This document shows positions 1 to 64,000 of a DNA stretch of 64,000 nucleotides, piece by piece. Origin of the DNA: an uncultured Gammaproteobacteria bacterium. Lineage in GTDB: Bacteria > Patescibacteriota > Microgenomatia > Levybacterales > UBA12049. Made by a program: the position numbers and the translations under genes. The stretch lies in NCBI GenBank assembly GCA_964424775.1, contig CAYRJZ010000002.1, positions 73,736-137,735 of the forward strand, written 5' to 3'. The notes beneath the pieces are model-generated. The model did not search any database. It was not told where the DNA came from and was given only the letters and a program-made list of their open reading frames with translations. Positions within the stretch are counted from its first letter, which is position 1, and every line of letters starts with the position of its first letter.

Positions 1-1
1 A

Positions 2-1057
2 GAACCTGAAACATTTAAGAATTATATTCTAACAAAACAAATTACAATTATTCCTATTTATTATCCATTTAAAAAATTCAATTATTTTTCACATCGAACA
101 GAAGTTAAATATATTACAGAACAATTTGCAAAGTATTTTAAAAAACATAAAATATATAAAAATGATTATTTTTATTCATGTTCTGATTTTGCACCAGATG
201 TCTTACCTATTATTAAGCTTAAAAAACAATATAAATTTAAATGGATAGCTTCGCTTTTTCTTTTTATACCATCCCCCTTAGAAAATTTAATCAAAGGATA
301 TAAATTCCCATTTTTGAAATATATAGTTTATTTTTTCTACCAAAGATATCTATTTATTCCAATGCTGAAATATGCAGATTTGTTTTTAATAACAAATGAT
401 TATGATCGTAAAATGTTTAAGAATTTTCCTCAGAATAAAATTTTAGCAATTTATGGTGGTGTAAATACTGAGCATATTAAAAAACAAGTTAAGAGAAAAA
501 TAAAATATGACGCTGTTTTTTGCAGCCGGCTTCACCCACAAAAAGGAATTGCTCAGTTACTTGAAATATGGGTACAGATAATTCTAAAAAGACCTAAAGC
601 ACAACTTGCAATTCTTGGGAATGGAGAACCATCTTTTGAAAATTATTTAAAGCAAAGAGCAAGAGAGCTGGGTATAGAAAAGAATATAAAATGGTTTGGT
701 TTTGTAGATCATGAGGAAAAGTATAAAATCTATAGTCAGAGTAAAGTATTACTTCATTCAACTATTTACGATAATAATGGTATGGTAGCTGCGGAAGCGT
801 TATGTACTGGGCTTCCAGTAGTACTTTATGATCATGATTCATTAAAAACTCTTTATACAACAGGATGTGTCAAAATACCCATAGGAAATAAAAAAGAGTT
901 TTCGACCCTTGTAATCAAATTACTATCTGATAAAACATATTATAATACTGTTACTCCGATAGAAAGAGAAGTAAGATCTCTTCATAGCCAATGGAAATGG
1001 AAAAATAGAGCAAAAATATTCCGGCAATTTCTTGATAAGTATCAACAAAAAAGTTAA
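2..1057 (+). CDS. Glycosyltransferase, GT1/GT4-like; 5'-partial because the ORF runs in frame to the window edge
   Basis: The frame containing the 314 ATG stays open back to nt 2 with no stop. The C-terminal domain has the typical GT-B segment (KGIAQLLEIW..., NGMVAAEALCTGLPVV) of retaining GT4 enzymes. Confidence 0.55.
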   Translation, partial: EPETFKNYILTKQITIIPIYYPFKKFNYFSHRTEVKYITEQFAKYFKKHKIYKNDYFYSCSDFAPDVLPIIKLKKQYKFKWIASLFLFIPSPLENLIKGYKFPFLKYIVYFFYQRYLFIPMLKYADLFLITNDYDRKMFKNFPQNKILAIYGGVNTEHIKKQVKRKIKYDAVFCSRLHPQKGIAQLLEIWVQIILKRPKAQLAILGNGEPSFENYLKQRARELGIEKNIKWFGFVDHEEKYKIYSQSKVLLHSTIYDNNGMVAAEALCTGLPVVLYDHDSLKTLYTTGCVKIPIGNKKEFSTLVIKLLSDKTYYNTVTPIEREVRSLHSQWKWKNRAKIFRQFLDKYQQKS

Positions 1058-1103
1058 GACATTGAAAGAATGATTTTCATATGTTAGTGTACAGTTATCT
1101 GAG

Positions 1104-1685
1104 ATGAAAACACGCAAAGGCAAAATAAACAAAAATATCGATTTAATTTTATCTGAAATTGAGTCAGTTCTTGCCCAGGTTGACCAAGAGCAAGTTGATC
1201 TCTTTGTTAAAGAAATTAAAAAAGCAAAGACTATAGTTTTATGTGGCGCAGGTAGAGTAGGTATGGCAACGAGAGGTTTTGCAATGAGACTGGGTCATAT
1301 GGGTTTTCGCTCATTTATGATCGGGGATGCCACTGTTCCATCGATTAAAAGAGGTGATTTGCTTATTGCATCTTCTGGATCAGGTGAGACTCAGACGATA
1401 TATGATTTAGTTGCGCTTGCGAAGAAAAATGGATCAAGAGTGGCATTAGTATCAAGTTATGTCGATCATAATAAATCGCGAATGGCTCGACTTGCTGATA
1501 CTATGGTAATACTAAATGCACCATCTAAAGTAAAACATATAGATGGATTTTATTCGCAGCAACCAATGACTACGCTCAATGAGCAATGTCTCGGGATTTT
1601 TTATGATGCTGTAGTTCTGCAATTAATGGAAGAATTAAAAGAATCTCATGAAAATATGTGGTCAAGGCATTCAAATCTTGAATAA
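1104..1685 (+). CDS. Single-SIS-domain sugar-phosphate isomerase, 6-phospho-3-hexuloisomerase (PHI/HxlB)-like
   Basis: About 190 aa. LCGAGRVGMATRGFAMRLGHMGF...IGDATVPSI...DLLIASSGSGETQT closely matches the PHI/SIS signature (GAGRSG...FAMRLMHLG...DLLIAISGSGET). Confidence 0.6.
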   Translation: MKTRKGKINKNIDLILSEIESVLAQVDQEQVDLFVKEIKKAKTIVLCGAGRVGMATRGFAMRLGHMGFRSFMIGDATVPSIKRGDLLIASSGSGETQTIYDLVALAKKNGSRVALVSSYVDHNKSRMARLADTMVILNAPSKVKHIDGFYSQQPMTTLNEQCLGIFYDAVVLQLMEELKESHENMWSRHSNLE

Positions 1686-1687
1686 AT

Positions 1688-2380
1688 ATGGTAAAAAGAA
1701 AGAATACGTTTAAACTTGCTGCTTCACTAATTTGTGGTAATTATTTATCACTTCAGGAGGATATCAGCTCGCTTATTCGAGGTAAGATCGATTATATTCA
1801 TTTTGATGTAATGGATGGAGTATTTGTACCAAGATACGGACTATTCCCAGAAATAATAACTCAAATGAGACAACAAACAGCAATTCCTATTGATATGCAT
1901 ATGATGGTATCAAATCCAGAAGCTTATATTAAGACATTTGTTGACGCTGGGGCCAATCAGAAAGATGATATTTATGTAGTACACGCTGAATCTACTGTGC
2001 ACTTGGATAGGATAATACGACGTATTCATGATCATGGGATAAAAGCAGGAGTCGCACTTAATCCTGCAACTCCTTTAGAGATTTTAAAGTATGTTTTAAA
2101 TGATATAGATCTTATCATGCTAATGGCAATTAACCCAGGTATAGTTGGTCATAAATTAATTCCTCATATGTTAAATAAAATTAAAGATGTGAAGCAAATG
2201 GTAGGGAATAGGGATATTCTTATTGAAGTAGATGGTGGAGTTAATTTTGAAAGTGCACCCCAGATGATAAAAAATGGTGCAAATATGTTAGTCTGTGGTA
2301 CTCAGACAATTTATAGACCTCACGAAGCTCCAATTGACAAGAAAATAAAAGAACTCAGGAAATTGCTAGATGCATCTTAG
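1688..2380 (+). CDS. Ribulose-phosphate 3-epimerase family protein (Rpe/AlsE-like TIM barrel)
   Basis: IHFDVMDGVFVP (the RPE H-x-D-x-MDG-x-FVP metal site), DMHMMV, GVALNPATPLE, IMLMAINPG and ILIEVDGGVN are all present. Confidence 0.7.
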   Translation: MVKRKNTFKLAASLICGNYLSLQEDISSLIRGKIDYIHFDVMDGVFVPRYGLFPEIITQMRQQTAIPIDMHMMVSNPEAYIKTFVDAGANQKDDIYVVHAESTVHLDRIIRRIHDHGIKAGVALNPATPLEILKYVLNDIDLIMLMAINPGIVGHKLIPHMLNKIKDVKQMVGNRDILIEVDGGVNFESAPQMIKNGANMLVCGTQTIYRPHEAPIDKKIKELRKLLDAS

Positions 2381-3084
2381 TGTAGTCTGCTGAAGGCATT
2401 ATCAAGAGATGTTAGGTTCCCTGTATCTACCCATTCTTTAAATACAACACTTTTGAATTTATACCCCTCTTTTATCATTTCTGAAATTGCTACACAATCA
2501 TTGAGCGAGGTATCCGAAGGATTATTACGATAGGATTTATTCAAGTACTCCCAAAACGCCTTATAATCTTTAACTCCGACAAGTCCAATATGTAAGTAAT
2601 TCCAATTATTTGAACCTTTTCCGTTAAGTTCAATAACATCTTCACCATTTGTCATTACTGAACTGTAACTTTGTGTGTTGAAAATTGACTGATCATTGCC
2701 TTCTGAAACCCCGTCCCAATTATACTCTTCAGGAGAAGGGATGCTCCCATTAATAATAGTATCGTTACAGTGGAATATGAATGGACACTGAAGGAAATCT
2801 TGTGCTTGAAGCATCGAGTATCCAAGAGATGATCCTAGACCTTCATATTTATCAATTTCGACAAAAGTTATATCACGTTCAGGATACATTTGTGATATAT
2901 ATTCCCGTACCTTATCTCCATAATAACCAATTGTAATAACTAGCTCTATCTCAGATGAATAAGAAGTAATTATATAATCGATAACTTTTTTTCCGTTTAT
3001 TTCGATGAGAGCTTTATTAGTATCCTTGGTCAATTCTTTAAGTCTTGATCCAGTACCTGATGTTGTTATGAGTACTTTGTACAT
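2377..3084 (-). CDS. Sugar/alcohol-phosphate nucleotidyltransferase (LicC-like GT-A fold NT), paralog of the N-domain of 3167..4756
   Basis: N-terminal ITTSGTGSRL (G-x-G-[ST]-R-L NTP-transferase motif). It shares long conserved blocks with the next gene: FVEIDKYEGLGSSLGYSML and LHIGLVGVKDYKAFW. Confidence 0.55.
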   Translation of the reverse strand: MYKVLITTSGTGSRLKELTKDTNKALIEINGKKVIDYIITSYSSEIELVITIGYYGDKVREYISQMYPERDITFVEIDKYEGLGSSLGYSMLQAQDFLQCPFIFHCNDTIINGSIPSPEEYNWDGVSEGNDQSIFNTQSYSSVMTNGEDVIELNGKGSNNWNYLHIGLVGVKDYKAFWEYLNKSYRNNPSDTSLNDCVAISEMIKEGYKFKSVVFKEWVDTGNLTSLDNAFSRLH

Positions 3085-3166
3085 TTTATAAATTTCCCTT
3101 GTAATGCTCTACTAATTATTATATAGTAAGATAAAATAGAGAACAAACGTTATATTCTCAATCTAA

Positions 3167-4756
3167 ATGAAAAATACCTCTAATTTAGTATTAATAACTG
3201 CCTCAGGGTCAAGTACCGGGCTTGGAGAGTTAACTAAGTATACAAATAAAACACTTATTCGAGTAGGTGATAAGCCAACTATTTCTCACATTATTGAAAG
3301 TTATCCTAAATCAGCACATTTTGTTATTACGTTAGGCTATTACGCCAAACAAGTTAAAGACTTCTTAACTTTAGCATATCCAAAACACCTTTTTACCTTT
3401 GTTGAGGTAGATAAGTATGAAGGGAAAGGAAGTAGTATGGGATATAGCATGTTGAAAGCATCTAAACATTTACAGCAGCCTTTTATATTTCATGCGTCTG
3501 ACACAATTGTCCACGATCAAATCCCTAAAGTTATAAGTAATTGGATTGGAGGCTATCGTGGTGAAGGGTCATCAAATTATACGTCTTTTAATATTCTCAA
3601 TAATAAAATTCAGAAGATTTTAGAGAAGGGAATAATCAATCCTGATTTTCTACATATAGGATTAGTTGGTGTTTATGATTATAAAAAGTTCTGGAAAACA
3701 CTTAATGATCTTTATGAAAAAAATACCTATGGAGATGCTTTGTCTGACTTTCATGCACTCAATCATATGATTGAAGATGGGGTTGATTTTAAAGTAAAAG
3801 AGATAACTCGGTGGTGGGATGTCGGAAATATTGATTCACTTAAAAAAACACGACAAGATTTTAAAAACCCCTTTAATGTTCTCGATAAACCAAGGGAATC
3901 GATTTTTATATTTAACGACTCAGTTATTAAGTTTTTTCATGATGAGTCAATGGTAAGGCAAAGAGTAAAGAGAGCAGAAAATCTTAAAGGATTAGTTCCA
4001 AAAATTAAAAAGTCATTAGGAAATTTTTATATCTATAACTATATTGATGGAGACTTATATGCAGATGTTGCAACTCCAGCTAACTTTTCAGACTTCCTGT
4101 TATGGTCTAAAAAAAATCTATGGAAGAGAGTACATGAGACATCTGTGAATAAATTTAAAAATATCTGCTATGACTTTTATTTTACAAAAACACAGGAAAG
4201 AATAGCAGAATTTCTCCTTACCCGTAATATGAAAGATACTGAGATCATAATAAATGACGAAAAGGTACCTTCATTCAAAGATATGTTAAAACAAATCGAT
4301 TTTGATTGGCTCTCAACGACTGATCAATCTCGATTTCACGGAGATTATATTCTCGACAATATTATAAAGACGAAAAAAGGGTATGTATTAGTTGACTGGA
4401 GACAAAATTTTGGTGGACTAACTCATGCTGGAGATATGTATTATGATCTTGCAAAACTAAATCATAACCTAACAATAAATCACGGTATAGTGAGTAAAGA
4501 ACTATTTACAATAAATGTTGGGACGCATAACGTCTATGTTGATATACATAGAAAAGAAACTTTAGTAGAATGTCAAAAGGTATTGTTTAAGTTTCTTGAT
4601 GAGAATAAATTGGATAAAAAAAAAGTTAAAATGTTAACTGCAATTGCATGGTTGAACATGTCACCTCTTCATGAACATCCATATGATACTTTCTTATATT
4701 ATTTTGGAAAGTTACAGTTATGGAGAGCAATAAAAGAAGTAAGCGATGAAAATTAA
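3167..4756 (+). CDS. Bifunctional protein: N-terminal nucleotidyltransferase (LicC-like) fused to a C-terminal aminoglycoside/choline-kinase-fold kinase
   Basis: The N-domain (ITASGSSTGLG, FVEVDKYEGKGSSMGYSML) is paralogous to 2377..3084. The C-domain carries the Brenner catalytic loop (FHGDYILDNII) and VLVDWRQNFGG, the Mg-binding D of the APH/ChoK fold. Confidence 0.55.
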   Translation: MKNTSNLVLITASGSSTGLGELTKYTNKTLIRVGDKPTISHIIESYPKSAHFVITLGYYAKQVKDFLTLAYPKHLFTFVEVDKYEGKGSSMGYSMLKASKHLQQPFIFHASDTIVHDQIPKVISNWIGGYRGEGSSNYTSFNILNNKIQKILEKGIINPDFLHIGLVGVYDYKKFWKTLNDLYEKNTYGDALSDFHALNHMIEDGVDFKVKEITRWWDVGNIDSLKKTRQDFKNPFNVLDKPRESIFIFNDSVIKFFHDESMVRQRVKRAENLKGLVPKIKKSLGNFYIYNYIDGDLYADVATPANFSDFLLWSKKNLWKRVHETSVNKFKNICYDFYFTKTQERIAEFLLTRNMKDTEIIINDEKVPSFKDMLKQIDFDWLSTTDQSRFHGDYILDNIIKTKKGYVLVDWRQNFGGLTHAGDMYYDLAKLNHNLTINHGIVSKELFTINVGTHNVYVDIHRKETLVECQKVLFKFLDENKLDKKKVKMLTAIAWLNMSPLHEHPYDTFLYYFGKLQLWRAIKEVSDEN

Positions 4757-5270
4757 GAATTTTATAATAGACGTTGATGGCGTTTTTACTGATGGGACTT
4801 TTTATTACACGGAACAAGGAAAGATAATGAAGAAGTTTGGACCGGAAGACGCAGATGCTCTTTCATTATTAAAGAATAAGATGAATATTCATGTTGTATC
4901 TGGAGATAAAAGAGGTTTTGCAATTACAAAAAAACGAATTCAAGATGATATGAAATTAAAATTAGATCTTGTAAGTACATTCGAAAGAATAGAATGGCTC
5001 TCTCAGTTATATGATCCAAAAGAGTCTATATACATGGGAGATGGAATTTTTGATCCTCTTGTTTTTAAAAAAGTAGCCTACAGTATTGCTCCTGCAAATG
5101 CATTCTACACGACAAAGAAAGAAGCTGATTATGTGACAAATGCAAAAGGAGGGGAAGGTGCAGTTGCAGAGGCTGTACTCCACATACTAGATAACATTCT
5201 AAAAGAACCTTTTGATGTTCACTCTCTTACATTTGCACACGGCTCTGGAGCATGGAGTAAATCAAAATGA
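4746..5270 (+). CDS. HAD-superfamily sugar-phosphate phosphatase, KdsC (Kdo-8-P phosphatase) family
   Basis: IIDVDGVFTDG matches the KdsC N-terminal DxDGVxTDG motif. About 170 aa with YMGDGIFD (second HAD Asp motif). Confidence 0.65.
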   Translation: MKIKNFIIDVDGVFTDGTFYYTEQGKIMKKFGPEDADALSLLKNKMNIHVVSGDKRGFAITKKRIQDDMKLKLDLVSTFERIEWLSQLYDPKESIYMGDGIFDPLVFKKVAYSIAPANAFYTTKKEADYVTNAKGGEGAVAEAVLHILDNILKEPFDVHSLTFAHGSGAWSKSK

Positions 5271-6403
5271 AAATTAATTATATAGATCGAAATCATAACG
5301 TAATAACACAAGAAAATACTCTCGAAAAACTATATGTATTTAATAATTTTCCAATTTATATTGGATGTACAGATAAACCTCAGAGTGAGGATGTTACGGC
5401 AGATCTTTCATTGGCAATCTGTCAAAAAACAGGAGTAATGCAATTAGATAAAGTACTTCCACTTGAAGTTGTATATGGAGACTATCATTCTGAAGCACTT
5501 GGCCCACTTTGGAATGAACATCACTTAAGTTTTGTTGAGTTCCTTATTAAATATAATTCAAAAAATATACTTGAAATAGGTGGGTCTAATGGTTTTATTG
5601 CTAAGGAATCTGTGAAGAAAAATAAAAATATTAATAAATGGATTATGGTAGAACCTGCTCCTGCATATGGAGGAGATTCTAAGATTGAGGTAATTGAAAA
5701 AAGTTTTGACGAGAATTTTATTTATGATGGAAAAGTTGATTGTATAGTTCATTCACATACATTCGAACATATTTATGAGCCTGGATTATTTATGAATAGT
5801 ATAGGTAGATATATGAAAATAGGTGATTTTCAAATATTTTCAGTTCCAAATTTATATAAATATTTACTAAATAAGCAAGCGAACTGGATAAATTTTGAAC
5901 ACACAGTTTTTTTAACTGAATATTACATTGATTTTCTACTTAACAAAAATGGTTTAGAAATATTAGAAAAAAAATATTTCTATGAACACAGTATTTTCTA
6001 CGCAACCAAAAAAATTAGAAATGAAGATAAATCAGTTACCATAACAAATAAGTATAAAGAAAATAAGAAGCTCTTTAATGACTACATTAACTTCTATAAA
6101 CATGAAGTAGCTAAGTATAATGATCAGATCAAAAAATTCTCTGGCAAAATTTATCTTTTCGGAGCACATATATTCTCTCAGTTTCTTGTTCTTAACGGAT
6201 TGACTGGGAATATCATTGGTGTTCTTGATAACTCCAAAATTAAAAAAGGTAAAAGACTCTATGGCACATCACTTACTGTTTTTGCTCCAGATGTGATTAA
6301 AGACGAAAAAGACGTGATGGTTATTCTTAAAGCAGGAGCTTATCAGAAAGAAGTGAAGGATCAACTATTATCATTAAATCCACGTGTAATTATTCTTGAG
6401 TAA
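5267..6403 (+). CDS. Class I SAM-dependent methyltransferase with extra N- and C-terminal domains
   Basis: ILEIGGSNGFIAKE (motif I, GxGxG), then an acidic beta-strand (IMVEP) and DCIVHSHTFEHI. Confidence 0.45.
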   Translation: MKINYIDRNHNVITQENTLEKLYVFNNFPIYIGCTDKPQSEDVTADLSLAICQKTGVMQLDKVLPLEVVYGDYHSEALGPLWNEHHLSFVEFLIKYNSKNILEIGGSNGFIAKESVKKNKNINKWIMVEPAPAYGGDSKIEVIEKSFDENFIYDGKVDCIVHSHTFEHIYEPGLFMNSIGRYMKIGDFQIFSVPNLYKYLLNKQANWINFEHTVFLTEYYIDFLLNKNGLEILEKKYFYEHSIFYATKKIRNEDKSVTITNKYKENKKLFNDYINFYKHEVAKYNDQIKKFSGKIYLFGAHIFSQFLVLNGLTGNIIGVLDNSKIKKGKRLYGTSLTVFAPDVIKDEKDVMVILKAGAYQKEVKDQLLSLNPRVIILE

Positions 6404-7667
6404 TATGAGAATAATTTTTCACAATCCTCATTCGAGTCTTGTCATAGGAAAAACACTTCTTGACTTCATATTAAGGATACACAGTTATAAAAAGTATTCT
6501 TATTTATTAGATTATATTCGACAAAGCAGAAATGATTTTGCTTTTTATATAGATAATCATGATTCATCACTTCCGTCTATTGCTGCAAGAATAATTCCGG
6601 CAAAGGTTGAGGTGTATCTGTGGATGATAGTAAATAAAATAAACCCACTTAAAGTAAAACTAGTTTGGAATATTGATGAACTGAAGAAAGATGATATCTT
6701 TTTTTCTTTCTCTTTGAAAAACCTCGATACAAATTACAGTGGAACTGATAATATTTTTAATAAAAAGTTTTTAAAAATATTTCATATAACTCACTTTGTT
6801 CAAAACACCTCACTCATCGCTGAAAATGCAAAAAGACTACAAATTAATTTTTTTGTAGCTGAAAATAACTTATCTAAAAACTCAAAATATTTTAAAAAAT
6901 ATTTATCTTTTTATAAGAAAGATGTTTACACCCTACCTTTTGTTGCACAGAAAAGATTTAAAAAGATAAATAATTTTAATAATAGGATTAACAAATGTCT
7001 GGCTACCGGAACTGTTGTAAATATTACTAAAACAGGCAATCCAAGTGATTTTAAGGACTTTCGAAAGTTCTATAAGACAGACGTACTCCAACCAATTCGA
7101 AATGAGATACTTCAAAAAAAAGATGAACTAAAAGACATTATCGACTGCTCAATTGGAGAACTATATGAAAAAGAATTAAAAAGGACGTCATCTAAGAATT
7201 TATTGCAAAAACTTTTTGCTAAATTGTATAACGCGCTTTTTGCCACAAAGAGATCTTATTTTAAATTTGATATTGTTGAGAGATATAATTCATATAAAAT
7301 GTTTATAAATGGTGAAGAGATAAATGATTTGCCGGGGATAGGTTTTGTTGAGGGAATGGCATGTGGAGCTGCTTATATTGGACAGATAAGTGATATGTAC
7401 ACAGACCTTGGACTAGTACCTGGTGTCCATTATATTGGATATAATGGAACTCTGAATGATTTGAAAAGAAAAATAAGATATTATCAAACACATTCAAAAA
7501 AGCTCGAAAAAATCGCTGAAGCTGGACATGCATTTGTTATCAATAATTTTACAGAAAAAAGCGTAGCTAGGAAATTTTTCTCTGATCTTAAGGATCTTTC
7601 TGAACAGTATAAAAAAAAGAAATACAAGACTGATCAATTAGAATTTAAGTGTTCATTTGTAAAGTAA
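6396..7667 (+). CDS. Hypothetical protein, possible degenerate GT-B glycosyltransferase
   Basis: C-terminal GIGFVEGMACGAAYIG resembles the GT1/GT4 EX7E-region (EGFGLxxLEAMACGxPVI). The N-terminal half is very K/N-rich and unassignable. Confidence 0.3.
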   Translation: MSNMRIIFHNPHSSLVIGKTLLDFILRIHSYKKYSYLLDYIRQSRNDFAFYIDNHDSSLPSIAARIIPAKVEVYLWMIVNKINPLKVKLVWNIDELKKDDIFFSFSLKNLDTNYSGTDNIFNKKFLKIFHITHFVQNTSLIAENAKRLQINFFVAENNLSKNSKYFKKYLSFYKKDVYTLPFVAQKRFKKINNFNNRINKCLATGTVVNITKTGNPSDFKDFRKFYKTDVLQPIRNEILQKKDELKDIIDCSIGELYEKELKRTSSKNLLQKLFAKLYNALFATKRSYFKFDIVERYNSYKMFINGEEINDLPGIGFVEGMACGAAYIGQISDMYTDLGLVPGVHYIGYNGTLNDLKRKIRYYQTHSKKLEKIAEAGHAFVINNFTEKSVARKFFSDLKDLSEQYKKKKYKTDQLEFKCSFVK

Positions 7668-8245
7668 TGATAAAAAATATTCTTTCATTAATTTCATATT
7701 ATCAAAGTAAAAAAGGCTTTTCTTCTTTTGGTAAAAAATCACTTATCAAATTCCCGTATAAAATATGGGGTAGAGATCGTATTTCTATTGGAGAAAATGT
7801 ATTTATTGCAGAAAATTCATATTTTGCTGTCTCCAAAAAATTTAAAAATCAAAAATTTTCTCCCACTATATCCATTGGAAATAATACATGCATTGGTAGT
7901 AATTTTTTTCTTGCATCTATAGATGAAATTGTTATTGAAGATGATGTATTAATATCAGATCGAGTTTTCATATCTGATCATATCCATAATTATGAAGATA
8001 TTAAAACTCCCATTATCGAACAACCATTAAAGAAAAAAGGGAAAGTATTAATAAAAAAGGGAAGCTTTATTGGAGTGAATGCTGTTATTATGCCTGGGGT
8101 AACTATTGGGAAAAATAGTGTTATTGGTGCATCAAGTGTTGTTATTAAAGATGTTCCTGACTTCGCTGTTGCTACTGGTAATCCAGCAAGAATTATTAAG
8201 AAATATTCCCAAAAATCAAAAACGTGGGTAAAAGAAAAGAAATAA
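7667..8245 (+). CDS. Hexapeptide-repeat (LbH) sugar O-acetyltransferase
   Basis: Tandem hexapeptide repeats (ISIGENVFIAENSYF...ISIGNNTCIGSNFF...IGVNAVIMPGVTIGKNSVIGASSVV) and a maltose/galactoside acetyltransferase-like C-terminus. The start was moved from the GTG at 7649 to the ATG at 7667, which overlaps the upstream stop (TAATG). Confidence 0.6.
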   Translation: MIKNILSLISYYQSKKGFSSFGKKSLIKFPYKIWGRDRISIGENVFIAENSYFAVSKKFKNQKFSPTISIGNNTCIGSNFFLASIDEIVIEDDVLISDRVFISDHIHNYEDIKTPIIEQPLKKKGKVLIKKGSFIGVNAVIMPGVTIGKNSVIGASSVVIKDVPDFAVATGNPARIIKKYSQKSKTWVKEKK

Positions 8246-8246
8246 A

Positions 8247-8966
8247 ATGTTGAATTATACTCCTTATATATTAAAAGAAATTAAAAAAATTAATAAAAAA
8301 GATCAAAGTGTACTAGATGTTGGGTGTGGTATTGGACAGTATTTCCCATACTTAAAAGGGAAAATAACAGGTTTTGATTTTGATAAAAAAAATGTTGAGA
8401 GAGCGAAAAAAAAGTTTCCTGAAGCTAAAGTATTTCATTTTGATTTAACAAAAAGACCACTACCTGGTTTGAAAAAATATGATGTCGTAATTTGTCTTGA
8501 GGTCGTCGAACATATGAAGAAAAGAGATGCTCTCTTATTAATAAAAGAATTAGAGAAAAAGACAAATGGTTACCTTCTTATCTCTACACCCAATATAAAT
8601 AACTTTACATCTCTTCTCCGTTTTCTTATGACGCGAAAGGTGGAAATAGCAGGTGAGGCAAACGTAGTTGAAAAAATTTTATACTTTATTTTAAATAGAA
8701 AATTTCCACCAAAAAATAATAAATATTACGTCATGGAATCTGATAGTCCTGATCTCATCTCCAATAAAAGCCTTCATTATCATGTGTCAAATTTCAGTTC
8801 AGGAGATTTCAAAAAAATGGGTTATAGAGTAGTAGGAGGACTTGGGCAAGTTAACTACGACATTATCGGAAATCAAATGCTAAAAAATTTTATTGAAAAG
8901 ATATTTTATTATTTCCCATATTTGGCTGGTTCATTTTTAGCAATTAAAGAAATTCGCACGAAATAG
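8247..8966 (+). CDS. Class I SAM-dependent methyltransferase
   Basis: VLDVGCGIGQY (motif I), DVVICLEVVEHM (motif II/III region). Confidence 0.6.
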   Translation: MLNYTPYILKEIKKINKKDQSVLDVGCGIGQYFPYLKGKITGFDFDKKNVERAKKKFPEAKVFHFDLTKRPLPGLKKYDVVICLEVVEHMKKRDALLLIKELEKKTNGYLLISTPNINNFTSLLRFLMTRKVEIAGEANVVEKILYFILNRKFPPKNNKYYVMESDSPDLISNKSLHYHVSNFSSGDFKKMGYRVVGGLGQVNYDIIGNQMLKNFIEKIFYYFPYLAGSFLAIKEIRTK

Positions 8967-9010
8967 TTTACTGTTGTGTTTGAAAAAGAAATATATGCTT
9001 AAATTTATAT

Positions 9011-11131
9011 ATGGTAAATAGAAAGAAAAATGAAATTATTTCCTTAGTACTATTGCTCATAGTAGGTATCATTGTTTATCATAGATGGCTGAATATATCT
9101 GCATTTGCTTTTGGAGATTGGGGATTTGGATTTAGAGAAGTTTATTCAGAGATAATATTTCCATATACAGGTGGTGTTTTTGGTCCAAATATTCTTCTTT
9201 GGAAATATCCATTTTTCTTAATAAATGGGTTAGTAAGTCTTTTAGGTTTTAACTCAAATGTTATTGAGAAAGTTATTGTTTTCTGGCCAATTATTCTACT
9301 TACACCAATTAGTGGGTTTCTAATAGTTAAAAAAATTACTCGTTCAAATACAGCTGGGGTAATAGGATCACTTATTTTCTCGTATAACACTTATTTTCTC
9401 TCAATTAGTACTCAAGGCCATCTTCTTTTACCACTTGCATATGCATGGGGTGCATTTGCATGTATAACTTTTATTAATTTGTTAGAAAATAAAAAACTTA
9501 TTTGGCTACCAATAACTGCACTGCTTCTTTTTGTTGTTGGAGCTACAGACTTGAGAAGTCTCTACGTCATTTCAATGATTCTCTGTCTTTATGCACTTTA
9601 CCATCAACTCTTTATTGAAAGAAAAATTAAGGAAAATTTCTTTAAAAATATTTTAAGGTGTTTTTCTGTCTTTTTTATCTTATTTTTGTTAAATATTTTT
9701 TGGATTCTACCTGCAATTACTATTCAAAATTTAACATCTGGTGCTGTTTTTTATAGTGAATTGTTTGGCGGTGAATTTTATAACATTCAAAATGCTATCT
9801 CATTCTTCTATCCTTTTTGGACTGGCAAAGAAACAGCATGGTTGCAGCTCCAAGAAATACCATTGTCATTTTGGTTGTTCCCATTGGTAGCGTTCTCAGG
9901 GCTCTTAGTAGGAAGACGAAATAAAAAAATTGTCTTCTTTGGTCTTATTGCACTTTTTGGCATTTTCTTATCCAAACAAGAATCCCAGCCATTCCCACAG
10001 GTTTATCCATGGCTTTTCCAACATATTCCAGGTTTTGCTGCATTTCGTGAGGCAAGCAAATTTAACTTTTTAATCGTGTTAGGTTATGCAGTTCTTTTTG
10101 CAAGTTTTTCACTCTTTATTAAAAACTATTTTAAGGAGAAAAAATACTTAGCGAGTATAATTATTTTCTTTTTGGCATTGTTGCCTCTTTGGAATACTAT
10201 ACCTTTTATAACAGGAGAAATAAAATCTCTTTATATTCCAAAGACAGTCCCTGAAGATTTTATAAAACTTAGTAATTATTTTAAGAAAGAGAATAACTTT
10301 CAAAGAGTATTTGCCATTAATAATAATATTTACTGGTTATATTCAACTTCAAATCATCCAGTCACCGATGCGGTTGGATCTGTGAGAAATTATTGGGCTG
10401 AAACAAAAATGTATGATGTTGAGTCAGATATGACTGAGGGAAAACGCATTACCCTTTTCCTTACATCAGATTCAGGACGACGATTACTTTCAAATGCGTC
10501 AGTTGGACATCTTGTTGTAAACATAAAAGATGTAGAAACAAACAGTAATGTTAGACGAGATTTTGGAGAAAATAGAGAATTTTTCGAAAAGTCATTTGAT
10601 AAAGTAAATTTTTTGGAAAAGAAAGATATCGGACTTAAAAATACTCTTCTTTATGAAAATAAACAGGTACGACCACTTATCTACTTAACTCAAGAAAAAG
10701 AGAGTTTGAAGAAAGATATTCCATTTGAACGTGTTCAATTTACAACAATTAATCCAACTGAACACCGTATCTCAATTATGAATTTAAGAAACCCTATGTA
10801 TCTCAATTTTGCTGGACTTTATCATCCAGACTGGAAGTTAAGAGTAGGCAGCTTTCATTGGAAAGATGCAGTAGGAAACAAATCATATTTCATTGAGAGT
10901 AAATTTCATCAAAAAAATGAAGTTCTTCAAAATACTTTTTTACTTGACCCAGAGTATTTAAAAAAGAATGATGATGCTGACATAACTGTAAATGAAGACG
11001 GATCAATAAATATGATATTCACGCTCTTTTTTAGACCACAAGCTTATTTATATCTGGGACTCCTTATAAGCACGACTGTATTTGTCTTATCGTTATTCTC
11101 AATCGTTATTCTATTTAAATGGAAAAAATAA
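9011..11131 (+). CDS. Polytopic membrane protein with a large C-terminal extracytoplasmic domain, GT-C-like (YfhO/ArnT/PMT-type)
   Basis: About 12 predicted TM helices over the first roughly 400 aa, a roughly 250 aa soluble domain, then a C-terminal TM. This architecture is typical of GT-C glycosyltransferases that use polyprenyl-phosphate sugars. Confidence 0.4.
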   Translation: MVNRKKNEIISLVLLLIVGIIVYHRWLNISAFAFGDWGFGFREVYSEIIFPYTGGVFGPNILLWKYPFFLINGLVSLLGFNSNVIEKVIVFWPIILLTPISGFLIVKKITRSNTAGVIGSLIFSYNTYFLSISTQGHLLLPLAYAWGAFACITFINLLENKKLIWLPITALLLFVVGATDLRSLYVISMILCLYALYHQLFIERKIKENFFKNILRCFSVFFILFLLNIFWILPAITIQNLTSGAVFYSELFGGEFYNIQNAISFFYPFWTGKETAWLQLQEIPLSFWLFPLVAFSGLLVGRRNKKIVFFGLIALFGIFLSKQESQPFPQVYPWLFQHIPGFAAFREASKFNFLIVLGYAVLFASFSLFIKNYFKEKKYLASIIIFFLALLPLWNTIPFITGEIKSLYIPKTVPEDFIKLSNYFKKENNFQRVFAINNNIYWLYSTSNHPVTDAVGSVRNYWAETKMYDVESDMTEGKRITLFLTSDSGRRLLSNASVGHLVVNIKDVETNSNVRRDFGENREFFEKSFDKVNFLEKKDIGLKNTLLYENKQVRPLIYLTQEKESLKKDIPFERVQFTTINPTEHRISIMNLRNPMYLNFAGLYHPDWKLRVGSFHWKDAVGNKSYFIESKFHQKNEVLQNTFLLDPEYLKKNDDADITVNEDGSINMIFTLFFRPQAYLYLGLLISTTVFVLSLFSIVILFKWKK

Positions 11132-12009
11132 GAAATATTATTTTTATTCTCACAGTGTTGGGTATGATTATCGTACTAACAATTATCACTTTGCTTCAAA
11201 GTGATAATTTGACTGGGTTTTCAATTTTTTATCCAAATGACGTGATAATTACATACCCAAGGGGTGAACTCTATAAGGATCAATCAATAAAACTCGATCT
11301 CAATGTAAATGAGAACTATCTTGGACAGGTAGCAGTACGATTTTATAATTATGATCGAATAAACGAGGACTCCGTACTCTTTAGAATTAGGGAAAAAGGC
11401 TCGAAGTCATGGTATTACGAGCATATCTATAAAACTGACCAGTTCCAGCCACATCACTTATTTCCATTTGGATTTCCGGTCATTCATAATTCAAGGGATA
11501 AGCAGTATCAAATTGAGATAATTTCCCAGAGCGGGAAGCCTGATGATGCAGTTACTTTAAGCTCCCATCAGCCTAAAGTCACAAGTGCACATCAATATCC
11601 CAAACAAGAGCTGTTATCAAATCCATCATTACTGATAGAATTTGTCGTAAATAAGGTAAAGTATAGTCATGTCAGTCTTGATACCTTTATTTCATTTGGG
11701 AAATATGTCCACATAATTACGTTATCTACGGTATTTCTTTATCTTTTCATTAATAGTGTAATAGTCAAGTTTTCTCAATTTCGACAGAATTTAAGTACTG
11801 TGATGCTCATTAGTGGACTTGTGTTGCTGATGAGCGGCGCTCTTCTCCACTATGTCCACCTATTTTCGGTTTCATCGATACTTATTATCACCTCTTATTT
11901 CCTTTTTCTTATGAGTACAGTACTATTTCTTATAGAGAATAAGAAAAATGAAGGCGAGAAGAGGCCATCAATGCGTGAGAAAGTTGTTCGTAAAAGGAAA
12001 AAAGTATGA
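11119..12009 (+). CDS. Hypothetical membrane protein (N-terminal signal anchor, soluble domain, C-terminal TM bundle)
   Basis: Hydrophobicity pattern only. Confidence 0.35.
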   Translation: MEKIRNIIFILTVLGMIIVLTIITLLQSDNLTGFSIFYPNDVIITYPRGELYKDQSIKLDLNVNENYLGQVAVRFYNYDRINEDSVLFRIREKGSKSWYYEHIYKTDQFQPHHLFPFGFPVIHNSRDKQYQIEIISQSGKPDDAVTLSSHQPKVTSAHQYPKQELLSNPSLLIEFVVNKVKYSHVSLDTFISFGKYVHIITLSTVFLYLFINSVIVKFSQFRQNLSTVMLISGLVLLMSGALLHYVHLFSVSSILIITSYFLFLMSTVLFLIENKKNEGEKRPSMREKVVRKRKKV

Positions 12010-13589
12010 GAATTCTTTCAAAAAGACAGAATCTTTTTTTAGTTATAGTTTTACTTCTGATTATTGTAACTCTTTCACTGCTTCTTCGAATTCATTCCTT
12101 TAGTGGTGGTAATTTTTATTTTCTTTTAGACCAGGCAAGAGATATGACTCTTGTTAAAGAGATAGTAGAAAATAGAGATATCACTCTTATTGGTGCCAGG
12201 TCAGGAATAGGGGGAATATTTCATGGCCCACTCTGGCTTTATTTACTTGTTCCAACGTTTGTTTTGAGTGGAGGAAATCCTTATTTTACTCTTGTTCCCA
12301 TTTTTATTCTTTTAACAGTGATTCTAGTTTTGTCCGGATTTTATATTGGATGGAAATTATATGGAGCAAAATATGGACTACTTATAGCTCTTTTCCTTGG
12401 AATTTCCTCTTCTTTTATTGAAAGTATGGCTAATTTTTCTAATGCCCATGTTATGCCACTGATTTTTCTCTTCTTTCTTTACACACTCATACGCTATCTC
12501 AGAGGATATGAAAAAGCTCTCATTGGTAGTGCGTTCTTGATTGGTATTGGTATTCATTTCGAAGCTGCCTTTGCAATTTTTTTAATACCGATTACACTTC
12601 TTACTTTTGTATGGAAGAGAAAATTTCCTCAAATGAAGACCTTATTTAAAAGCACAGTCGTATTTTTCATTACTGTAATAAATTATGTTCTTTTTGAGTT
12701 GAAAAATGGCTTTATTATGACTCGTGCAGCTCTGAATTTAATACTTGGTCATTCAGGTCCAATGGAAGGGTATGAGCAGTATTCAGATGTGTTTTTCAGA
12801 ATAAATGATAGGGTAAGTGTCTTTGTTAATTCTTTTTTTACGCCTTTATTCACACAAACTCAATTAAGTAAAGTGTTGCTGATAATTATTATTATTTCTT
12901 CTTTTGTTTTTACTCTTATACATTTGAAGAAAAAGAAAAGAGAAAAAGATAATTCAGAGTTTTTGTTTCTTCTCCTCATACCTCTAATTATTTCAGCGTT
13001 ATTAGTGATATATCCACATCCTATTTGGCCTCATTATATCCTTCCTTTAGTAATTTCATCAGTGTTTCTATTAGTTTTAGGAATGAAAATCATATCTAAG
13101 CATAAGTTGGGTCATTATTATTCTTGGTTCGCACTTTTAATATTCCTTATCCCAACACTTGGATGGATAGACAATACATATATAAAAGGATACTCTGTGC
13201 CATTATCAAATGGGGCTACATTTCAAAAACAATTAGAAGTTGTAGACTGGGTATTGAATGACGCGGGAAATGAGAAGTTTGGGTATCTTGCTTATACACC
13301 TCAAGTTTTGACATATAACATGGATTATTTAATGTGGTGGAGAAGTAGAGATAAAGGTGTATCACATTATGTCAATAACAAAGAAAGAATTACCTATCTT
13401 CTTCTTCTTCCTCCAAAAGAAGGAGACCTCAAAGCTCATGATTTCTGGAAGAAAAATGTGATACGGACTAATGGGAAAGTGATTGAACGAAAAGTATTTA
13501 GCACAGGTCTTATGGTTGAAAAACTCGAAATTTCCAAGCAAGAACCTCCTGTTGAGTCAACATATTTCCACGGTGCACTCTTCCGATAA
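12006..13589 (+). CDS. GT-C family membrane glycosyltransferase (ArnT/PMT-like)
   Basis: N-terminal TM, then the first-loop acidic motif (LLDQARDM) before a run of about 12 TM helices. The C-terminal soluble domain and layout match the ArnT/PMT_2 family. Confidence 0.45.
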   Translation: MRILSKRQNLFLVIVLLLIIVTLSLLLRIHSFSGGNFYFLLDQARDMTLVKEIVENRDITLIGARSGIGGIFHGPLWLYLLVPTFVLSGGNPYFTLVPIFILLTVILVLSGFYIGWKLYGAKYGLLIALFLGISSSFIESMANFSNAHVMPLIFLFFLYTLIRYLRGYEKALIGSAFLIGIGIHFEAAFAIFLIPITLLTFVWKRKFPQMKTLFKSTVVFFITVINYVLFELKNGFIMTRAALNLILGHSGPMEGYEQYSDVFFRINDRVSVFVNSFFTPLFTQTQLSKVLLIIIIISSFVFTLIHLKKKKREKDNSEFLFLLLIPLIISALLVIYPHPIWPHYILPLVISSVFLLVLGMKIISKHKLGHYYSWFALLIFLIPTLGWIDNTYIKGYSVPLSNGATFQKQLEVVDWVLNDAGNEKFGYLAYTPQVLTYNMDYLMWWRSRDKGVSHYVNNKERITYLLLLPPKEGDLKAHDFWKKNVIRTNGKVIERKVFSTGLMVEKLEISKQEPPVESTYFHGALFR

Positions 13590-13636
13590 GTTTCTTTCTT
13601 TGTATACGCTCAGCTGTTTTTGTTACAATAGATCTT

Positions 13637-14563
13637 ATGATATCAATTGTAGTTCCTGTTTTTAACGAAGAAGACGCATTGAAGCCTTTTTATACTGAAT
13701 TAAAAAGAGTATTAAAAGAGCATAAGTACACATACGAAATTATCTTTATTGAAGATGGTTCAACTGATCTGTCGTTAGATATCCTTAAGTCTTTTGAATC
13801 TGATGATAAATCAGTGAAGGTATTTTCTTTTCGCCGAAATTTGGGGAAAGCTGATGCTTTAACATTAGGATTTCAAAAAGCACAAGGAGATGTTGTTATT
13901 ACAATGGATGCAGATCTTCAAGATCAGCCGAGCGAAATACCACTTTTTCTTACCAAACAAAAAGAAGGCATTGAAGTCGTATGTGGATGGAGAAAGAACA
14001 GAAAAGATAAGTCTCGAATGAAGTTCATCTCAAAATTATTCAATGGTGTCGTTCACAAAGCATTTGATATTCCAGTTCACGATTATAATTGTGGCTTTAA
14101 ACTGTATACACATGAAGCTGCAAAAAGCCTACGCCTCTATGGAGGGCAACATCGTTTTATTCCTGTTCTTGCTGCTGAACAAGGGTTTGTCGTTGATGAA
14201 GTCGAAGTAAAACATGAACCTCGAAAGTTCGGATACTCAAAATATGGGTTCTCAAAAATATTTAAAGATCTTCCTGATATGTTCTCAATACTTTTTCTTG
14301 TAAAGTATCGAAAACGACCACTTCATTTTTTTGGAGCTATGGGGGGTGCGATGACTCTTGTTGGTACATTTCTTTTTATCTATCTGACGATACTTCGACT
14401 GACGGGTGAAAGAATTGGGGATAGGCCTCTGTTGATCTTTTCAGTACTTCTCATACTCGCTGGACTGCAGGTTTTCTTTACAGGATTCTTGGCTGAACTT
14501 TTAACGAACGTCACTCAACGTGACAAGATGAACTTTCCTATCAAATATCAGTCTAAAAATTAA
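13637..14563 (+). CDS. GT2 polyprenyl-phosphate glycosyltransferase (ArnC/GtrB/CsbB/DPM1-like)
   Basis: ISIVVPVFNEE, FIEDGSTD, VITMDADLQDQP (DxD), and a C-terminal two-TM anchor. This is the typical lipid-phosphate sugar synthase that partners GT-C enzymes. Confidence 0.75.
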   Translation: MISIVVPVFNEEDALKPFYTELKRVLKEHKYTYEIIFIEDGSTDLSLDILKSFESDDKSVKVFSFRRNLGKADALTLGFQKAQGDVVITMDADLQDQPSEIPLFLTKQKEGIEVVCGWRKNRKDKSRMKFISKLFNGVVHKAFDIPVHDYNCGFKLYTHEAAKSLRLYGGQHRFIPVLAAEQGFVVDEVEVKHEPRKFGYSKYGFSKIFKDLPDMFSILFLVKYRKRPLHFFGAMGGAMTLVGTFLFIYLTILRLTGERIGDRPLLIFSVLLILAGLQVFFTGFLAELLTNVTQRDKMNFPIKYQSKN

Positions 14564-14565
14564 AC

Positions 14566-15099
14566 ATGAGAATTGGTATTGATATTTCCCAACTTGCATA
14601 TAGTAATACTGGTGTTGCTAATCTTCTTAAAAATCTCGTGAACACACTTACAGAAGAAGGGAAAAACCATGAGTTTATACTGTTCTATTCTTCTCTTAGA
14701 AGACCTTTTAATAATGAGTGGATAATAAGCCGTCCTAATGTTTCCATAAAGCAATTCAAACTTCCTCCTTCTCTTTTAGATCTATTATGGAATAGGCTTC
14801 ATATTCTTCCAGTTGAGTATTTTATTGGAGAAGTTGATTTGTTTATATCATCGGATTGGACTGAGCCACCAACTAAAAATGCTCAAAAAGTTACTATTCT
14901 TTACGACCTTGTTGTACTGAAGTACCCTCAGGAAAGTACAGAAAAAATTGTGGATACTCAAAAGAGAAAATTGCACTGGGTGCAAAAAGAGACAGAGAAG
15001 ATACTCTGCATTTCTGAATCTACCCTACATGATGCAAGAGAACTCCTCCATATCCAACCCGATAAATTATCTGTTGTTTACCCCGGATTAACTGCTTAG
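14566..15099 (+). pseudogene. Truncated GT4 glycosyltransferase, N-terminal domain only (177 aa); likely remnant of a paralog
   Basis: MRIGIDISQLAYSNTGVANLL aligns with the N-termini of the full-length GT4s at 15139 and 22577 (M.FGIDA...GV, MKVGIDARFWNETGVGRY). It ends before any GT-B C-domain. Confidence 0.4.
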
Positions 15100-15138
15100 T
15101 TTATTTCTTGAGCGGGATAAATAGACTATACTAAAAAT

Positions 15139-16269
15139 ATGATATTTGGAATTGATGCAAATGAAGCAAATGTTGAGAGAAAAGTCGGTGTGAGTGAGTA
15201 TTCTTTTGAATTACTTCGTCAGTTCAATGAGTTATCTCCTGAAGAATCTGAGTGGCAGATATATCTAAAAAATTCACCAAGAGATGAATTCCCAAAAGAA
15301 AGAAGAAATTGGAAATATAACGTCTTTGGTCCAACAAAGTTGTGGACACAAATTGCTCTCCCCTTGATGCTATATAGACAAAAGAACAAACCAGATGTCT
15401 TTTTCTCTCCAGGTCATTATGCTCCTCGATTTAGTCCAGTTCCACGGGTAATCTCGATTATGGACTTAGCTTTTTTTCATTTTCCTGAATACTTTACCAA
15501 AAAAGACTTAATACAACTTCATAATTGGACGAAGTATTCTGTCAAGGCTGCAAAGAAAATTATCACCATAAGTGAGGCAACGAAGAATGATATAATCAAA
15601 TTGTACAGTGTTCCCGAGGAGAAAATAGAGGTCATTTATCCTGGAATAAAACACACTTTTTTAACATTAAAGAGTATGAGTAAAGCTGACATTCAAGAAA
15701 AATATGACATTTCCGACCACTATGTGCTTTTCGTTGGGACACTTCAGCCACGTAAAAATATTGAAAAGCTTATTGAAGCATTTGCTCTCGCAAAAAAATC
15801 TTTAGTGGATACCTGTCAAGGTCTCCAACTTGTCATTGTAGGGAAAAAAGGGTGGCAATTTGAATCTATTTTATCTGCACCACAGCGTTTTAATGTTGAG
15901 GAGAGCGTTAAATTTCTTGATTTTGTTCCTGATGATGATCTTGCAGCTCTCTATAAAAATGCCCAACTTTTTGCATTTCCGAGTCTTTATGAAGGGTTTG
16001 GATTGCCAGTGCTTGAAGCTATGAGGTATGGTTGTCCAGTTCTGACAAGTAATATTAGTTCATTGCCTGAAGCTGGCGGAGACGCTGCATATTACATCAA
16101 TCCAAATGACGCAAAAGATATTGCACAAGGAATAGAGAAAATTATTTCTAACTCTAGGCTTCGTTCAGAGATGATAGAAAAGGGAAAAAAACAAATAGCT
16201 AAGTTCAGCTGGGAAAAAGCGGCAAAAGAAACACTTGCAGTCCTTGAAGAAGTAGGAAACAATAAGTAA
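15139..16269 (+). CDS. GT4 glycosyltransferase
   Basis: Complete GT-B: N-domain MIFGIDANE..., C-domain YVLFVGTLQPRKN...FAFPSLYEGFGLPVLEAMRYGCPVLTS (EX7E). Confidence 0.8.
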   Translation: MIFGIDANEANVERKVGVSEYSFELLRQFNELSPEESEWQIYLKNSPRDEFPKERRNWKYNVFGPTKLWTQIALPLMLYRQKNKPDVFFSPGHYAPRFSPVPRVISIMDLAFFHFPEYFTKKDLIQLHNWTKYSVKAAKKIITISEATKNDIIKLYSVPEEKIEVIYPGIKHTFLTLKSMSKADIQEKYDISDHYVLFVGTLQPRKNIEKLIEAFALAKKSLVDTCQGLQLVIVGKKGWQFESILSAPQRFNVEESVKFLDFVPDDDLAALYKNAQLFAFPSLYEGFGLPVLEAMRYGCPVLTSNISSLPEAGGDAAYYINPNDAKDIAQGIEKIISNSRLRSEMIEKGKKQIAKFSWEKAAKETLAVLEEVGNNK

Positions 16270-16274
16270 TACAT

Positions 16275-16829
16275 ATGATTCCGAGAGTAAAAAGAAGAAT
16301 TACAACCGTTGTGTCTGAATATATTGTTTTTTGGCTTCATATTATTGGAACTGTTCCTTCACATACAATAAGGCGTTTTTTCTATCGTCTATCCGGAATT
16401 GAGATTGGAAGAGGATCTACTATTCATATGGGAGCTCGTTTCTATCAACCGGCAAATATCTCAATTGGTAAAGATACCATTGTCGGAGAAGGAGTTGTCT
16501 TAGATGGGAGAGCCAAACTTATTATTGGTAATCATGTAGCAGTAGCATCTGACGTTATGATCTATAACGCTGAACATGATATCCACAGCACAACATTTCA
16601 TGCGATCACGGGAGATGTCTTTATACATGACTATGTCTTTATTGGCCCTCGGGCAATAATTTTACCAGGTGTAACGATTGGAAAAGGCGCTGTCGTTGCC
16701 GCAGGAGCTGTTGTGACGAAAGATGTTAAGCAATACTCAATAGTTGGTGGTGTGCCAGCAAAAGAAATTGGAGAACGAAAAGAAAGAGATCTCACTTATA
16801 GATTGGGGAGATCTGCCTGGTTCAGATAA
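16275..16829 (+). CDS. Hexapeptide-repeat (LbH) acetyltransferase
   Basis: ISIGKDTIVGEGVVLDG...IGNHVAVASDVMIYN...FIGPRAIILPGVTIGKGAVVAAGAVV. Confidence 0.65.
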   Translation: MIPRVKRRITTVVSEYIVFWLHIIGTVPSHTIRRFFYRLSGIEIGRGSTIHMGARFYQPANISIGKDTIVGEGVVLDGRAKLIIGNHVAVASDVMIYNAEHDIHSTTFHAITGDVFIHDYVFIGPRAIILPGVTIGKGAVVAAGAVVTKDVKQYSIVGGVPAKEIGERKERDLTYRLGRSAWFR

Positions 16830-16830
16830 T

Positions 16831-19800
16831 ATGAAGAAATTTTTAAATTTTATAAGTAATAACTCGCTTCTTATCCTTACTTTATTTTTTATTGCATTTA
16901 TTCCTCTTTATCCCAAGCTCCCATTATTTGATATCAAGCATACATGGGTGTATATCCGACTTGAAGATTTATTAGTAGCACTCACATGGGGGGTATTTCT
17001 AATACACCTTATATTGCGTAAAGCAACTCTTAAAACTCCACTTACAGTACCTATATTTACCTTCTGGATTATAGGCGCCTTAGCTACCTTCAATGGTGTA
17101 CTTTTTATTTTTCCAGAGTTACGTGATGTTTTCCCGCAAATAGCTTTTCTACATTATTTGAGAAGGCTTGAATATCTTTCTTTCTTTTTCCTTGCATTTT
17201 CTGCAATCAAGAAAAAATCCTCACTTACACCTGTAATTGTTACTCTCACTGTAACACTTATTGCAATTGTCATATATGGAATCGGGCAGAGAGTATATGG
17301 ATTCCCCGCATTTCTTACGATGAACGAAGAGTTTGCTAAAGGTGTTCCACTTCGCTTATCACCACTCTCACGCGTGGCATCAACTTTTGCAGGTCATTAT
17401 GATTTAGCAGCATACCTTATCCTCCTTATTCCGATAATGGGAGGACTCGTTTTTGGATTTAAGAAGATTTGGCAGAAAGCAATTTTCTTATTTGCTGGAA
17501 CTGGGGCACTTATTCTTCTTTTGATGACTAATTCTCGGGTCTCATTTAGTGTCTATATGGTCTCTATAGTTGTTCTTCTGGTTCTTCTTAAGAAAAAGTT
17601 ATTTATTATTCCTGTTCTAGCACTCAGTATTCTGTTACTCCAATCGTTCCCGGGAATTTCTCAACGATTTGCAAGTACATTTACCCAGGTCGATTTAGCT
17701 GTTGATTCACGAACAGGCAAGCCAATTGGTATCGTTTCAGAAGGAGGAGAGAATGACGGAAAAATTGTTATTGAGGACAAACAATCAACAGGGGAAAATC
17801 TCCCTCAGGGTTCAAAGTATATAAATATTCCATCTACGTCAGGAAGTGAGTTTACATCTGAGATAGTCTATAAAAAACTCCGTCCGGGATCAGGTCAGGA
17901 AAAAATTATCAGTAGGACAGGAGAAGTAATTGTTAAAAAAGCCTTTGCCTATGATGTTTCTTTTACAACACGCCTCCAAGGTGAATGGCCTCGTGCGACA
18001 GAAGCATTTCTGAGAAATATTCTTCTTGGAAGTGGATATTCTTCAATTAATTTAGCAACTGACAACAACTATCTTCGAATATTAGGTGAGACTGGATCAC
18101 TCGGCTTCCTCTCTTTCTTCTTTATTTTTCTGACAATCGGAATATATGCATTTAAAATCCTTCCTGATATTACTGATGCAAGAGCTCGGGCATTTGTCAT
18201 TGGTACAATGAGTGGAATTTTCGGATTATCTTTAAATGCAGTCCTCATTGATGTTTTCGAAGCATCGAAAGTCGCGTTCAGTCTTTGGCTCCTGGTGGGT
18301 GTCCTTATGGGAGTACTCGTTCAATATCAGAAAAAGCCCATACATCTATTTAAAGAAATTAAAGACATTCTATTATCAGTCCCTGCACTGCTCTTGTATC
18401 TTGGAGGGATTGGATTTTTAGTATTTTTATCTGGACTGTCAAATTATTTTGTAGGTGATGATTTTACCTGGTTGAGATGGGCTGCTGATTGTCAGGCAGC
18501 TTTATCACAAAATACAAATGCATGTGGATCTTTCGTCCAGACGATAATTGGCTACTTTACAGATTCACAAAATTTCTTTTATCGACCTGGAACCAAAACA
18601 TACTTTTTCTTGATGTATCCGATATTTGAGCTCTTTCCACTTCCATTTCATGTTGTTTCAGTATTACTTCATGTCGCAGCGGCTTCTTTAATATTTTTTA
18701 TTTTAAATAAATTGTTCGGAAGTAGATTGTGGTCTTTTGTAGGTGCTGTGTTATTTTCAGTATTAAGTACTCACGCCGAGTCTGTGTACTGGATTTCAGT
18801 GACGGGTACCCTCATTACAGCAAATCTTATTCTTTTCAGTCTGCTTATTTTTCTTTACTGGCGAGAAAATAAAAATATTTTTCTATTCCTTCTTATGCTT
18901 CCATCATTACTTGTTGCAACATTCTTTCAGGAATTTGGAGTCATTGGTCCTGTCATGCTTATAGCCTTGGATAGTGTCCTTTCACGAGAAAATGGAGGAG
19001 TTAAAACATTGAGAAAAAATCTACTTTGGTATCTACTTTTATTTGTTCCGGTCATTCTCTATTATATCCTTCGACAAAATGCACAAAGTATTTGGTTTAG
19101 TGGTGATTATAGTTACAATTTGATGAAACTTCCGTTCAATTTTCTAGGCAATGCTGTCGGATATATTTTACTCGCTCTATTTGGTCCCTCATCACTCTCC
19201 TTTTATTCTTTCTTTAGAAATTTGAGCTCTGATAATGTCATAGTTGTTACTCTTTTTGGATTTGTACTGCTAGGAATTGGGTTTTATATTGTTCGAAAAT
19301 ATTACAGTACTATTTCAAAGAAGACATCGTTATACATTATTTTTGGTTTAACTCTCTTTGTTACTTCTCTCCTTCCTTTTTTGGGACTGGGAAATATAGC
19401 ACCACGTTATAATTACCTCGCTTCTTTTGGAATAATAATTATTGTAGTCGTCCTTCTGAGATCAGCTTACACACGGCTCAGTAAGAGATCAAAAGAGACA
19501 GCTATTGCAGTCATTTTTATAACAATTGCACTCTTTGCTTTTTATCATGTCCGGGAACTTCAAAGAATTCAACAAGACTGGAAGAAAGCAGGGGAGATTA
19601 CCAATAATACTTTAGTCAGCTTAAGCTATGCGTATCGAAATACCGATGAAGCCACACCATCTGCTAAAACTTTCTTTTTTGTAAACAAACCTATCAGATA
19701 TGGCGAAGCATGGGTGTTTCCGGTTGGCTTAAATGATGCACTTTGGTTTAGTTTTCAGAGTAAGGATATCAGAATTATCGAATCAAGTGCTGAAGATGAA

Positions 19801-19914
19801 GCATTTAAGAGTGCTCAGAAATTATTGAATGCGCATGTATTTAAATATTTAGACAATGGAGATCTTGTTGAGGTCAGAACAGCTACATCTCCCGCTGAAT
19901 TGAATGAAGAATAA
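16831..19914 (+). CDS. Large (1,027 aa) O-antigen-ligase (Wzy_C) domain fusion membrane protein with a second polytopic domain and a C-terminal soluble domain
   Basis: The start was moved to the in-frame ATG at 16831 (MKKFLNF...); the ORF-track start at 16744 overlaps the upstream gene. Wzy_C signatures are present: MTNSRVSF (T-x-SR) and the periplasmic-loop motif ATDNNYLRILGETGSLGF (H/N-N-Y-L-x-x-L-x-E-x-G). After a soluble linker, a second block of about 10 TM helices follows, then a C-terminal soluble domain. Confidence 0.55.
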   Translation: MKKFLNFISNNSLLILTLFFIAFIPLYPKLPLFDIKHTWVYIRLEDLLVALTWGVFLIHLILRKATLKTPLTVPIFTFWIIGALATFNGVLFIFPELRDVFPQIAFLHYLRRLEYLSFFFLAFSAIKKKSSLTPVIVTLTVTLIAIVIYGIGQRVYGFPAFLTMNEEFAKGVPLRLSPLSRVASTFAGHYDLAAYLILLIPIMGGLVFGFKKIWQKAIFLFAGTGALILLLMTNSRVSFSVYMVSIVVLLVLLKKKLFIIPVLALSILLLQSFPGISQRFASTFTQVDLAVDSRTGKPIGIVSEGGENDGKIVIEDKQSTGENLPQGSKYINIPSTSGSEFTSEIVYKKLRPGSGQEKIISRTGEVIVKKAFAYDVSFTTRLQGEWPRATEAFLRNILLGSGYSSINLATDNNYLRILGETGSLGFLSFFFIFLTIGIYAFKILPDITDARARAFVIGTMSGIFGLSLNAVLIDVFEASKVAFSLWLLVGVLMGVLVQYQKKPIHLFKEIKDILLSVPALLLYLGGIGFLVFLSGLSNYFVGDDFTWLRWAADCQAALSQNTNACGSFVQTIIGYFTDSQNFFYRPGTKTYFFLMYPIFELFPLPFHVVSVLLHVAAASLIFFILNKLFGSRLWSFVGAVLFSVLSTHAESVYWISVTGTLITANLILFSLLIFLYWRENKNIFLFLLMLPSLLVATFFQEFGVIGPVMLIALDSVLSRENGGVKTLRKNLLWYLLLFVPVILYYILRQNAQSIWFSGDYSYNLMKLPFNFLGNAVGYILLALFGPSSLSFYSFFRNLSSDNVIVVTLFGFVLLGIGFYIVRKYYSTISKKTSLYIIFGLTLFVTSLLPFLGLGNIAPRYNYLASFGIIIIVVVLLRSAYTRLSKRSKETAIAVIFITIALFAFYHVRELQRIQQDWKKAGEITNNTLVSLSYAYRNTDEATPSAKTFFFVNKPIRYGEAWVFPVGLNDALWFSFQSKDIRIIESSAEDEAFKSAQKLLNAHVFKYLDNGDLVEVRTATSPAELNEE

Positions 19915-21352
19915 AGCTTTATTGTTACTCTTACTTATATTTTTAGGCTCAATTTTTGTTCGATTATATCGTTTTGATAATCCTGTTGCTGATTGGCATT
20001 CATGGAGACAGGCAGATACAGCATCTGTAACACGAAATTTTGTACAAGAAGGGTATACTCCTTTCTTTCCAAAATTTGACGTATTAAATTCCCTCAACGA
20101 GACATTTACTCCTAATCCAAATAGATATTTTTTTGCAGAGTTTCCACTTTATAACTCATTGACGTATTTTGGATTTATCCTTTTTGATTTTTTCACCCTT
20201 GAACAGTGGGGAAGGGTAATTAGTATAGGAGCATCGTCATTAACTGTCATAGTTCTTTACTTTTTAGTAAAGCATTATTCGAATTCAAGAATTGCGATGT
20301 TTGCTTCTTTCCTCTTTGCATTTCTTCCTTTTAATATTTATTGGGGAAGAGTAATTATGCCTGATGCATTGCATATTTTTTTAAGTGTTTTTACATTTTT
20401 TCTTGTTACACGGTGGCTCGATTCCAAAAAAATACTTTATGCACTCCTTGCCAGCATTATCTATGCAGGAGCGTTACTCACCAAACCATATGCACTCGTT
20501 CTCCTATTACCACTTGTATATTTAATACTTCGAACATATAAATTTTCTGTCTGGAAACAGTATGCTGTTTATTTGTTTTTTATCCTTTCACTGGCTCCTT
20601 TATTTCTTTGGAGATGGCATATAAGTCAGTATCCAGAGGGAATGTTTGGGACGACATGGCTTTATAATCAAGGTGGAATAAGATTTACAGGTGCTTTTTT
20701 CCGATGGATTATTTATGATCGGATGAATAGATTGATCTTTGCAACTGGAGGTTTTGTATTATTTTGGCTTGGGGTTATAAGTGGATATAACAAAAAAGAA
20801 GGATGGTTTTATTTGTTATGGCTGGTAAGTATTTTTGTCTTCATTACTGTTATTGCTAGAGGAAATGTAACTCATGATTATTATCAACTTCCACTCGTTC
20901 CAATAGGCTGTATTTTTATGGCAAAAGGAATTGATTTTCTTATTACCTATAAGAATACTTTGTTTCAAAGGGCAATTAATATAGGAATTATTGGAGTATT
21001 ATTAGCACTTCTTTTTGCCTTCGGATGGTATGAAATAAGAGGATACTATTATGTAAATAATCCATCGATAATTAAAGCAGGACAATATGTTGATAAAAAT
21101 CTTCCTCAAGATGCTATTGTCATTGCTCCATACCAGAACGACACAGCTTTTCTCTATCAAACGAATAGACATGGGTATACAGTAGGAGAAGGAAAAATTG
21201 AAGAATACAGAGAAGAAGGCGCAACACATTTGGTTTCCGTCAATTTTGATGATGCAACAAATGAATGGGCTAAAAGATGCACCGTAATTGAAAAAAATAA
21301 GGATTTTATTGTCGTTGACCTCACTGAGTGTGCTGCAGGGGAAGAAAAATGA
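19904..21352 (+). CDS. GT-C glycosyltransferase, ArnT/PMT (GT83/GT39-like) family
   Basis: VRLYRFDNPVADWHSWRQADTASVTRNF is the hallmark first-loop region of ArnT/PMT-type GT-C enzymes. Many TM helices follow, then a C-terminal soluble domain. Confidence 0.65.
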   Translation: MKNKALLLLLLIFLGSIFVRLYRFDNPVADWHSWRQADTASVTRNFVQEGYTPFFPKFDVLNSLNETFTPNPNRYFFAEFPLYNSLTYFGFILFDFFTLEQWGRVISIGASSLTVIVLYFLVKHYSNSRIAMFASFLFAFLPFNIYWGRVIMPDALHIFLSVFTFFLVTRWLDSKKILYALLASIIYAGALLTKPYALVLLLPLVYLILRTYKFSVWKQYAVYLFFILSLAPLFLWRWHISQYPEGMFGTTWLYNQGGIRFTGAFFRWIIYDRMNRLIFATGGFVLFWLGVISGYNKKEGWFYLLWLVSIFVFITVIARGNVTHDYYQLPLVPIGCIFMAKGIDFLITYKNTLFQRAINIGIIGVLLALLFAFGWYEIRGYYYVNNPSIIKAGQYVDKNLPQDAIVIAPYQNDTAFLYQTNRHGYTVGEGKIEEYREEGATHLVSVNFDDATNEWAKRCTVIEKNKDFIVVDLTECAAGEEK

Positions 21353-21353
21353 C

Positions 21354-22553
21354 ATGAAAATTCTTATTGTTGCATCATACCTTCCCTTTCCTCTTCTGAA
21401 TGGAGGGAATATCCGGCTTTTCAATCTTATTAAAGAGTTATCCTCCCGTCATGAAATTACTCTTATATGTGAAAAACGCATACATCAAACACAAAAAGAT
21501 ATAGACGAGGTTAAGAAATACTGTACCAAAGTAGTAACATTTCCTCGTCGAAAACAATGGAGTGTGAAAAATATATTTTTGTCTGGCTTATCGCAAAAAT
21601 CTTTTCTGACAACAGGTCACAGACTGCCTGATATGACTGCAGGAATTGAAAAAGAACTAAAAGAAAGTAAATATGATGTTATTCATGTTGAAACATTTTA
21701 TGTTCAGCAAAATCTTCCTCCCACATCTCTTCCAGTAGTACTCATTGAGCATAATATTGAGTATCTTGTTTATGAACGATACATGAGAAATGCCTTTCCT
21801 CTTTTACAGCCACTCTTATCACTGGACATTAAAAAAATAAAGAGAGAGGAAGAACAATGTTGGAAACAAGCAACAGTTGTCGCGACTGTTTCCGAAGAAG
21901 AGAAAAAGTATATAAAAAAAGATAAGGTTTATGTAGTACCTAACGGTGTAGATATGAAGCAATTCACTCTTAAGAAAGTACCGGATAATTTTGAAAAAAA
22001 AGAAAAAAGAATTTTATATATTGGGGATTATAAATGGATTCAAAATAGCGACGCTGCTTCGTATATCATAAAAGATGTATGGCCAGAAATAAAAAAAAGA
22101 CTCTCAACTTCTCGTTTTGAGTATTACTTGTGGATCGTTGGGAGAAATATGTCTGTAGGACTTAAAAAATTAGGTGTGGATGATTCGTCAATTATTTTTG
22201 ATGACAATAACTCTGACCCAACAAATAAAATATTTACCTATGCAGATGTTCTCTTAGCGCCAAAGAGAGTGGGTGGCGGGACGAGCTATAAAATAATTGA
22301 ATCAATGGCAGTTGGCACACCAGTTGTAACAACTCCATTAGGACTTGAAGGATTAGATATAAAGGCGAGTAGAGATATTCTTGTTGGAGATACTCCAGAT
22401 GAGCTTGCTGAAGCAGTGTGTACCGTTTTAACGAATGAGGAAGAGTATAAGAGAATTTCAGCTAGGTCTCGTCAGGCTGTTGAAGAGAAATATGCGTGGC
22501 CAGCAATTACTTCCCGACTTGAGCAAGCTTATAAAGAAGCTCTACAGAAATAA
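21354..22553 (+). CDS. GT4 glycosyltransferase
   Basis: The start was taken at ATG 21354 (MKILIVASYLPFPLLNGG), two nt after the upstream TGA. The C-domain has GGGTSYKIIESMAVGTPVVTT. Confidence 0.75.
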   Translation: MKILIVASYLPFPLLNGGNIRLFNLIKELSSRHEITLICEKRIHQTQKDIDEVKKYCTKVVTFPRRKQWSVKNIFLSGLSQKSFLTTGHRLPDMTAGIEKELKESKYDVIHVETFYVQQNLPPTSLPVVLIEHNIEYLVYERYMRNAFPLLQPLLSLDIKKIKREEEQCWKQATVVATVSEEEKKYIKKDKVYVVPNGVDMKQFTLKKVPDNFEKKEKRILYIGDYKWIQNSDAASYIIKDVWPEIKKRLSTSRFEYYLWIVGRNMSVGLKKLGVDDSSIIFDDNNSDPTNKIFTYADVLLAPKRVGGGTSYKIIESMAVGTPVVTTPLGLEGLDIKASRDILVGDTPDELAEAVCTVLTNEEEYKRISARSRQAVEEKYAWPAITSRLEQAYKEALQK

Positions 22554-22576
22554 CTGATTTCACGTATAATAGTCAC

Positions 22577-23674
22577 ATGAAAGTTGGTATTGACGCTCGT
22601 TTTTGGAATGAAACAGGGGTTGGACGATACATTCGCAATCTTGTTTTGAATCTTCAAACTATTGATAAAAAAAATGAATATGTTCTTTTTGTTACTCCAA
22701 AGGACAAAGAAGCTGTTGAAAGTGTGCTCACTAACTCACATTTTCAAATAAAAGTTGTCAATATTCCCTGGCATTCATTCTCCGAACAGATACAACTGCC
22801 ACCTGCGATTAGCAAAGAAGACGTAGACCTCATGCATTTCCCTTATTTTGCTGTTCCTCTTTTTTATAAAAACCCATTTGTGGTTACTATTCATGATTTG
22901 ATCCTTCATCATTTTCCAACTGGTGAGGCATCAACCCTTCCAACAATTATGTACAGAGCAAAATTATTAGCATACAAATTTATCATTAAAAATGCTGCAA
23001 AACAGGCAGAGAGAGTAATTGTTGTTTCAGAAGCAACAAAAGATGAAGTCATTGACCACTTGAAGATACAGAAAGATAAAATTGATGTCATTTATGAAGG
23101 CTATGAACTTCCTAAAAAAACTTCCCTTTCTTTCGTTCTTAAAAAACCCTATTTTTTACATATTGGTAATGTCTATCCGCACAAAAACTCAAAAGTTCTT
23201 GTAGATGCTTTTGAAAGATTTTCGAAAGATACATATTTATACTTTGTCGGAAGGAGCGACTTTTTTACTGATAAATTGAAAAAGTATATAGATAAAAAGC
23301 AGATTCAAAATATTTCCTTTCTTCACAGGGTCAATGATAAGGAATTAAGCACAATGTATGCAGAAGCAAGTGCTGTTGTCATTCCCTCATTTATGGAGGG
23401 TTTTGGACTTCCTGCAATTGAATCTATGTCTCATCAAACTCCCGTTATAGCATCAGATATTCCATCTCTTCGAGAAATTACTGGTGGAAATGCTCTGTTT
23501 TTCAATCCTAACTCTCAACAGGAGTTAGAACAGAAAATGCAGCTTGTGTTGAAGTCAAAAAATGAATTAAAAGATATAACAACAAGCGCTCAAAAATATA
23601 TCGAGAAATATGATTGGAAAAAAATGGCTGAGCAAACACTTAAAATTTATGAAAGTAGCACTCGTATACGATAG
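22577..23674 (+). CDS. GT4 glycosyltransferase
   Basis: MKVGIDARFWNETGVGRY, FLHIGNVYPHKN, FMEGFGLPAIESMSHQTPVIAS. Confidence 0.8.
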   Translation: MKVGIDARFWNETGVGRYIRNLVLNLQTIDKKNEYVLFVTPKDKEAVESVLTNSHFQIKVVNIPWHSFSEQIQLPPAISKEDVDLMHFPYFAVPLFYKNPFVVTIHDLILHHFPTGEASTLPTIMYRAKLLAYKFIIKNAAKQAERVIVVSEATKDEVIDHLKIQKDKIDVIYEGYELPKKTSLSFVLKKPYFLHIGNVYPHKNSKVLVDAFERFSKDTYLYFVGRSDFFTDKLKKYIDKKQIQNISFLHRVNDKELSTMYAEASAVVIPSFMEGFGLPAIESMSHQTPVIASDIPSLREITGGNALFFNPNSQQELEQKMQLVLKSKNELKDITTSAQKYIEKYDWKKMAEQTLKIYESSTRIR

Positions 23675-24740
23675 AGTAAATAAATGGGGTGGAGCTGAAC
23701 GTGTCCTCTTAGCACTTCACTCACTTTTTCCTGATGCTCCTTTATACACCTCAGTATATAATTCTGAGACTGCAGGGTGGGCAGATGAGATAGAAGTTAT
23801 TCCATCATTTCTTCAGAATCTTCCTTTTGCAAAAAGGGCTCATGAATTTTATCCCTTATTAATGCCTGCTGCATTTGAATCATTCAATTTTGATGAATAT
23901 GATCTTGTCATTTCAGTTACAAGTGAATCAGCAAAGGGGATTTTGACCAAACCGCATACCAGACATATTTGTTACTGTCTTACACCGACACGCTATCTCT
24001 GGAGCGGATATGAAGAATACTTCACCAATAAAGCACTCAAATTGCTTTCAACACCGGCAGTAAAATATCTTCGCGAGTGGGACAAAGTTAGTTCTGCGCG
24101 TCCGGATGCCTTTATTTCCATTTCTCAGGAAGTACAATCACGAGTAAAAAAATATTATGGAAGAGAATCAGAAGTTATCCATCCACCTGTCTCATTATTT
24201 GAAGGAGTGGATGAAGTGCAGAAGTTAGCTAACCAGGAAGACTATTACCTTGTCGTCTCACGACTTGTTCCCTATAAAAGAGTCGATTTAGCGATAAAGG
24301 CATGCAATAAGTTAAAAAAGAAGCTCATTATTATCGGAACAGGATCAGAAGAAGCATACTTACGAAGTATAGCTGGTCCTACAGTTAAGTTTATTGGTTA
24401 TGTGTCAGATGACGTTTTAAGGCAATTTTATGTATCTAGTAAAGCTCTCATTTTTCCTGGACTTGAAGATTTTGGTATCACTATGGTTGAGGCGCAGGGA
24501 TTGGGTGTTCCTGTCATTGCATATGGTAAAGGTGGTGCAAGTGAGATTGTTATCGATAAAAAAACAGGGATACTATTTCAAAGACAGAGTATTGAGGCAC
24601 TAAGTGAAGCAATTACGATGTGTGAACAAATGGATTTTCATAAAGGTTATCTTTACGAACAAGCTCAGCTTTTCTCATTAACTCGTTTTGAAAAAGAAAT
24701 GAAAAAATATATTGCTAATTACTTTGCTAATTTAGGATAA
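23649..24740 (+). CDS. GT4 glycosyltransferase
   Basis: The start was taken at ATG 23649 (MKVALVYDRVNKWGGAERV, the canonical GT4 N-terminus). The C-domain has GLEDFGITMVEAQGLGVPVIAYGKGG. Confidence 0.75.
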   Translation: MKVALVYDRVNKWGGAERVLLALHSLFPDAPLYTSVYNSETAGWADEIEVIPSFLQNLPFAKRAHEFYPLLMPAAFESFNFDEYDLVISVTSESAKGILTKPHTRHICYCLTPTRYLWSGYEEYFTNKALKLLSTPAVKYLREWDKVSSARPDAFISISQEVQSRVKKYYGRESEVIHPPVSLFEGVDEVQKLANQEDYYLVVSRLVPYKRVDLAIKACNKLKKKLIIIGTGSEEAYLRSIAGPTVKFIGYVSDDVLRQFYVSSKALIFPGLEDFGITMVEAQGLGVPVIAYGKGGASEIVIDKKTGILFQRQSIEALSEAITMCEQMDFHKGYLYEQAQLFSLTRFEKEMKKYIANYFANLG

Positions 24741-24764
24741 TATAGATATAATACTTATTAACTC

Positions 24765-25847
24765 ATGAAAATTATTGTTTTTGCAGGAGGTGTTGGTTCT
24801 CGACTTTGGCCACTCTCACGAAAGAATACTCCAAAACAATTCGGGCAGATTATTGGTGAAGAATCAACGCTGCAATCAACAATAAATCGTCTCCTTCCTG
24901 AATTTAAAGCTGAAGATATCTATATTGCTACCGGAAAACAATACGCAAATGTTGTTCGTGAACAACTCCCGATGATTCCAGCAGAAAATTTTATACTTGA
25001 ACCAGCAACACGAGATGTAGGACCAGCAATTGGACTTAACGCTTTTTTGCTTGATAAAAAATTTAGTGATGAACCTATTGCGATATTGTGGAGCGATCAT
25101 ATGGTCAAAAATGAAGTTATGTTTCGTCATGTTTTACGACTTGCTGAGTCAAGTGTCCTCAACCACAATGGGAAATTTGTATTTATTGCACAAAAACCAC
25201 GTTTTGCAAATCAGAATTTAGGTTGGATTGAGCTTGGAGATAAGTTAAAAGAGGAAGAGGGAGCGGAAATCTATAGATTCCAAAGGCTTCGGTATAGACC
25301 AAAGCTTGAAGATGCACAGCTTTTCTTTAAAAATGCCTCCTTTGTCTGGAATTTGGGATATTTTGTAACTACTCCTCGAACTTTGGTAAATCTTTTTCAG
25401 GAGTATGCTCCAGACATGCATAACCAACTTATGGAAATTAGGGATGCGTGGGGAACTGATGCATATGAACAGAAGTTAGAAGAAATCTATCCTACACTTG
25501 AGAAAATCAGTTTTGACGATGCAATATTAGTAAAGATGACACCTGATGATGTCTATGTGATCGCAACTGATCTTGGGTGGAGTGATATTGGAGCGTGGGA
25601 TGCCCTCAAAGAAGCACTATCAGAAGAGAGTTCACAGAATATTACCAAAGGTAATGTTCTCCTTGAAGATACACAAGACACTCTTGCATTCAACTACACG
25701 AATCAATTAGCTGTTGGAATAGATTTAAGCGAGCTTCTCATAATTAACACTGAAGATGTTCTTCTTATTTGTCCAAAGCAGTCGGTACCTAAGATTAAGA
25801 AACTGGTCGAAAGTCTCTCTGGGACACCACTTGAGCATCTTGCTTAA
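24765..25847 (+). CDS. manC: Mannose-1-phosphate guanylyltransferase (GDP-mannose pyrophosphorylase); no PMI domain
   Basis: MKIIVFAGGVGSRLWPLSR.NTPKQF (the GG-x-G-x-RLWPLS signature of ManC/CpsB); 360 aa. Confidence 0.75.
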   Translation: MKIIVFAGGVGSRLWPLSRKNTPKQFGQIIGEESTLQSTINRLLPEFKAEDIYIATGKQYANVVREQLPMIPAENFILEPATRDVGPAIGLNAFLLDKKFSDEPIAILWSDHMVKNEVMFRHVLRLAESSVLNHNGKFVFIAQKPRFANQNLGWIELGDKLKEEEGAEIYRFQRLRYRPKLEDAQLFFKNASFVWNLGYFVTTPRTLVNLFQEYAPDMHNQLMEIRDAWGTDAYEQKLEEIYPTLEKISFDDAILVKMTPDDVYVIATDLGWSDIGAWDALKEALSEESSQNITKGNVLLEDTQDTLAFNYTNQLAVGIDLSELLIINTEDVLLICPKQSVPKIKKLVESLSGTPLEHLA

Positions 25848-25852
25848 CACCC

Positions 25853-26518
25853 ATGCCCTACAAAGAAATTAAAAAAAGTGAATACTACGAGATTGTAAAA
25901 CGCCTTCTGGATATTTTATTTGCATCAATACTTTTAATCATTTTTTCTCCAGTTATTTTGTTGGTAACTCTAGCAATCAAACTTAATTCACCAGGTCCAG
26001 TCCTCGCTGATACCCCTGAGCGGGTAGGGAAAAACGGCAAACCATTTAAAATGTTCAAATTTCGATCTATGATCCAAAATGCGCACACAATCCTTCGGGA
26101 AGATCCTGAATTTGCAAAGTTATATGAAATGTACAAACAAGGTAGTTATAAATTAAAAAATGATCCTCGTATAACAAGTGTTGGGAAAATTATTCGCAAA
26201 TTTTCTTTGGATGAAGTTCCACAATTATTCAATATATTGATAGGAGATATGAGTCTTGTTGGCCCACGTGCATATTATCCTGATGAACTTCGGGAGCAGC
26301 AAAAAAAATATCCTGAGACACAGGAGTCGGTAAAAATAGTACTTTCTGTCAAACCAGGTCTCACTGGCTTTTGGCAAGTTTCAGGAAGAAGTGAGATCAA
26401 CTTTGATAAGAGGATCGAGATGGATGCTGAGTACGTGAGAAAGCGTTCAATTGTGTATGATTTTTATATTATCGCACGTACACCATGGGCTATGATTTCA
26501 GGAAAAGGTGCACTCTAG
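25853..26518 (+). CDS. Small initiating phosphoglycosyltransferase (bacterial sugar transferase, PglC/WbaP C-domain type)
   Basis: One N-terminal re-entrant helix, [25 protein letters not shown] and [11 protein letters not shown], which are the PF02397 signatures. Confidence 0.8.
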
Positions 26519-26559
26519 AGATTTGACATAAAAAAAAGTGAACTGTATCATAGAAAGAT

Positions 26560-28521
26560 ATGGCTGGTTTTGAAAAAATTGATCTGGTTTCACGGACGAG
26601 AAGTAGACTTCAGCCTAAAGAAGAGGACAATACTATGGGAAGACAAAGAAATAGAAAGAAATTATTTAGAATTACTCGAAAAAATGTCGGGAAAGTTGTT
26701 GGAATTGCACTAGTAATAATTCTTTTGTTAACTTTTGGATTGATCCTTCCGGGAGTGAGACTTGCTAAATCCGCACAAGCGACCTATACCCAGGCAAGAG
26801 TTTTATCTAGTGCACTAAAGCAACAAAATATTGAGCTTGCGTCAGTTGAACTTGAAAAAACAAAAGCAGCACTTTCAGATACACAGAACAAGATGAAACC
26901 TCTTATCTATCTGAAGTTTATTCCAATTGTTAATTTTTATTACAATGATGCAGAACATGGATTAAAAGCAGGTGAAGAGGGAATGAAAGCTGCAACAATA
27001 GTTGTTGACTCACTCAAACCTTACGCTGACGTTTTAGGACTCAAAGGTCAGGGATCTTTTGCTGGTGGTTCTGCAGAAGACCGAATTAAAACAGCAGTAC
27101 TTTCCATGGGAAAGATTACACCTCGTATTGATGAAATTTCAGACAGTCTTGTTAAAGTAAGGGCAGAAGTTGATCAGATAAATCCTGATCACTATCCCGA
27201 ATTTTTGTTCGGAAAGAAAATAAAATCTCAACTCACTCAGGCAAAGCTTCTCACAGATCAGGGTGTAGAATTCGTTGATGAGGCACGTCCACTTATTAAA
27301 GTTTTACCTTCGCTTCTTGGTGAGAAAGAAGAGAAAAAGTACTTAGTTCTTTTCCAGAATGACAAAGAACTTCGCCCAACTGGAGGATTTATTACTGCGT
27401 ATGCAATTTTTAGACTTGATAAGGGTGTTATTAAGCTTGATCGTTCAGATGATATTTATGTTCTTGATGACTCAATTCCCAACAAACCAAAAGCACCTGC
27501 GCCTATTTTAAAATATCTTCCAAAGGTTCCAACTCTTAACCTTCGTGATTCAAATCTTTCTCCAGATTTTATTGAGTCAATGAAGGAGTTCAATAAACTC
27601 TACGATCGGGCAGGTCAGAAAGTAGAGGTAGATGGTATTATCGCTATTGATACAAATGTTCTTGTTGAAACTATCCGTGTACTTGATGATCAAATTACCG
27701 TCAACGGTACAACATATAATACAAAAGAAGATTCACGATGCGATTGTCCTCAAGTTATTTATGAGCTAGAGAATAACATCTCCCGCCCTGTGAATTATGT
27801 TAGAACAGATAGAAAAGCACTTCTGGGGGACATGTTAACTGCTCTTATGAGTAAAGCGCTTTCATCTTCTCCCAAACAGTACTGGGGACCTCTTTTCCAG
27901 ACAATGTTAAATCAAACATATCAAAAACACGTGATGTTCTACTTATATGATGAAAATGCTCAGTCTGGTATTGAGGCACTCAATGCAGCAGGGCGCATAC
28001 TGCCATTTGAAGGAGACTATCTCCATATCAATGACACTAACTTTGGAGGGGCAAAGTCCAATCTCTTTGTAGAGCAGGAAATTGAGGTAAATTATGAAGT
28101 AAGTGGAGATGGAAGAGTAGTAAAAACTGTTACGGCTGATTATAAAAATACCTATCCACCATCAGATTGTAATTTAGAACGTGGAGGACTGTGTCTGAAC
28201 GCAGAGTTAAGAGATTGGGTCAGGCTATATGTTCCCAAAGGAAGTAAATACATAAAAAATACAGGATCTGAAGTGAAAATGACGACAAGTGAGGATTTGG
28301 GAAAGACTGTTATCGAAGGATTTATTACAGTTCGTCCGCTTGGAAAAACAAAGCTAACAGTTACCTATGAACTTCCATTCAAAGTAGAAAATGGCACATT
28401 ACCTGTACTTATTCAAAAACAGCCTGGCACATATGGACCTTCGTACACGATTAAAGTTAACGGAAAAACAGTTGAAAAGTTTGATCTCCTTACCGATAAA
28501 GAATTAAAACTTCGAGTATAA
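26560..28521 (+). CDS. Membrane-anchored large extracytoplasmic protein (DUF4012-like; function unknown)
   Basis: Basic N-terminus, single TM (VVGIALVIILLLTFGLIL) and a roughly 580 aa exodomain. The motif QNDKELRPTGGFI recalls the DUF4012 family, but that family call is uncertain. Confidence 0.35.
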   Translation: MAGFEKIDLVSRTRSRLQPKEEDNTMGRQRNRKKLFRITRKNVGKVVGIALVIILLLTFGLILPGVRLAKSAQATYTQARVLSSALKQQNIELASVELEKTKAALSDTQNKMKPLIYLKFIPIVNFYYNDAEHGLKAGEEGMKAATIVVDSLKPYADVLGLKGQGSFAGGSAEDRIKTAVLSMGKITPRIDEISDSLVKVRAEVDQINPDHYPEFLFGKKIKSQLTQAKLLTDQGVEFVDEARPLIKVLPSLLGEKEEKKYLVLFQNDKELRPTGGFITAYAIFRLDKGVIKLDRSDDIYVLDDSIPNKPKAPAPILKYLPKVPTLNLRDSNLSPDFIESMKEFNKLYDRAGQKVEVDGIIAIDTNVLVETIRVLDDQITVNGTTYNTKEDSRCDCPQVIYELENNISRPVNYVRTDRKALLGDMLTALMSKALSSSPKQYWGPLFQTMLNQTYQKHVMFYLYDENAQSGIEALNAAGRILPFEGDYLHINDTNFGGAKSNLFVEQEIEVNYEVSGDGRVVKTVTADYKNTYPPSDCNLERGGLCLNAELRDWVRLYVPKGSKYIKNTGSEVKMTTSEDLGKTVIEGFITVRPLGKTKLTVTYELPFKVENGTLPVLIQKQPGTYGPSYTIKVNGKTVEKFDLLTDKELKLRV

Positions 28522-28528
28522 TAGTCTG

Positions 28529-29086
28529 GTGCGAAATCTCAAAACGTCAGGTATAGTCATAAAAAGGCGCAACTTCAACGAAGCAGACAGAATAATTACT
28601 CTTTATACGAGTGACTTTGGAAAAATTCAGGTAAAAGCTCAGGGAGTGAGAAAAATCACCAGTAGACGGTCTTCTCACATTGAGCAATTGAATGAAGTTC
28701 AGGTAAGTCTCTATAAAGGAGCTTCATTATACACACTTGTTGAGGCGCAGATGATAGAGACGTATCAAGAAATAAAATCGGATCTTCAAAAAACCGGTGC
28801 TGCATATCATGTCTGTGAGTTAATTGAAGGACTTTGTCCTGAAAATCAAGAACAGTCCTCAATATATGAACTTGTCATAAATACGCTCAGAGAACTAGAA
28901 GAAGCTGACAGTGATTCGCTTGAATTTTTGCTTCATACATTTGAAGTCGAGTTATTAACTCACTTAGGATATTGGCATGGAAGTCCTGACGGCTCTCGTA
29001 CACTCAATACACATCAATTTATTGAAGGAATTCTTGAGAGAAAATTACGTAGTCACCGAATATTTGAGAGAATCGACGCGAAATAA
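28529..29086 (+). CDS. recO: DNA repair protein RecO (short form)
   Basis: N-terminal OB fold (GIVIKRRNFNEADRIITLYTSDFGKI), then a helical domain ending LLTHLGYW. Size and pattern match RecO. Confidence 0.55.
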   Translation: MRNLKTSGIVIKRRNFNEADRIITLYTSDFGKIQVKAQGVRKITSRRSSHIEQLNEVQVSLYKGASLYTLVEAQMIETYQEIKSDLQKTGAAYHVCELIEGLCPENQEQSSIYELVINTLRELEEADSDSLEFLLHTFEVELLTHLGYWHGSPDGSRTLNTHQFIEGILERKLRSHRIFERIDAK

Positions 29087-29132
29087 TACTCAACTTCTTT
29101 TTTAAATAGGTATTTTCTGTTATCATAGGCTC

Positions 29133-30602
29133 ATGAATGAAGTAACTATGGAAAAAATTCAATCTCTCATGAAGAGACGGGGATTTGTCTATCCTGGCTC
29201 AGAACTCTATGGAGGTCTTGCGAATACATACGATTATGGTCCAGTTGGTGTCGAGCTATTAAGAAATATTAAAAATTTGTGGTGGAAAATATTTGTGACT
29301 AAGCGTGATGACATGGTAGGACTTGATGCAAGTGTCATTTCTCATCAAAGGGTATGGGAAGCATCAGGTCACGTTGCAGGATTTGCAGATGCGATGGTGG
29401 ATTGTAAAAACTGTAAAACGCGTATTCGTGCAGATCACTTAATTGAAGAATACTTAGAGAAAAACAAAGCTACTCTTGAAGAACTAGAACTTGAAAATAT
29501 AACAATTCCAACTGACCTATCAAAAGAAACTATAATTTCCTATATTCAGTCTCAAAAAGTTGAAGGACTGACTGAAAAGCAACTCTCTTCAATAATTGCA
29601 CTCCATGAGATTCCTTGCCCGAATTGTGGTGAATTCTCCTGGACTGAGGTGCGGAAATTTAATCAGTTATTTCCTGTGAGGCTTGGAATTGTCGTAGGAG
29701 ATGAGAGTCTTGCGTATCTACGAGGAGAAACAGCTCAGGGAATGTTTGTTGACTTTGAGAATGTTATTAATTCATCCCGCGTGAGATTACCTTTTGGTAT
29801 TGCTCAGATAGGAAAGTCATTTCGTAATGAGATAACACTCGGCAATTCGGTTTTTAGAACGATTGAATTTGAGCAAGGTGAGATAGAGTATTTTTTCCAC
29901 CCGATAAAGACAAAATGGGAAGAAGTCTTTGAGAACTGGCAGAGTGAAATGTGGAAATTTGTAACAGTTACACTTGGTGTAAAAGAAGATAAGTTAAGAT
30001 GGCGTGAACACGAGGATCAGGAAAGATCATTTTATAGTAAGCGAACTGTTGACCTGGAGTATAAATTTCCATTTGGCTTTAAAGAACTATGGGGACTTGC
30101 TTACAGAACAGACTATGATCTCAAGCAGCATAGAGAGTATTCAGGAAAAGACTTAGCAATTGTTGATCCAGAGACACAAGAAAAAGTCATACCTCATGTA
30201 ATAGAGCCTGCAGTTGGTATTAATAGACTTTTCCTGATGACGCTCATTGATGCCTATACCGAAGAAGATGAGAGAGTAGTTGTAAAGCTGCATCCCAAGA
30301 TTGCTCCATATAAAGTTGCTGTCTTTCCACTTTTAAAGAATAAGCCTGAGCTTATAGACAAAGCAAAAGAGGTATATCATCACTTGAAAGAATCAATTGA
30401 TGGGAAAGTCATATGGGATGATAGAGGAAATATTGGTAAGAGATATTTGAGTCAGGATGAAGTGGGTACACCTTGGTGTGTAACAATCGACTTCGATACA
30501 CTTATAGATGGTACGGTCACAGTTCGTGACAGAGATACAGCTCAACAAGAACGTATGCAAATTGATGCGCTTGCAAATTATTTTAGTAGCAGGTTATCAT
30601 AA
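29133..30602 (+). CDS. glyQS: Glycine--tRNA ligase (alpha2 class II GlyRS)
   Basis: RRGFVYPGSELYGGLANTYDYGPVGVELLRNIKNLWW, FRNEIT, and a C-terminal anticodon-binding domain. Confidence 0.85.
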   Translation: MNEVTMEKIQSLMKRRGFVYPGSELYGGLANTYDYGPVGVELLRNIKNLWWKIFVTKRDDMVGLDASVISHQRVWEASGHVAGFADAMVDCKNCKTRIRADHLIEEYLEKNKATLEELELENITIPTDLSKETIISYIQSQKVEGLTEKQLSSIIALHEIPCPNCGEFSWTEVRKFNQLFPVRLGIVVGDESLAYLRGETAQGMFVDFENVINSSRVRLPFGIAQIGKSFRNEITLGNSVFRTIEFEQGEIEYFFHPIKTKWEEVFENWQSEMWKFVTVTLGVKEDKLRWREHEDQERSFYSKRTVDLEYKFPFGFKELWGLAYRTDYDLKQHREYSGKDLAIVDPETQEKVIPHVIEPAVGINRLFLMTLIDAYTEEDERVVVKLHPKIAPYKVAVFPLLKNKPELIDKAKEVYHHLKESIDGKVIWDDRGNIGKRYLSQDEVGTPWCVTIDFDTLIDGTVTVRDRDTAQQERMQIDALANYFSSRLS

Positions 30603-30608
30603 AGTATA

Positions 30609-31106
30609 GTGAGCGAAAACCTGCGACAAGTTTCTCTACCACATATAGATTTACGTGTTCCACATCGCAAACTTGGTATAGGACTTCCTGAATCTCGTGT
30701 AAAAGGCGTTGGGATAAAAGTTCCAGTAACTGAGGGAAATGTTCTTACCTCAGTAAGCAATATATTAACGGAATTTGGATCATCACTACAGTTAATTGGA
30801 GTGATTACAGCTGATAATAAACTTCTCGAAAATGAACAGAGTTCCTTTCAGAAAGAAGCAAATAAAGATCTTCTTGAGCGAAATGCAGACGTTTTTGGAT
30901 ATGATTCATCAAGGGAAACTATAGATACATTAATTTCACAATATACGGATGTTATAGCTCGCCGAAATGAACATATTGGATATTCAGGGAATCTTCCTCA
31001 CGTAAAAACAGAAGATACTCATCAGGGTGAGTTAGATTTATTTCCTGAGCGTGGAGGAGTTATAATCGACTTTACCGATTTACAAATGCAAAATGCTGCT
31101 GACTGA
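30609..31106 (+). CDS. Hypothetical protein
   Basis: ORF only. Confidence 0.3.
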   Translation: MSENLRQVSLPHIDLRVPHRKLGIGLPESRVKGVGIKVPVTEGNVLTSVSNILTEFGSSLQLIGVITADNKLLENEQSSFQKEANKDLLERNADVFGYDSSRETIDTLISQYTDVIARRNEHIGYSGNLPHVKTEDTHQGELDLFPERGGVIIDFTDLQMQNAAD

Positions 31107-31107
31107 G

Positions 31108-31135
31108 TTGACAAAGTCAGGAGAGTTGCTACAAT
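31108..31135 (+). promoter_or_regulatory. Candidate sigma70-type promoter, TTGACA-16 nt-TACAAT, about 12 nt upstream of ATG 31147 (near-leaderless)
   Basis: TTGACA at 31108-31113 and TACAAT at 31130-31135, read directly. Confidence 0.45.
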
Positions 31136-31146
31136 AATTTCAATCT

Positions 31147-31641
31147 ATGAATAAGAATTTACTTATTGGAGTTGGTGCAGTTGTATTACTTCTTCTTGGA
31201 CTAGGAGGATATTTTGTCATGTCCAATAGATCAGCTGAGCCAGTAGAACCAGTTGAAGAATCCCTTGAGAACGAAGCAATTTCAATCAAGCCTGAAGAAA
31301 TTGGTCTTGAGTTGGAAGCAACGCCAAATAAAAAGCAGGTAAAATTTATTATTAGTAAAGCAATAGGTATTACGGCTCTTGAGTATGAACTTTCTTATGA
31401 GGCTGATTCAACCGGAGGGACGGATGATGGTGATGGTGGAGGAAGAATTTCAAGAGGCGTAGCGGGAGAAGATGAACTCGATGGCACTGAAGAGTCATAT
31501 GAGTCAAAATTACTTGATCTAGGAAGTTGTTCAAGTGGAACATGCAGATACGATACAGGCGTTACTGATGTTCAATTACTTCTTAAAATTACAAAAGACG
31601 ATGGAAAAGTGTATGCGGTAGAAGATACGCTTGAACTCTAA
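31147..31641 (+). CDS. Hypothetical membrane-anchored protein with an acidic, Gly/Asp-rich exodomain
   Basis: N-terminal TM (LLIGVGAVVLLLLGLGGYFV); DDGDGGGRISRG. Confidence 0.35.
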   Translation: MNKNLLIGVGAVVLLLLGLGGYFVMSNRSAEPVEPVEESLENEAISIKPEEIGLELEATPNKKQVKFIISKAIGITALEYELSYEADSTGGTDDGDGGGRISRGVAGEDELDGTEESYESKLLDLGSCSSGTCRYDTGVTDVQLLLKITKDDGKVYAVEDTLEL

Positions 31642-31736
31642 GAACTCCTCAATTTTCACATTTATTTTCTTACATTTTCACACACTACTGCTTGTGTTCT
31701 AATTTTTCACGGACACTACTTCCCCTTTTCACAGGA

Positions 31737-31766
31737 TTGACATGGTTCAGTAAATGATGCAATATA
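31737..31766 (+). promoter_or_regulatory. Candidate mra promoter: -35 TTGACA (31737-31742), TG-extended -10 AATATA (31761-31766)
   Basis: Read directly. The spacer is 18 nt with TG at 31758-31759. Confidence 0.4.
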
Positions 31767-31772
31767 TATAAA

Positions 31773-31810
31773 AGTAGTGATAAGTAGTGAAGAGTAGTGA
31801 AATGTGTGAT
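31773..31810 (+). promoter_or_regulatory. Putative MraZ operator: three perfect AGTAGTGA direct repeats at exact 10-bp phasing, plus a degenerate fourth (TGTGTGAT)
   Basis: aaAGTAGTGAtaAGTAGTGAagAGTAGTGAaaTGTGTGAt, which is 50-87 bp upstream of the mraZ ATG and just downstream of the candidate -10. MraZ proteins bind 3x direct repeats upstream of mraZ in E. coli, B. subtilis and Mollicutes. Confidence 0.55.
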
Positions 31811-31859
31811 AGTATACAACTCATACGATTTCATTTGACCAATTGATCGTTAACAATTC

Positions 31860-32297
31860 ATGATTCTGGGACAAGTTGAAGGAAGAATTACAAAAAAACA
31901 TCAGATAGCCTTACCGAAAGTGTTTCGAGAAGAGATGGGAGATCAACTCATTGTAACAAAGGGAATAAATGAATACTTACAGGTGATCTCACAAAAAAAT
32001 TGGGAAGTATTATTGGAAGGTACAAGAGGAAAACCGTTTACAGACAAAGCAACACGGGAGTTACAAAGATATCTTTTTGGAAATGCGACAGAAATAACAC
32101 TTGATAATCAAGGAAGAATGGTACTCCCTGAGTATTTGGTGACATATGCAAAATTTCAGGAAGAGATCATTTTTATTGGAGTAGAGCGGTATGTAGAGAT
32201 GTGGGACAAAAGAAGTTACAAAGTATATGAGGAGAAAGTCTCAAAATCAGCTGAATTGTTAACTATTGATATTGGACATTCACAAGGACATGAATAA
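31860..32297 (+). CDS. mraZ: Transcriptional regulator MraZ
   Basis: Two SpoVT/AbrB-like halves (ITKKHQIALPKVFRE..., DNQGRMVLPEYLVTYAKF), about 145 aa, first gene of the dcw cluster. Confidence 0.85.
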   Translation: MILGQVEGRITKKHQIALPKVFREEMGDQLIVTKGINEYLQVISQKNWEVLLEGTRGKPFTDKATRELQRYLFGNATEITLDNQGRMVLPEYLVTYAKFQEEIIFIGVERYVEMWDKRSYKVYEEKVSKSAELLTIDIGHSQGHE

Positions 32298-33174
32298 TTA
32301 TCACACAAGCGTTCTTTTACAAGAAGTAATCGATTTTTTAAAAATCAAACCTGGGCATAAGTATATAGATGCTACGTTGGGTGGTGGTGGGCATACTGTA
32401 GAAATGTTACGACAAGGTGGAGATGTGTTGGGAATTGATGTTGATAGTGACGCTCATGCATATGTAGAATCACTTATTTCGTCAAGGAAAGAAGAGTTAA
32501 ATGGATCATTCAGAAGTGCTTATGGAAATTTCGAAAAAATTGATGAGATAGCACATCAGCATCACTTTATATCTGTCTCAGGTATCATTTTCGATTTGGG
32601 AGTATCAAGTCATCAATTTGATACACCTGAAAGAGGGTTTAGTTTTCAACCAGGTCCTCTTGATATGAGGATGGATGGTGAGCTAACTGTTACAGCAGCT
32701 GATCTCATAAATGGGCTAACACGAGTTGAGCTCATTGAACTCTTTGAGAAGTATGGGGAAGAGCCATTTGCACGAAAAATTGCAGGAAGTATCGCTGAGA
32801 GACGAATAAAATCACCGTTCAGAACAACAGAAGACTTAGCAGAGGTCATTAAACGAGCAGTTCCAAAGAGTGATGGTATTCATCCAGCAACACGGGTCTT
32901 TCAGGCCTTACGAATCGCTGTTAATGATGAGATGCATGTTCTAGAAAATGCTTTACCAAAAGCATTAAGGCTTCTTGAGAACGAAGGAAGATTGACTGTT
33001 ATATCTTTTCATTCTCTTGAAGACAGAATTGTGAAATATGCATTTGAAGCTTTTGAAAAAGCCGGTGAAGGAGAAATTATAACAAAAAAACCGATTATTC
33101 CTACACAAAAAGAACAAGAAGAAAATAGAAGAAGTAGAAGCGCAAAGCTTCGAGTCTTTGAAAGAAAAATATGA
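32290..33174 (+). CDS. rsmH: 16S rRNA (cytosine1402-N4)-methyltransferase RsmH (MraW)
   Basis: Start taken at ATG 32290 (MNNYHTSVLLQEVIDFL...DATLGGGGHT, the canonical RsmH N-terminus); GIIFDLGVSSHQFD. Confidence 0.9.
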   Translation: MNNYHTSVLLQEVIDFLKIKPGHKYIDATLGGGGHTVEMLRQGGDVLGIDVDSDAHAYVESLISSRKEELNGSFRSAYGNFEKIDEIAHQHHFISVSGIIFDLGVSSHQFDTPERGFSFQPGPLDMRMDGELTVTAADLINGLTRVELIELFEKYGEEPFARKIAGSIAERRIKSPFRTTEDLAEVIKRAVPKSDGIHPATRVFQALRIAVNDEMHVLENALPKALRLLENEGRLTVISFHSLEDRIVKYAFEAFEKAGEGEIITKKPIIPTQKEQEENRRSRSAKLRVFERKI

Positions 33175-33452
33175 AAAAACCATTATTAGTTGTCATGTTA
33201 AACGGATTTATTATTCTTTGCTTATCACTCGTGCAAGTAGTTGTTGCGAATAGTATCTCTACAACTGGAATTGAGCTTGGGAAAATTGAGAATGAAATAG
33301 CGGCATATAAAAAGAAAAATGCTGTTCTTCACGAACAGGTACTTATTTCATCATCTTTGACAAATATTGCTTCAGAGGCTTCTCGACTTGGTTTTGAAGA
33401 ATCAAAGTCTCAACTTGTTGTTGAGAGTCCTCTCCCCATTGCAAAAAGATGA
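33171..33452 (+). CDS. ftsL: Cell division protein FtsL-like (small bitopic coiled-coil protein)
   Basis: 93 aa with a single TM and a heptad region; it sits between rsmH and ftsI. Confidence 0.5.
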   Translation: MKKPLLVVMLNGFIILCLSLVQVVVANSISTTGIELGKIENEIAAYKKKNAVLHEQVLISSSLTNIASEASRLGFEESKSQLVVESPLPIAKR

Positions 33453-35143
33453 CAGATTGGAGATATCGTTCTGTACTACTTTTTTTCACTGTTCTCTTAT
33501 TATTTGTTACAGTGAGACTTTTTTACTGGCAAATTGTCAGAGCTTCTGAACTTGCATCAATTGGTCAGTCTCAGTATGGTCAAAATGTTAAACTCGTTCC
33601 TAAGAGAGGTGAGATTCGCACATCTGATGGATTTCCATTAGCATCAAATAAAGTTACCTATCTTGTTTTTGCCAATCCGAAGGAGATTAAGGAAAAAGAT
33701 AAAACCTCCCGACTCCTTGCACCAATTCTTCAAAAGGATGTAGCCTCAATTTCTGCTCTTTTAGACCTTAATAGATACTGGGTAGCTGTAGGAAGTAAAA
33801 TAAGTACTGTTCAGAAGGAAGAAGTTGAGAAGCTAGATTTACCTGGAATTGGGTTTGATGATCAATCGATTCGTTTTTATCCTGAAGCTTCAGTTGGTGC
33901 GAAATTACTCGGATTCGTTGGGAAAAATGAACTGGGTGATGATATCGGGCAATTTGGACTTGAAGGGTACTATGATAGACAACTAAGAGGAAAAGAAGGA
34001 GTAGCTAAGCAAATTCATGATGCTCTAGGAAGACCGATTCTTGCAAAACTGCATAATTCATCAGGTGAAATTGATGGACGAAACCTCAATTTACATATAG
34101 ATCGAGTTCTTCAGTTCGTTCTAGAAGATGAGTTAAAGACAGGAATTGAACAGTATGGTGCAGTAGGAGGGATGGCAGCGATGATGGATCCTAAAACTGG
34201 GGGGATATTAGCAATGGCTTCATTTCCTTCTTTTGATCCAGCCAAATATTACGAGCATTCAGCTGAGGAATTTAAAAATGCTTTTATAACTGATACGTAT
34301 GAACCTGGATCAACATTCAAACCTTTAGTGATGGCTGCTGCAATAAATGAAGGACTAGTCAAACCTGAAACTGTCTGTCCGAATTGTAATGGCCCCATTG
34401 AGATAGGGGGATACACGATTAAGACATGGAATGATAAATATCAGGAAAATCTCACCATGACACAGGCGATACAATACTCAGATAATACCGGGATGGTTTT
34501 TGTCGGACAAAAGTTAGGGTTGGACAGGATGCTGAATTATTTTGATAAATATGGACTTGGTAAAGCAACAGGAATTGACCTCCAGGGTGAAGTAACACCC
34601 TCGATAAGGCCGCGAAGTAATTGGTATCCAATTGATCTTGCAACATCGAGTTTTGGTCAGGGAATTTCCATTACACCAATTGAGTTACTCGCTGCTTTTT
34701 CTTCTCTTGCAAATAAAGGAGTGAGAATGGAGCCACATGTTGTCGCATCAGTCGAAACGCCTGAGGGAGAGGTCATAACAATTCCTCCAAAAAAGATAAA
34801 TCAACCAGTGAGTGAGAAGACAGCAAAAATAATGACAGAGATCCTGGTGAATGCAGTTGAAAAAGGGGAAGCAAAATGGGCAAAGCCTAAGGGGTATCGA
34901 ATTGCTGGAAAGACAGGTACTGCCCAAATTCCGGTTGAGGGGCATTATGATCCAAATCAGACTATTCCATCATTTATTGGGTTTGCTCCTGCTGATGATC
35001 CGAAATTTGTAATGCTTGTTGTTCTTGATAGACCGACTAAATCAATTTACGGGTCAGAGACAGCTGCTCCAATATTTTTTAGAATTGCAAAGAAAGCCCT
35101 CACTTATTACAACATTGCACCTACAGAAAGTTTGAGTGAGTAA
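33449..35143 (+). CDS. ftsI: Class B penicillin-binding protein / peptidoglycan D,D-transpeptidase FtsI
   Basis: N-terminal TM, dimerisation domain, and the transpeptidase motifs STFKP (SxxK), SDNTG (SxN) and KTGTA (KTG). Confidence 0.85.
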   Translation: MTDWRYRSVLLFFTVLLLFVTVRLFYWQIVRASELASIGQSQYGQNVKLVPKRGEIRTSDGFPLASNKVTYLVFANPKEIKEKDKTSRLLAPILQKDVASISALLDLNRYWVAVGSKISTVQKEEVEKLDLPGIGFDDQSIRFYPEASVGAKLLGFVGKNELGDDIGQFGLEGYYDRQLRGKEGVAKQIHDALGRPILAKLHNSSGEIDGRNLNLHIDRVLQFVLEDELKTGIEQYGAVGGMAAMMDPKTGGILAMASFPSFDPAKYYEHSAEEFKNAFITDTYEPGSTFKPLVMAAAINEGLVKPETVCPNCNGPIEIGGYTIKTWNDKYQENLTMTQAIQYSDNTGMVFVGQKLGLDRMLNYFDKYGLGKATGIDLQGEVTPSIRPRSNWYPIDLATSSFGQGISITPIELLAAFSSLANKGVRMEPHVVASVETPEGEVITIPPKKINQPVSEKTAKIMTEILVNAVEKGEAKWAKPKGYRIAGKTGTAQIPVEGHYDPNQTIPSFIGFAPADDPKFVMLVVLDRPTKSIYGSETAAPIFFRIAKKALTYYNIAPTESLSE

Positions 35144-35148
35144 AAAGA

Positions 35149-35481
35149 TTAACGAATTGTTGACCCAGGAGCTACTGGTTCAAGGGGAATAAGGGGGAGT
35201 GGTTTGTTTCCACCTTCTGCAGCAAGAATCATCCCTTCTGAGAATTCACCCATCATTTTTCTTGGTTCAAGATTAAGAACAAAAATAAAATTTTTGCCGA
35301 TAAGCTCATCTGGATCATACCAGGCTGCAATTCCTGAGAGGATATTCTTTTCGCCTTCCTCACCAAAATCTACCGTTAGTCTCAGTAACTTATCTGATCC
35401 TTCTTTTTTTTCACAGTTAATAACTCGACCTACCCGCAAATCTAGTTTTGCAAAATCTTCAAAAGCAATTTGATCTTTCAT
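35149..35481 (-). CDS. tRNA-binding domain protein (CsaA/EMAP-like OB fold)
   Basis: FAKLDLRVGRVINCEK...DKLLRLTVDFGEEGEKNILSGIA...FVLNLEPRKMMGEFSEGMILAA is the Myf/tRNA_bind domain. Confidence 0.65.
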   Translation of the reverse strand: MKDQIAFEDFAKLDLRVGRVINCEKKEGSDKLLRLTVDFGEEGEKNILSGIAAWYDPDELIGKNFIFVLNLEPRKMMGEFSEGMILAAEGGNKPLPLIPLEPVAPGSTIR

Positions 35482-35522
35482 AGAGGTATTTTACAAGTCA
35501 AAAGAATCAATGTAAAGAAGAG

Positions 35523-35855
35523 TTATACAAATTCCAACGTATCACCCTTTGTCGTATGTGACTTCTGTATTGTCCCGGCTGGAAGTTCAAGTACCTGTGA
35601 ATACAATGGATTCCAAAGAAAGATTCTCTTTGGCTTGAGTTCTTGATGAAGTGCAACAACTTCATTTTTTTTATTTAAAATAACTACATCAATTGAGTAT
35701 AATACGCCAAAAGTATGTATACCAAAATGTGTTGAGAACATAATTGCCTGACTCACAGTACTCCCAATAAGACCTCTGTTTTTTGCAAAAAAAGAGGTCT
35801 TTTCCTGAATATGCGGAACAAGGACAGTTTGTTTTGTTTTATTCATAACTTTCAT
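35523..35855 (-). CDS. DUF192-like protein
   Basis: About 110 aa. The pattern (…GLIG...AIMF...FGIHTFGVLYSIDVVIL..., ...FLWNPLYSQVLELPAGT) fits COG1430/DUF192 only weakly. Confidence 0.35.
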   Translation of the reverse strand: MKVMNKTKQTVLVPHIQEKTSFFAKNRGLIGSTVSQAIMFSTHFGIHTFGVLYSIDVVILNKKNEVVALHQELKPKRIFLWNPLYSQVLELPAGTIQKSHTTKGDTLEFV

Positions 35856-35886
35856 GGATATAGTATAGCTTAGAATAGGTACCTGT

Positions 35887-36480
35887 ATGATTTGCTATAC
35901 TGTTGAGGTGACAGGAAGAACACACGATTTAGCAGCATTTACTGCCCTCAATATTGTATTGGTAACAGTACCTCTTGAAAAAATGACACTTGCAACAGCT
36001 CTTGTTGCATTCACTGCAAACATGATTGGAGGACTCGCTCCTGATCTTGATCAACCAACTGCAAATTTGTGGAGGAGAATGAGAGGTGGAACACTTATAG
36101 GGAAATTTTTATCTCCCCTTCTTGGTGGACATCGATTTATTTCTCATTCAATCATTGGAATTGTCATGTTTGGAGTGATTACGCAGATAATTTTAGAATT
36201 ACTTAGCTCATTTTTGCTCGTTGATATGAATATTGTCTGGTGGGCTTTTATGATCGGCTTTGTCTCACATCTTATTATGGATACTTTTACCCGGGAAGGA
36301 GTGCCGTGGCTTTTCCCAATCCCACTACACTTCGGAATTCCGCCTATTCGTCTCTTACGTATGAAAACAGGTGGTCTTGCTGAAAAATCCTTTGTTTTTC
36401 CTGTCCTTATTTTTTGTAATGGTGTGCTTATTTATCTTTATTATGAGAAAGTTCTTGAGTTCTTTAAACTTCTAAGATAA
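35887..36480 (+). CDS. Membrane-bound metal-dependent hydrolase, YdjM-like (PF04307)
   Basis: GHRFISHSIIG and HLIMDTFTREGVPWLFPI motifs within a four to five TM protein. Confidence 0.4.
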   Translation: MICYTVEVTGRTHDLAAFTALNIVLVTVPLEKMTLATALVAFTANMIGGLAPDLDQPTANLWRRMRGGTLIGKFLSPLLGGHRFISHSIIGIVMFGVITQIILELLSSFLLVDMNIVWWAFMIGFVSHLIMDTFTREGVPWLFPIPLHFGIPPIRLLRMKTGGLAEKSFVFPVLIFCNGVLIYLYYEKVLEFFKLLR

Positions 36481-36499
36481 CTAGGTATACTACACACGT

Positions 36500-37675
36500 A
36501 TGTGGCAAGATATTAAAAACATTTATCATCTAGGAAAAGCTTTTGGAGCAAATGTGCTCAATGGATATCCGGCAAAGTCATTAACAGTCATTGGGGTTAC
36601 CGGGACAGATGGGAAAACGACAACTGCCACTTTCATTTACAGTATACTTAAGGAGGCAGGTTTCAAGACTGCGCTTATCTCAACAGTTTCAGCAAAAATT
36701 GGGGATAAAGAATATGATACAGGCTTCCACGTCTCGACACCTGACTCTTTAGCACTTCAGTCTTACTTAAAAAGAGCAAAAAAGGATGGAGTAACTCATT
36801 TAGTACTTGAAGTGACATCTCATTCACTAGACCAACATAGGGTTTTTGGAATTCCATTTGCTGTTGGGGTACTCACCAACATTTCTCGTGAGCATCTCGA
36901 CTATCACAAGACAATGGAAAGATATATGTTAGCCAAAGCTCGCTTGTTAAAAAATTCTCGTATAGTTGTTCTGAATAAAGATGATGACAGTTACTCTTTT
37001 TATTCAGATCTTTTGAATGAAAAGAAAATTCTCACTTATTCTTTACATGATAAAAATTCATATACTCCTTCATCAGTTAACATCCATTCTTCTTTACCGG
37101 GTGATTTTAATACATATAATATGCTTGCAGCATATACAGCAACAAAAGCAATTGATATTGACGATAAGATTATCCTAAAAGCTCTTGAAAAAGCACTGTT
37201 GCCAGAAGGAAGATATGACGTTATCTACGATAAAGATTTTAAAATAATTGTTGACTTTGCACATACACCTCGCTCTATTGAACAAGTGCTCCAGACAGTG
37301 AAAGATAGTACCAAAGGACGAGTAATACATGTCTTTGGAAGTGCCGGTCAAAGAGATAAAGGAAAAAGATCACTGATGGGGAAAGCCTCAGCAAAATATG
37401 CTGATGTTATCATTCTTACATCAGAGGACCCGAGGGGAGAAACTGTAGATGAAATCAATAAAATGATAAGAAAAGGAATGAGTGGAAAAGAAAAAGTGCT
37501 TGAGATACCAGATCGAAGTGAGGCAATTCTCAAAGCAGTAACTGAAGCAAAAAAGGGAGATTGTGTCATAATTACAGGAAAAGGTCATGAAAAATCAATG
37601 AATTTTGGAAAAGGTGAAGAACAGTGGAGTGATCATGAGGCTGTTTTGAGCGCATTAAAGGAGAAGAAACTATGA
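36500..37675 (+). CDS. murE: Mur ligase, MurE-like (UDP-MurNAc-L-Ala-D-Glu:diamino acid ligase); lacks the usual N-terminal domain
   Basis: P-loop GVTGTDGKTTT, DFAHTP, GSAGQRDKGKRSLMG (the MurE D-R-D-x-x-K-R-x-x-MG motif). Only 391 aa. Confidence 0.55.
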   Translation: MWQDIKNIYHLGKAFGANVLNGYPAKSLTVIGVTGTDGKTTTATFIYSILKEAGFKTALISTVSAKIGDKEYDTGFHVSTPDSLALQSYLKRAKKDGVTHLVLEVTSHSLDQHRVFGIPFAVGVLTNISREHLDYHKTMERYMLAKARLLKNSRIVVLNKDDDSYSFYSDLLNEKKILTYSLHDKNSYTPSSVNIHSSLPGDFNTYNMLAAYTATKAIDIDDKIILKALEKALLPEGRYDVIYDKDFKIIVDFAHTPRSIEQVLQTVKDSTKGRVIHVFGSAGQRDKGKRSLMGKASAKYADVIILTSEDPRGETVDEINKMIRKGMSGKEKVLEIPDRSEAILKAVTEAKKGDCVIITGKGHEKSMNFGKGEEQWSDHEAVLSALKEKKL

Positions 37676-39093
37676 GTAAAGTTCGGTCAATTCATTTTGT
37701 CGGAATAAAAGGTGTAGGATTAACCCCGCTTGCTTTGATTGCGAAAGAAGCAGGAATTGAGGTAACAGGAAGTGATATTAATGAAGAATTTATAACTGAT
37801 TCCGCGTTGAAGAAAGTAGGTATAACGCCACTTGTCGGTTTTGATCCTGTCCATGTTCAAAATGTTGACATCGTGATCACCACGGGTGCACATGGTGGAT
37901 ATCAAAATCCAGAAGTTGTCGAGGCGAAGAGAAAAGGCATCCCTGTCTTAACGCGTGCGGAAGCTGTTGGAGAGTTTATGAAAGGCACGCTTTTTGGAAG
38001 AAGTTTTCGTGGGATCTCAGTTGCAGGGACACACGGGAAAACAACGACGACTGCCATGGTGATTACTATTTTGAAACAAGCAGGCATAGACCCATCTTAC
38101 CTTGTTGGAACAAGTGATATAGGTGGAGTTGATCTTCCAGGCCATTTTGGAAAGGGGAATTATTTTGTTGCTGAGGCTGATGAGTATGCTACAGAACCAC
38201 AATCAGATCATAAAGCAGCATTTTTATGGCATTATCCAGATATAGCCCTTTTTACCAATATAGAGCATGATCATCCCGATATTTATCCTGATATTCAATC
38301 AGTTGAAGAAGTCTTTTCCCAATTTACAGAACAAGTAAATGATACGATCATCGGCTGTGGAGATGACGAACGAGTCTATTCAATTTTAAAGAATAGTTCT
38401 AAGCGAACTATAACCTATGGTTTTTCACCCAAGAACGATTATGTCTTGGAGCGTGTCTCCGTCTCAGGGGATCAGACTTTTTTCCATGTCTCGTCAATGG
38501 GTGTTGATCTGGGTGAGTTCAGGATGAGGGTAATGGGAGATCATAATGCCTTAAATGCACTCGGTGCATTGATTGTCTGTCTTGAAGTAGGAGTTTCACT
38601 CGAAAAGATTCGAGACGGACTAAGTACCTTTAGAGGTACAAAGAGAAGACAGGAGTTTAAGGGAAAAATGAAAAATGGTGCAGATGTGTACGATGATTAT
38701 GCTCATCATCCGACAGAGATTAAAAAAACTCTTCATGCTCTTCGTCAACGGTACACGAAAGAGGAGATAGTCTGTGTTTTTCAACCACATACCTTTACAC
38801 GTACAAAAGCTCTTTATCAAGAATTCATTCATGCTTTCGATGATGCATCTAGACTTATTCTTACAGATATTTATGGATCTTTACGTGAAGAAAGGGATGA
38901 GAGTATCAGTTCACAAAGACTGGCTGATGATATCGCACGGGTGAAAAAAAATGTTCAGTATGTTCCCCTTACCGAAGTCGCTTCAGTCATAAATAATAGC
39001 AAATTGGATCATACAACAGTCGTTATTTTTATGGGTGCTGGGGATGTTTATAAGGAGATAGAACACCTCGAAATGAGAGAAAGAAAAGAGTAA
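37672..39093 (+). CDS. murC: UDP-N-acetylmuramate--L-alanine ligase MurC
   Basis: N-terminal IHFVGIKGVGLTPLA (the MurC Rossmann signature HFxGIGGxGMS), P-loop GTHGKTTTT, and ADEYA...TNIEHDHPD. Confidence 0.8.
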   Translation: MSKVRSIHFVGIKGVGLTPLALIAKEAGIEVTGSDINEEFITDSALKKVGITPLVGFDPVHVQNVDIVITTGAHGGYQNPEVVEAKRKGIPVLTRAEAVGEFMKGTLFGRSFRGISVAGTHGKTTTTAMVITILKQAGIDPSYLVGTSDIGGVDLPGHFGKGNYFVAEADEYATEPQSDHKAAFLWHYPDIALFTNIEHDHPDIYPDIQSVEEVFSQFTEQVNDTIIGCGDDERVYSILKNSSKRTITYGFSPKNDYVLERVSVSGDQTFFHVSSMGVDLGEFRMRVMGDHNALNALGALIVCLEVGVSLEKIRDGLSTFRGTKRRQEFKGKMKNGADVYDDYAHHPTEIKKTLHALRQRYTKEEIVCVFQPHTFTRTKALYQEFIHAFDDASRLILTDIYGSLREERDESISSQRLADDIARVKKNVQYVPLTEVASVINNSKLDHTTVVIFMGAGDVYKEIEHLEMRERKE

Positions 39094-39134
39094 GATAATT
39101 TGTGAAAACTCGAGTTTGACGGTATAATGCATCA

Positions 39135-40466
39135 ATGATTGAAGAAAAATTTATAGTCAGAGGTGGAAAAAGTCTACACGGATCTGTCTCAGTATCCGGG
39201 GCAAAAAATGTTGTCCTCAAAGCGTATGTTGCAGCGTGTCTGACAGATGAAGAAGTCATCCTCCATAACATTCCTCTTATCTCAGACCTTCGCATCATGG
39301 GGGAGATTATTGAGGATCTGGGTGGCACTGTTACCATTACTGATCACACGGTAAAAATTCGTATAGAGAAATTTAAAAAGAGTGATATCACTCTTGATCA
39401 GGCGTCACATATTCGTACCTCATCTATGTTCCTGGCCCCACTACTTATTCGAAATAAAGAAGCGATCATCCCCAATCCAGGCGGGTGTAGGCTTGGTGCG
39501 CGACCAATAGATAGAACAATTGATGGATTGAGACAAATGGGCGCTGATATCAATTATCTCAGTGATGATGGTTATTTTCACGCAAAAGCTGAAAAACTAC
39601 ACGGTGTGACATATCGATTTGATAAAAACACTCATACAGGAACTGAGACTATGATAATTGCGGCAGTTCGCGCTGAAGGAAAGACAGTTCTGGAGAATGC
39701 TGCTGAGGAACCTGAGATTGATGAGTTGATCGATCTTTTGAATGCGATGGGAGCAAAGGTTAAAAGAACAGCACAGAGAGTTATTGAGATCGAAGGTGTG
39801 GATAGGCTACATGGTGCAGAAGTCACCATCAAGCCAGATAGAAATGAAGTTGTTACTTTTGCAATTGCCGCAGTTGTAACAAGAGGAGATATTACCGTAA
39901 AAGGAGCAAGTAAGAAAGAGTTAGAGGCATTCCATACAAAATTTGAAGAGGTTGGAGCCGGAGTTGAGGAAGTCGCTGAGGGAATGCGATTTTTCTATAA
40001 AGGTCCGATAAAGGCAACAGAGATAACAACTGCGCCATACCCAGGTTTTATGACTGACTGGCAGGCTCCATGGGCTGTTCTGATGACACAGGCTGAAGGG
40101 ACGTCGGTAATACATGAAACAGTTTTTGAAAATAAATTACAGTATGTAACTGATTTAAAAAAGATGGGTGCGAAAGCAGATCTATTTAATCCTCCTGTTG
40201 AAAATAAAGAAGAAGTTTATAACTTTAATTTAGATGATGATCGTCCAGACTATTATCATGCTGTACGAATTCACGGTCCTAAAAAGCTTCACAACGCAAT
40301 TGTAACAATGCATGATATTAGAGCTGGTGCAGCTGTCCTCTTAGCCGCTCTTGCTGCAACTGGTGAGACAACAATTCATGGAATTCATCTTATAGAGCGT
40401 GGATACGAAAAAGTTGATGAACGTCTTCGCTCTCTTGGTGCTGATATCCAAAAAGTAACACAATAA
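39135..40466 (+). CDS. murA: UDP-N-acetylglucosamine 1-carboxyvinyltransferase MurA
   Basis: FIVRGGKSLHGSVSVSGAKN, the active-site Cys loop PGGCRLGARPID, 443 aa. Confidence 0.9.
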   Translation: MIEEKFIVRGGKSLHGSVSVSGAKNVVLKAYVAACLTDEEVILHNIPLISDLRIMGEIIEDLGGTVTITDHTVKIRIEKFKKSDITLDQASHIRTSSMFLAPLLIRNKEAIIPNPGGCRLGARPIDRTIDGLRQMGADINYLSDDGYFHAKAEKLHGVTYRFDKNTHTGTETMIIAAVRAEGKTVLENAAEEPEIDELIDLLNAMGAKVKRTAQRVIEIEGVDRLHGAEVTIKPDRNEVVTFAIAAVVTRGDITVKGASKKELEAFHTKFEEVGAGVEEVAEGMRFFYKGPIKATEITTAPYPGFMTDWQAPWAVLMTQAEGTSVIHETVFENKLQYVTDLKKMGAKADLFNPPVENKEEVYNFNLDDDRPDYYHAVRIHGPKKLHNAIVTMHDIRAGAAVLLAALAATGETTIHGIHLIERGYEKVDERLRSLGADIQKVTQ

Positions 40467-40467
40467 T

Positions 40468-41223
40468 ATGGCAAATAAATCCTCTATATCAGCAGTAATT
40501 CTAGCAGCAGGGAAAGGAAAAAGAATGAATATGCTGGAATCAAATAAAGTGACTGCCAATCTTTTAGATCGGCCCATTGTCACGCATATTGTTTCATTTA
40601 TGGAGGAGTTGGGACTTGGTGCAATTATCGTAGTTGTCGGACATGCAAAAGAGTCTGTTATGGACGCATTGGCAAATAGACCAGTTATATTTACCGAACA
40701 AAAAGAACAGCTAGGAACAGGACACGCGTTATCATGCGCATTAGAAGTGCTTCCAGAAAATATTACTGATCTTTTTGTCGTGTATGGAGATGATGCTGTC
40801 TTTTATAACAAAAATAATAAAGAAATTATGGAATCACTTTTTACCAAACACGCCGAATCAGGAGCGGCAATAACATTTTTAACTATTGAACAGGATAATC
40901 CTCAGGGACTTGGGAGAATTGTGAGAAGTAATGAGGGAAAAGTGAGTGCAATAGTTGAGGAAAAGGATGCATCTGAGGAACAGAAAAGAATAACAGAGAT
41001 CAATCCTGGATGCTTCTTATTTAATGTTGAATTTGTCAAAAAATATCTTCCTCTGGTTGAAAAAAGTCCAGCGACAGGAGAGTATTATCTAACAAGTCTT
41101 ATTGATATAGCTATTGAGCATGAAGAGTTAGTTGAAACGGTTCGTGGTGGGAAATTGGCTTGGAGAGGTGTTAATACGCCAGAAGAATTAGAAGAAGCAG
41201 AAAAAATGATGAAGTCTTTTTAA
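40468..41223 (+). CDS. GlmU-like sugar-1-phosphate uridylyltransferase domain protein (no LbH acetyltransferase domain)
   Basis: AVILAAGKGKRM and QLGTGHAL match the GlmU N-domain motifs. Only 251 aa. Confidence 0.6.
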   Translation: MANKSSISAVILAAGKGKRMNMLESNKVTANLLDRPIVTHIVSFMEELGLGAIIVVVGHAKESVMDALANRPVIFTEQKEQLGTGHALSCALEVLPENITDLFVVYGDDAVFYNKNNKEIMESLFTKHAESGAAITFLTIEQDNPQGLGRIVRSNEGKVSAIVEEKDASEEQKRITEINPGCFLFNVEFVKKYLPLVEKSPATGEYYLTSLIDIAIEHEELVETVRGGKLAWRGVNTPEELEEAEKMMKSF

Positions 41224-41224
41224 T

Positions 41225-41668
41225 ATGGAAAATAATATTATTATTGAAGAAGCGACATTCCATTCACAAGAAATTCATAATGCGATTAAGCATCTTGTCA
41301 AACAGCTTGGTAAAGGTGGTCAGGAATTAATGTCTGAGGATACCAAGCAGATGATCGACTCTCCGACGACTTTTCTTTTTCTTGCAAAAGTTCAGGATAC
41401 GCAGGAAATAGTCGGGATGATAACACTTATCACCTATAGAATTCCTTACAAAATGAAAGGAATACTTGAAGACTTTGTCGTTGATGAGTCATTTAGGGGT
41501 AAAAAAATTGGTGAGAAACTTCTGATGCATGCACTTGAAAAAGCACGTAGTCTCTCAATTAGTTCAGTTGATTTAACATCACATCCGTCCCGCGAAGCTG
41601 CCAATAGGTTATATAATAAAATGGGATTTGAAAAGAGAGAAACAAATGTCTACAGAGTACACCTTTAG
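41225..41668 (+). CDS. GNAT-family N-acetyltransferase
   Basis: DFVVDESFRGKKIGEKLLMHALEKAR is the acetyl-CoA binding motif A (R/Q-x-x-G-x-G/A). Confidence 0.6.
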   Translation: MENNIIIEEATFHSQEIHNAIKHLVKQLGKGGQELMSEDTKQMIDSPTTFLFLAKVQDTQEIVGMITLITYRIPYKMKGILEDFVVDESFRGKKIGEKLLMHALEKARSLSISSVDLTSHPSREAANRLYNKMGFEKRETNVYRVHL

Positions 41669-41669
41669 T

Positions 41670-42368
41670 TTATATTTCAATTGAGAGAGGTAAGTGATCT
41701 GACGCCTCTGATGAATGGATAAGAAAATTTCTTGACGGGATATTTCTGGAAGTAAAGATATAGTCAATTCTATATGTTGTCTTATCCGGATCTTTAAGAT
41801 CAGTAAATGAAGACTGAGTGAGCTCACTGTCAGTATTTATTAGAAGTGAGGAAAACGTTGCAATGACTCGACTTGTTGGAACTGAATTGAAATCTCCCAT
41901 AAGGATGACATTCTCACGGTCTTGTATAAGTTGAACTAATTTTCCTGTTTGTCTGTCTCGAAGGTCTGATTCACCAAATTTTTCTGAATAACCAAGGTGC
42001 GTTGAGAAAATTGTCAGTCTCGAATTGTGATAAGGTATCGTAACTTCAACAGCTGTCCGTGGTTCTGTAACAGATGAGCCTTTATAATCCTCAAGACTAC
42101 TTAATTCATGACAAACGGAGGAGAGTGGTTTGTCTTTTGTGAGAATTGCATTTCCTAAATCGTAGACTGGGGTGTGCCGATCTGTTGTAAAAGATTTACA
42201 GTAACTGACGTGATAACCAAGTTGTTGTGCGAGGTATTCAGCATGATTGACTCCATTCAGTGTCTTCACTTCCTGGAGTCCAATAACGTCAGGTTTTTGT
42301 TTCTGAAGAAATTCTTTTACCTCTTCAAGATTTTTTCCTCCCCAAATATTCCATGTCACAATGAACAT
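41670..42368 (-). CDS. Endonuclease/exonuclease/phosphatase (EEP) family protein
   Basis: VTWNIWGG, GLQEV, LMGDFNS and SDHLPL, which are the EEP catalytic motifs. Confidence 0.7.
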   Translation of the reverse strand: MFIVTWNIWGGKNLEEVKEFLQKQKPDVIGLQEVKTLNGVNHAEYLAQQLGYHVSYCKSFTTDRHTPVYDLGNAILTKDKPLSSVCHELSSLEDYKGSSVTEPRTAVEVTIPYHNSRLTIFSTHLGYSEKFGESDLRDRQTGKLVQLIQDRENVILMGDFNSVPTSRVIATFSSLLINTDSELTQSSFTDLKDPDKTTYRIDYIFTSRNIPSRNFLIHSSEASDHLPLSIEI

Positions 42369-42444
42369 AGGTAGATTTTAGCACATGAGGTAGAATGAAG
42401 CATTTTCAGATAACAGTTCTTGTGATACTATTTGGGGATAAAAT

Positions 42445-44205
42445 ATGTGTGGAATATTTGGGTATATTGGTGAGAAAAATAATGCTTCAGAAATCGTCCT
42501 TTCAGGCCTTAAAAAATTAGAGTATAGAGGGTATGATTCATGGGGAATTGCTTCGCAAGTACAAAAAACAATTGAGATAGATAAGCATGTAGGCAAAATT
42601 GGAAATGCCATTACATCAGATCACCCTTCATCTCTTGCGATAGGCCATACGAGGTGGGCGACTCATGGCGGTGTTACTGTCGAAAACGCACATCCGCATT
42701 TCGACTGTTCACAGCAAATCGCTCTTCTTCACAATGGTATTGTTGAAAATCATGAAGACGTAAAAAATAATTTACTGCAAAGAAAACACACGTTTCGTTC
42801 CCAAACAGATACTGAGGTAGTTGTCCATCTTATTGAGGAATTAGCAAAAGATTATTCATTTGAAGAAGCAGTGAGGAAAGCTTTTCTTCAGCTCCATGGA
42901 CTCAATGCAATTGTAGTTATCAATAATAATGATAATAAAATTATTGCGTGTAAAAATGGTTCGCCTCTTGTTGTGGGAGTTGGGGAGAAAGAGTTATTTC
43001 TTGCCTCAGATGCTTCAGGAATTATCTCACATACTCGAAAACTCATTTTTTTGAAAGACAATGAGATGGCAACTCTTACGGATAAAGTTGTCATCCACTC
43101 TATTTCAACAGGAAAAGAAATTGCATCAGAAATTGAAGAAGTTGATTGGGAAATAAGTAATACTAAACTTGGAGCTTTTGACCATTACATGTTGAAAGAA
43201 ATATATGATCAGGAACAGATAATTAAGAATATGAGTATGACCTCAACTGACGAAATCAATCATATTGTTGAGGTCATTAAAAATGCAAAAGGTACATTTT
43301 TTATAGGTGCGGGAACTGCGTATTATGCATGTCTTATGGGAACATACCTTTTTTCAAAAATAGCAGGAAAGCATGTCAATACAGCTGTTGCGTCTGAATT
43401 TAATTATCTGGAAGATTTTCTCAATGAGAAAAGTCTCGTCATTGCTTTTTCTCAATCAGGAGAAACAATTGATGTTATTGAACCATTACAACGTGCAAAG
43501 AAGAGAGGATCTCGAATAGTTGGAATAGTAAATTCATTGGGGTCAACAATTTATCGAATGGCAGATAACAAAGTTCTTTTGAATGCAGGCCCTGAGTTGG
43601 CAGTCGCGTCGACAAAAGCATATACAGCAAAGTTAAGTACTCTTCTCCTCATGGCTGGACTTTTAAGTAATAAAAAAGAAGATATTCAAAAAAGTCTCCT
43701 GCGAGCTTCTGAAGAAGTAAAAAGACTTCTTCTTCCACAATCTATTCAGGTCATAAAAAGTTTGGCTCAAGAACTTTCTGATGTAGAACATATTTATACA
43801 ATTGGACGAGGAATTTCCTATCCGTCGGCACTTGAGGCTGCTTTAAAAATAAAAGAAGTGACGTATATTCATACAGAGGGGCTCGCCGGTGGCGAATTAA
43901 AACATGGAACAATTGCACTTATTTCGAAAGGGACACCATGTATTGTTTTTGCACCAAATGATGAAACCTATGAAGCGATCATTTCAAACGCCACAGAAAT
44001 AAAAGCACGTGGAGGGAAAATAATTGGAATAAGTTACCGGCCAAATTCTGTTTTTGATCACTATATTGAAGTGAAAGATTGTCTGGATGCATCAGGAATT
44101 GCACAAATTATTCCGGTACAACTTCTCGCATATTATCTTGCTCTCGAGAAGAAATTAGACCCAGACAAACCTCGTAATCTAGCAAAAAGTGTCACAGTTA
44201 AATAA
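42445..44205 (+). CDS. glmS: Glutamine--fructose-6-phosphate aminotransferase GlmS
   Basis: MCGIFGYIG (Ntn Cys1), two SIS domains, and a C-terminal ...KPRNLAKSVTVK. Confidence 0.9.
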   Translation: MCGIFGYIGEKNNASEIVLSGLKKLEYRGYDSWGIASQVQKTIEIDKHVGKIGNAITSDHPSSLAIGHTRWATHGGVTVENAHPHFDCSQQIALLHNGIVENHEDVKNNLLQRKHTFRSQTDTEVVVHLIEELAKDYSFEEAVRKAFLQLHGLNAIVVINNNDNKIIACKNGSPLVVGVGEKELFLASDASGIISHTRKLIFLKDNEMATLTDKVVIHSISTGKEIASEIEEVDWEISNTKLGAFDHYMLKEIYDQEQIIKNMSMTSTDEINHIVEVIKNAKGTFFIGAGTAYYACLMGTYLFSKIAGKHVNTAVASEFNYLEDFLNEKSLVIAFSQSGETIDVIEPLQRAKKRGSRIVGIVNSLGSTIYRMADNKVLLNAGPELAVASTKAYTAKLSTLLLMAGLLSNKKEDIQKSLLRASEEVKRLLLPQSIQVIKSLAQELSDVEHIYTIGRGISYPSALEAALKIKEVTYIHTEGLAGGELKHGTIALISKGTPCIVFAPNDETYEAIISNATEIKARGGKIIGISYRPNSVFDHYIEVKDCLDASGIAQIIPVQLLAYYLALEKKLDPDKPRNLAKSVTVK

Positions 44206-44225
44206 TCCTGCTCTTTTCAATAAAT

Positions 44226-45809
44226 ATGGATACAGATTTACTCTTTATTTTGACGTCCGTTTGTTTTTTTCTATGGACATTCCGTTCAATTTTTTACTGG
44301 CTTGAAGCATGGCAGAGAGTAGATTATAAACCCCAGGATATTGTTTCCAATGTATTTATTAAAAGACGATTTATTCGATATTTTTTTTCTCCAACATCTC
44401 TTGTAACGTGGGGTAGTATTGGTGCTGCGCTTTATATAAGTATTTCAGATATTCCTATTGAATGGTATCAACTTCTTATTCTGGGAGTGTTTTGCATCAA
44501 AGCGAGTATTGTCTTAATAGGTATTATTAAAAATTCAGTTGTTAAGGCGAAAATTAATCTACGGTCATCCATGATAATGCTTATCTCTTTTTTAATTCTC
44601 CTTTTACTGTTTATGTTTCCACTTACTGAAAAATATTTATGGTTGCTTGTCATTGATCGGCTAAAAATGTTTGTAGTTGGAGGTGTTATTTCACTATTTG
44701 TATTCCCCAGTGAAATTTATGAAGATATTGTTTTTCGTAGAGCAGTCTCAAAATTACAAAATTTTAAAAAAATAAAGATAATTCTCTTTGTAGGTGATGG
44801 AAATGCAGAGATTACAAAGTGGTATACCTCAAAATTTTTGAAAAAGATAGGCAGAGTGCTTGTGGCACCAGAGAGTCAGAATGTCTCAGATCTTGCTCAC
44901 TTTATTAACAAAAGTTTGACACAAGAACATAAATTCCTGTTACTTACTCTTTCATCTCTAAAAGATGAAAAATTAATATCTTTTGTTCAGTCACTATCTA
45001 TTGATACCTGTGTCTGGACAAATACGATAACAGATAGCAAACACAAACTCATACAGGGAAGAATTAAAGTGAAAAAATTAATTATTCCTGAGGAGTTATT
45101 TATTCAGGATAGAACATATGTAAAAGGCAACAAAATTATTTTACTTTCTACCAAACAAATTGAGAAGGAAATCCCTCATACGAGTAATGTTTGTATACAA
45201 AATTTGTCTGAACATAAAAATATAACAAAAGTTGAATTATTGACAAATATTCATGAGTATATTCTTGTCTTTCCATTTGTCAGTTCTATTCATACCCAAG
45301 CTGCTTTACTGGCTGTTATAGTAGCTTATCATGAAGGATTAACAAAAAAAGAGATAGAAAAAACTTCAAAAGATCTTTTCTCCTATCCACACACTCTTAC
45401 ACAGCATCTGCAAAGAAATGGTGACGTCGTTATTGATAATACAAGTGTATTTGCTCTTCTCTTTCTCAAAGATGGAATGAAGATAATGTCAAAAATGAAA
45501 AAAAAGAAAGTTATTATTCTGGGTGTTGAAGACACCAATCTAACAAAAAATGAAAGCACGCGAATTGGTGATGAACTTAAGGGGAAAGCTGATTATGTCA
45601 TTCTTCTCAATTCAAATAATGAATTTAATAAACATATTCGTAAAACACTCCACACCAAGAGTAATTCAACTTTGGTCATGAATAGTAATGAGAAAAAGGC
45701 TCTGCAATTTTTTCAAGATCATGAAAGTAATTCTGTGTACTTTTTTCACGGTCAAAAAGCACAAAAGTTATGTGAACGAACAATTGCATCTTTTGGATCA
45801 ACAGCATAA
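44226..45809 (+). CDS. Divergent MurF-like protein: N-terminal four-TM region replaces the MurF N-domain, and the P-loop is degenerate
   Basis: It sits in the murF slot immediately upstream of mraY. The central segment KIILFVGDGNAEITKW aligns with the MurF VxITGSNGKTTTK, but the GKT lysine and threonine are lost. EHKFLLLTLSSLKDEKL aligns with EHDFAVIEMGANHQGEI, and VWTNTITDSKH with VNNLAAAH. In the C-domain, VVIDNTS...KKVIILGVEDTNLTKNESTRIGDELKGKADYVILLN aligns with LIDDSYNAN...VLVVGDMAELG...HxxVGxxxxxxxIDxVxxxG. Confidence 0.45.
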   Translation: MDTDLLFILTSVCFFLWTFRSIFYWLEAWQRVDYKPQDIVSNVFIKRRFIRYFFSPTSLVTWGSIGAALYISISDIPIEWYQLLILGVFCIKASIVLIGIIKNSVVKAKINLRSSMIMLISFLILLLLFMFPLTEKYLWLLVIDRLKMFVVGGVISLFVFPSEIYEDIVFRRAVSKLQNFKKIKIILFVGDGNAEITKWYTSKFLKKIGRVLVAPESQNVSDLAHFINKSLTQEHKFLLLTLSSLKDEKLISFVQSLSIDTCVWTNTITDSKHKLIQGRIKVKKLIIPEELFIQDRTYVKGNKIILLSTKQIEKEIPHTSNVCIQNLSEHKNITKVELLTNIHEYILVFPFVSSIHTQAALLAVIVAYHEGLTKKEIEKTSKDLFSYPHTLTQHLQRNGDVVIDNTSVFALLFLKDGMKIMSKMKKKKVIILGVEDTNLTKNESTRIGDELKGKADYVILLNSNNEFNKHIRKTLHTKSNSTLVMNSNEKKALQFFQDHESNSVYFFHGQKAQKLCERTIASFGSTA

Positions 45810-45850
45810 CTCCACTATGAAGGAGAGCCACACGGGTGTATAATACATGA

Positions 45851-46861
45851 ATGGCAACATTGCTGGGACTAACAATTTTTTCATTTTTCTTTACTATCAT
45901 TCTCCTTATTCCATTTATTGATTTTCTTTACCGAATTAAACTTCGAAGACAACATCAGGTCACCAAGGATATGTTCGATCAACATACACCCTTATTTGAT
46001 AAATATCATAAGTGGAAAGCAGGCACTCCCATTGGAGGTGGAATACTTGTTATTTTTCTTACCTCAATTATTACCATGTGGGCGTACGGCATACTTTCTA
46101 TAAATGTAAAGCCCTGGGAGTTATTTGTTATCTTCTTCTCTTTTATAAGTTTTGGAATTCTTGGTTTGTATGATGATGCAAAAAAGTTAGTTGACTCAAA
46201 GAATGCTACATTTTTTGGTCTCCGTTTTCGACATAAATTTATTATCCAGTGGGTACTCGCACTCATTATTGCTACCGTTTTCTATGTGCAACTCGGATAT
46301 TCCTTTGTCTATATACATGGATTTGGGTTAGTCAGTATCGGTGCACTTTTTATTCCATTTGCAGCATTTGTTATTGTTTCATTTGTAAATGCTGTGAATA
46401 TTGCAGATGGTCTTGATGGATTGGCGTCAGGACTTCTTGTTATATGTCTTGTTGCTTTTCTCGCAATTAACTCCCAGCAAATTGATCGCTCGCTGGGAGT
46501 ATTTATTTCTGTATTGTTGGGGTCAGTAATGGCATTTCTTTACTTCAATATTTATAAAGCTCGAATTTGGTTAGGGGATGTCGGAGCGTTGTCTCTTGGT
46601 GCTGCTCTTGCAGTCATTGGGTTATTAACAGGGAAGACTTTGACTCTTGCAGTTGTTGGAGGAGTATTTATCATTGAGATTGCATCATCACTTCTTCAAA
46701 TTTTGAGCAAGAAATATTTACACAAAAAATTATTTCCTGCAGCGCCATTTCATCTTTTTCTTCAACAGAGAGGATGGGAGGAACCAAAGATTGTTATGAG
46801 GGCATGGCTCATCGGAATATTTTTTGGAGTACTTGGTGTTTATCTTGCTTTCTTAACATAA
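45851..46861 (+). CDS. mraY: Phospho-N-acetylmuramoyl-pentapeptide transferase MraY
   Basis: NAVNIADGLDGLASG, ARIWLGDVGALSLGAALAVIG, about 10 TM. Confidence 0.9.
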   Translation: MATLLGLTIFSFFFTIILLIPFIDFLYRIKLRRQHQVTKDMFDQHTPLFDKYHKWKAGTPIGGGILVIFLTSIITMWAYGILSINVKPWELFVIFFSFISFGILGLYDDAKKLVDSKNATFFGLRFRHKFIIQWVLALIIATVFYVQLGYSFVYIHGFGLVSIGALFIPFAAFVIVSFVNAVNIADGLDGLASGLLVICLVAFLAINSQQIDRSLGVFISVLLGSVMAFLYFNIYKARIWLGDVGALSLGAALAVIGLLTGKTLTLAVVGGVFIIEIASSLLQILSKKYLHKKLFPAAPFHLFLQQRGWEEPKIVMRAWLIGIFFGVLGVYLAFLT

Positions 46862-46873
46862 ATTTTATTATTC

Positions 46874-47983
46874 ATGAGAACTGCCACTCAACTTCGTCGA
46901 CCTGATTTTATTCTTTTAGGCGCAACACTTTTTCTTGTTGTCTTTGGCCTCTTTATGATTTACAACGCTTCTTCAGTAATAGGGTTTCGTGATTTTGGAG
47001 ATAAATATTACTACATTAAAGAACAGTCATTTAATGCTATTTTTGGTTTTAGTGCATTGATTTTTTTCTTCTTCTTTGACTACAAAAGGCTTTATACTCT
47101 CGCTCTTCCCATTCTTTGTGCTGCGATAATTTTGCTTATTGCAGTCTTTTTACCGGGAGTCGGTGTCTATGCACTTGGTGCACATCGTTGGGTAAATATT
47201 GGATTCACTGTACTCCAGCCAGCAGAATTTGTGAAATTAAGTCTTGCTATTTATTTAGCTGCTTGGTTTTCAAATAAGGAAAGAGAACGGTTTTTAGCAT
47301 TCAGTATGCTGCTTGGACTAGTTCTTCTTCTTGTTATGCTTCAGCCAGATATGGGAACAGGATCAATCATACTTTTTGAAGCTATAGTTCTTTATTTTCT
47401 TTCCGGAGCAAGTATTTCTCATTTCCTGTTAATGATTCCTGCAGTTGGAGTCATTGGAGCTCTTCTTATATTACTTGCTCCCTATAGACTTGCGCGATTG
47501 ACAGCCTTTTTAAATATGGGACAAAATTTTGAGAATACGTCATATCATGTCAAGCAAATTCTCATCGCACTCGGGTCAGGCGGGTTGATGGGTGTAGGAG
47601 CCGGTAACTCATTACAAAAATACGCTTATCTGCCAGAAAATGTAACAGACTCAATATTTGCAATCATTGCTGAAGAGTTTGGATTTTTAGGATCACTTGC
47701 TCTCATAATTGTCATTTTTACTGTTGTGTGGAGGGGTTTTTACATCTCAGTCCATGCAAAAGATATGTTTGGCAGACTTCTTGCAGCTGGTATTATCTCA
47801 TTCTTAGGAATTCAGGCTGTAATCAATTTAGCAGCCATGTCTGCTCTTATCCCACTCACTGGAGTTCCTCTGCCATTCATCTCATATGGAGGGTCTGCAC
47901 TTATTGTAGATTTGGCAGCAATAGGTATACTCCTCAACATTTCCATGCAGTCTCACCACGCAAAAAAAGGTATAATACACTAG
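46874..47983 (+). CDS. ftsW: SEDS-family peptidoglycan glycosyltransferase FtsW
   Basis: LQPDMGTG, EEFGFLGSL, PLTGVPLPFISYGGSALI. Confidence 0.85.
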   Translation: MRTATQLRRPDFILLGATLFLVVFGLFMIYNASSVIGFRDFGDKYYYIKEQSFNAIFGFSALIFFFFFDYKRLYTLALPILCAAIILLIAVFLPGVGVYALGAHRWVNIGFTVLQPAEFVKLSLAIYLAAWFSNKERERFLAFSMLLGLVLLLVMLQPDMGTGSIILFEAIVLYFLSGASISHFLLMIPAVGVIGALLILLAPYRLARLTAFLNMGQNFENTSYHVKQILIALGSGGLMGVGAGNSLQKYAYLPENVTDSIFAIIAEEFGFLGSLALIIVIFTVVWRGFYISVHAKDMFGRLLAAGIISFLGIQAVINLAAMSALIPLTGVPLPFISYGGSALIVDLAAIGILLNISMQSHHAKKGIIH

Positions 47984-47989
47984 AAGTAT

Positions 47990-49102
47990 ATGAAAATTGC
48001 ACTTATTGGAGGCCACCTTTCTCCATCCCTTGCAGTTATAGATAAAATTTCCTCAGATCATACACTCATTTTTTATGGAAGAAAGCATACTTTTGAAGGA
48101 GATACTGCTGTTAGTCTTGAATATAAAGTCATTACTGAAAAAAATATTCCTTTTATATCTTTGAGGACAGGTAGACTGCAACGCTCCTTAACTCGTCACA
48201 CACTTCCATCCCTTGGGAAATTACCTTTAGGATATTTTCAGTCACTTAAATCTCTAAAGAATGAGGGAGTTGATTGTGTTGTGTCATTCGGAGGCTATCT
48301 TTCCATTCCTGTTTGTACTGCAGCGCGGACACTACATATTCCTATTGTTATTCATGAACAAACGACAGAGGCGGGCTTTGCAAATAAAATGGTTGGGAAA
48401 TTTGCGAGTAAGGTCTGTATCTCATGGGAGTCATCAAGAGCTTTTTTCCCTAAAGAAAAGATCGTGTTAACTGGCAATCCACTACGTGTCTACAAAGATG
48501 AGAAAGCTTATAGAATTTTACAGACTGAAAAAGAAACTCCCTTACTCTATATTACAGGTGGAAGCTCGGGATCACACGTTCTGAATACACTTATTGAACA
48601 ATCCTTGCCTGAATTACTCAAAAAATACAGGGTTCTCCATCAGACGGGGGATGCACAAGAATTTAAAGACTATGATCGACTTGTAAGGCTCCGAGATACA
48701 CTTCCAACAGATCTCCAAAAGAGATATGAGCTCCATAAATTCATCACACCGGAAAGTGTCAAGTCCGTACTTACATCAAGTTCCTTAGTTATTAGCCGGT
48801 CGGGGATAAATACGGTCACCGAACTGTTGTTTTTTGGAGTACCGTCACTTTTGATCCCGCTTCCGACAGGCCAGAAAAATGAACAGTATACCAATGCACA
48901 GTTTTTGAAGAAAGTTGGGAGTGCTGAGGTCCTTGAGCAGAAAGACGCTACTGCTGAGGCACTACTAGACCATGTTGAGAGAATAGTACATAATAGATCA
49001 TACATGGAGAATGCTGTGAAGGGTCGATCTCTTGTTCGTCCTGACGCGGCAGAAAAAATTGTCCAGGTAATTATCGATGCTGCCCAGAAAAAGACTACTT
49101 AA
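47990..49102 (+). CDS. murG: Undecaprenyldiphospho-muramoylpentapeptide beta-N-acetylglucosaminyltransferase MurG
   Basis: MKIALIGGHLSP, ITGGSSGSH, SRSGINTVTELLFFGVPSLLIP. Confidence 0.85.
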   Translation: MKIALIGGHLSPSLAVIDKISSDHTLIFYGRKHTFEGDTAVSLEYKVITEKNIPFISLRTGRLQRSLTRHTLPSLGKLPLGYFQSLKSLKNEGVDCVVSFGGYLSIPVCTAARTLHIPIVIHEQTTEAGFANKMVGKFASKVCISWESSRAFFPKEKIVLTGNPLRVYKDEKAYRILQTEKETPLLYITGGSSGSHVLNTLIEQSLPELLKKYRVLHQTGDAQEFKDYDRLVRLRDTLPTDLQKRYELHKFITPESVKSVLTSSSLVISRSGINTVTELLFFGVPSLLIPLPTGQKNEQYTNAQFLKKVGSAEVLEQKDATAEALLDHVERIVHNRSYMENAVKGRSLVRPDAAEKIVQVIIDAAQKKTT

Positions 49103-49520
49103 AAAAGAAAAACATGTTCAAGCAAAAAAGAGAATGCTTTTTATCTCTTTTATAACCGGACTGCTTGGATTCTCTCTCATAGGAGTCGGGATCCTTGTTC
49201 TTCTCAAGGAGCCTCCATTTATCAGCCCGCTTCCTATTTTTCGACCTCTTCAGGCAGATGCAGAGAGTAAGGCAAAGAAGAAGGATATTGAACGTCTGTT
49301 AAAAGAAAAGAATATTGAGTATGAGAATATCCAGCAGGTTAAAAGTGGTATTTATACATTTGATGTTTCCGGACACGGTGAAGTGACAATTAGCACGAAA
49401 AAAGAGCTAAATCCGCAACTGTCCTCTTTACAAGTCATCCTTGTTCGACTTACAATGGAAGGTAAGAAATTTAAGAGGCTTGACGTGCGCTTCGACAGGC
49501 CGATTATTGTGTTGCAATGA
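49077..49520 (+). CDS. Small bitopic protein in the ftsQ/divIB slot (FtsQ-like, no POTRA domain)
   Basis: Basic N-terminus, one TM, and a roughly 100 aa beta-rich ectodomain between murG and ftsA. The assignment is positional. Confidence 0.35.
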   Translation: MLPRKRLLKKEKHVQAKKRMLFISFITGLLGFSLIGVGILVLLKEPPFISPLPIFRPLQADAESKAKKKDIERLLKEKNIEYENIQQVKSGIYTFDVSGHGEVTISTKKELNPQLSSLQVILVRLTMEGKKFKRLDVRFDRPIIVLQ

Positions 49521-50818
49521 AACAAAATGCAGTTGACGGAAAAATTGTAGTAGGAATTGATGTAGGTACGTATAAGATTGTGACTGTCATCGCGAAAGTT
49601 GATGAACAAGTTCACATCCTCGGGGTCTCTGAAGTAAAATCTGCAGGAATTAGAAAAGGTCAAATTGTAGATATAGAAGAGGCCGTTAACACCATTAATT
49701 CATCTATTGAAGCAGCAGAGAGAATGGCTGGATACTCAGTGTCCCATGTCTTTATCTCAATTGGCGGAAGTCAAATTGAGAGTCAGAACTCTCGTGGTGT
49801 TGTCGCAGTCTCAACTCCGCAAGGGGAAATTACTCCAACTGATCTCTTCCGTGTTATCGATGCTGCAAAAGCCATATCTCTCCCATCCACTCGTGAAATA
49901 ATTCATGTCCTTCCACGAAATTATATCGTTGATGGACAGGAAGGCATTAAAGATCCAGTTGGTATGTCTGGAGTAAGACTTGAAGTAGACACACATATTA
50001 TTACTGCAAATAGCATTGCTGTTCGAAATTTGGAAAAAGCTTTTTCAGAAGTTGGCGTTGATGTCAGTGGATTTGTCTTTAACGGGTATGCGAGTTCGCT
50101 CTCTGTTCTTTCTGAGACAGAACGTGAGTTAGGCGTTGTTCTCATCGATATAGGAGCTGGAACAACTGATATTTCAATTTATACAGAAGGTTCTGTTGCT
50201 TATTCATCAGTGTTAGCAATTGGTGCACGACACATTACGAACGACTTAGCGATCGGACTTCGTATCTCTTTGGAAAGTGCTGAGAAGATCAAGTTATTCC
50301 TTTCACAAAATCAGTCTCGTCGAATTCTCAGACCAGAGGATGATGATGACAAGCCAAAGGAGAAGGCAAGTGATGAGATAGATTTATCCTCTCTCAATTT
50401 ACCTGAGGAAGTACGTAAAGTCTCACAAAAGACTCTTGTTGAAGGAATTATTAGACCTCGACTCAATGAGATCTTTACCATGGTCGGAATTGAGCTCAAA
50501 AAGAGTGGCTATGGCGGACAGACTCCAGCAGGTATTGTCATTACAGGTGGAGGAGCTCTCACCGTTGGAATTAAAGATTCTGCAAAGAGAATGCTCGCAA
50601 TGCCTGTTCGAGTAGGAGAGCCTACAGATCTCAAAGGAATTATAGATGAAGTTCAGAGTCCAGCATACTCAACTGCTGTTGGACTTATTATGTATGGAGC
50701 GAAAAATGACACTGGAAGAGCAGCATCATTTGGAGGATTTTCTATGCCAAAAGTTCCCGGTGCATCCGGCAAATCAATAAAGAAGATAATCGATATCATC
50801 AAATCGTTTATTCCGTAA
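49517..50818 (+). CDS. ftsA: Cell division protein FtsA
   Basis: VVGIDVGTYKIV (actin-fold phosphate 1), DIGAGTTDIS, and a C-terminal amphipathic tail. Confidence 0.85.
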   Translation: MKQNAVDGKIVVGIDVGTYKIVTVIAKVDEQVHILGVSEVKSAGIRKGQIVDIEEAVNTINSSIEAAERMAGYSVSHVFISIGGSQIESQNSRGVVAVSTPQGEITPTDLFRVIDAAKAISLPSTREIIHVLPRNYIVDGQEGIKDPVGMSGVRLEVDTHIITANSIAVRNLEKAFSEVGVDVSGFVFNGYASSLSVLSETERELGVVLIDIGAGTTDISIYTEGSVAYSSVLAIGARHITNDLAIGLRISLESAEKIKLFLSQNQSRRILRPEDDDDKPKEKASDEIDLSSLNLPEEVRKVSQKTLVEGIIRPRLNEIFTMVGIELKKSGYGGQTPAGIVITGGGALTVGIKDSAKRMLAMPVRVGEPTDLKGIIDEVQSPAYSTAVGLIMYGAKNDTGRAASFGGFSMPKVPGASGKSIKKIIDIIKSFIP

Positions 50819-50889
50819 GTATCCCAGCAGTTCTGAATAGTCTGTTATATTGCATTTGCAATCTGTATCTGTTAGGATGACTCCATCCT

Positions 50890-52101
50890 ATGCTCATTAG
50901 ACCACAAACCACCAACTTCGCTAAGATCAGAGTTATAGGTATCGGTGGTGGAGGCGGAAATGCTATCGCCTCAATGATCAATCACTCCAACATTCAGGGT
51001 GTCGACTTCGTCGCTATCAACACAGACGCTCAGGCACTCCTTCTCAATCCCGCAACAACGAAATTACAAATAGGTGAAAATCTCACCAAAGGACTTGGCT
51101 CTGGTGGAGATCCGGAAATAGGTCGACAGGCAGCTGAGGAATCAGCAGAAAAAATTAAAGATATGCTTGAGGGATCTGACATGGTCTTTTTGACAGCTGG
51201 AATGGGTGGAGGATCAGGAACGGGAGCAACACCTGTTGTTGCGAAAATTGCTAAAGAAGTAGGAGCGCTCACCGTTGCTGTTGTGACCAAGCCATTTACT
51301 TTTGAAGGAACACGCCGAGCTGTCTCAGCTGATGAAGGTATTGAAGGACTTAAAGACAAAGTTGACACTCTTATCGTTATCCCAAATCAGCGAATTATGG
51401 ATGTTGTTGACCGCAAGTTATCTCTTCTTGAAGCGTTCAAAGTTGCTGACTCAGTGCTCAGTCAGGGTGTACAGGGAATTTCAGAGATTATCACGCTTCC
51501 AGGACTTATCAACGTTGACTTTGCCGATGTTCGAACGATCATGTCAAATGCGGGTAGTGCTCTTATGGGTATCGGAACAGGCATTGGTGAGAATAGAGCA
51601 CAAGCAGCAGCACGGGCAGCTATCGCATCACCTCTTCTTGAAGTAACGATGGAAGGAGCACGTGGAGTTCTCTTTAATATTGTTGGAGGAAATGATCTGA
51701 CGATGACTGAAGTAGATGAAGCAGCAAAGATCATCTCAAGTGCAGCTGATTCAGATGCAAATATCATTTTCGGAGCAACTATAGATGAGTCAATGCATGA
51801 TCAGATCAGAATTACTGTTGTCGCAACAGGCTTTGATCAGACCAAACAGCGTCTTCAGCAATTTGTCGCACCACACCTTCGCATGCCATCCCAGGCACAG
51901 GAAGAAGTCAAACAGTACATCAACACTGTTACAGGTCGGCCAGTTGAGCCACACGAGACACCACAGCACAATACGATTCAGCCTATGCCACAACAGCAAC
52001 AACAGCAGCCACAACAAAATTCAGCTCCTCAACAGCAGGAGCAGCGCCCATCAGAAGAAGATGAATGGGATATCCCCGCATTCCTAAGACAGAGAAATTA
52101 G
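50890..52101 (+). CDS. ftsZ: Cell division GTPase FtsZ with a Gln/Pro-rich linker and a conserved C-terminal peptide
   Basis: [11 protein letters not shown], the tubulin signature [13 protein letters not shown], and a C-terminal [10 protein letters not shown]. Confidence 0.9.
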
Positions 52102-52105
52102 AGTT

Positions 52106-52714
52106 ATGGTAATGCTTGAAAATCATCTAGAACTTCAAAGGTGTCCTCATTGTAACGTAGATTCACCCAGCCTTGTTCTTCAATCTACGCATAATACTAC
52201 TGATCATTCTGGTAACTTTAGTAGACTTTGGAATGTATATGTATGTAAGAGATGTGGTGGGGTAGTTATTGCTTGGGCTTATCATAAGGGAGGAGATGTT
52301 CAAGAGATATTTCCTTCTGATAAATCTGTTTCCGATTCAATTCCAGATAAGGCACGAGCTTATCTTAATCAAGCTATGGATAGTATTCATGCTCCAGCTG
52401 GTTCAATTATGTTGTCAGCGAGTGCTGTAGATGCGATGTTGAAAAATAAAGGTTATAAAGAAGGAAGTCTATATACAAGAATTAATCAAGCTGTTAATAA
52501 TCATCTAATAACAAAAGGAATGGCAGATTGGGCACATGAAGTCAGATTAGATGCCAATGATGAAAGACATGCAGATGAGGATAATTTGTTACCTACGGAA
52601 TCTGATGCAAAAAAATGTTTAGAGTTTGCTTTTGCGTTTGGTGATTTCCTTTTTGTTTTACCAGAGAGAGTAACGAGAGGAATTCAATCTGCTAAAAGTG
52701 ATATTGACTCATAA
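52106..52714 (+). CDS. Zinc-ribbon plus DUF4145-like (HEPN-related) domain protein
   Basis: C4 ribbon CPHC...CKRCGG. The C-terminal alpha domain has SAVDAMLKNKG...LYTRINQAV...WAHEVRLDANDERHAD...AKKCLEFAFAFGDFLF, which matches the DUF4145 R-x3-N-x3-H core. Confidence 0.45.
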   Translation: MVMLENHLELQRCPHCNVDSPSLVLQSTHNTTDHSGNFSRLWNVYVCKRCGGVVIAWAYHKGGDVQEIFPSDKSVSDSIPDKARAYLNQAMDSIHAPAGSIMLSASAVDAMLKNKGYKEGSLYTRINQAVNNHLITKGMADWAHEVRLDANDERHADEDNLLPTESDAKKCLEFAFAFGDFLFVLPERVTRGIQSAKSDIDS

Positions 52715-52766
52715 ATATTTCCCCAATATTCCTAAAATTGAAATCTTTTAAATAAATTATTTAGAT

Positions 52767-53273
52767 ATGGTTAATAAATTTGGGTATAAATTAAAAATTA
52801 TATATAAAATTGAGAAAGAATTAAAAAATTTAGATTCAGAAGCCCAAGTTGTTTATATTCTAACTCAAATATTTCGTATCATTGAATCGAAAAATCAGGA
52901 AGTTGAGTATCCATGTATAAATTTCTATAGAAATTGGACAGTGCATTCAAAAATTGATAGAAACTTTAAACCTCAAATCAAATTAATTCTATTATATTTC
53001 ATTAAAAATCCAGGAAGTAGAGAGTTTTTTTTATTTCATAATGAACTTATACTTGAGATGTTCAAGTTTTTTAAAGAGCATAGTGTTTCCGAGTTAGATG
53101 TTGAGCAGGTGGAAAAATTTATATTTCTGCTAAGTAAAGTCTTATCTGATACTCCAGTGAAGATCAAAATTGATAATTCTATCTATATAGTTGAATTATC
53201 AGAACCCAAAAATATTGGTAAGACTGGGGTTTACAAGATTGATGTAGAGGTAAATGTACCTTTCTTGAAATAG
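52767..53273 (+). CDS. Hypothetical protein (very AT-rich gene)
   Basis: ORF only. A 60-nt line inside it counts about 22% GC. Confidence 0.3.
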   Translation: MVNKFGYKLKIIYKIEKELKNLDSEAQVVYILTQIFRIIESKNQEVEYPCINFYRNWTVHSKIDRNFKPQIKLILLYFIKNPGSREFFLFHNELILEMFKFFKEHSVSELDVEQVEKFIFLLSKVLSDTPVKIKIDNSIYIVELSEPKNIGKTGVYKIDVEVNVPFLK

Positions 53274-53344
53274 CGTCAATAAATTATTTTTAGTACATGG
53301 ACTAACATGTTTTAATGCTCAGCTTCATTTGATATACTTCATCT

Positions 53345-53812
53345 ATGATTAGTCATGCTCCTGAGAATTACATTTGTCCTTTTTGCGAAATTGCTGAGGG
53401 GAAAGACACGAGTGATGGACAGACGAAAGATGAATTTGTCTTTTACTCAGATGAAAATACGGTCGCATTTATTTCCTCAATGACATGGCCCCACAACGCG
53501 GGAAATGTTTTAATTATTCCCAGACATCACTTTGAAAATATTTATGACATTTCACCAGATGCACTTTCTCAGACATACATCACAGCTAAAAAAGTAGCTA
53601 CTGCGATGAAAGAACTTTATAAATGCGATGCAACTTCCATGAGACAACACAATGAGCCAGATGGCAATCAAAGTGTCTGGCATTTTCATGTCCATGTGCT
53701 GCCCCGATATAAAGATGACAATTTATACCTCAATCATAAAAATAAAAGAATGATGAGTGATGATGAGAGAAAGAAATATGCTGATCTATTAAAAAAGCAT
53801 TTTTCTAAATAA
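53345..53812 (+). CDS. HIT-family nucleotide hydrolase/transferase
   Basis: Zn ribbon CPFC at the N-terminus and the histidine triad VWHFHVHVLPRY. Confidence 0.75.
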   Translation: MISHAPENYICPFCEIAEGKDTSDGQTKDEFVFYSDENTVAFISSMTWPHNAGNVLIIPRHHFENIYDISPDALSQTYITAKKVATAMKELYKCDATSMRQHNEPDGNQSVWHFHVHVLPRYKDDNLYLNHKNKRMMSDDERKKYADLLKKHFSK

Positions 53813-53874
53813 AAGTACAACAAACACTACCGGCATAAGCAAGTGCTCTACTTAATTTTTGATATACTTCACAT

Positions 53875-54423
53875 ATGGAAAATGGTAATCGTGTGATCAT
53901 TAAATCATGGCATGACTTGACTCGAGACGAACTGGACGAGATGAATGAAAGTCATGCACGAGAATGGAATATCTCATCAATGAATCCAGATTATCATGCA
54001 GAAAATATATTTTTTTTATTGAAAGACAGTGAAAAAAATATTCTCGCCCAAGGTCAACTCGTTCCAATTAAAGGTGTCGTTTTTAATGGTGAGACATTTG
54101 ATATTTTTGGAATTGGCGGAATTATTGCCAATAAAAAAGGAGAAGGGTATGGAAGACAAATAATGAATGCGATTAAGGATTATTTAACATCACATAATAC
54201 AACAGGAGTTGGATTTACTGGATTTTCAGGATTTTATGAAAAGTGTGGATTTAATGTCGATCGGGATGCAATAAAGCGTTTTATCTATATGACTGATGGT
54301 AAAGAAGTTGTGAATACAGAGAGTGATAGAGTATGTTTTTTGGATGCTGAGGATAATTTTATGGAGAAGGTAATTCAGAACCAACACGAATTAGTTTATT
54401 TACCACGTACTCCTGACTGGTAA
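53875..54423 (+). CDS. GNAT-family acetyltransferase
   Basis: IANKKGEGYGRQIMNAIKDYL (motif A). Confidence 0.5.
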   Translation: MENGNRVIIKSWHDLTRDELDEMNESHAREWNISSMNPDYHAENIFFLLKDSEKNILAQGQLVPIKGVVFNGETFDIFGIGGIIANKKGEGYGRQIMNAIKDYLTSHNTTGVGFTGFSGFYEKCGFNVDRDAIKRFIYMTDGKEVVNTESDRVCFLDAEDNFMEKVIQNQHELVYLPRTPDW

Positions 54424-54651
54424 ATTTTTAAACACTTATATTTTGAGTGAACAGCTCAGTTGTGTTAAAATCCCTCTAATTTAAAAGTATAAATGAGTAA
54501 TTGCACTCGCTGAATACTTTTGAATTATTCTTTTCGCTCGTTAATAATTTCAGTTGTTTAAAAAGTGTTTCAAGCTGTTCCTACGAGGTCTTAATTATTC
54601 TGACTTGGTAGGTGCAGCTTGTGCACTACGTGAATCACAAGGAGATCCGTC

Positions 54652-55179
54652 ATGACTCAAAGGTCGAGTGGTTCGGAAGTGCCACAGGATCCCATCGGAA
54701 TCGACGGAAAGGAAGTACAACTTCCTTCCTCGTCCAATAGGCGATTGGTTCGGCTCGATTATAAGTGCAGCTTCTGCAACAAGCAGCAAGAGGAGGTGAA
54801 GCGCCTCATCGCTGGTCCGAACAAGGTCTACATTTGCGACGAGTGCGTCAGCCTCTGCAACGAGATCATCGGCGATGAATACGACCAGCCAGGCGAAGTT
54901 GTAGAGAAGATCGACAGCATCGCTGATGAACTCAGGGAACGAGGAAAGAGTGATGAAGGTCTAGAGCAGGTACTTGCTGCTCTGAGTGTGATGAGGCAAC
55001 TGGTCTCCTCGCATCAAGCCTTTCTCCCACCAGAATTCCCTGTGTTTCTCGTCAAAGCAGCTACCTTTGCTTCCGACAGGTTCCTCTCCGGAGAACATGT
55101 TGGGTCTTCAACTGATGGTGAAGATCACAAAGCAGAGGATCCAACTGCGAAAGCAGATACCAACGCTAACGACAACTGA
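54652..55179 (+). CDS. Stand-alone ClpX-type C4 zinc-binding domain protein (no AAA+ module) with an acidic C-terminal tail
   Basis: [40 protein letters not shown] is close to the ClpX N-terminal ZBD ([34 protein letters not shown]). AAGGAG sits 7 nt before the ATG. Confidence 0.65.
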
Positions 55180-55188
55180 CAAACGAGC

Positions 55189-55262
55189 GAAACACCCCAG
55201 TGATTCCGAGAGGGATCTCTCCACGAAAGTGGTTTCCGCAAGGATAGGGGTGTTTTTGCTTT
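55189..55262. terminator. Structured intergenic element between convergent genes: 9-bp outer stem (AAACACCCC/GGGGTGTTT) enclosing two small hairpins, followed by a T-tract
   Basis: Outer stem 55190-55198 with 55247-55255. Inner hairpins are GAGAG-GGAT-CTCTC (55208-55221) and C(C)AC-GAAA-GTGG (55221-55232). TTTTTGCTTTTTATATTTT follows. Confidence 0.4.
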
Positions 55263-56183
55263 TTATATTTTCTTGGGGAAGATAACAGAGAGGATCATCG
55301 AGATAGCGAGTGCTAGCATGATAATGCCGAAGGAGACTATTGATGATAGATGTATTCCAAAAATATCGATCAGCATTTTGCCTCCAATAAAGATCAGGAT
55401 AAATGCCAAACCTTTTTGAAGATGGTGAAATCTGTGAAGAACATCTTCAAGAAGGAAGAACAATGCACGAAGCCCCATAATCGCAAAAACATTTGAGGTG
55501 AAGATAATAAATGGATCTCTCGTTATTGCAAATGCTGCAGGAATTGAATCAATTGCAAAGACAATATCAGTTGCTTCGACCATAAGGACGATGAGAAAAA
55601 GCGTTGTAAAATACCATTTGCCATTTTCCCGAAGAACAAATTTGCCATTATGTTCAGATGTCGTGAAAGGAAGATACTTACGAGAAGCACGTACAACTTT
55701 ACTTTTTTCAAGATCGACATGTTCTTCTTTTTTATCCTTAAAAAGTTTGATACCCGTATACACTAATAATGCACCGAAAATGTATAACACCCAGTGGAAC
55801 TGACTAATAATAATTGATCCAATTCCAATAAAAAGTCCTCTGAAAAAAATTGCTCCGATAATTCCCCAGAAGAGAACTCGATGATGATATTTTTCTTCAA
55901 TTTTGAAAAAACTAAATATCAAGGCAATAACAAATAAATTATCAACGGAGAGCATTTTTTCTGTAACATATGCACTCATGAATTCAGCTGCTTTACTAGG
56001 TCCGAGAAGGAAAAAGAGAAGTATGCCGAAGACAAATGCTATTGCTATCCAGAAAAGTGACTGGAGAAGTGCTGATTTGGGAGCAACTCTATGGGCTCGT
56101 CTATTGAGAAATCCAAGATCTAGGATAAGAAATCCGACAACAACTGCACCAAAGATAAGAAGTAATATTGTTTGTATATCCAT
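55263..56183 (-). CDS. TerC-family integral membrane protein (Alx/MeeY/YkoY-like)
   Basis: SVDNLFVIALIFSFF, GIIGAIFFRGLFIG, 306 aa, about nine TM. Confidence 0.8.
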   Translation of the reverse strand: MDIQTILLLIFGAVVVGFLILDLGFLNRRAHRVAPKSALLQSLFWIAIAFVFGILLFFLLGPSKAAEFMSAYVTEKMLSVDNLFVIALIFSFFKIEEKYHHRVLFWGIIGAIFFRGLFIGIGSIIISQFHWVLYIFGALLVYTGIKLFKDKKEEHVDLEKSKVVRASRKYLPFTTSEHNGKFVLRENGKWYFTTLFLIVLMVEATDIVFAIDSIPAAFAITRDPFIIFTSNVFAIMGLRALFFLLEDVLHRFHHLQKGLAFILIFIGGKMLIDIFGIHLSSIVSFGIIMLALAISMILSVIFPKKI

Positions 56184-56360
56184 AATGTCTAATCGAAGTG
56201 AAAAGAAGAAGAAGTCTTACTAAAAAGACCTTCAACCACTTATTCACTGAGAATAAAGGCCAAAGGTCTGACTATGCGAGGTGCATTGATAGAACCAGGA
56301 ATTCCGAGATTGTTGATTCTACCTCCGGTATTGTTCCGGCAGCTACTCCCCCTTGGAGAA
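56184..56360 (-). promoter_or_regulatory. yybP-ykoY (Mn2+) riboswitch-like leader with a terminator-type expression platform upstream of the TerC gene
   Basis: The minus-strand RNA reads CCAAGGGGGAGUAGCUGCCGG...CCGGAGGUAG...GCAUAGUCAGACCUUUGG. The 5' GGGGAGUAGC block and the 3' GACCUUUGG block that closes P1 are the hallmark conserved segments of yybP-ykoY. Downstream, GGUCUU-UUUAGU-AAGACU followed by UCUUCUUCUUUU (plus-strand 56201-56233) looks like an intrinsic terminator. Confidence 0.55.
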
Positions 56361-56524
56361 TTTTATTTTACAAAATTTATGATGTTTTGCCAATAGCTCA
56401 AGGATACGAAGAATATAGTGATTGTTAATGCTTTACATTTGTAAGTAAACTTATCAATTTCTTACAATTTTCTTTATGAAGATTTGTTGTATTCGTTGGT
56501 ATTGTTGCGTAATAATAAACAATC

Positions 56525-58075
56525 ATGAGTTCATCTAATTTTAGAAATCATAATAATTATCAACAGTCTGAATATGAGAAATATTTGGAGAGTATTATAG
56601 ATACCATCCGGGAAGCTTTATTAATATTAGATAAAAATCTAAGAGTTGTTTCAGCTAATAAAACTTTTTATCAAAGATTTAAAGTCAATAAAAAAGATAC
56701 GGAAGGTATACTCGTTTATGAACTTGGAAATGGACAATGGAATATTCCTGATCTGAAAAAGCTTCTTGAAGATATACTCCCTTCACATAATCCGTTTAAT
56801 GGTTTTAGAGTTGAATATAACTTCCCAAAAATTGGAAGAAAGGTAATGTTGCTTAATGCTAGACAAATTAAAGAAAAAGGATCATGGCAAGATAGAGTCC
56901 TACTCGCAATTGAGGACATTACATTATTTGATAAAGATAGACAGGAACGTGACGCAGGTATAGAACGTGAGCGATCAATTTCAAAAGAACTAAAAAAAAG
57001 TGAGCAAAAATTTAAAACACTCGCAGACAATATTCCGAATCTGTGTTGGATGGCAGATGCTGATGGATATATCTATTGGTATAATTCCAGATGGTATGAA
57101 TATACAGGAAAAAAACCTGCGGAAATGGTAGGTTGGGGATGGAAATCTGTCCATGATCCTGCCATATTGCCAAAAGTACTTGAAAGATGGAAAAACTCTC
57201 TTAAAACTGGAGTACCATTTGAAATGATTTTTCCTCTAAAATCAAAAACAGGAGAATATAATCCATTTTTAACTCTCATTGTTCCGGTTCATGACGAAAA
57301 AGGGAAAGTTATTCAATGGTTTGGGACAAATACTAATGTTTCAAAACAAGTAGAGTTAGAAAGGCAAAAAGATGAATTTTTAGGCATTGCTTCTCATGAA
57401 TTAAAAACACCAGTTACAAGTATAAAAGCATATGGTCAAGTGCTTCAGACGATGTTCCAGAGAAAAGGGGATGTAAAGGCTGTAGAAGCACTTCAAAAGA
57501 TGGACTCTCAGATAAATAAACTAACAAATCTCATTGGTGATCTCTTAGATGTTACAAAAATTCAGTCAGGAAGATTAGAATTTCATAAAGAGTATTTTGA
57601 CTTTAATGAGTTAGTATATGAAATAATTGATGAAATGCAATTAACGACAGAAAGACACATTTTAACAAAAGATCTTGCACAGACAAAGAGTGTATATGGT
57701 GATAGAGAAAGAATTGGACAGGTGTTGATCAATCTCATTTCAAACGCAATTAAGTATTCACCTCATACAGATAAAATAATAATTACTACAAATAATGATA
57801 AAGGAAATGTGAAATTATGTGTTCAGGATTTTGGAGTAGGAATTCCAAAAGAAAAACAAGATAAAATTTTCGAGCAGTTTTTCAGAATAAGTGGGCCTCA
57901 CTATAATACTGTTCCTGGTTTGGGTTTGGGATTATATATTTCTAGCGAAATTATTAAAAGACAAAAAGGTAAAATCTGGGTTGAAAGTATTGTTGGAAAA
58001 GGTTCATCTTTTTGTTTTTCATTACCTATCAGTAAAAAAAAGACTGTACCTGAAAATAAAAATATACTTTCTTAG
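56525..58075 (+). CDS. Cytoplasmic PAS-domain sensor histidine kinase
   Basis: Two PAS-like regions, HisKA (LGIASHELKTPVTSIKAYGQVL), and HATPase_c (N-box NLISNAIKYS, DFGVGIP, GLGLGLYIS). Confidence 0.8.
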   Translation: MSSSNFRNHNNYQQSEYEKYLESIIDTIREALLILDKNLRVVSANKTFYQRFKVNKKDTEGILVYELGNGQWNIPDLKKLLEDILPSHNPFNGFRVEYNFPKIGRKVMLLNARQIKEKGSWQDRVLLAIEDITLFDKDRQERDAGIERERSISKELKKSEQKFKTLADNIPNLCWMADADGYIYWYNSRWYEYTGKKPAEMVGWGWKSVHDPAILPKVLERWKNSLKTGVPFEMIFPLKSKTGEYNPFLTLIVPVHDEKGKVIQWFGTNTNVSKQVELERQKDEFLGIASHELKTPVTSIKAYGQVLQTMFQRKGDVKAVEALQKMDSQINKLTNLIGDLLDVTKIQSGRLEFHKEYFDFNELVYEIIDEMQLTTERHILTKDLAQTKSVYGDRERIGQVLINLISNAIKYSPHTDKIIITTNNDKGNVKLCVQDFGVGIPKEKQDKIFEQFFRISGPHYNTVPGLGLGLYISSEIIKRQKGKIWVESIVGKGSSFCFSLPISKKKTVPENKNILS

Positions 58076-58084
58076 CAATTATTT

Positions 58085-58450
58085 ATGAAGAATAAAATAC
58101 TCATCGCAGATGATGATCCTGCTATTTGTGATTCTATAAAAATGATATTAGAACTTGAAGGATATGAGGTAGATACTACAGTAAATGGAGAAACGATTTA
58201 TAAAATTGAACAAGACTATCCGGATTTACTCATACTTGATATTTGGATGAGTGGGCAGGATGGTAGGGATATATGTAAATATTTGAAAAAGAAATCTTAT
58301 ACAAAACATATACCAGTAATTATGATATCTGCAAGTAGGGATGTTCAAACAAGTGCTGTAGAATCTGGTGCTAATGATTTTTTAGCAAAACCATTCGAGC
58401 AACAGGATTTATTAGCAAAAATCTCAAAGTTTATAGGAAAACCTGTATAA
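58085..58450 (+). CDS. Stand-alone response-regulator receiver domain (CheY-like)
   Basis: ILIADDDPAI, D of LILDIWM (phospho-acceptor), and ...K of AKPF. Confidence 0.8.
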   Translation: MKNKILIADDDPAICDSIKMILELEGYEVDTTVNGETIYKIEQDYPDLLILDIWMSGQDGRDICKYLKKKSYTKHIPVIMISASRDVQTSAVESGANDFLAKPFEQQDLLAKISKFIGKPV

Positions 58451-58508
58451 ATACACTATTTTAATATGTAAGTAATTTTGTAGAAAATATGGTACTATTG
58501 TACTCTCC

Positions 58509-59177
58509 ATGTCCCAGCAGTTCTCGTATAAAATTCAGAAATCAAAAAGACGATCTCTTGCATTGCAAATAACACCTGCCGGAGAATTAATTGTCAAAAC
58601 ACCACTACATCTTCCAGAACGATTGATTGATAAATTTCTCAATGAACATGAAGATTGGATAAAAGAAAAATTAGAAAAAATAAAGAAGAGGCCAAAAACT
58701 CCCTCCCATACTTATGCCAATGGTGATATATTTTTATTTTTGGGTCAGGAAGTAAAATTGCAGGTCGGAGATTTTAAAGAGATATCAGTGAGTAATGGTT
58801 CACTTTTTTTTCCAATAGGACTTTTATTTCGGATACAGAAAGAAATTGAAAATTTTTATATACGTGAAGCGCGACAATTGATAACGAGTCAGACAGAGAA
58901 ATTTGCAAAAGAAATGGGAACGTCATTTAGAGAAATCACTTTTTCAGATACGAGATCTCAATGGGGAAGATGTACAGTTGATAATAGACTGCAATTTAGC
59001 TGGAGGCTCATTATGGCACCACTCTTAACTTTGAATTATGTTGTCATTCATGAACTCGCACATACAGCTGAAAAGAATCACTCGAGAGCTTTCTGGAGTA
59101 CTGTTCGAAAATATACACCATCATATAAGCAACAAATAAAATGGCTTCATGACAATGGCACCCGGCTTATTATTTAG
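58509..59177 (+). CDS. YgjP-like (DUF45/SprT-like) zinc metallopeptidase
   Basis: VVIHELAHTAEKNHSRAFWSTV matches HExxH...HS..FW of PF01863. Confidence 0.6.
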   Translation: MSQQFSYKIQKSKRRSLALQITPAGELIVKTPLHLPERLIDKFLNEHEDWIKEKLEKIKKRPKTPSHTYANGDIFLFLGQEVKLQVGDFKEISVSNGSLFFPIGLLFRIQKEIENFYIREARQLITSQTEKFAKEMGTSFREITFSDTRSQWGRCTVDNRLQFSWRLIMAPLLTLNYVVIHELAHTAEKNHSRAFWSTVRKYTPSYKQQIKWLHDNGTRLII

Positions 59178-59403
59178 TAATTTTTTTTGCTAATTTTTGC
59201 GCGAGAAATGTTGCAGCATTTCCAATCTCATCTTTTGGTATATACAGTCGAAAACGTGATGGCATATTAAGATCTTTAAGAGTGAGTGTTCCAAAACCAT
59301 CTTCTTTAATTTTTGAGGGAATACCTGCTTTCACAAGAATTTCTTGTGCTAATTCTGCTTGTTCACGGGTCCGAAATATCCGAATACAACGGGGTTCGTT
59401 CAT
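59170..59403 (-). CDS. DUF2007-like small protein (putative signal-transducing protein fold)
   Basis: 77 aa; IRIFRTREQAELAQEILVKAGIP...RLYIPKDEIGNAATFL resembles PF09413. Confidence 0.4.
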   Translation of the reverse strand: MNEPRCIRIFRTREQAELAQEILVKAGIPSKIKEDGFGTLTLKDLNMPSRFRLYIPKDEIGNAATFLAQKLAKKITK

Positions 59404-59576
59404 AAGATGATTTTATCATGTAATAGGTATGTAAAAATTATGCCTGACAATGTATTGAGGACCTTGACTACTTCCTTTTTGGAAAGTATAAAAGGAGAAT
59501 GATTGATAATTCTTTTGTATGAGTACAATCAGTGACCGGAGTAATTCCGGTTTTTTTGTGGAAAGGAGGTGAAAAA

Positions 59577-60380
59577 ATGAATATAAAAAATACAGTAATG
59601 AGTGGTGCAGCTGCAGGCGTCATGATGCTTTCAAGTGTTCTTCCTGCTTTTGCTGCTACAACTGTTGTCACTCCAACAAATACACAAGGATGGAGTACAG
59701 CTGATACACGACCAGGAGGAGCGGTGACTTTTGTTGCAGACGCAGACGCTCCAGGTGGCGACGGTGCTCTACAGTTAACGACTGATGCAACTACGACATC
59801 TAAGGCGCAGTATATGCACGAAGCATCAACACCTATAACTGATATAACAGAGCTTTCGTATTACTCAAAACAGATAAGTGCTTCATTCCCTCAAGGCGAT
59901 GCATCATATCAGTTAGCAATTGATACAAATGGCACAGAAACAGGTGGTTTTACAACACTTGTCTATGAGCCATACCAGAATGGAACTGTTGTCCCAAATA
60001 CATGGACACAACATGATGTAGATCAAGGACAGTTCTGGTCATCACGAAGTATCACGTGCAGTAACGGATCTTTGACAGCTGGTGGAGGTGGAACACCTTT
60101 CTACACTCTTAGTGATGTAAAGACAATGTGTCCAGAAGCAGTAGTTGTTGGTTTTGGTGTCAATATTGGGTCAAGCAATCCAAGTTACACTATCAACACA
60201 GATCTCGTGACCTTTAATGGAACTACATATGACTTTGAGCTGGTAGAACCAGGTCCAGTTGTGAACGAACCAACAAGTAAAGATGCTTGTAAAAATGGTG
60301 GATATAAGACTTTGACAAATTCTGAAGGCGATGTTTTCAGGAATCAAGGTCAGTGCGTGAGTTATTTCAACCACATGTAG
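59577..60380 (+). CDS. Secreted Thr/Gly-rich protein with six Cys (function unknown)
   Basis: The start was taken at ATG 59577, behind AGGAGGTG. The signal peptide is MNIKNTVMSGAAAGVMMLSSVLPAFAA. Local GC is elevated, with one 60-nt line counting 60%. Confidence 0.45.
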   Translation: MNIKNTVMSGAAAGVMMLSSVLPAFAATTVVTPTNTQGWSTADTRPGGAVTFVADADAPGGDGALQLTTDATTTSKAQYMHEASTPITDITELSYYSKQISASFPQGDASYQLAIDTNGTETGGFTTLVYEPYQNGTVVPNTWTQHDVDQGQFWSSRSITCSNGSLTAGGGGTPFYTLSDVKTMCPEAVVVGFGVNIGSSNPSYTINTDLVTFNGTTYDFELVEPGPVVNEPTSKDACKNGGYKTLTNSEGDVFRNQGQCVSYFNHM

Positions 60381-60458
60381 TTGATATTAACGCATTTTTG
60401 ATGAAACCCTCGAGCAATCGGGGGTTTCATAGTAATCAGTCATGTATAATGCCAAAGT

Positions 60459-61085
60459 ATGACTGAAGGAATAAATTTTATACCAGAGTCTGAGTTAAAT
60501 AAAAAAACTAGTGGTGTAATCATAATGTATCCCGATCAAAGAACTACGGGAGGTGGAAAATTAACAAAAGAGGAATTAAGCGGAACATTTGAAGAGAGTT
60601 TCTTAGATACAGCGACAAATATCTTATCGAGATATAAAAGGCAAAATATCAAAATAAATGGAGTAGTTTTTGCAGATACTTTACCAACTCAATTTAGTTC
60701 TTTTTATCCTGAACATCTTTTTGATAACATTGTAGCTTTGAGAATAGGTTTTATGGACTGGAAGTCTGCTTCGCATTTAGACCTTCTTCAGGAGATTTAT
60801 AGTGATCTATCAATTGACGATTCAGGATCAGTTGTTGTTGGGGGCTATCATGCTTTTGATTGTGTTGTTGATATGACAAGAGTGCTAGAAGCTATGGGAA
60901 GAAAAGTTGAACCAAATCTGCTATTAACAGATCAGTTAGGTGAATTACTTGTCCAGCACAGTGCTCGTCGGATTTTGGCTCCCAATGATGTGGAAGAACG
61001 AGGAAGGGAAAGAGAAGTGTGGAGACAAAAATATGACCATTTTCAGAAACTGGTAAGATCAGAGGATATTTTTGTCGGAAAGTGA
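60459..61085 (+). CDS. Isochorismatase-like cysteine hydrolase family protein (tentative)
   Basis: SVVVGGYHAFDCVVDMTRVLEAMGRKV resembles the isochorismatase nucleophile segment (vvGxxxxxCVxxTxRxAxxxGyxV). Confidence 0.3.
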   Translation: MTEGINFIPESELNKKTSGVIIMYPDQRTTGGGKLTKEELSGTFEESFLDTATNILSRYKRQNIKINGVVFADTLPTQFSSFYPEHLFDNIVALRIGFMDWKSASHLDLLQEIYSDLSIDDSGSVVVGGYHAFDCVVDMTRVLEAMGRKVEPNLLLTDQLGELLVQHSARRILAPNDVEERGREREVWRQKYDHFQKLVRSEDIFVGK

Positions 61086-62423
61086 AATTTCTTCTCCATC
61101 TTTGGGAAGATAGACGTCTTTTATATGAAGTTCTGTCTGGATTTTTTCTCTCAGTGCTTCCTGTTGTGGGAGTTCACCATGAGTTAAGAATACTTTCTTT
61201 ACTCCTTTTATGTGACCGAGCCATTTCAAAAGACGTGGCTGGTCTGCGTGAGAACTGAGAGTTTTAATTTCTCTTATCTGAGCACGAACTTGATGTTGTC
61301 TTTTATCAATTACGACTTGTTTGGCCCCTTCAAGAATATCTCGACCAACTGTTTCCTCTGCCTGATAGCCAACGAAAAGTATTCTTGTCGATCCATTTGC
61401 CAGATAATTTTCTGCGTGGTGCAGAATACGTCCACCAGCCATCATGCCTGATCCGGCGATAATAACTTTAGGGGGAGTAGCTCTGATAATATCTTTACTG
61501 TCCCGTGGGCTATCGGTAATGACGAGTCCTTCAAAGTTAAAGGGAATAGTATCATGGGATCGGATCTCATCATTATAAAATGCATTAAAGTCTAAATAGA
61601 CAGTTGTTGCATCAATACCCATTGGACTATCTAAAAAGACCGGGGTATCTGGTCTGACTTTCCCATCTTTTTTTAAGTGGTGAATGATGTGGAGAATTTC
61701 CTGTGTGCGCTCAAGTGCAAAGGCTGGAATAAGAAGTACTCCACCTTCTTTCTCAATCGTATTTATTTCTTCCTGGATAACAAGAGATGGATCCTCATCA
61801 GGATGAGCGGAGTCACCGTATGTGGACTCCATAACAACATAATCAGCAGACTCAATATAGTGTGTTGGTTTGACAATTGATTGAGGTGTATTACCAAGGT
61901 CTCCACTGAAGACAATTTTGTCTTTTGAGTCACTTGAGGTATCAGTTATTTCTATACTTGCTGAACCGAGGATATGGCCGGCATCACGAAAGACAGCTGA
62001 AAAACTTCCTACAATTACTTCTTTATCATACTCAACTACCTGGATCATATTCATAACTTTCCAGACTTCTTCACTGGTATAAAGAGGAGTAATACTTTCT
62101 TTTTCTGCAATTCGTGCGGAGTCATTTAAAATGATTTCTACAAACGCTTTTGTCGGAGCGGTCATAAATATTTTCCCTTTGAACCCGCTATAAATGAGAA
62201 GAGGAAGTCTGCCTGTATGGTCTAAGTGAGCATGGGTAATAAAAACTGCTTGAAGACCGGAAATGTTATATGGAAGTGTCTCAAAATTTTTCTTTTCCAT
62301 TTTAGGACTTCCCTGAAACATACCAAAGTCAATAAGTGCTTGATTGTTATCATCTGCAGTAATGAGATAATTTGACCCGGTGACCTCTCCATTACTTGCG
62401 CCAAAAAATTCAATTTTCTTCAT
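61059..62423 (-). CDS. Metallo-beta-lactamase fold beta-CASP ribonuclease (RNase J / CPSF-like)
   Basis: VFITHAHLDHTGRLP (HxHxDH), a downstream D and H of the MBL fold, and a beta-CASP-type middle region; 454 aa. Confidence 0.7.
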   Translation of the reverse strand: MKKIEFFGASNGEVTGSNYLITADDNNQALIDFGMFQGSPKMEKKNFETLPYNISGLQAVFITHAHLDHTGRLPLLIYSGFKGKIFMTAPTKAFVEIILNDSARIAEKESITPLYTSEEVWKVMNMIQVVEYDKEVIVGSFSAVFRDAGHILGSASIEITDTSSDSKDKIVFSGDLGNTPQSIVKPTHYIESADYVVMESTYGDSAHPDEDPSLVIQEEINTIEKEGGVLLIPAFALERTQEILHIIHHLKKDGKVRPDTPVFLDSPMGIDATTVYLDFNAFYNDEIRSHDTIPFNFEGLVITDSPRDSKDIIRATPPKVIIAGSGMMAGGRILHHAENYLANGSTRILFVGYQAEETVGRDILEGAKQVVIDKRQHQVRAQIREIKTLSSHADQPRLLKWLGHIKGVKKVFLTHGELPQQEALREKIQTELHIKDVYLPKDGEEISLSDKNIL

Positions 62424-62473
62424 AAGCTTCAGTATAAAATGAAACAGAGGAAATTACTAGTTAACAACTAACA

Positions 62474-63229
62474 TTATTTGAGTATTTGATGATCTCTCAA
62501 AAGCGTTTCATATGCGCCAATCTTATGTAACTCTCTTTCAACAGTAGTCTTTCCAATTGATGTCCCACTTCGTATCTGTTTGAGGACACCTTCAGTTGCA
62601 GTTTGTGCACCACTGAAGAACGTATACACATCATGTGGAGCAATTCGCGCAATCGCAAGCTCTGTCTGGGTATCACTGGGTAAGTTCCATGCTGTCTCTA
62701 GTGGAGGCTTTGGGGTTTTTGTCTTTTCACGTTTATGACGAGCTATCTCTTCTTGTCTTTTTTCTAATTTTTCCTTTAATGAAATAAAGCATTGCTCACT
62801 TGCATCCCAATCAACTAATTGTTCATAAACTGACTCATCGTTTCTTGGAAATCCATTCATATGAATAAGGGCTTTTTCAAGGGCGAAATCTTCCTCACCT
62901 TTTTCCCACCGTCTATCATGTGGACCATAAATTGAATCATTTACATTTCTGATTCTTTCGAGCTCATCTGGAGGTGGTGTGTTGTACCAATTTATAACAA
63001 GTCCAGTTGGTCGATATATAAAAGCCATTGAAGGATTCCCTTCTCCTTTCCCTTTTTCCCCATAGAGCCAGAGTATATGCCCTCGTCCATGAATATCTTT
63101 TGCTGGATCATAATTGAGAAATTCATCCCTATCAGAATGAGTAAAGACAGGGAAATATCGTTTTACTCTGTTTTCTATTGTGAGTATGAGTGCTTCGTTT
63201 TCCTGAAAACCTGTGGTAGTCTCAGTCAT
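62474..63229 (-). CDS. Hypothetical protein
   Basis: ORF only. It is co-oriented with the beta-CASP RNase gene, 50 nt downstream of it. Confidence 0.3.
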   Translation of the reverse strand: MTETTTGFQENEALILTIENRVKRYFPVFTHSDRDEFLNYDPAKDIHGRGHILWLYGEKGKGEGNPSMAFIYRPTGLVINWYNTPPPDELERIRNVNDSIYGPHDRRWEKGEEDFALEKALIHMNGFPRNDESVYEQLVDWDASEQCFISLKEKLEKRQEEIARHKREKTKTPKPPLETAWNLPSDTQTELAIARIAPHDVYTFFSGAQTATEGVLKQIRSGTSIGKTTVERELHKIGAYETLLRDHQILK

Positions 63230-63268
63230 GGGTGAAGTATATCAAATTAAGAGTGCTATAATAACAGT

Positions 63269-63814
63269 GTGCTGAGTTCACTTACTTTTATTACTAGCAA
63301 TAGTGCGAAAGCTGATCAAATTGCTAGATATCTTGATTTCCCCATCAAACATCACAAGCTTGATTTAAAAGAAATTCAATCTCTTGACCTCGATGAGATA
63401 GTGAAAGCAAAAGTGAAAGAAGCATACATGCAACTTCTATCTCCGATCCTTGTTGAAGATACCTCACTGACCTTTAATGTGTTAGGGAAGTTGCCTGGAC
63501 CACTCATAAAATTTTTTCTTCACGAATTAAAAAATGAAGGACTATGTTCTTTACTTGATCATTATCCAGATAGATCAGCGGTAGCTGAGGTAACATTTGG
63601 TTTGCACACCGGAAAAGAGGTAAAGCTTTTCAACTCTAAAATTAAAGGTAAGATTGCTGCAAAGCCTAGAGGTCCTGAACTTTTTGGATTTGATCCAATA
63701 TTTATTCCAGAAGGGTCTGAGAAAACATGGGCAGAAATGAGCAAAGAAGAAAAAGATCAAACATCAATGAGAAAAGGCGCACTTATGAAAATAGAGCAAT
63801 TTCTTATAACTTAA
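63269..63814 (+). CDS. rdgB: Non-canonical purine NTP pyrophosphatase (RdgB/Ham1/ITPase family)
   Basis: FITSNSAK, LVEDTSL, FGFDPIFIPEG...T.AEM...K...SMRKGA are the Ham1 signatures. Confidence 0.75.
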   Translation: MLSSLTFITSNSAKADQIARYLDFPIKHHKLDLKEIQSLDLDEIVKAKVKEAYMQLLSPILVEDTSLTFNVLGKLPGPLIKFFLHELKNEGLCSLLDHYPDRSAVAEVTFGLHTGKEVKLFNSKIKGKIAAKPRGPELFGFDPIFIPEGSEKTWAEMSKEEKDQTSMRKGALMKIEQFLIT

Positions 63815-63818
63815 ATTT

Positions 63819-64000
63819 ATGCCAGCTCAAAAAATTAGTATCAATAGCGCAAAAAAAGAAAAACTCTTCTACTTCGTTGCAAATGTTGTTGTGTATAGGC
63901 GCCTTGATAAAAGGTGTCTTATTCTTCAAAGAGATGAAAGAGAAGTTGTGCATCCAGGAAAATTTGGTGTGGTAGGTGGAAAACTTGAATGGAAAGATTT
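63819..64000 (+). CDS. NUDIX hydrolase, 3'-partial at the window edge
   Basis: ATG 63819 gives MPAQKISINSAKKEKLFYFVANVVVYRRLDKRCLILQRDEREVVHPGKFGVVGGKLEWKD. This is the start of a Nudix fold, with GKFGVVGGKLE preceding the Nudix box. The ORF track's 63727 ORF is in another frame. Confidence 0.45.
   Translation, partial: MPAQKISINSAKKEKLFYFVANVVVYRRLDKRCLILQRDEREVVHPGKFGVVGGKLEWKD

Follow-up and report, generated by a model that had tools for sequence, protein, structure and literature searches.

A membrane-anchored MurF-like protein without the catalytic motifs of MurF, encoded directly upstream of mraY

Introduction

What is the role of a protein that occupies the murF position of a wall-gene cluster and carries none of the catalytic motifs of MurF? 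MurF (EC 6.3.2.10) is the UDP-N-acetylmuramoyl-tripeptide--D-alanyl-D-alanine ligase, which adds D-Ala-D-Ala to the wall precursor. The enzyme is regarded as an essential, soluble and universally conserved step in the synthesis of the wall precursor, as well as an antibiotic target. The question is raised by an open reading frame (ORF) located in a 64 kb stretch of DNA, which is the whole of the sequence analyzed and is designated here as the window. The MurF-like ORF (44226..45809) was taken from the ORF listing, starts with ATG and encodes a membrane-anchored protein of 527 aa. This gene, its parts and its two conserved neighbors are on the forward strand. The initial annotation had described the protein as a MurF homolog with a degenerate P-loop, and had proposed for it either the role of a pseudo-enzyme acting on MraY at the membrane or that of a divergent ligase.

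Results

Gene position and neighbors

The MurF-like ORF is placed between two conserved neighbors. The upstream one, glmS (42445..44205), defines the slot and was identified from its translation, from phmmer matches and from syntenic counterparts that contain GATase and SIS domains. Its stop codon precedes the start of the ORF by 20 nt. The downstream neighbor and proposed functional partner is mraY (45851..46861; TIGR00445, E 5.8e-53). The ORF ends 41 nt before it and is, as initially annotated, in the murF slot directly upstream of mraY. Beyond mraY, the window contains ftsW (46874..47983) and murG (47990..49102). The scans of the window with Rfam and for tRNA gave no matches.

The position directly upstream of mraY in the dcw cluster, which is a mark of MurF, is found in the window and in the related loci. 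A MurF-like gene is directly followed by mraY in ten loci (the window, L001, L002, L004-L006, L013, L014, L015 and the P0003 contig), which include one form without the C-terminal domain. The canonical P0016 and P0027, whose products keep the MurF motifs, likewise have mraY as their next gene. The gene order glmS, MurF-like gene, mraY and ftsW is recurrent in the degenerate lineages, in which these motifs are lost, and is identical in the canonical P0027. The slot between glmS and mraY is kept in every related locus that reaches that far. The conserved gene adjacency suggests the link to MraY. Being inherited from the dcw cluster, this adjacency says little about whether the two proteins are physical partners.

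Relationship to MurF

The sole NCBIfam match of the window protein is TIGR01143 (murF), with an E-value of 3.7e-5 and a score of 22.9 bits, below the curated cut-off of 288.6. The same family matches all 15 members of the clade that contains the window protein (best E 4e-18), and no other family matches as many. The AlphaFold2 model of the ORF has a pLDDT of 92.7 and a pTM of 0.89. Both the model and its comparison with the PDB by Foldseek reveal the fold of the Mur ligase superfamily, formed by a central ATPase-type domain and a C-terminal Rossmann-like domain. The MurF structures 4qf5, 4cvm and 1gg4 are the top matches (E 1e-16), with target-normalized TM-scores of 0.62-0.64. The PDB fold matches at E<=0.001 number 145, and the best 50 listed are nearly all Mur-family ligases, namely MurF, MurE, MurC, MurD, MurT and cyanophycin synthetase.

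At the sequence level, the profile of the clade gave only a chance match when searched against the PDB. The alignment of the degenerate clade with canonical members of the same family by hhalign has a probability of 100 and an E-value of 1.7e-85 over 522 columns, and BLASTP of the window protein against a canonical member gives 3e-9 over 501 columns. The profile of the canonical family in turn matches MurF (1e-46) and MurE (1e-17) in the PDB, and is aligned with MurF only from residue 72-76 onward. The HMM and fold searches agree on MurF, and the Mur-ligase kinship claimed in the initial annotation is far beyond chance.

The membrane-anchored MurF-like family comprises 261 representative clusters at E<=1e-3, mostly full length and mostly with 520-550 aa. 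Judging from a few source names, its members seemingly originate mainly from bacteria of the candidate phyla radiation. The window protein shows end-to-end similarity to the family and contains its membrane motifs W..WQ, PL(T)[ED], WLLxxDR and FP[ST]ExYxD. Many members are canonical MurF containing GSYGK[ST][ST], E-M-G, N-Q-H-L, DDTFNxNP and I-E-L-G. The canonical membrane-anchored forms (P0027, P0016, P0157 and P0004) are found in Pacebacteria and Woesebacteria genomes under the names MurF or 'Mur ligase family protein'. They have the three-part architecture and the length of the window protein, align with it end to end and have in common with it the membrane motifs W..LWQ, PL(T)[ED], WLLxxDR and FP[ST]ExYxD. 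However, none of the catalytic motifs is missing from them and their KEYRxDR loop is present, whereas the window protein has lost all of these. Their central domain is the best conserved part, whereas in the clade of the window protein it is the worst conserved. The membrane-anchored MurF carries the MurF name in databases and is not discussed in the searchable literature; searches for publications on this form or on the loss of Mur genes in these bacteria found nothing specific.

The degenerate forms, including the window protein, constitute a large and deeply diverged clade in a neighbor-joining tree, in which long-branch attraction may inflate the grouping. In about 20 related cluster representatives, most of them with degenerate P-loops, the sequence stops precisely where the central domain meets the C-terminal one.

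Loss of the catalytic motifs

The central Mur-ligase domain (aa 181-385; 44766..45380) keeps the ATPase fold and has lost the active site. The frequency of the residues at each column was compared between 57 canonical relatives and a 32-member degenerate group. What is left of the Walker-A motif (P-loop) GxxGK[ST][ST] is GDGNAEIT (aa 190-197; 44793..44816), which aligns column by column with GSYGKTTT in BLASTP and with GSYGKSST in hhalign. Both alignments confirm the replacement of the Walker-A GSNGKTTT by GDGNAEIT that was noticed initially. The P-loop Lys column is occupied by K in 100% of the canonical members, and by A (34%), T (18%) or K (15%) in the degenerate group. The replacement is free to vary in the clade and is frequently acidic; the two closest relatives have GNGKAEIA and GDEKAEIT at this position. 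A misaligned P-loop with the lysine elsewhere was ruled out, as the profile-profile alignment (hhalign) and the per-column statistics show no conserved GK[ST] lysine in another place.

The E-x-G magnesium-site position, which matches E. coli MurF 'yaviELGAnhqGEI' via the canonical profile, is found in EHKFLLLTLSS (aa 234-244; 44925..44957) with the Glu changed to Thr241. This column is E in 100% of the canonical members and is unconserved in the degenerate group. In the family alignment, the [ND]-x-Q-H-L position corresponds to WTNTITDSKH (aa 264-273; 45015..45044). The canonical consensus in this region is GISxQHLSLFGS, and the window protein has lost the motif, including its N-x-x-x-H pattern. 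The L-G-x-H-N-x-x-N position, FVSSIHTQAALL (aa 351-362; 45276..45311), has lost the Asn: column 359 is N in 92% of the canonical members and Y, S or A in the degenerate ones.

The C-terminal Mur-ligase domain (aa 386-527; 45381..45806) is covered by the TIGR01143 match and by a weak Pfam Mur_ligase_C match, and also keeps the fold with the binding motifs lost. The segment VVIDNTSVFA (aa 401-410; 45426..45455) is the remnant of D-D-[ST]-[FY]-N-x-N-P, of which the first Asp alone is kept (D404, conserved in 71% of the degenerate group and 94% of the canonical members). The second Asp and the Asn, present in 87% and 85% of the canonical members, are lost. The [IL]-E-L-G position is occupied by ILGVEDTNL (aa 431-439; 45516..45542); the canonical residues E435 (100%), L436 (92%) and G437 (96%) fall in columns that are unconserved in the degenerate group. 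Neither DD[ST][FY]NxNP nor [IL]-E-L-G can be read in the window protein, which has IDNTSVFA and VEDTN instead. In all, K194, E241, N288, N359, D405, N408, E435, H444 and E508 reach at least 85% in the canonical members and are unconserved in the degenerate group. The other pairings of the initial annotation hold as well: EHKFLLLTLSS is aligned with E-x-G, WTNTITDSKH with NxxxH, VVIDNTSVFA with DDSYNANP and ILGVEDTNL with GDMAELG. An ordinary MurF overlooked by annotation was ruled out, as the motifs are all absent and the score is far under the family cut-off.

It may be asked whether the protein is still an ATP-dependent ligase with a remodeled nucleotide site, perhaps with a substrate other than D-Ala-D-Ala. 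In favor of this are the fully kept and confidently modeled fold, the purifying selection on the gene and, in two close relatives, a Lys that precedes the canonical position by one residue. No other murF is seen in the window, and the active appearance of FtsI presumably calls for the addition of D-Ala-D-Ala. However, all six motif groups, and not the P-loop alone, were lost together, and neither at the site nor close to it does the clade have a conserved substitute residue. The shifted Lys is an Asn in the window protein, the P-loop replacement is often acidic, and relatives in the same slot are devoid of the entire C-terminal substrate-binding domain. A remodeled ligase is considered very unlikely. 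The unconserved motif columns, the variable acidic loop and the relatives without the C-terminal domain strongly favor the pseudo-enzyme, the first of the two roles proposed initially.

The membrane domain

The N-terminal UDP-MurNAc-binding domain 1 of MurF is missing from the window protein, in which aa 1-180 (44226..44765) form a membrane domain. Five membrane helices are predicted in the AlphaFold2 model (residues 2-31, 56-74, 78-101, 112-130 and 136-179), together with a short cytoplasmic helical hairpin. According to the positive-inside rule, the N-terminus is predicted to be outside and the ligase-like part cytoplasmic. The replacement of the MurF N-terminal domain by a transmembrane region, as first described, is retained, whereas the estimate of about 170 aa and four helices is corrected by the model to about 180 aa and five. 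Helix 2 is weakly hydrophobic, which explains the lower count. The ORF is probably a descendant of a membrane-anchored form of MurF, in which the five-helix membrane domain replaced the UDP-binding N-terminal domain.

The cytoplasmic loop after helix 1, RVDYKPQD (aa 31-38; 44316..44339), is the remnant of K-E-Y-R-x-D-R. In the canonical members this loop is conserved (K 84%, Y 94%, R 82%, D 82% and R 89%) and in the degenerate group it is not. On the other hand, the conservation of D4, W17, P132, W139, E163 and D167 is much stronger in the degenerate group than in the canonical members. The segment FPLTEKYLWLLVIDR (aa 131-145; 44616..44660) covers a conserved outer loop and the start of helix 5, and holds an Asp-Arg pair inside the membrane. 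In this segment P132, W139, D144 and R145 are present in 96%, 96%, 75% and 78% of the degenerate group, compared with 26%, 40%, 54% and 29% of the canonical members. In the 15-member clade P132 and L133 do not vary at all, and T134 and E135 hardly do. The cytoplasmic end of helix 5, FPSEIYED (aa 160-167; 44703..44726), is also conserved: P161, E163 and D167 reach 96%, 93% and 90% in the degenerate group, compared with 78%, 33% and 24% in the canonical members.

Such a pattern raises the alternative that the membrane domain is the working unit independently of MraY, with the ligase-like body merely a folded appendage or a dimerization module. The domain might then handle a lipid-linked or phosphorylated ligand, or act as a sensor on the outer side of the membrane. 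The strongest conservation of the clade is indeed located there, including the charged residues R20, D144, R145, E163 and D167, which lie within the membrane or at its edge, and the outer loops D75-x-P77 and P132-L-T-E135, and these residues are more conserved in the degenerate group than in the active relatives. The top Foldseek matches of the domain, which are non-significant, are transporters of the MOP superfamily. However, Foldseek and Pfam searches found no significant structural or sequence relative of the membrane domain, and five helices in 180 aa are small for a transporter. The soluble domains are under purifying selection (dN/dS 0.09-0.15) and are thus not mere appendages, and the invariant adjacency to mraY would be left unexplained. 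An independent membrane domain is regarded as unlikely.

Other Mur genes and selection

The 64 kb window showed no other murF, murD, murB or ddl gene. Searches with phmmer (MurC and MurE queries) and with an HMM of canonical MurF against all the six-frame ORFs gave only MurE, MurC and the MurF-like ORF, and ruled out a further Mur ligase overlooked in this stretch. The Pfam scans of the other window ORFs of at least 150 aa showed no MurB, MurD or Ddl, and the related loci, of up to 21 kb, did not yield a second murF either. FtsI keeps the STFK, SDN and KTG motifs. As this wall transpeptidase looks active, the addition of D-Ala-D-Ala is presumably still needed. The murB gene, which is intact in one canonical locus, shows 41% identity in L004, is shortened to 239 aa in L013 and is missing from the cluster in the window, and appears to erode along the degenerate MurF lineages. 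The MurE of the window cluster is devoid of domain 1.

Relative to an 81%-identical sequence, the dN/dS of the ORF is 0.115 overall. By domain, it is lowest in the membrane part (0.07), followed by the C-terminal domain (0.09), and highest in the central domain (0.148), which evolves fastest; the values of MraY, FtsW and MurA are about 0.02. The pairwise identity in the clade is 41% in the membrane domain, 26% in the C-terminal domain and 21% in the central domain, and the order is inverted in the canonical members (24%, 29% and 38%, respectively). The constraint has moved from the ATPase domain onto the membrane domain. More than 30 cluster representatives sharing less than 50% identity have an intact reading frame, and a pseudogene was ruled out by the dN/dS and by the breadth of conservation. 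The protein thus combines the three features by which a pseudo-enzyme is operationally defined: a kept fold, lost catalytic residues and purifying selection.

The same data bear on the possibility that the gene is a functionless relic, in a lineage that is dismantling its cytoplasmic synthesis of the wall precursor and relies on a host. The apparent erosion of murB along the same lineages and the failure to see murD, ddl and murB in the window would agree with it. A relic, however, would hardly keep an intact frame across such divergent representatives or a dN/dS of 0.115, with 0.07 in the membrane domain. In addition, the conservation of this domain went up and not down, and the other wall genes of the cluster are under very strong constraint. 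This possibility is considered extremely unlikely.

Discussion

The closest known system is MurF itself (TIGR01143; PDB 1GG4, 4CVM, 4QF5 and 3ZL8). It has the central and C-terminal folds in common with the window protein, scores better than any other family for the clade as a whole and occupies the equal gene position directly upstream of mraY. On the other hand, MurF has a UDP-binding N-terminal domain where the window protein has five membrane helices, and its P-loop, magnesium-site Glu, NxQHL, HNxxN, DDSYNxNP and ELG motifs are all lost in the window protein.

Two other members of the Mur-ligase fold also serve for comparison. PAP11 (PDB 9EPC chain Q and 8R6S chain Q), at ranks 19 and 24 of the Foldseek matches, is a MurE-like subunit that belongs to plants' plastid-encoded RNA polymerase, in which the fold is kept for an apparently structural role in a larger complex. 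It was proposed to stabilize the polymerase core, and its catalysis was left undecided (PMC11561172). Unlike the window protein, PAP11 is a soluble eukaryotic derivative of MurE in a transcription complex, and neither has a membrane domain nor is linked to MraY. MurT, from the lipid II amidotransferase MurT/GatD, is found at ranks 43-44. This protein of the Mur-ligase family, which acts on a precursor bound to the membrane, is also devoid of the classical N-terminal domain. However, MurT keeps an active ATP site, has the glutaminase GatD as partner and is without a membrane domain, and the ORF in the window locus has no gatD-like gene beside it.

On the sequence evidence, the MurF-like ORF most likely encodes a membrane protein that has no catalysis of its own and is a partner of the machinery for the wall precursor. 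That it is a pseudo-enzyme working with MraY at the membrane is judged rather probable. An interaction between MurF and MraY in Caulobacter, observed by two-hybrid, is cited in PMC6420597. In the proposed mechanism, an ancestral membrane-anchored MurF would have been retained in the slot between glmS and mraY, and would have lost both the binding of ATP through the MurF site and the ligation of D-Ala-D-Ala, to become a pseudo-enzyme. The retained function would reside in the membrane domain, and the ligase-like body would serve as a folded cytoplasmic module. The addition of D-Ala-D-Ala, if it persists, would be carried out by a putative other enzyme encoded outside the 64 kb window.

A broader claim, which is tentative and at present doubtful, is that the only MurF of an old clade of Microgenomates-type bacteria has become a non-catalytic membrane protein acting with MraY. 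If true, the stem peptide would be finished in these bacteria without a MurF-type enzyme. The substitutes might be an unrelated ligase, the uptake of host-derived precursors or an action on an intermediate linked to a lipid. In that case a single re-wiring of the cytoplasmic Mur pathway would comprise both the apparent erosion of murB and the MurE without domain 1 in the same cluster.

A large clade has kept a MurF-like protein beside mraY long after losing every catalytic residue, and the way in which the pentapeptide is completed in these bacteria is a question that the finding also raises. The canonical forms, the degenerate forms and those without the C-terminal domain represent a natural series in which functions are separated, and which bears on the physical coupling long suspected between Mur ligases and MraY. 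Given this series, whether MurF has a non-enzymatic role at the membrane becomes directly testable.

Homology of the MurF-Like Protein

The MurF-like ORF (44226-45809, + strand) begins with ATG and encodes a 527-aa protein, a MurF-derived member of a membrane-anchored family. The only Pfam match is Mur_ligase_C, below threshold, and the one NCBIfam match is TIGR01143 (murF), with an E-value of 3.7e-5 and 22.9 bits (cut-off 288.6). Word-indexed searches retrieved only two close relatives (81% and 43% identity) and one distant 538-aa protein, P0004. The latter has an N-terminal membrane region like that of the window protein, yet it carries a canonical GSYGKTTT P-loop and the Pfam domains Mur_ligase_M and _C. 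BLASTP aligns the two proteins over 501 columns (E 3e-9) and places GDGNAEIT exactly opposite GSYGKTTT, the Walker-A position assigned to it in the initial annotation. The other MurF motif pairings proposed there recur in the family alignment and, with the canonical profile as intermediate, also hold for E. coli MurF. The profile-profile alignment of 15 members of the query clade with 13 canonical members, which have all the catalytic motifs, covers 522 columns (probability 100, E 1.7e-85). It offers no alternative for the P-loop lysine described as lost. The possibility that no Mur-ligase relationship exists at all is likewise answered in the negative.

Canonical and Degenerate Groups

An exhaustive HMMER search with a three-sequence profile over 1.84 billion cluster representatives yielded 261 proteins at E<=1e-3, 112 of them at E<=1e-10. 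Of the 150 matches listed, the majority have 520-550 aa and match end to end. When the 100 listed matches of at least 480 aa were aligned and scored for eight catalytic residues, they fell mostly into two groups, with a few intermediates. The canonical group (n=57) contains GSYGK[ST][ST], E-[ML]-G, [ND]-x-Q-H-L, G-x-H-N-x-x-N, DD[ST][FY]NxNP and [IL]-E-L-G, while the degenerate group (n=32), which includes the window protein, has none of these motifs. In the numbering of the window protein, conservation in the canonical group is 100% for K194, E241, N288 and E435 and 85-94% for N359, D405, N408, H444 and E508; each of these columns is unconserved in the degenerate group. The cytoplasmic loop K-E-Y-R-x-D-R, past the first membrane helix, is likewise 82-94% conserved in the former and lost in the latter. 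We infer that this loop is part of the catalytic apparatus, and it may substitute for the UDP-binding domain that these proteins lack. A neighbour-joining tree unites the degenerate sequences, without exception, in one large, deep-branching clade, a grouping that long-branch attraction may exaggerate.

The canonical profile matches MurF structures in the PDB at 1e-46 to 1e-45 and MurE at 1e-17, and the best NCBIfam family of the group is TIGR01143 (up to 3e-73). This canonical membrane-anchored form is already in databases under the name MurF: some members, from Pacebacteria, Woesebacteria and a few Bacilli-type bins, are entered as 'Mur ligase family protein' or as MurF. Members of the degenerate clade are unnamed and have no precomputed Pfam domain, and full-text literature searches returned no account of the membrane architecture or of this clade. 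P0182, from a bin named 'Bacilli bacterium', and P0250, from one named 'Candidatus Coproplasma sp.', also match the canonical profile (query coverage 60% and 97%, respectively), so the architecture may extend beyond the candidate phyla radiation.

Predicted Structure and Catalytic State

The AlphaFold2 model of the window protein, built from a 96-sequence alignment, has a pLDDT of 92.7 and a pTM of 0.89. Residues 1-180 are modelled as five long helices with a short cytoplasmic hairpin, and residues 181-527 as two alpha/beta domains. The top Foldseek matches in the PDB are the MurF proteins of Acinetobacter, Pseudomonas, E. coli and Thermotoga (E 1e-16, target-normalised TM-score 0.58-0.64), followed by MurE, MurC, MurD, MurT and cyanophycin synthetase. 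Basic residues are concentrated in the loops 32-55 and 102-113 and beyond residue 160; the positive-inside rule therefore predicts an external N-terminus and a cytoplasmic ligase-like part. A remodelled yet active ligase would fit the preserved MurF fold, and it has to be weighed against the loss of every MurF motif scored. Judged from its residues, the protein is very probably catalytically inactive.

Selection and Shifted Constraint

Codon-level comparison with the 81%-identical relative (locus L002) gave a dN/dS of 0.115 for the whole ORF, with 0.07 for the membrane domain, 0.148 for the central domain and 0.09 for the C-terminal domain. These values indicate that the gene is under purifying selection along its whole length. 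The neighbouring wall and division genes range from 0.013 to 0.094, and the central domain evolves faster than any of those compared. A decaying relic is an unlikely explanation, since the purifying selection throughout the gene stands against it.

The distribution of constraint differs between the groups. Pairwise identity among canonical members is 24% in the membrane domain, 38% in the central domain and 29% in the C-terminal domain, against 41%, 21% and 26%, respectively, in the query clade. Within the membrane domain, D4, F14, W17, R20, W25, P132, W139, R145, E163 and D167 are much more conserved in the degenerate than in the canonical group. A less probable rival explanation is that the membrane domain functions independently; its high conservation speaks for this, and the selection that also acts on the central and C-terminal domains speaks against it.

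Gene Order and Association with mraY

The ORF lies 20 nt past the glmS stop codon and 41 nt ahead of mraY, within a division and cell-wall cluster on the + strand. Upstream lie mraZ, rsmH, ftsI, a YdjM-family membrane protein gene, the MurE gene, murC, murA, a uridyltransferase-only GlmU gene, a GNAT acetyltransferase gene, an opposite-strand gene of the endonuclease/exonuclease/phosphatase family and glmS; downstream are mraY, ftsW, murG, a small ORF in the ftsQ position, ftsA and ftsZ. The small ORF (49077-49520, + strand, 147 aa) overlaps the murG end by 26 nt and has a single hydrophobic stretch, which is N-terminal. A Pfam search gave no match for it, and it is conserved in every related locus (phmmer E 1e-37 to 1e-42). 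The endonuclease/exonuclease/phosphatase-family gene (41670-42368, - strand) is reversed within the otherwise co-directional cluster; it is also present in L002, and on the contig of the 43%-identical relative a 217-aa + strand gene of unknown family replaces it.

Coding in the window is nearly all on the + strand and GC ranges from 28 to 44%. An Rfam scan at the gathering threshold and a tRNA scan of the whole 64 kb found no family and no tRNA gene. A glycosyltransferase and surface-polysaccharide cluster fills the first 26 kb. Its large ORFs of 706, 296, 527, 529 and 174 aa (9011-13589 and 3167-5270, + strand) have no Pfam match at E<=1e-5, and the sole Pfam match of its 1056-aa protein (16744-19914) is a weak one to O-antigen ligase (Wzy_C).

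The order glmS, MurF-like gene, mraY, ftsW, murG, small ORF, ftsA, ftsZ recurs in the window, a Candidatus Levyibacteriota bin (L001), L002, the contig of the 43%-identical relative, three metagenome contigs (L004-L006) and the loci of the more distant degenerate protein P0029 (L013, L014). Canonical members occupy related contexts: P0027 has the identical order glmS, MurF, mraY, ftsW; the P0016 gene is immediately 5' of mraY; the P0017 gene adjoins alanine racemase; and the P0157 gene, preceded by glmS and a hydrolase gene, lies in a cluster that otherwise agrees. By position, therefore, the window protein corresponds to a genuine MurF.

A third architecture, found in about 20 cluster representatives of 367-408 aa, comprises the membrane and central domains only and ends exactly at the central/C-terminal boundary. 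These forms (e.g., P0028, P0036, P0044, P0045; L015:2435-3619) have mostly degenerate P-loops, but GSxGK[ST] is retained in a few of them, among others P0032, P0040 and P0061. The P0036 gene lies directly 5' of mraY, 100 nt apart, and thus the mraY association outlasts the disappearance of the motifs as well as that of the substrate-binding domain.

Other Wall-Precursor Genes

In all reading frames of the window, the canonical MurF HMM matched only this ORF (1e-53), MurE and MurC. Pfam scans of the other window ORFs of at least 150 aa detected no MurB, MurD or Ddl, and neither ddl nor alanine racemase occurs in the 64 kb. murD is absent from the mraY-ftsW junction (46862-46873) and the rest of the window, and was also not found in the loci with canonical MurF (L011, L012); related loci of up to 21 kb contain no second MurF or MurD. 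The FtsI motifs STFK, SDN and KTG are all kept and MraY, FtsW and MurA are very strongly constrained, so a D-Ala-D-Ala-terminated precursor is presumably still needed.

MurE (36500-37675, + strand, 391 aa), 20 nt downstream of the YdjM-family gene (35887-36480, + strand), matches TIGR01085 above cut-off (383.8 bits) from model position 74 on and lacks the N-terminal UDP-binding domain. Short MurE genes (391-403 aa as called, with Mur_ligase_M and _C matches only) recur in degenerate-lineage loci, and that of the canonical locus L012 encodes 398 aa; MurE and MurF of this group therefore both lack domain 1. murB lies between murC and murA in L012 (L012:3209-4186); its counterpart in L004 (L004:3154-4128) is 41% identical, and in L013 (L013:4439-5158) it is reduced to a 239-aa FAD-binding part. 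No trace of it was found by tblastn in the window (murC-murA gap, 39094-39134) or L002. murB may have undergone stepwise erosion or relocation in lineages with the degenerate gene.

The GlmU uridyltransferase half (40468-41223, + strand, 251 aa) covers positions 2-237 of the 452 of TIGR01173. It is followed by the GNAT acetyltransferase (41225-41668, + strand, 147 aa), where the left-handed beta-helix acetyltransferase domain would be. Related loci differ: L012 and L004 each encode a full-length GlmU-like protein that carries hexapeptide repeats, L004 has a short uridyltransferase besides, and in L015 each half has a gene of its own.

Proposed Retained Role of the Degenerate Protein

Among the Foldseek fold matches of the window protein is plant PAP11, a subunit with the MurE fold for which a stabilising role in the plastid RNA polymerase has been proposed (PMC11561172). 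PAP11 sets a precedent for the retention of a Mur-ligase fold in a structural role. The window protein is without the whole set of catalytic and substrate-binding residues, yet it is maintained by selection. Given the conserved adjacency and the MurF-MraY interaction reported for Caulobacter (PMC6420597), there is about an even chance that the role it has kept is carried out at the membrane, in partnership with MraY.

What the first reader, a model, noticed from the sequence alone, without database searches (positions are those of the whole stretch)
52106..53273. AT-rich two-gene insert immediately after ftsZ: zinc-ribbon plus DUF4145-like protein and a small unknown partner, a candidate defence or toxin module
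GC drops abruptly at the ftsZ stop. An ftsZ line counts about 55% GC, against 23-35% in 52106..52714 and about 22% in 52767..53273. The first protein combines a C4 zinc ribbon with a helical domain that matches the DUF4145 core (R-x3-N-x3-H in VRLDANDERHAD). DUF4145 is usually seen fused to or beside restriction and abortive-infection components and has been discussed as HEPN-related. The second protein (168 aa) has no recognisable domain. A two-gene, compositionally distinct insert between conserved housekeeping genes is the typical signature of a small defence or toxin-antitoxin-like element.
Basis: partly seen in the sequence, partly recalled or inferred. Interest (0 to 1): 0.55.

Follow-up and report, generated by a model that had tools for sequence, protein, structure and literature searches.

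The report
RAZR-like zinc-ribbon RNase defence gene
The gene after ftsZ encodes a zinc-ribbon plus HEPN/DUF4145 protein of the same build as the published single-gene anti-phage RNase RAZR (PD-T7-4), and the small gene next to it belongs to a separate uncharacterised family that is not its conserved partner, so this is a new example of a known defence type, not a new two-gene module.

Summary

ORF1 belongs to a family of more than 1,400 proteins, 55-60% identical across phyla. The family is common on prophages and has no conserved neighbour. The PD-T7-4 profile match is weak (16 bits), so I call it a RAZR-like sister family.

The "AT-rich insert" claim holds only in part. ORF1 sits at the window mean (36.0% against 35.9% GC) with well-adapted codons, and ftsZ is the high outlier. 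ORF2 (52767-53273, 168 aa) has 26.4% GC, but that comes from its amino-acid make-up.

ORF2 is not an orphan. It has about 270 relatives, no Pfam family and no solved fold match, and it often follows R-M or nuclease genes. The ORF1+ORF2 pairing occurs nowhere else: 0 of 77 other ORF2-family loci and 0 of 137 other ZnR-DUF4145 loci. The toxin-antitoxin or two-gene reading is therefore not supported.

Verdict: a new member of a known kind, of modest interest.

The parts
52106..52714 (+). ORF1, 202 aa: a RAZR-like zinc-ribbon plus DUF4145/HEPN protein. It starts 4 nt after the ftsZ stop codon.
   Evidence: ORF. Pfam DUF4145 E 3.6e-9. phrog_1305 E 7e-24 over the full length. PADLOC PD-T7-4 E 1.5e-3, residues 12-157 matched to profile columns 15-156 of 211. 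1,473 homologues. AF2 model pLDDT 88. The start at 52106 gives the same Met-to-Cys13 spacing as the homologues.
52106..52285 (+). N-terminal Cys4 zinc-ribbon domain (residues 1-60; C13-P-H-C16 and C47-x-x-C50). This is the presumed sensor domain.
   Evidence: The four Cys are invariant in 26-29 aligned homologues. The model has beta-strands at 23-32, 39-47 and 53-58. It is the most variable part of the family: 1.9-2.2 bits entropy against 0.9 for the HEPN core.
52286..52345 (+). Interdomain linker (residues 61-80) with invariant P70 and P80.
   Evidence: Alignments. No regular secondary structure apart from the short strand 67-69.
52346..52711 (+). C-terminal DUF4145 domain with a HEPN fold (residues 81-202). 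This is the presumed RNase effector.
52544..52570 (+). Catalytic-type motif R147-L-D-A-N151-D-E-R154-H155.
   Evidence: Read directly from the sequence. R147, N151, R154 and H155 are invariant in the alignments. The R-to-H spacing of 8 equals R146/H154 of RAZR, whose alanine mutants lose defence (PMC13017515).
52767..53273 (+). ORF2, 168 aa: a member of an uncharacterised family of about 160-aa proteins. It neighbours ORF1 but is not a conserved partner.
52738..52762 (+). Left copy of a 25-nt imperfect direct repeat that brackets ORF2 (TTGAAATCTTTTAAATAAATTATTT).
   Evidence: repeat D1, 80% identity. 20 of 25 matches between the two gene borders, P about 0.001 against pairs of AT-rich windows and against shuffles. 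Not seen in other ORF2-family loci.
53265..53289 (+). Right copy of the repeat (TTGAAATAGCGTCAATAAATTATTT). It overlaps the ORF2 stop codon.

Best explanation
ORF1 is a stand-alone anti-phage immune protein of the RAZR (PD-T7-4) type.

Shown here: it has an N-terminal Cys4 zinc ribbon joined by a linker to a DUF4145 domain. That domain adopts the HEPN RNase fold and keeps the R...H catalytic pair.

Inferred by analogy with E. coli RAZR: the protein is made constitutively, here probably co-transcribed with ftsZ, and stays inactive as an oligomer. Its variable zinc-ribbon domain binds a ring-shaped phage protein such as the portal. Assembly on that ring positions paired HEPN domains into active sites. 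The enzyme then cuts single-stranded RNA (tRNA, rRNA, mRNA), stops translation and aborts the infection.

ORF2 is an independent gene of an uncharacterised family that tends to lie just downstream of restriction-modification and nuclease genes. Together with ORF1 it forms at most a tiny defence islet, not an obligate pair. The ORF1 family spreads horizontally, largely on prophages. The copy in this genome is old enough to be fully adapted in composition.
For: Architecture:
- Pfam DUF4145 E 3.6e-9.
- Invariant C13/C16/C47/C50 and R147/N151/R154/H155.

Link to RAZR:
- PD-T7-4 is the only recurrent PADLOC family. The window protein scores E 1.5e-3, with residues 12-157 matched to profile columns 15-156 (146 residues over 142 columns). 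7 of 26 family members match, the best at 4.3e-5.
- RAZR is described as a Cys4 zinc-finger domain plus DUF4145/HEPN, with essential R146/H154, the zinc-finger domain as its most variable region, and single-gene abortive infection (PMC13017515; 'Zn finger-HEPN', PMC9519451).
- The ORF1 family shows the same pattern: 8-residue R-to-H spacing at 147/155 (146/154 in several homologues) and a zinc-ribbon domain about twice as variable as the HEPN domain.

Single-gene, mobile character:
- 1,473 homologues, 55-60% identical, in Chloroflexota, Patescibacteria, Bacteroidota and Paenibacillus.
- 42 loci on viral contigs, many at prophage ends.
- Neighbours include cI-like repressors, terminase, portal, Abi_alpha, a Pycsar TIR effector and AbiEii-like ATPases, with no conserved partner.
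- In three small-genome relatives the gene sits at three different housekeeping sites: after ftsZ here, between hsp20 and dnaK in L001, and between murC and murB in L222.

ORF2 independence:
- 0 of 77 other ORF2-family loci hold an ORF1-type gene, and 0 of 137 other loci with ZnR-DUF4145 genes hold an ORF2-type gene.
Against: - The match to the PD-T7-4 profile is weak (16 bits), and most family members do not reach E 0.1. I could not obtain the RAZR-Ec sequence (RRL46918.1) or its structure: 9Y9C and 9Y6U were not found in either PDB copy. Homology to RAZR proper therefore rests on architecture, motif and a marginal profile hit.
- Residues reported to mediate RAZR oligomerisation (D179, D180, R184) are G179, D180 and V184 here.
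- The RAZR linker is described as mostly conserved, whereas here the linker is variable.
- The loop carrying H155 is modelled at low confidence (pLDDT 54 for residues 151-160).
- This copy has no mobile-element hallmarks and is codon-adapted and tightly coupled to ftsZ. That would also fit a domesticated role.
- No function was tested.
Confidence: 0.7

Rival explanations
1. Two-gene module. ORF1 is a HEPN toxin or effector, and ORF2 is its antitoxin, immunity protein or regulator. The two are acquired and work together.
For: - The genes are adjacent and co-directional, 52 nt apart, with no predicted terminator between them.
- ORF2-family genes often sit 2-50 nt downstream of nuclease-type genes: a helicase plus MTase-S R-M pair in three lineages, an HsdR C-terminus, HNH, T5orf172 and SLFN-AlbA_2.
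- Two of them follow proteins with HEPN-like motifs: L090 (FRNYIHP, sub-threshold DUF4145 hit at 16.5 bits) and L139 (IRNGAAH). Counting the window, that is 3 of 28 tight upstream genes against 3 of 168 control neighbours.
Against: - The pairing is unique. It occurs in 0 of 77 other ORF2-family loci and 0 of 137 other ZnR-DUF4145 loci.
- ORF1-family genes have no conserved neighbour.
- RAZR works as a single gene from its native promoter (PMC13017515).
- ORF2 homologues also follow housekeeping genes such as FtsX and a lyase, or stand alone as in WWE3.
- ORF2 is not an MNT-type nucleotidyltransferase: it has no Pfam hit and a helical model.
- The HEPN status of the L090 and L139 proteins is only motif-level.
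Confidence: 0.1
2. Domesticated housekeeping factor. ORF1 has been recruited as an RNase or regulator linked to cell division, expressed from the dcw operon together with ftsA and ftsZ.
For: - A 4-nt gap separates it from the ftsZ stop, with no promoter-like site between them.
- GC and codon usage are fully host-like.
- No integrase, tRNA or other mobile-element marks are present.
Against: - Homologues in other small genomes lie at unrelated sites (hsp20-dnaK, murC-murB), and most are on prophages or next to defence genes.
- 55-60% identity across phyla with patchy occurrence points to horizontal spread, not vertical housekeeping descent.
- The sensor-like zinc ribbon is the fast-evolving part, as expected under an arms race.
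Confidence: 0.08
3. Phage-type DNA-binding or regulatory protein, as homologues in Shigella Stx phages and phrog_1305 are labelled.
For: - phrog_1305, labelled 'DNA binding protein', matches at E 7e-24 over the full length.
- RefSeq copies of Shigella phages 75/02 Stx and POCJ13 carry that label.
- Zinc ribbons can bind nucleic acids.
Against: - The label is an untested annotation.
- The C-terminal domain has the HEPN fold with an invariant catalytic-type R/N/H motif.
- The validated member of this architecture is an RNase whose zinc finger binds phage proteins (PMC13017515).
Confidence: 0.05

Closest known systems
RAZR (ring-activated zinc-finger RNase), formerly PD-T7-4, from E. coli UMB1727 (Vassallo et al. 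2022, PMC9519451; Nature 2026, PMC13017515)
   Same: - The same two-domain build in about 200-220 aa: an N-terminal Cys4 zinc ribbon, a linker and a C-terminal DUF4145/HEPN domain.
- Catalytic-type Arg and His 8 residues apart at almost the same positions (146/154 against 147/155).
- A single gene without a conserved partner.
- The zinc-ribbon domain is the most variable region.
- The family is frequent on prophages and mobile elements and is spread across phyla.
- PD-T7-4 is the only PADLOC model that members hit recurrently.
   Different: - Only a marginal profile match (16 bits here, at best E 4.3e-5 in the family), so this is a sister subfamily, not RAZR proper.
- The linker is variable here.
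- The reported oligomerisation residues (D179, D180, R184) are not matched position for position.
- This copy is chromosomal, codon-adapted and fused to the end of the dcw operon in a 36% GC uncultured bacterium.
- No trigger, RNase activity or defence phenotype is known.
phrog_1305 / ZnR-DUF4145 proteins of temperate enterobacterial phages (Escherichia phage PhiR12_3, Shigella phages 75/02 Stx and POCJ13, Klebsiella phage 2b)
   Same: Clear homologues at 26-28% identity over 88-93% of ORF1. They share CPHC...CxxC and the LIT..MA.WAH.VR...N...H.D signature.
   Different: They carry an insertion of about 25 residues between the zinc ribbon and the HEPN domain, which moves the Arg/His to roughly 170-193. 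They are labelled 'DNA binding protein' without evidence. They sit inside intact prophages next to lysis, terminase or early genes.
DUF4145 HEPN domains fused to or beside restriction-modification and Abi components (Anantharaman et al. 2013, PMC3710099)
   Same: The same Pfam family and HEPN superfamily. A zinc-ribbon fusion is already listed there among the DUF4145 architectures.
   Different: There is no REase, helicase, AbiJ-NTD or R-M neighbour here. ORF1 is a free-standing two-domain protein.
HEPN-MNT type II/VII toxin-antitoxin systems (for example SO_3166/SO_3165, PDB 5yep; HEPN/MNT 7ae2)
   Different: No MNT nucleotidyltransferase partner is present. ORF2 has a different, mostly helical predicted fold and is not a conserved neighbour.

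Membership tests
RAZR / PD-T7-4 | N-terminal Cys4 zinc-ribbon (zinc-finger) domain | tested here: met
   C13, C16, C47 and C50 are invariant. The model has beta-strands between and after the Cys pairs. Weak zinc-ribbon Pfam hits.
RAZR / PD-T7-4 | C-terminal DUF4145 domain with a HEPN fold | tested here: met
RAZR / PD-T7-4 | Conserved catalytic Arg and His (R146/H154 in RAZR-Ec), 8 residues apart | tested here: met
   R147 and H155 are invariant in the aligned homologues and at least 95% conserved among 120 homologues. Several homologues number exactly 146/154. Catalysis itself was not tested.
RAZR / PD-T7-4 | Significant sequence match to the family profile (PADLOC PDLC04109) or to RAZR-Ec itself | tested here: inconclusive
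   E 1.5e-3, 16 bits, collinear over 146 residues. 7 of 26 family members match at E <= 0.1, the best at 4.3e-5. The RAZR-Ec sequence and PDB 9Y9C/9Y6U were not retrievable.
RAZR / PD-T7-4 | Acts as a single gene with no obligate partner | tested here: met
   No conserved neighbour among 50 other family loci. This is genomic evidence only.
RAZR / PD-T7-4 | Zinc-finger domain is the most variable region (specificity determinant) | tested here: met
   Mean column entropy is 1.9-2.2 bits in the zinc-ribbon domain against 0.9 in the HEPN core, over 120 homologues.
RAZR / PD-T7-4 | Carried on prophages or mobile elements | tested here: inconclusive
   Met for the family: 42 viral-contig loci, many at prophage ends. 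Not met for this copy: no integrase or tRNA, and host-like codon usage.
RAZR / PD-T7-4 | Higher-order oligomer activated by ring-shaped phage proteins; ssRNA cleavage; abortive infection | not testable with these tools
   Needs biochemistry, cryo-EM and phage assays. The oligomerisation residues D179/D180/R184 of RAZR-Ec correspond by number to G179/D180/V184 here, with no alignment to RAZR-Ec available.
Type II toxin-antitoxin or two-gene defence module | The two genes recur together as a conserved adjacent pair | tested here: not met
   0 of 77 other ORF2-family loci contain an ORF1-type gene. 0 of 50 other ORF1-family loci contain an ORF2-type gene, and 0 of 137 other ZnR-DUF4145 loci do.
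HEPN-MNT toxin-antitoxin | Adjacent minimal nucleotidyltransferase (MNT) antitoxin | tested here: not met
   ORF2 has no NTase or other Pfam match. Its model has six helices plus a small sheet. The flanking genes are ftsZ and a HIT hydrolase.
Recently acquired genomic islet | Atypical composition or codon usage relative to the host | tested here: not met
   ORF1: GC z -0.04, codon-fit z +1.5. ORF2: GC z -2.3, but GC3 z -0.5 and codon-fit z -0.2.
Recently acquired genomic islet | Absent from the same site in close relatives | not testable with these tools
   FtsZ, ORF1, ORF2 and the ClpX-zinc-finger protein are each singletons at 90% identity. Exact-sequence look-ups of ORF1, ORF2 and FtsZ found no other contig.

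The most novel reading that the evidence does not exclude
The ORF2 family may be a new, portable accessory protein (an immunity factor, regulator or sensor) that plugs in behind diverse nuclease effectors: HEPN RNases, HNH, GIY-YIG-like proteins, type I/IIG R-M and Schlafen-AlbA. In this probably Patescibacteria-like genome it would modulate a RAZR-like RNase that is transcribed with ftsZ, coupling an abortive-infection switch to the cell-division operon.
Probability: 0.1. Interest if true: 0.6.

Novelty: new member of a known kind. Interest (0 to 1): 0.3.

Why it matters
If ORF1 works like RAZR, the ring-sensing zinc-finger RNase class extends well beyond Enterobacteria. The subfamily is large (more than 1,400 clusters) and highly conserved, reaching Chloroflexota, Bacteroidota, Firmicutes and small-genome uncultured bacteria whose phages and immune repertoires are poorly known.

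Two smaller points follow. First, a defence gene can sit fully codon-adapted at the end of the dcw operon, so composition-based island calls would miss it, and here the apparent GC drop was misleading. Second, ORF2 defines a family of about 270 proteins with no Pfam entry and a confident model with no match among solved (PDB) structures. The family recurs behind R-M and nuclease genes and is a reasonable candidate for defence-island mining.

Tried and rejected
1. I first took ORF2 for an orphan, because the word-indexed search returned only itself. The exhaustive phmmer search overturned this.
2. I compared ORF2 with the gene downstream of the ORF1 homologue in L001. They are unrelated.
4. I tried to obtain RAZR-Ec for a direct comparison:
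   - PDB sequence searches with the family profile, ORF1 and a closer relative did not find it.
   - No supplement text is held for the paper.
   - Screening all fetched loci for the published residue landmarks found nothing.
   - blastn of two ORF1-family genes against 5,426 E. coli genomes gave no match.
5. I searched for synteny or an empty site in relatives. Exact look-ups of ORF1, ORF2 and FtsZ found no other contig, and the clusters are singletons.
6. I tested whether the 25-nt direct repeat around ORF2 marks a mobile cassette. It is locally significant (P about 0.001) but absent from the 72 other family loci tested, so it is not a family-level att site.
7. I looked for signs of a mobile element. 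There are no tRNAs, no Rfam hits and no terminator on the + strand, and promoter-like hits are at chance level.
8. I looked for paralogues of either gene elsewhere in the window. There are none.
Full report
**What is there.** The window holds a dcw-type cluster: murG 47990-49102, a small gene, ftsA 49517-50818 and ftsZ 50890-52101. ORF1 runs 52106-52714 (202 aa) and ORF2 runs 52767-53273 (168 aa). ORF1's ATG lies 4 nt after the ftsZ stop (TAG-AGTT-ATG). Starting at 52106 gives the same Met-to-first-Cys spacing as the homologues. No promoter-like or terminator-like site on the + strand separates ftsZ, ORF1 and ORF2, and overall counts are at the shuffle expectation. Co-transcription with ftsZ is therefore plausible but only inferred.

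**Composition.**
- The window is 35.9% GC.
- Among 58 ORFs of at least 100 aa, ORF1 is 36.0% GC (z = -0.04). Its synonymous codon usage fits the window's better than average (z = +1.5).
- ftsZ is the outlier at 46.2% (z = +2.4). This produces the apparent drop at its stop codon.
- ORF2 is the lowest at 26.4% (z = -2.3). The deficit is in codon positions 1 and 2 (z = -2.0 and -3.2). GC3 (z = -0.5) and codon fit (z = -0.2) are normal.
- Neither gene therefore carries a compositional signature of recent acquisition.
- The real outlier nearby is 54652-55179, a protein with only a ClpX-type zinc finger: 51% GC, GC3 z = +5.0, codon fit z = -5.8.

**ORF1: domains and fold.**
- Pfam DUF4145 matches residues 95-174 (E 3.6e-9, above the gathering score). 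Only weak zinc-ribbon hits cover the N-terminus.
- PHROGs family 1305 matches the full length (E 7e-24).
- PADLOC gives a single hit, PD-T7-4 (E 1.5e-3, 16 bits). Residues 12-157 match profile columns 15-156, which leaves little room for gaps.
- A search of 5.8 billion proteins returned 1,473 homologues. The best 120 are 54-62% identical over the full length. Named sources include Chloroflexota, Patescibacteria, Bacteroidota (Robiginitalea, Psychroserpens, Hyunsoonleella) and Paenibacillus.
- In alignments, C13, C16, C47, C50, R147, N151, R154, H155 and D157 are invariant.
- An AlphaFold2 model built from 26 sequences has pLDDT 88. It shows beta-strands in residues 23-69 and then six helices. 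The 151-160 loop that carries H155 is modelled at low confidence (pLDDT 54).

**What is known about this architecture.**
- Anantharaman et al. 2013 placed DUF4145 in the HEPN superfamily. They listed zinc-ribbon fusions among its architectures (PMC3710099).
- Vassallo et al. 2022 recovered PD-T7-4, described as 'Zn finger-HEPN', as a single-gene anti-phage system from E. coli UMB1727 (PMC9519451).
- A 2026 Nature paper renamed it RAZR (PMC13017515). It has a Cys4 zinc-finger domain (ZFD), a linker and a DUF4145/HEPN RNase with essential R146 and H154.
- RAZR pre-exists as an oligomer. It assembles as a 24-mer around ring-forming phage proteins (SECphi27 Gp77, T7-type portal) through the ZFD.
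- It then cleaves single-stranded RNA and blocks translation, acting by abortive infection.

**How well ORF1 fits RAZR.** The fits are:
- the same domain order and size;
- R147 and H155 with the same 8-residue spacing (several homologues number exactly 146/154);
- a zinc-ribbon domain about twice as variable as the HEPN core (1.9-2.2 against 0.9 bits over 120 homologues);
- no conserved neighbour.

The misfits are:
- the PD-T7-4 profile match is marginal: only 7 of 26 family members reach E 0.1, the best at 4.3e-5;
- the linker is variable here;
- the residues reported for RAZR oligomerisation are not matched by number.

I could not obtain the RAZR-Ec sequence or its structures for a direct comparison. 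An alignment with enterobacterial prophage relatives (PhiR12_3, Klebsiella phage 2b and others) shows one superfamily. Its members share CPHC...CxxC and LIT..MA.WAH.VR...N...H.D, but they fall into distinct subfamilies. I therefore call ORF1 a RAZR-like sister family, not RAZR proper.

**Genomic behaviour of the ORF1 family.**
- A scan of viral contigs found 42 loci, many with the gene at the very end of the predicted prophage.
- A species-representative genome scan found 9 loci, mostly Hyphomicrobiales.
- Clustering the genes within four positions of the homologue in 50 other family loci found no recurrent partner.
- Pfam on 114 neighbours gave 66 families. Those matched by the most neighbours were cI-like S24/HTH repressors (three) and terminase (two). 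Single cases included portal, Prim-Pol, Abi_alpha, a Pycsar TIR effector, RhuM and DUF4238, and two neighbours each matched AbiEii-like AAA_21 and a second DUF4145. A tandem DUF4145-like copy follows the gene in L028, L030 and L032.
- In most high-GC hosts the gene is markedly lower in GC than its surroundings.
- In the two closest small-genome relatives it lies between hsp20 and dnaK (L001, labelled Patescibacteria) and between murC and murB, just after an AAA_16/AAA_22 ATPase (L222). Those are different sites from this window.
- Together this is the pattern of a horizontally moving, stand-alone defence gene.

**ORF2.**
- The word-indexed search saw only itself. An exhaustive phmmer search over 1.84 billion representatives found 231 relatives (20 below 1e-10, the best 42% identical, 150-180 aa, full length).
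- A profile search found 270 proteins. None has a Pfam domain. The few named ones come from Minisyncoccia, WWE3, Moraniibacteriota and Firestonebacteria.
- Conserved positions are E25, F53-Y54-(C/R)55-N56-W57-x-x-H60, F101 and T129-P130.
- I therefore have no supported biochemical function for ORF2.

**Is it a pair?**
- I fetched 80 metagenomic loci and 6 further contigs that encode ORF2-family proteins. An ORF1-family profile found no hit in any of them except the window itself.
- Conversely, the ORF2-family profile found no hit in the other 50 ORF1-family loci. It also found none in six-frame translations of 138 loci holding ZnR-DUF4145 genes of any subfamily.
- The pairing is therefore unique to this genome.

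**ORF2-family neighbourhoods.** These are very diverse: 149 Pfam families among 146 neighbours. In 28 of 65 loci there is a co-directional gene within 80 nt upstream. Among these are:
- a helicase plus N6-MTase/S R-M pair in three lineages;
- an HsdR C-terminus, HNH, T5orf172 and Schlafen-AlbA_2;
- two proteins with HEPN-like motifs (L090, L139), which are motif-level calls only.

FtsX, a lyase and stand-alone cases also occur. ORF2 is thus best described as a defence-island-associated gene of unknown function that here happens to follow a RAZR-like gene. A looser functional link to nucleases in general is possible but unproven.

**Local features.**
- A 25-nt imperfect direct repeat brackets ORF2 (52738-52762 and 53265-53289, 20 of 25 matches). 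Between the two gene borders this is unusual (P about 0.001). It is not a property of the family, since among 73 loci tested only the window reached P <= 0.01. It could be a duplicated promoter segment or a relic of insertion, and I leave it unexplained.
- The next two genes (HIT 53345-53812 and GNAT 53875-54423) each have the exact 14-mer TTTGATATACTTCA ending 3 nt before their ATG. So does a third gene on the minus strand at 63229. These genes therefore look like separate native transcription units.

**Verdict.**
- The sequence-level observation is right about the proteins and wrong about the composition of ORF1.
- The two-gene or toxin-antitoxin interpretation is not supported.
- Novelty: a new member (sister subfamily) of a known kind, plus an uncharacterised neighbour family.
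- Interest is modest at 0.3.

Noticed in passing
window 54652-55179 (+): A 175-aa protein whose only domain is a ClpX-type C4 zinc finger (Pfam zf-C4_ClpX, E 2.5e-19), with no AAA+ module. It is the strongest compositional outlier in the window: 51.3% GC, GC3 z = +5.0, codon-usage fit z = -5.8. It looks recently acquired.
   Followed up: partly
window 53328-53341 (+), 53858-53871 (+), 63233-63246 (-): The exact 14-mer TTTGATATACTTCA occurs three times. The two plus-strand copies end 3 nt before the start codons of the HIT and GNAT genes, and the minus-strand copy ends 3 nt before that of gene 62474-63229. It is probably a -10-type promoter element for near-leaderless transcripts.
   Followed up: partly
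window 52738-52762 and 53265-53289: A 25-nt imperfect direct repeat (20 of 25 matches) sits exactly at the two borders of ORF2. P is about 0.001 for those two windows, and it is absent from the other 72 ORF2-family loci tested. Its origin is unexplained: a duplicated promoter or an insertion relic.
   Followed up: yes
L090 270-1112 and 1116-1610; L139 2389-3000 and 3017 onwards: In two metagenomic contigs an ORF2-family gene starts 3-16 nt after a protein with a HEPN-like motif: FRNYIHP in L090 (sub-threshold DUF4145 hit) and IRNGAAH in L139. Counting the window, that is 3 of 28 tight upstream genes against 3 of 168 control neighbours.
   Followed up: partly
L060/L061/L074, L088/L093, L110/L111: In three lineages ORF2-family genes follow a helicase (HSDR_N_2/ResIII) plus N6_Mtase-Methylase_S gene pair. 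In two of them the gene starts 2-3 nt after the methylase gene. In the third (L110/L111) another gene lies in between. In L075 an ORF2-family gene follows an HsdR C-terminal domain.
   Followed up: partly
L028 649-1257, L030 643-1188, L032 650-1258: Three prophage-end loci carry a second, diverged DUF4145-type gene immediately downstream of the ORF1-family gene, as a tandem pair of paralogues. Pfam was run on the L028 copy only; the other two are linked to it by BLASTP clustering.
   Followed up: no
L222 4717-5988 and 6001-6612: The closest homologue of ORF1 (61% identity) starts 13 nt after a 423-aa AAA_16/AAA_22 ATPase. It lies in an islet between murC and murB that also holds a PDDEXK_3 protein. 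This could be a two-gene variant in that lineage.
   Followed up: no
L001-L053 (ORF1-family loci): In most high-GC hosts the ORF1-family gene is 5-16 GC points below its locus (for example L002 39% against 53%, L043 50% against 66%). That fits horizontal spread from lower-GC donors or selection on its composition.
   Followed up: no
window 21352-23610: About 2.2 kb with no ORF of 100 aa or more in my non-overlapping gene call, and no tRNA or Rfam match.
   Followed up: no

Follow-up and report, generated by a model that had tools for sequence, protein, structure and literature searches.

A compact yybP-ykoY leader, probably a manganese-responsive ON switch, upstream of a TerC/Alx gene in a probable Levybacteria-like genome

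The yybP-ykoY RNAs are a well-known riboswitch class, and a Mn2+ riboswitch in front of a TerC gene is textbook biology. Members of the family are marked by two helical legs joined by a four-way junction, by an A-minor interaction of the L1 loop with a G-C pair of P3.1, and by the switch helix P1.1; in the solved structures, the cross-helix A-minor contact is made by one of the conserved L1 adenosines (PMC12153347, PMC6754395). An invariant adenosine of L3 contacts Mn2+ via its N7 and is found in the sequences ACA48UACU of X. oryzae and UCA41AUUC of L. lactis (PMC6754395). In L. lactis, Mn2+-dependent stabilisation of P1.1 blocks strand invasion by the terminator and leads to transcriptional read-through (PMC11087558, PMC6754395). 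Manganese-related TerC proteins under riboswitch control are known from B. subtilis (MeeY/YkoY), E. coli (Alx) and Vibrio, the product of B. subtilis ykoY (MeeY) being a TerC protein too (PMC13598126, PMC11087558, PMC6754395). Our literature search found no paper joining yybP-ykoY or manganese riboswitches with Patescibacteria.

The locus described here lies in a 64-kb stretch of DNA (the window) with a GC content of 36%, in which a TerC gene and a divergent PAS histidine-kinase gene are separated by 340 nt (Table 1). The product of the former, assigned to the TerC family in the first-pass annotation, matches Pfam TerC with 184.5 bits and NCBIfam TIGR03718 R_switched_Alx with 372.9 bits, the cutoff being 246.4, and the name of the latter model itself records the link of the TerC/Alx subfamily with the yybP-ykoY riboswitch. 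Also present in the window are glmS and a dcw cluster that includes FtsA and FtsZ. The FtsZ shares 74-84% identity with proteins bearing the name Candidatus Levybacteria/Levyibacteriota, the latter being a phylum in the Microgenomates group of Patescibacteria, and the TerC of the window is 60-71% identical to the TerC proteins of several CPR-labelled MAGs. Since the best named matches of both proteins point to CPR/Levybacteria, the host is probably a CPR (Levybacteria-like) genome, an assignment made by such matches rather than by phylogeny.

The leader of the TerC gene, which extends from about 56360 to 56184 on the minus strand, is almost certainly a member of the yybP-ykoY family, as the first-pass annotation had proposed; the best Rfam match, independent covariance models and covariation in all helices agree on this identity. 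The aptamer, CCAAGGGGGAGUAGCUGCCGGAACAAUACCGGAGGUAGAAUCAACAAUCUCGGAAUUCCUGGUUCUAUCAAUGCACCUCGCAUAGUCAGACCUUUGG (56356-56260, minus strand), is situated in the 5' leader directly upstream of TerC and on the same strand. Its two conserved blocks stand where they had initially been placed, the 5' block AAGGGGGAGUAGC at 56354-56342 and the 3' block GCAUAGUCAGACCUUUGG at 56277-56260, and the CCGG...CCGG helix noticed between them (56339-56325) is P2, all on the minus strand. The L1 internal loop (GGGAGUAG) lies in GGGGGAGUAGC at 56352-56342 (minus strand). Its GGGGAGUAG block is intact in the window and near-invariant across the 25-sequence alignment, and by analogy with the solved structures it may make the same three-dimensional A-minor contact. 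The C-G pair adjoining L3 in P3.1 (columns 61/96 of alignment A4) is invariant in 25/25 sequences, including the window, and would serve as the A-minor receptor. By comparison of the loop sequences, A56311 would be the equivalent of X. oryzae A48 and L. lactis A41. The L3 sequence of the window, ACAAUCU, differs from the commonest ACAUACU, and near-canonical loops are present in two relatives from the same lineage, L110 and L111 (ACAUACC and ACAUUCU); these two also carry A-U to G-U changes in P1.1. In the window, P2 consists of just four G-C pairs and has an A-A mismatch in the model-guided alignment, while P3.2 is only 2-3 bp long in 5/5 lineage copies (the window, L081, L006, L110 and L111). 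With P2 at 56339-56325 and a short P4 free of any U-run, the window does not show the features of the alx-type subclass. Upstream of the aptamer, a consensus scan found a sigma-70-like promoter match, TTGGCA-17 nt-TAAAAT, that agrees at 10/12 positions, and L081 has TTGGCA-17-TAGAAT at the equivalent position; the -10 hexamer TAAAAT, if functional, would put the transcript start a few nucleotides upstream of P1.1.

Table 1. Positions in the window of the aptamer, its expression platform and the neighbouring genes and signals
Feature	Position	Strand	Basis or remark
Complete yybP-ykoY aptamer, 97 nt, four-way junction	56260..56356	-	Rfam, covariance models, MFE fold
P1.1 switch helix, 5' strand CCAAGGG	56350..56356	-	pairs with 56260-56266
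P1.1 switch helix, 3' strand CCUUUGG	56260..56266	-	also part of terminator stem
L1 loop GGAGUAG, part of conserved GGGGAGUAG block	56343..56349	-	sequence and alignment
P2 hairpin CCGG-AACAAUA-CCGG	56325..56339	-	MFE fold and covariation
P3 arm	56288..56323	-	P3.1, L3 and P3.2
P3.1, GGUAGAAUCA/UGGUUCUAUC	within 56288..56323	-	10/10 P3.1 pairs formed
L3, ACAAUCU	56313-56307	-	sequence
L3 adenosine, position of the invariant Mn2+-contacting A	56311	-	ACA-AUCU (last A of ACA) compared with published L3 sequences
P3.2 minimal stem GG-AAUU-CC, 2-bp stem with tetraloop	56305-56298	-	fold
P4 hairpin AUGC-ACCUC-GCAU	56274..56286	-	MFE fold and covariation
Intrinsic terminator hairpin AGACCUUUGGCCUUUAUUC-UCAGU-GAAUAAGUGGUUGAAGGUCU	56226..56269	-	RNAfold; predicted
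U5 run closing the terminator	56222..56226	-	ends 38 nt before ATG
Promoter-like -35 hexamer TTGGCA	56388..56393	-	consensus scan; putative function
Promoter-like -10 hexamer TAAAAT	56365..56370	-	consensus scan; putative function
TerC start codon ATG	56183-56181	-	read from sequence
Putative regulated gene, 306-aa membrane protein of the TerC/Alx family (metal homeostasis)	55263..56183	-	Pfam and NCBIfam
76-aa ORF, GTG start	56198-56428	+	ORF listing
PAS histidine-kinase gene	56525-58075	+	divergent neighbour of TerC gene

RF00080, the Rfam entry of this family, is the best Rfam match of the region: a permissive cmscan of positions 56100-56560 (a 461-nt search) against the 4227 families of the Rfam 15 copy aligned it to 56201-56363(-) with 25.7 bits and E 2.9e-5, which is below its gathering score of 45 bits. 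RF00080 was the sole family listed, and neither NiCo/czcD nor M-box gave a match with E < 1 in that search. At the gathering threshold, the whole 64-kb window has no match to any of the 4227 families. The RF00080 alignment is convincing in the 5' half of the leader and forced in the 3' half; in the RF00080 model P1.1 is not annotated as paired and P4 has a very long consensus loop. We dropped the gathering threshold as a decisive membership test, as the E. coli mntP control fails it too: this characterised riboswitch scores 41.6 bits with RF00080. Because such a validated member falls below the cutoff as well, the cutoff does not tell members from non-members here, and the sub-cutoff score of the window is not evidence against membership. 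None of the 18 textbook-looking metagenome copies reached the RF00080 cutoff (0/18), and those of them run in E-value mode scored 27-33 bits. The motif pair GGGGAGTAG-N50-80-AGACC has a single occurrence in the 64-kb window and appears in 0/100 dinucleotide-preserving shuffles.

The leader is also detected by covariance models that contain no sequence from the window's lineage. R1 was built from 6 of 25 GC-rich metagenome loci, aligned with a hand-checked structure; these loci had been returned by a scan whose pattern fixed the P1/L1 blocks only. It gives a single match in the 64-kb window, at 56256-56360(-), with 35.3 bits, every helix mapping, and an E-value of 4.5e-7 that, like those of all models of the R1, R2 and R3 type, is rough owing to a shortened calibration. 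The R1 search of E. coli mntP gave no match because the model is too narrow. Furthermore, its training loci had been found with blocks copied from the window, a circularity that was removed stepwise via R2 and R3. R2, made from 25 copies, matches E. coli mntP, which was absent from its training set, with 48.3 bits and therefore represents the validated family. It also detects leaders upstream of TerC in MAGs of Armatimonadota, Chloroflexota, Planctomycetaceae and Actinomycetota, at loci that were retrieved purely via TerC protein homology. These 10 TerC-homology loci and E. coli mntP, again without any window-lineage sequence, make up R3, which has one match in the window, 56256-56360(-), with 39.8 bits (rough E 7.7e-10), and matches 4/4 lineage relatives (L081, L006, L110 and L111) with 31.9-41.1 bits; in the 81 kb searched it gave no further match up to E = 10. 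Covariance-model matches lie upstream of TerC and on its strand in 14 loci from at least 5 groups.

The predicted fold agrees with these results. In the minimum free energy (MFE) structure of the 97-nt aptamer, P1, P2, P3 and P4 are all present, reproducing the four-way junction on which the first-pass annotation had proposed to be judged, and the aptamers of L081 and L006, taken by themselves, fold in the same way. The folding-energy z-score is -0.68 for the aptamer only and -3.9 for the full leader. In A1, a MAFFT alignment that combined AT-rich with GC-rich aptamers, the 3' strand of P3 was out of register, and L085 was misaligned in A2, so model-guided alignments were used for pair counts; in these, the window forms 33/37 consensus pairs. 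Since such alignments are fitted to the model structure and the counts lean towards it, the fairer comparison is with controls in which the 3' partners were slid: across the 25 sequences of the family, 94.1% of the cells are paired versus 27-49% in the slid controls, and in the lineage set of 5 sequences (the window and its four relatives, of which L110 and L111 belong to no training set) 91.4% versus 24-45%. Family-wide, 27/37 pairs change on both sides, with covariation in every helix and in 7/7 pairs of P2. Within the lineage, 8 pairs change on both sides, as opposed to at most 1 in any slid control, and these comprise 4/4 pairs of P4, 2 of P2 and 2 of P3.1, the last helix being 100% paired in the five copies. 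In P4, AUGC/GCAU is replaced by GCU/AGC, GCUA/UAGC or GC(A)U/A(A)GC. These compensatory changes indicate selection for pairing.

Downstream of the aptamer, the first-pass annotation correctly recognized a hairpin with a U-run but placed it too close to the gene, about 15 nt before the start codon, whereas the U-run ends 38 nt before the ATG. The predicted terminator hairpin has a folding energy of -22.4 kcal/mol with the platform alone (RNAfold). Its 5' strand begins at AGACC and contains the entire P1.1 3' strand CCUUUGG (56266-56260); because this strand is common to both, P1.1 and the terminator are mutually exclusive. The MFE of the full leader is -53.8 kcal/mol with the terminator and -46.3 kcal/mol with P1.1 enforced, a ligand-free gap of 7.5 kcal/mol. 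The same overlap is found in L081, L006, L110 and L111, as well as in many of the GC-rich metagenome copies. The terminators of L081 and L006 have energies of -21.6 kcal/mol (followed by U5) and -16.4 kcal/mol (U7), respectively, and the U-run at the equivalent place is U7 in L111 and UUUUAUAU in L110. A simple consensus terminator scan called nothing at the leader, most likely on account of a 1-nt bulge in the stem, whose top is AT-rich. Of the 7 bp in a second, weak hairpin at 56231-56212, just 2 are G-C pairs, and this hairpin does not overlap the aptamer; it is accompanied by a C/U-rich, C-interrupted tract (56214-56200) that ends ~17 nt before the ATG. As a terminator, this pair is a poor candidate, and the strong hairpin overlapping P1.1 is preferred. 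The same tract was considered as an anti-aptamer that would pair with L1 and the P1.1 5' strand. Its duplex energies are no better than those of shuffled sequences, a fraction of 0.08-0.79 of which did equally well or better, so the pairing with L1 that appears in MFE folds was put down to composition.

As this architecture is the one shown experimentally in L. lactis, we infer that the leader works as a complete Mn2+ transcriptional ON switch, high Mn2+ turning on TerC expression, and put the probability of this reading at roughly 85%. That Mn2+ is the ligand, that L1 docks on L3 and that the metal switches expression on rather than off would follow from the solved structures and biochemistry of the family. 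In such a scheme, the transcript would begin just upstream of 56356; in its four-way junction, P1.1-L1-P1.2-P2 would form one coaxial leg and P3.1-L3-P3.2-P4 the other. At high Mn2+, the L1 GGGGAGUAG block would dock on L3 ACAAUCU around the metal, and docking would stabilise the weak switch helix CCAAGGG/CCUUUGG. P1.1 would then keep its 3' strand, blocking the terminator (56269-56226 with U5), so that polymerase would read through and TerC would be made. At low Mn2+, P1.1 would open, the terminator stem, being the more stable, would capture its 3' strand, and transcription would end 38 nt upstream of the start codon.

Several other explanations need to be weighed against a Mn2+-responsive transcriptional switch. 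It is improbable that the same fold serves another signal, the compact variant binding another divalent cation, or Mn2+ with much altered affinity; such a switch would signal something else than an excess of Mn2+, much as E. coli alx couples to alkaline pH. Such a change would fit the departure of L3 from the common ACAUACU, given that L3 has been proposed as an affinity tuner (PMC12153347), the truncation of P3.2 in 5/5 lineage copies, and the ability of the family to form stably docked states with Cd2+ too (PMC6754395). Yet neither the metal-sensing adenosine nor any part of the L1 block has been lost, L110 and L111 of the same lineage have a near-canonical L3, P2 is present, unlike in the alx type, and the gene belongs to the usual Mn-related TerC/Alx subfamily. 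A real aptamer acting mainly on translation or mRNA stability, as in E. coli mntP and alx, seems quite improbable. In its favour are the short U-run (5 U), the lack of a call in the consensus terminator scan and the 38 nt, including the weak hairpin at 56231-56212, between the U-run and the ATG. Against it, there is no Shine-Dalgarno (SD) sequence upstream of the ATG to sequester; moreover, a strong hairpin (-22.4 kcal/mol in the window) is followed by U5-U7 in 4/5 lineage copies and by UUUUAUAU in L110, and the strong SD of L006 stands apart, well downstream of the U7 terminator.

The leader might also be a decaying relic of a manganese riboswitch, with TerC constitutive or expressed by read-through. 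The patchy distribution among close TerC orthologs described below, the truncated P3.2 and the A-A mismatch in P2 of the window could be read in this way, but the compensatory changes of the lineage affect P2, P3.1 and all of P4, and conservation of L1, of the L3 core and of the P1.1/terminator overlap extends over five copies, with TerC proteins up to 22% different, which makes decay highly improbable. Finally, a chance resemblance in a region that instead encodes the 76-aa plus-strand ORF 56198-56428 can practically be dismissed and is already refuted. This ORF, with its GTG start, does exist, but it has no Pfam match, its homologous frame contains two stop codons in L081 (TerC 97% identical), and its counterpart in L006 has stops in all frames. 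Judged by this breakage in both relatives, the ORF is spurious, as had been suspected at the outset. Furthermore, 0 occurrences of the motif pair would be expected by chance, and Rfam and three covariance models converge on one site.

Among the TerC orthologs, the leader is present in the window, L081 (TerC 97% identical), L111 (82%), L110 (81%) and L006 (78%). It was not found upstream of L083 (81%) and L003 (78%), where the upstream sequence was read directly in addition to a model search, or of L112-L115 (78-79%), which were covered by a model search with default filters; for L082 (90%), it is not in the 141 nt available. An nhmmer search of the closest TerC orthologs in the genome collection found the leader in L006 only, and the CPR-labelled loci L004, L007-L009, L015-L017 and L019 yielded 0 copies; these searches used default filters, which very divergent copies could escape. 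In L006, a small zinc-ribbon ORF is situated between the switch and TerC. The absence of the leader upstream of several equally close TerC orthologs makes it dispensable. It is rather doubtful that the five AT-rich copies define a minimal yybP-ykoY subclass, apparently of CPR/Patescibacteria, that has a P3.2 of 2-3 bp and is missed by Rfam thresholds. If they did, this would be a case of natural riboswitch control of metal homeostasis in ultrasmall, host-dependent bacteria, and the patchiness among TerC orthologs that are 78-97% identical would stem from the switch having been gained or lost recently, possibly together with a change in its affinity for metal.

These results correct the annotation of the region, in which the leader is a regulatory RNA and the antisense ORF of 76 aa does not represent a gene. 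They also predict that manganese induces TerC in the organism from which the window comes. Of modest interest are the compactness of the aptamer, the probable CPR nature of its host and the fact that a search at the Rfam cutoff overlooks it. With the RF00080 gathering score of the Rfam 15 copy, compact copies of the terminator type go undetected, as does even E. coli mntP; automated surveys of riboswitches will therefore undercount the family. A natural ON switch from such a genome, compact (97 nt) and controlled by a ligand, could be useful, since inducible expression in Patescibacteria is a proposed application of riboswitches (PMC11665869).

The closest described systems are L. lactis yoaB and B. 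subtilis yybP/ykoY (RF00080, transcriptional ON switches). They have the same junction order, P1.1-L1-P1.2-P2-P3.1-L3-P3.2-P4, and share with the window the L1 GGGGAGUAG block and the metal-sensing adenosine of L3; as in the window, the P1.1 3' strand is part of the intrinsic terminator, so that a stabilised P1.1 leads to read-through. In contrast to them, the window has a compact copy of 97 nt, with P3.2 reduced to 2 bp and a tetraloop and P2 to 4 G-C pairs, it scores below the Rfam gathering cutoff, and its host is likely a CPR bacterium with 36% GC. Its L3, ACAAUCU, is between ACAUACU of X. oryzae and UCAAUUC of L. lactis. E. coli mntP, of the four-way-junction type, has the same aptamer architecture, is found by the same models and likewise falls below the RF00080 gathering score; it differs in controlling translation, via a long expression platform, and in serving the MntP exporter, whereas the window has a terminator overlapping P1.1 and a TerC/Alx gene. 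The E. coli alx leader (the pH-responsive element) belongs to the same riboswitch family and also precedes a gene for a TerC/Alx subfamily protein. Yet it is a three-way junction without P2, has its terminator inside P4, acts on translation and is restricted to Enterobacterales (PMC12153347), whereas the window has P2 and a classic 3' terminator.

Two elements lie in the segment that separates the terminator from the TerC start codon in the window: the hairpin AGGUCUU-UUUAGU-AAGACUU, which is weak, and a tract of sequence CUUCUUCUUCUUUUC. Both are kept in L081, the closest relative with the same leader. Complementarity between this tract (minus strand) and the conserved aptamer loop L1 was no better than that of shuffled sequences. 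No Shine-Dalgarno-like sequence was seen before the TerC start in the window (56184-56200, minus strand) or in the close orthologs L081, L110, L111, L083 and L003, and the TerC leaders of all of these are A/U-rich. TerC has a sensor kinase gene as its neighbour in the window, and in L083, a locus that has no riboswitch, a histidine kinase of the PAS/GAF type also lies near TerC.

Features of the window and of two related loci
Feature	Location	Strand	Remark
Weak hairpin and CUUCUUCUUCUUUUC tract	window 56200-56231	-	between terminator and ATG
PAS-PAS-HisKA-HATPase sensor kinase	window 56525-58075	+	neighbour transcribed divergently from TerC
62-aa gene call in JGI record	L110:917-1105	+	overlaps riboswitch aptamer (1017-1121)
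Zinc-ribbon-like ORF, 89 aa (CPKCRGVWLDRGELDKI)	L006:2668-2937	+	strong Shine-Dalgarno sequence

The gene call over the aptamer in L110 is a spurious ORF, as is the one at 56198-56428 of the window. In L006, the zinc-ribbon-like ORF stands between TerC (3001) and the upstream riboswitch with its terminator; this ORF, which had no match in an NCBIfam search, may be an additional Mn-regulated gene. The records of L001-L003, L005, L006, L010-L014 and L018 are titled 'uncultured Gammaproteobacteria bacterium'. Their TerC proteins are 62-78% identical to that of the Levybacteria-like window, and these MAGs are interleaved with CPR-labelled ones; the Gammaproteobacteria labels are probably wrong.

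MAGs of Nanopelagicales and other Actinomycetota (L035-L037, L054, L056) carry, about 100-200 nt upstream of TerC, a variant with GGGGAGUAC as L1 and GGGAGACC as the 3' block. It scores 28.8-37.3 bits with R2, the covariance model built from 25 yybP-ykoY copies, and represents a divergent subgroup within this family. The Rfam model RF00080, in the Rfam copy used, leaves the switch helix P1.1 unpaired and has in P4 a consensus 'loop' of ~70 nt. Tests of 18 metagenome copies of textbook appearance all fell short of its gathering score of 45 bits, for which L109:2462-2558, L084, L094 and L099 served as controls; the copies that were scored gave 27-33 bits. Use of this cutoff in automated annotation will therefore undercount the yybP-ykoY family: even the validated E. 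coli mntP riboswitch, at 41.6 bits, falls below it.
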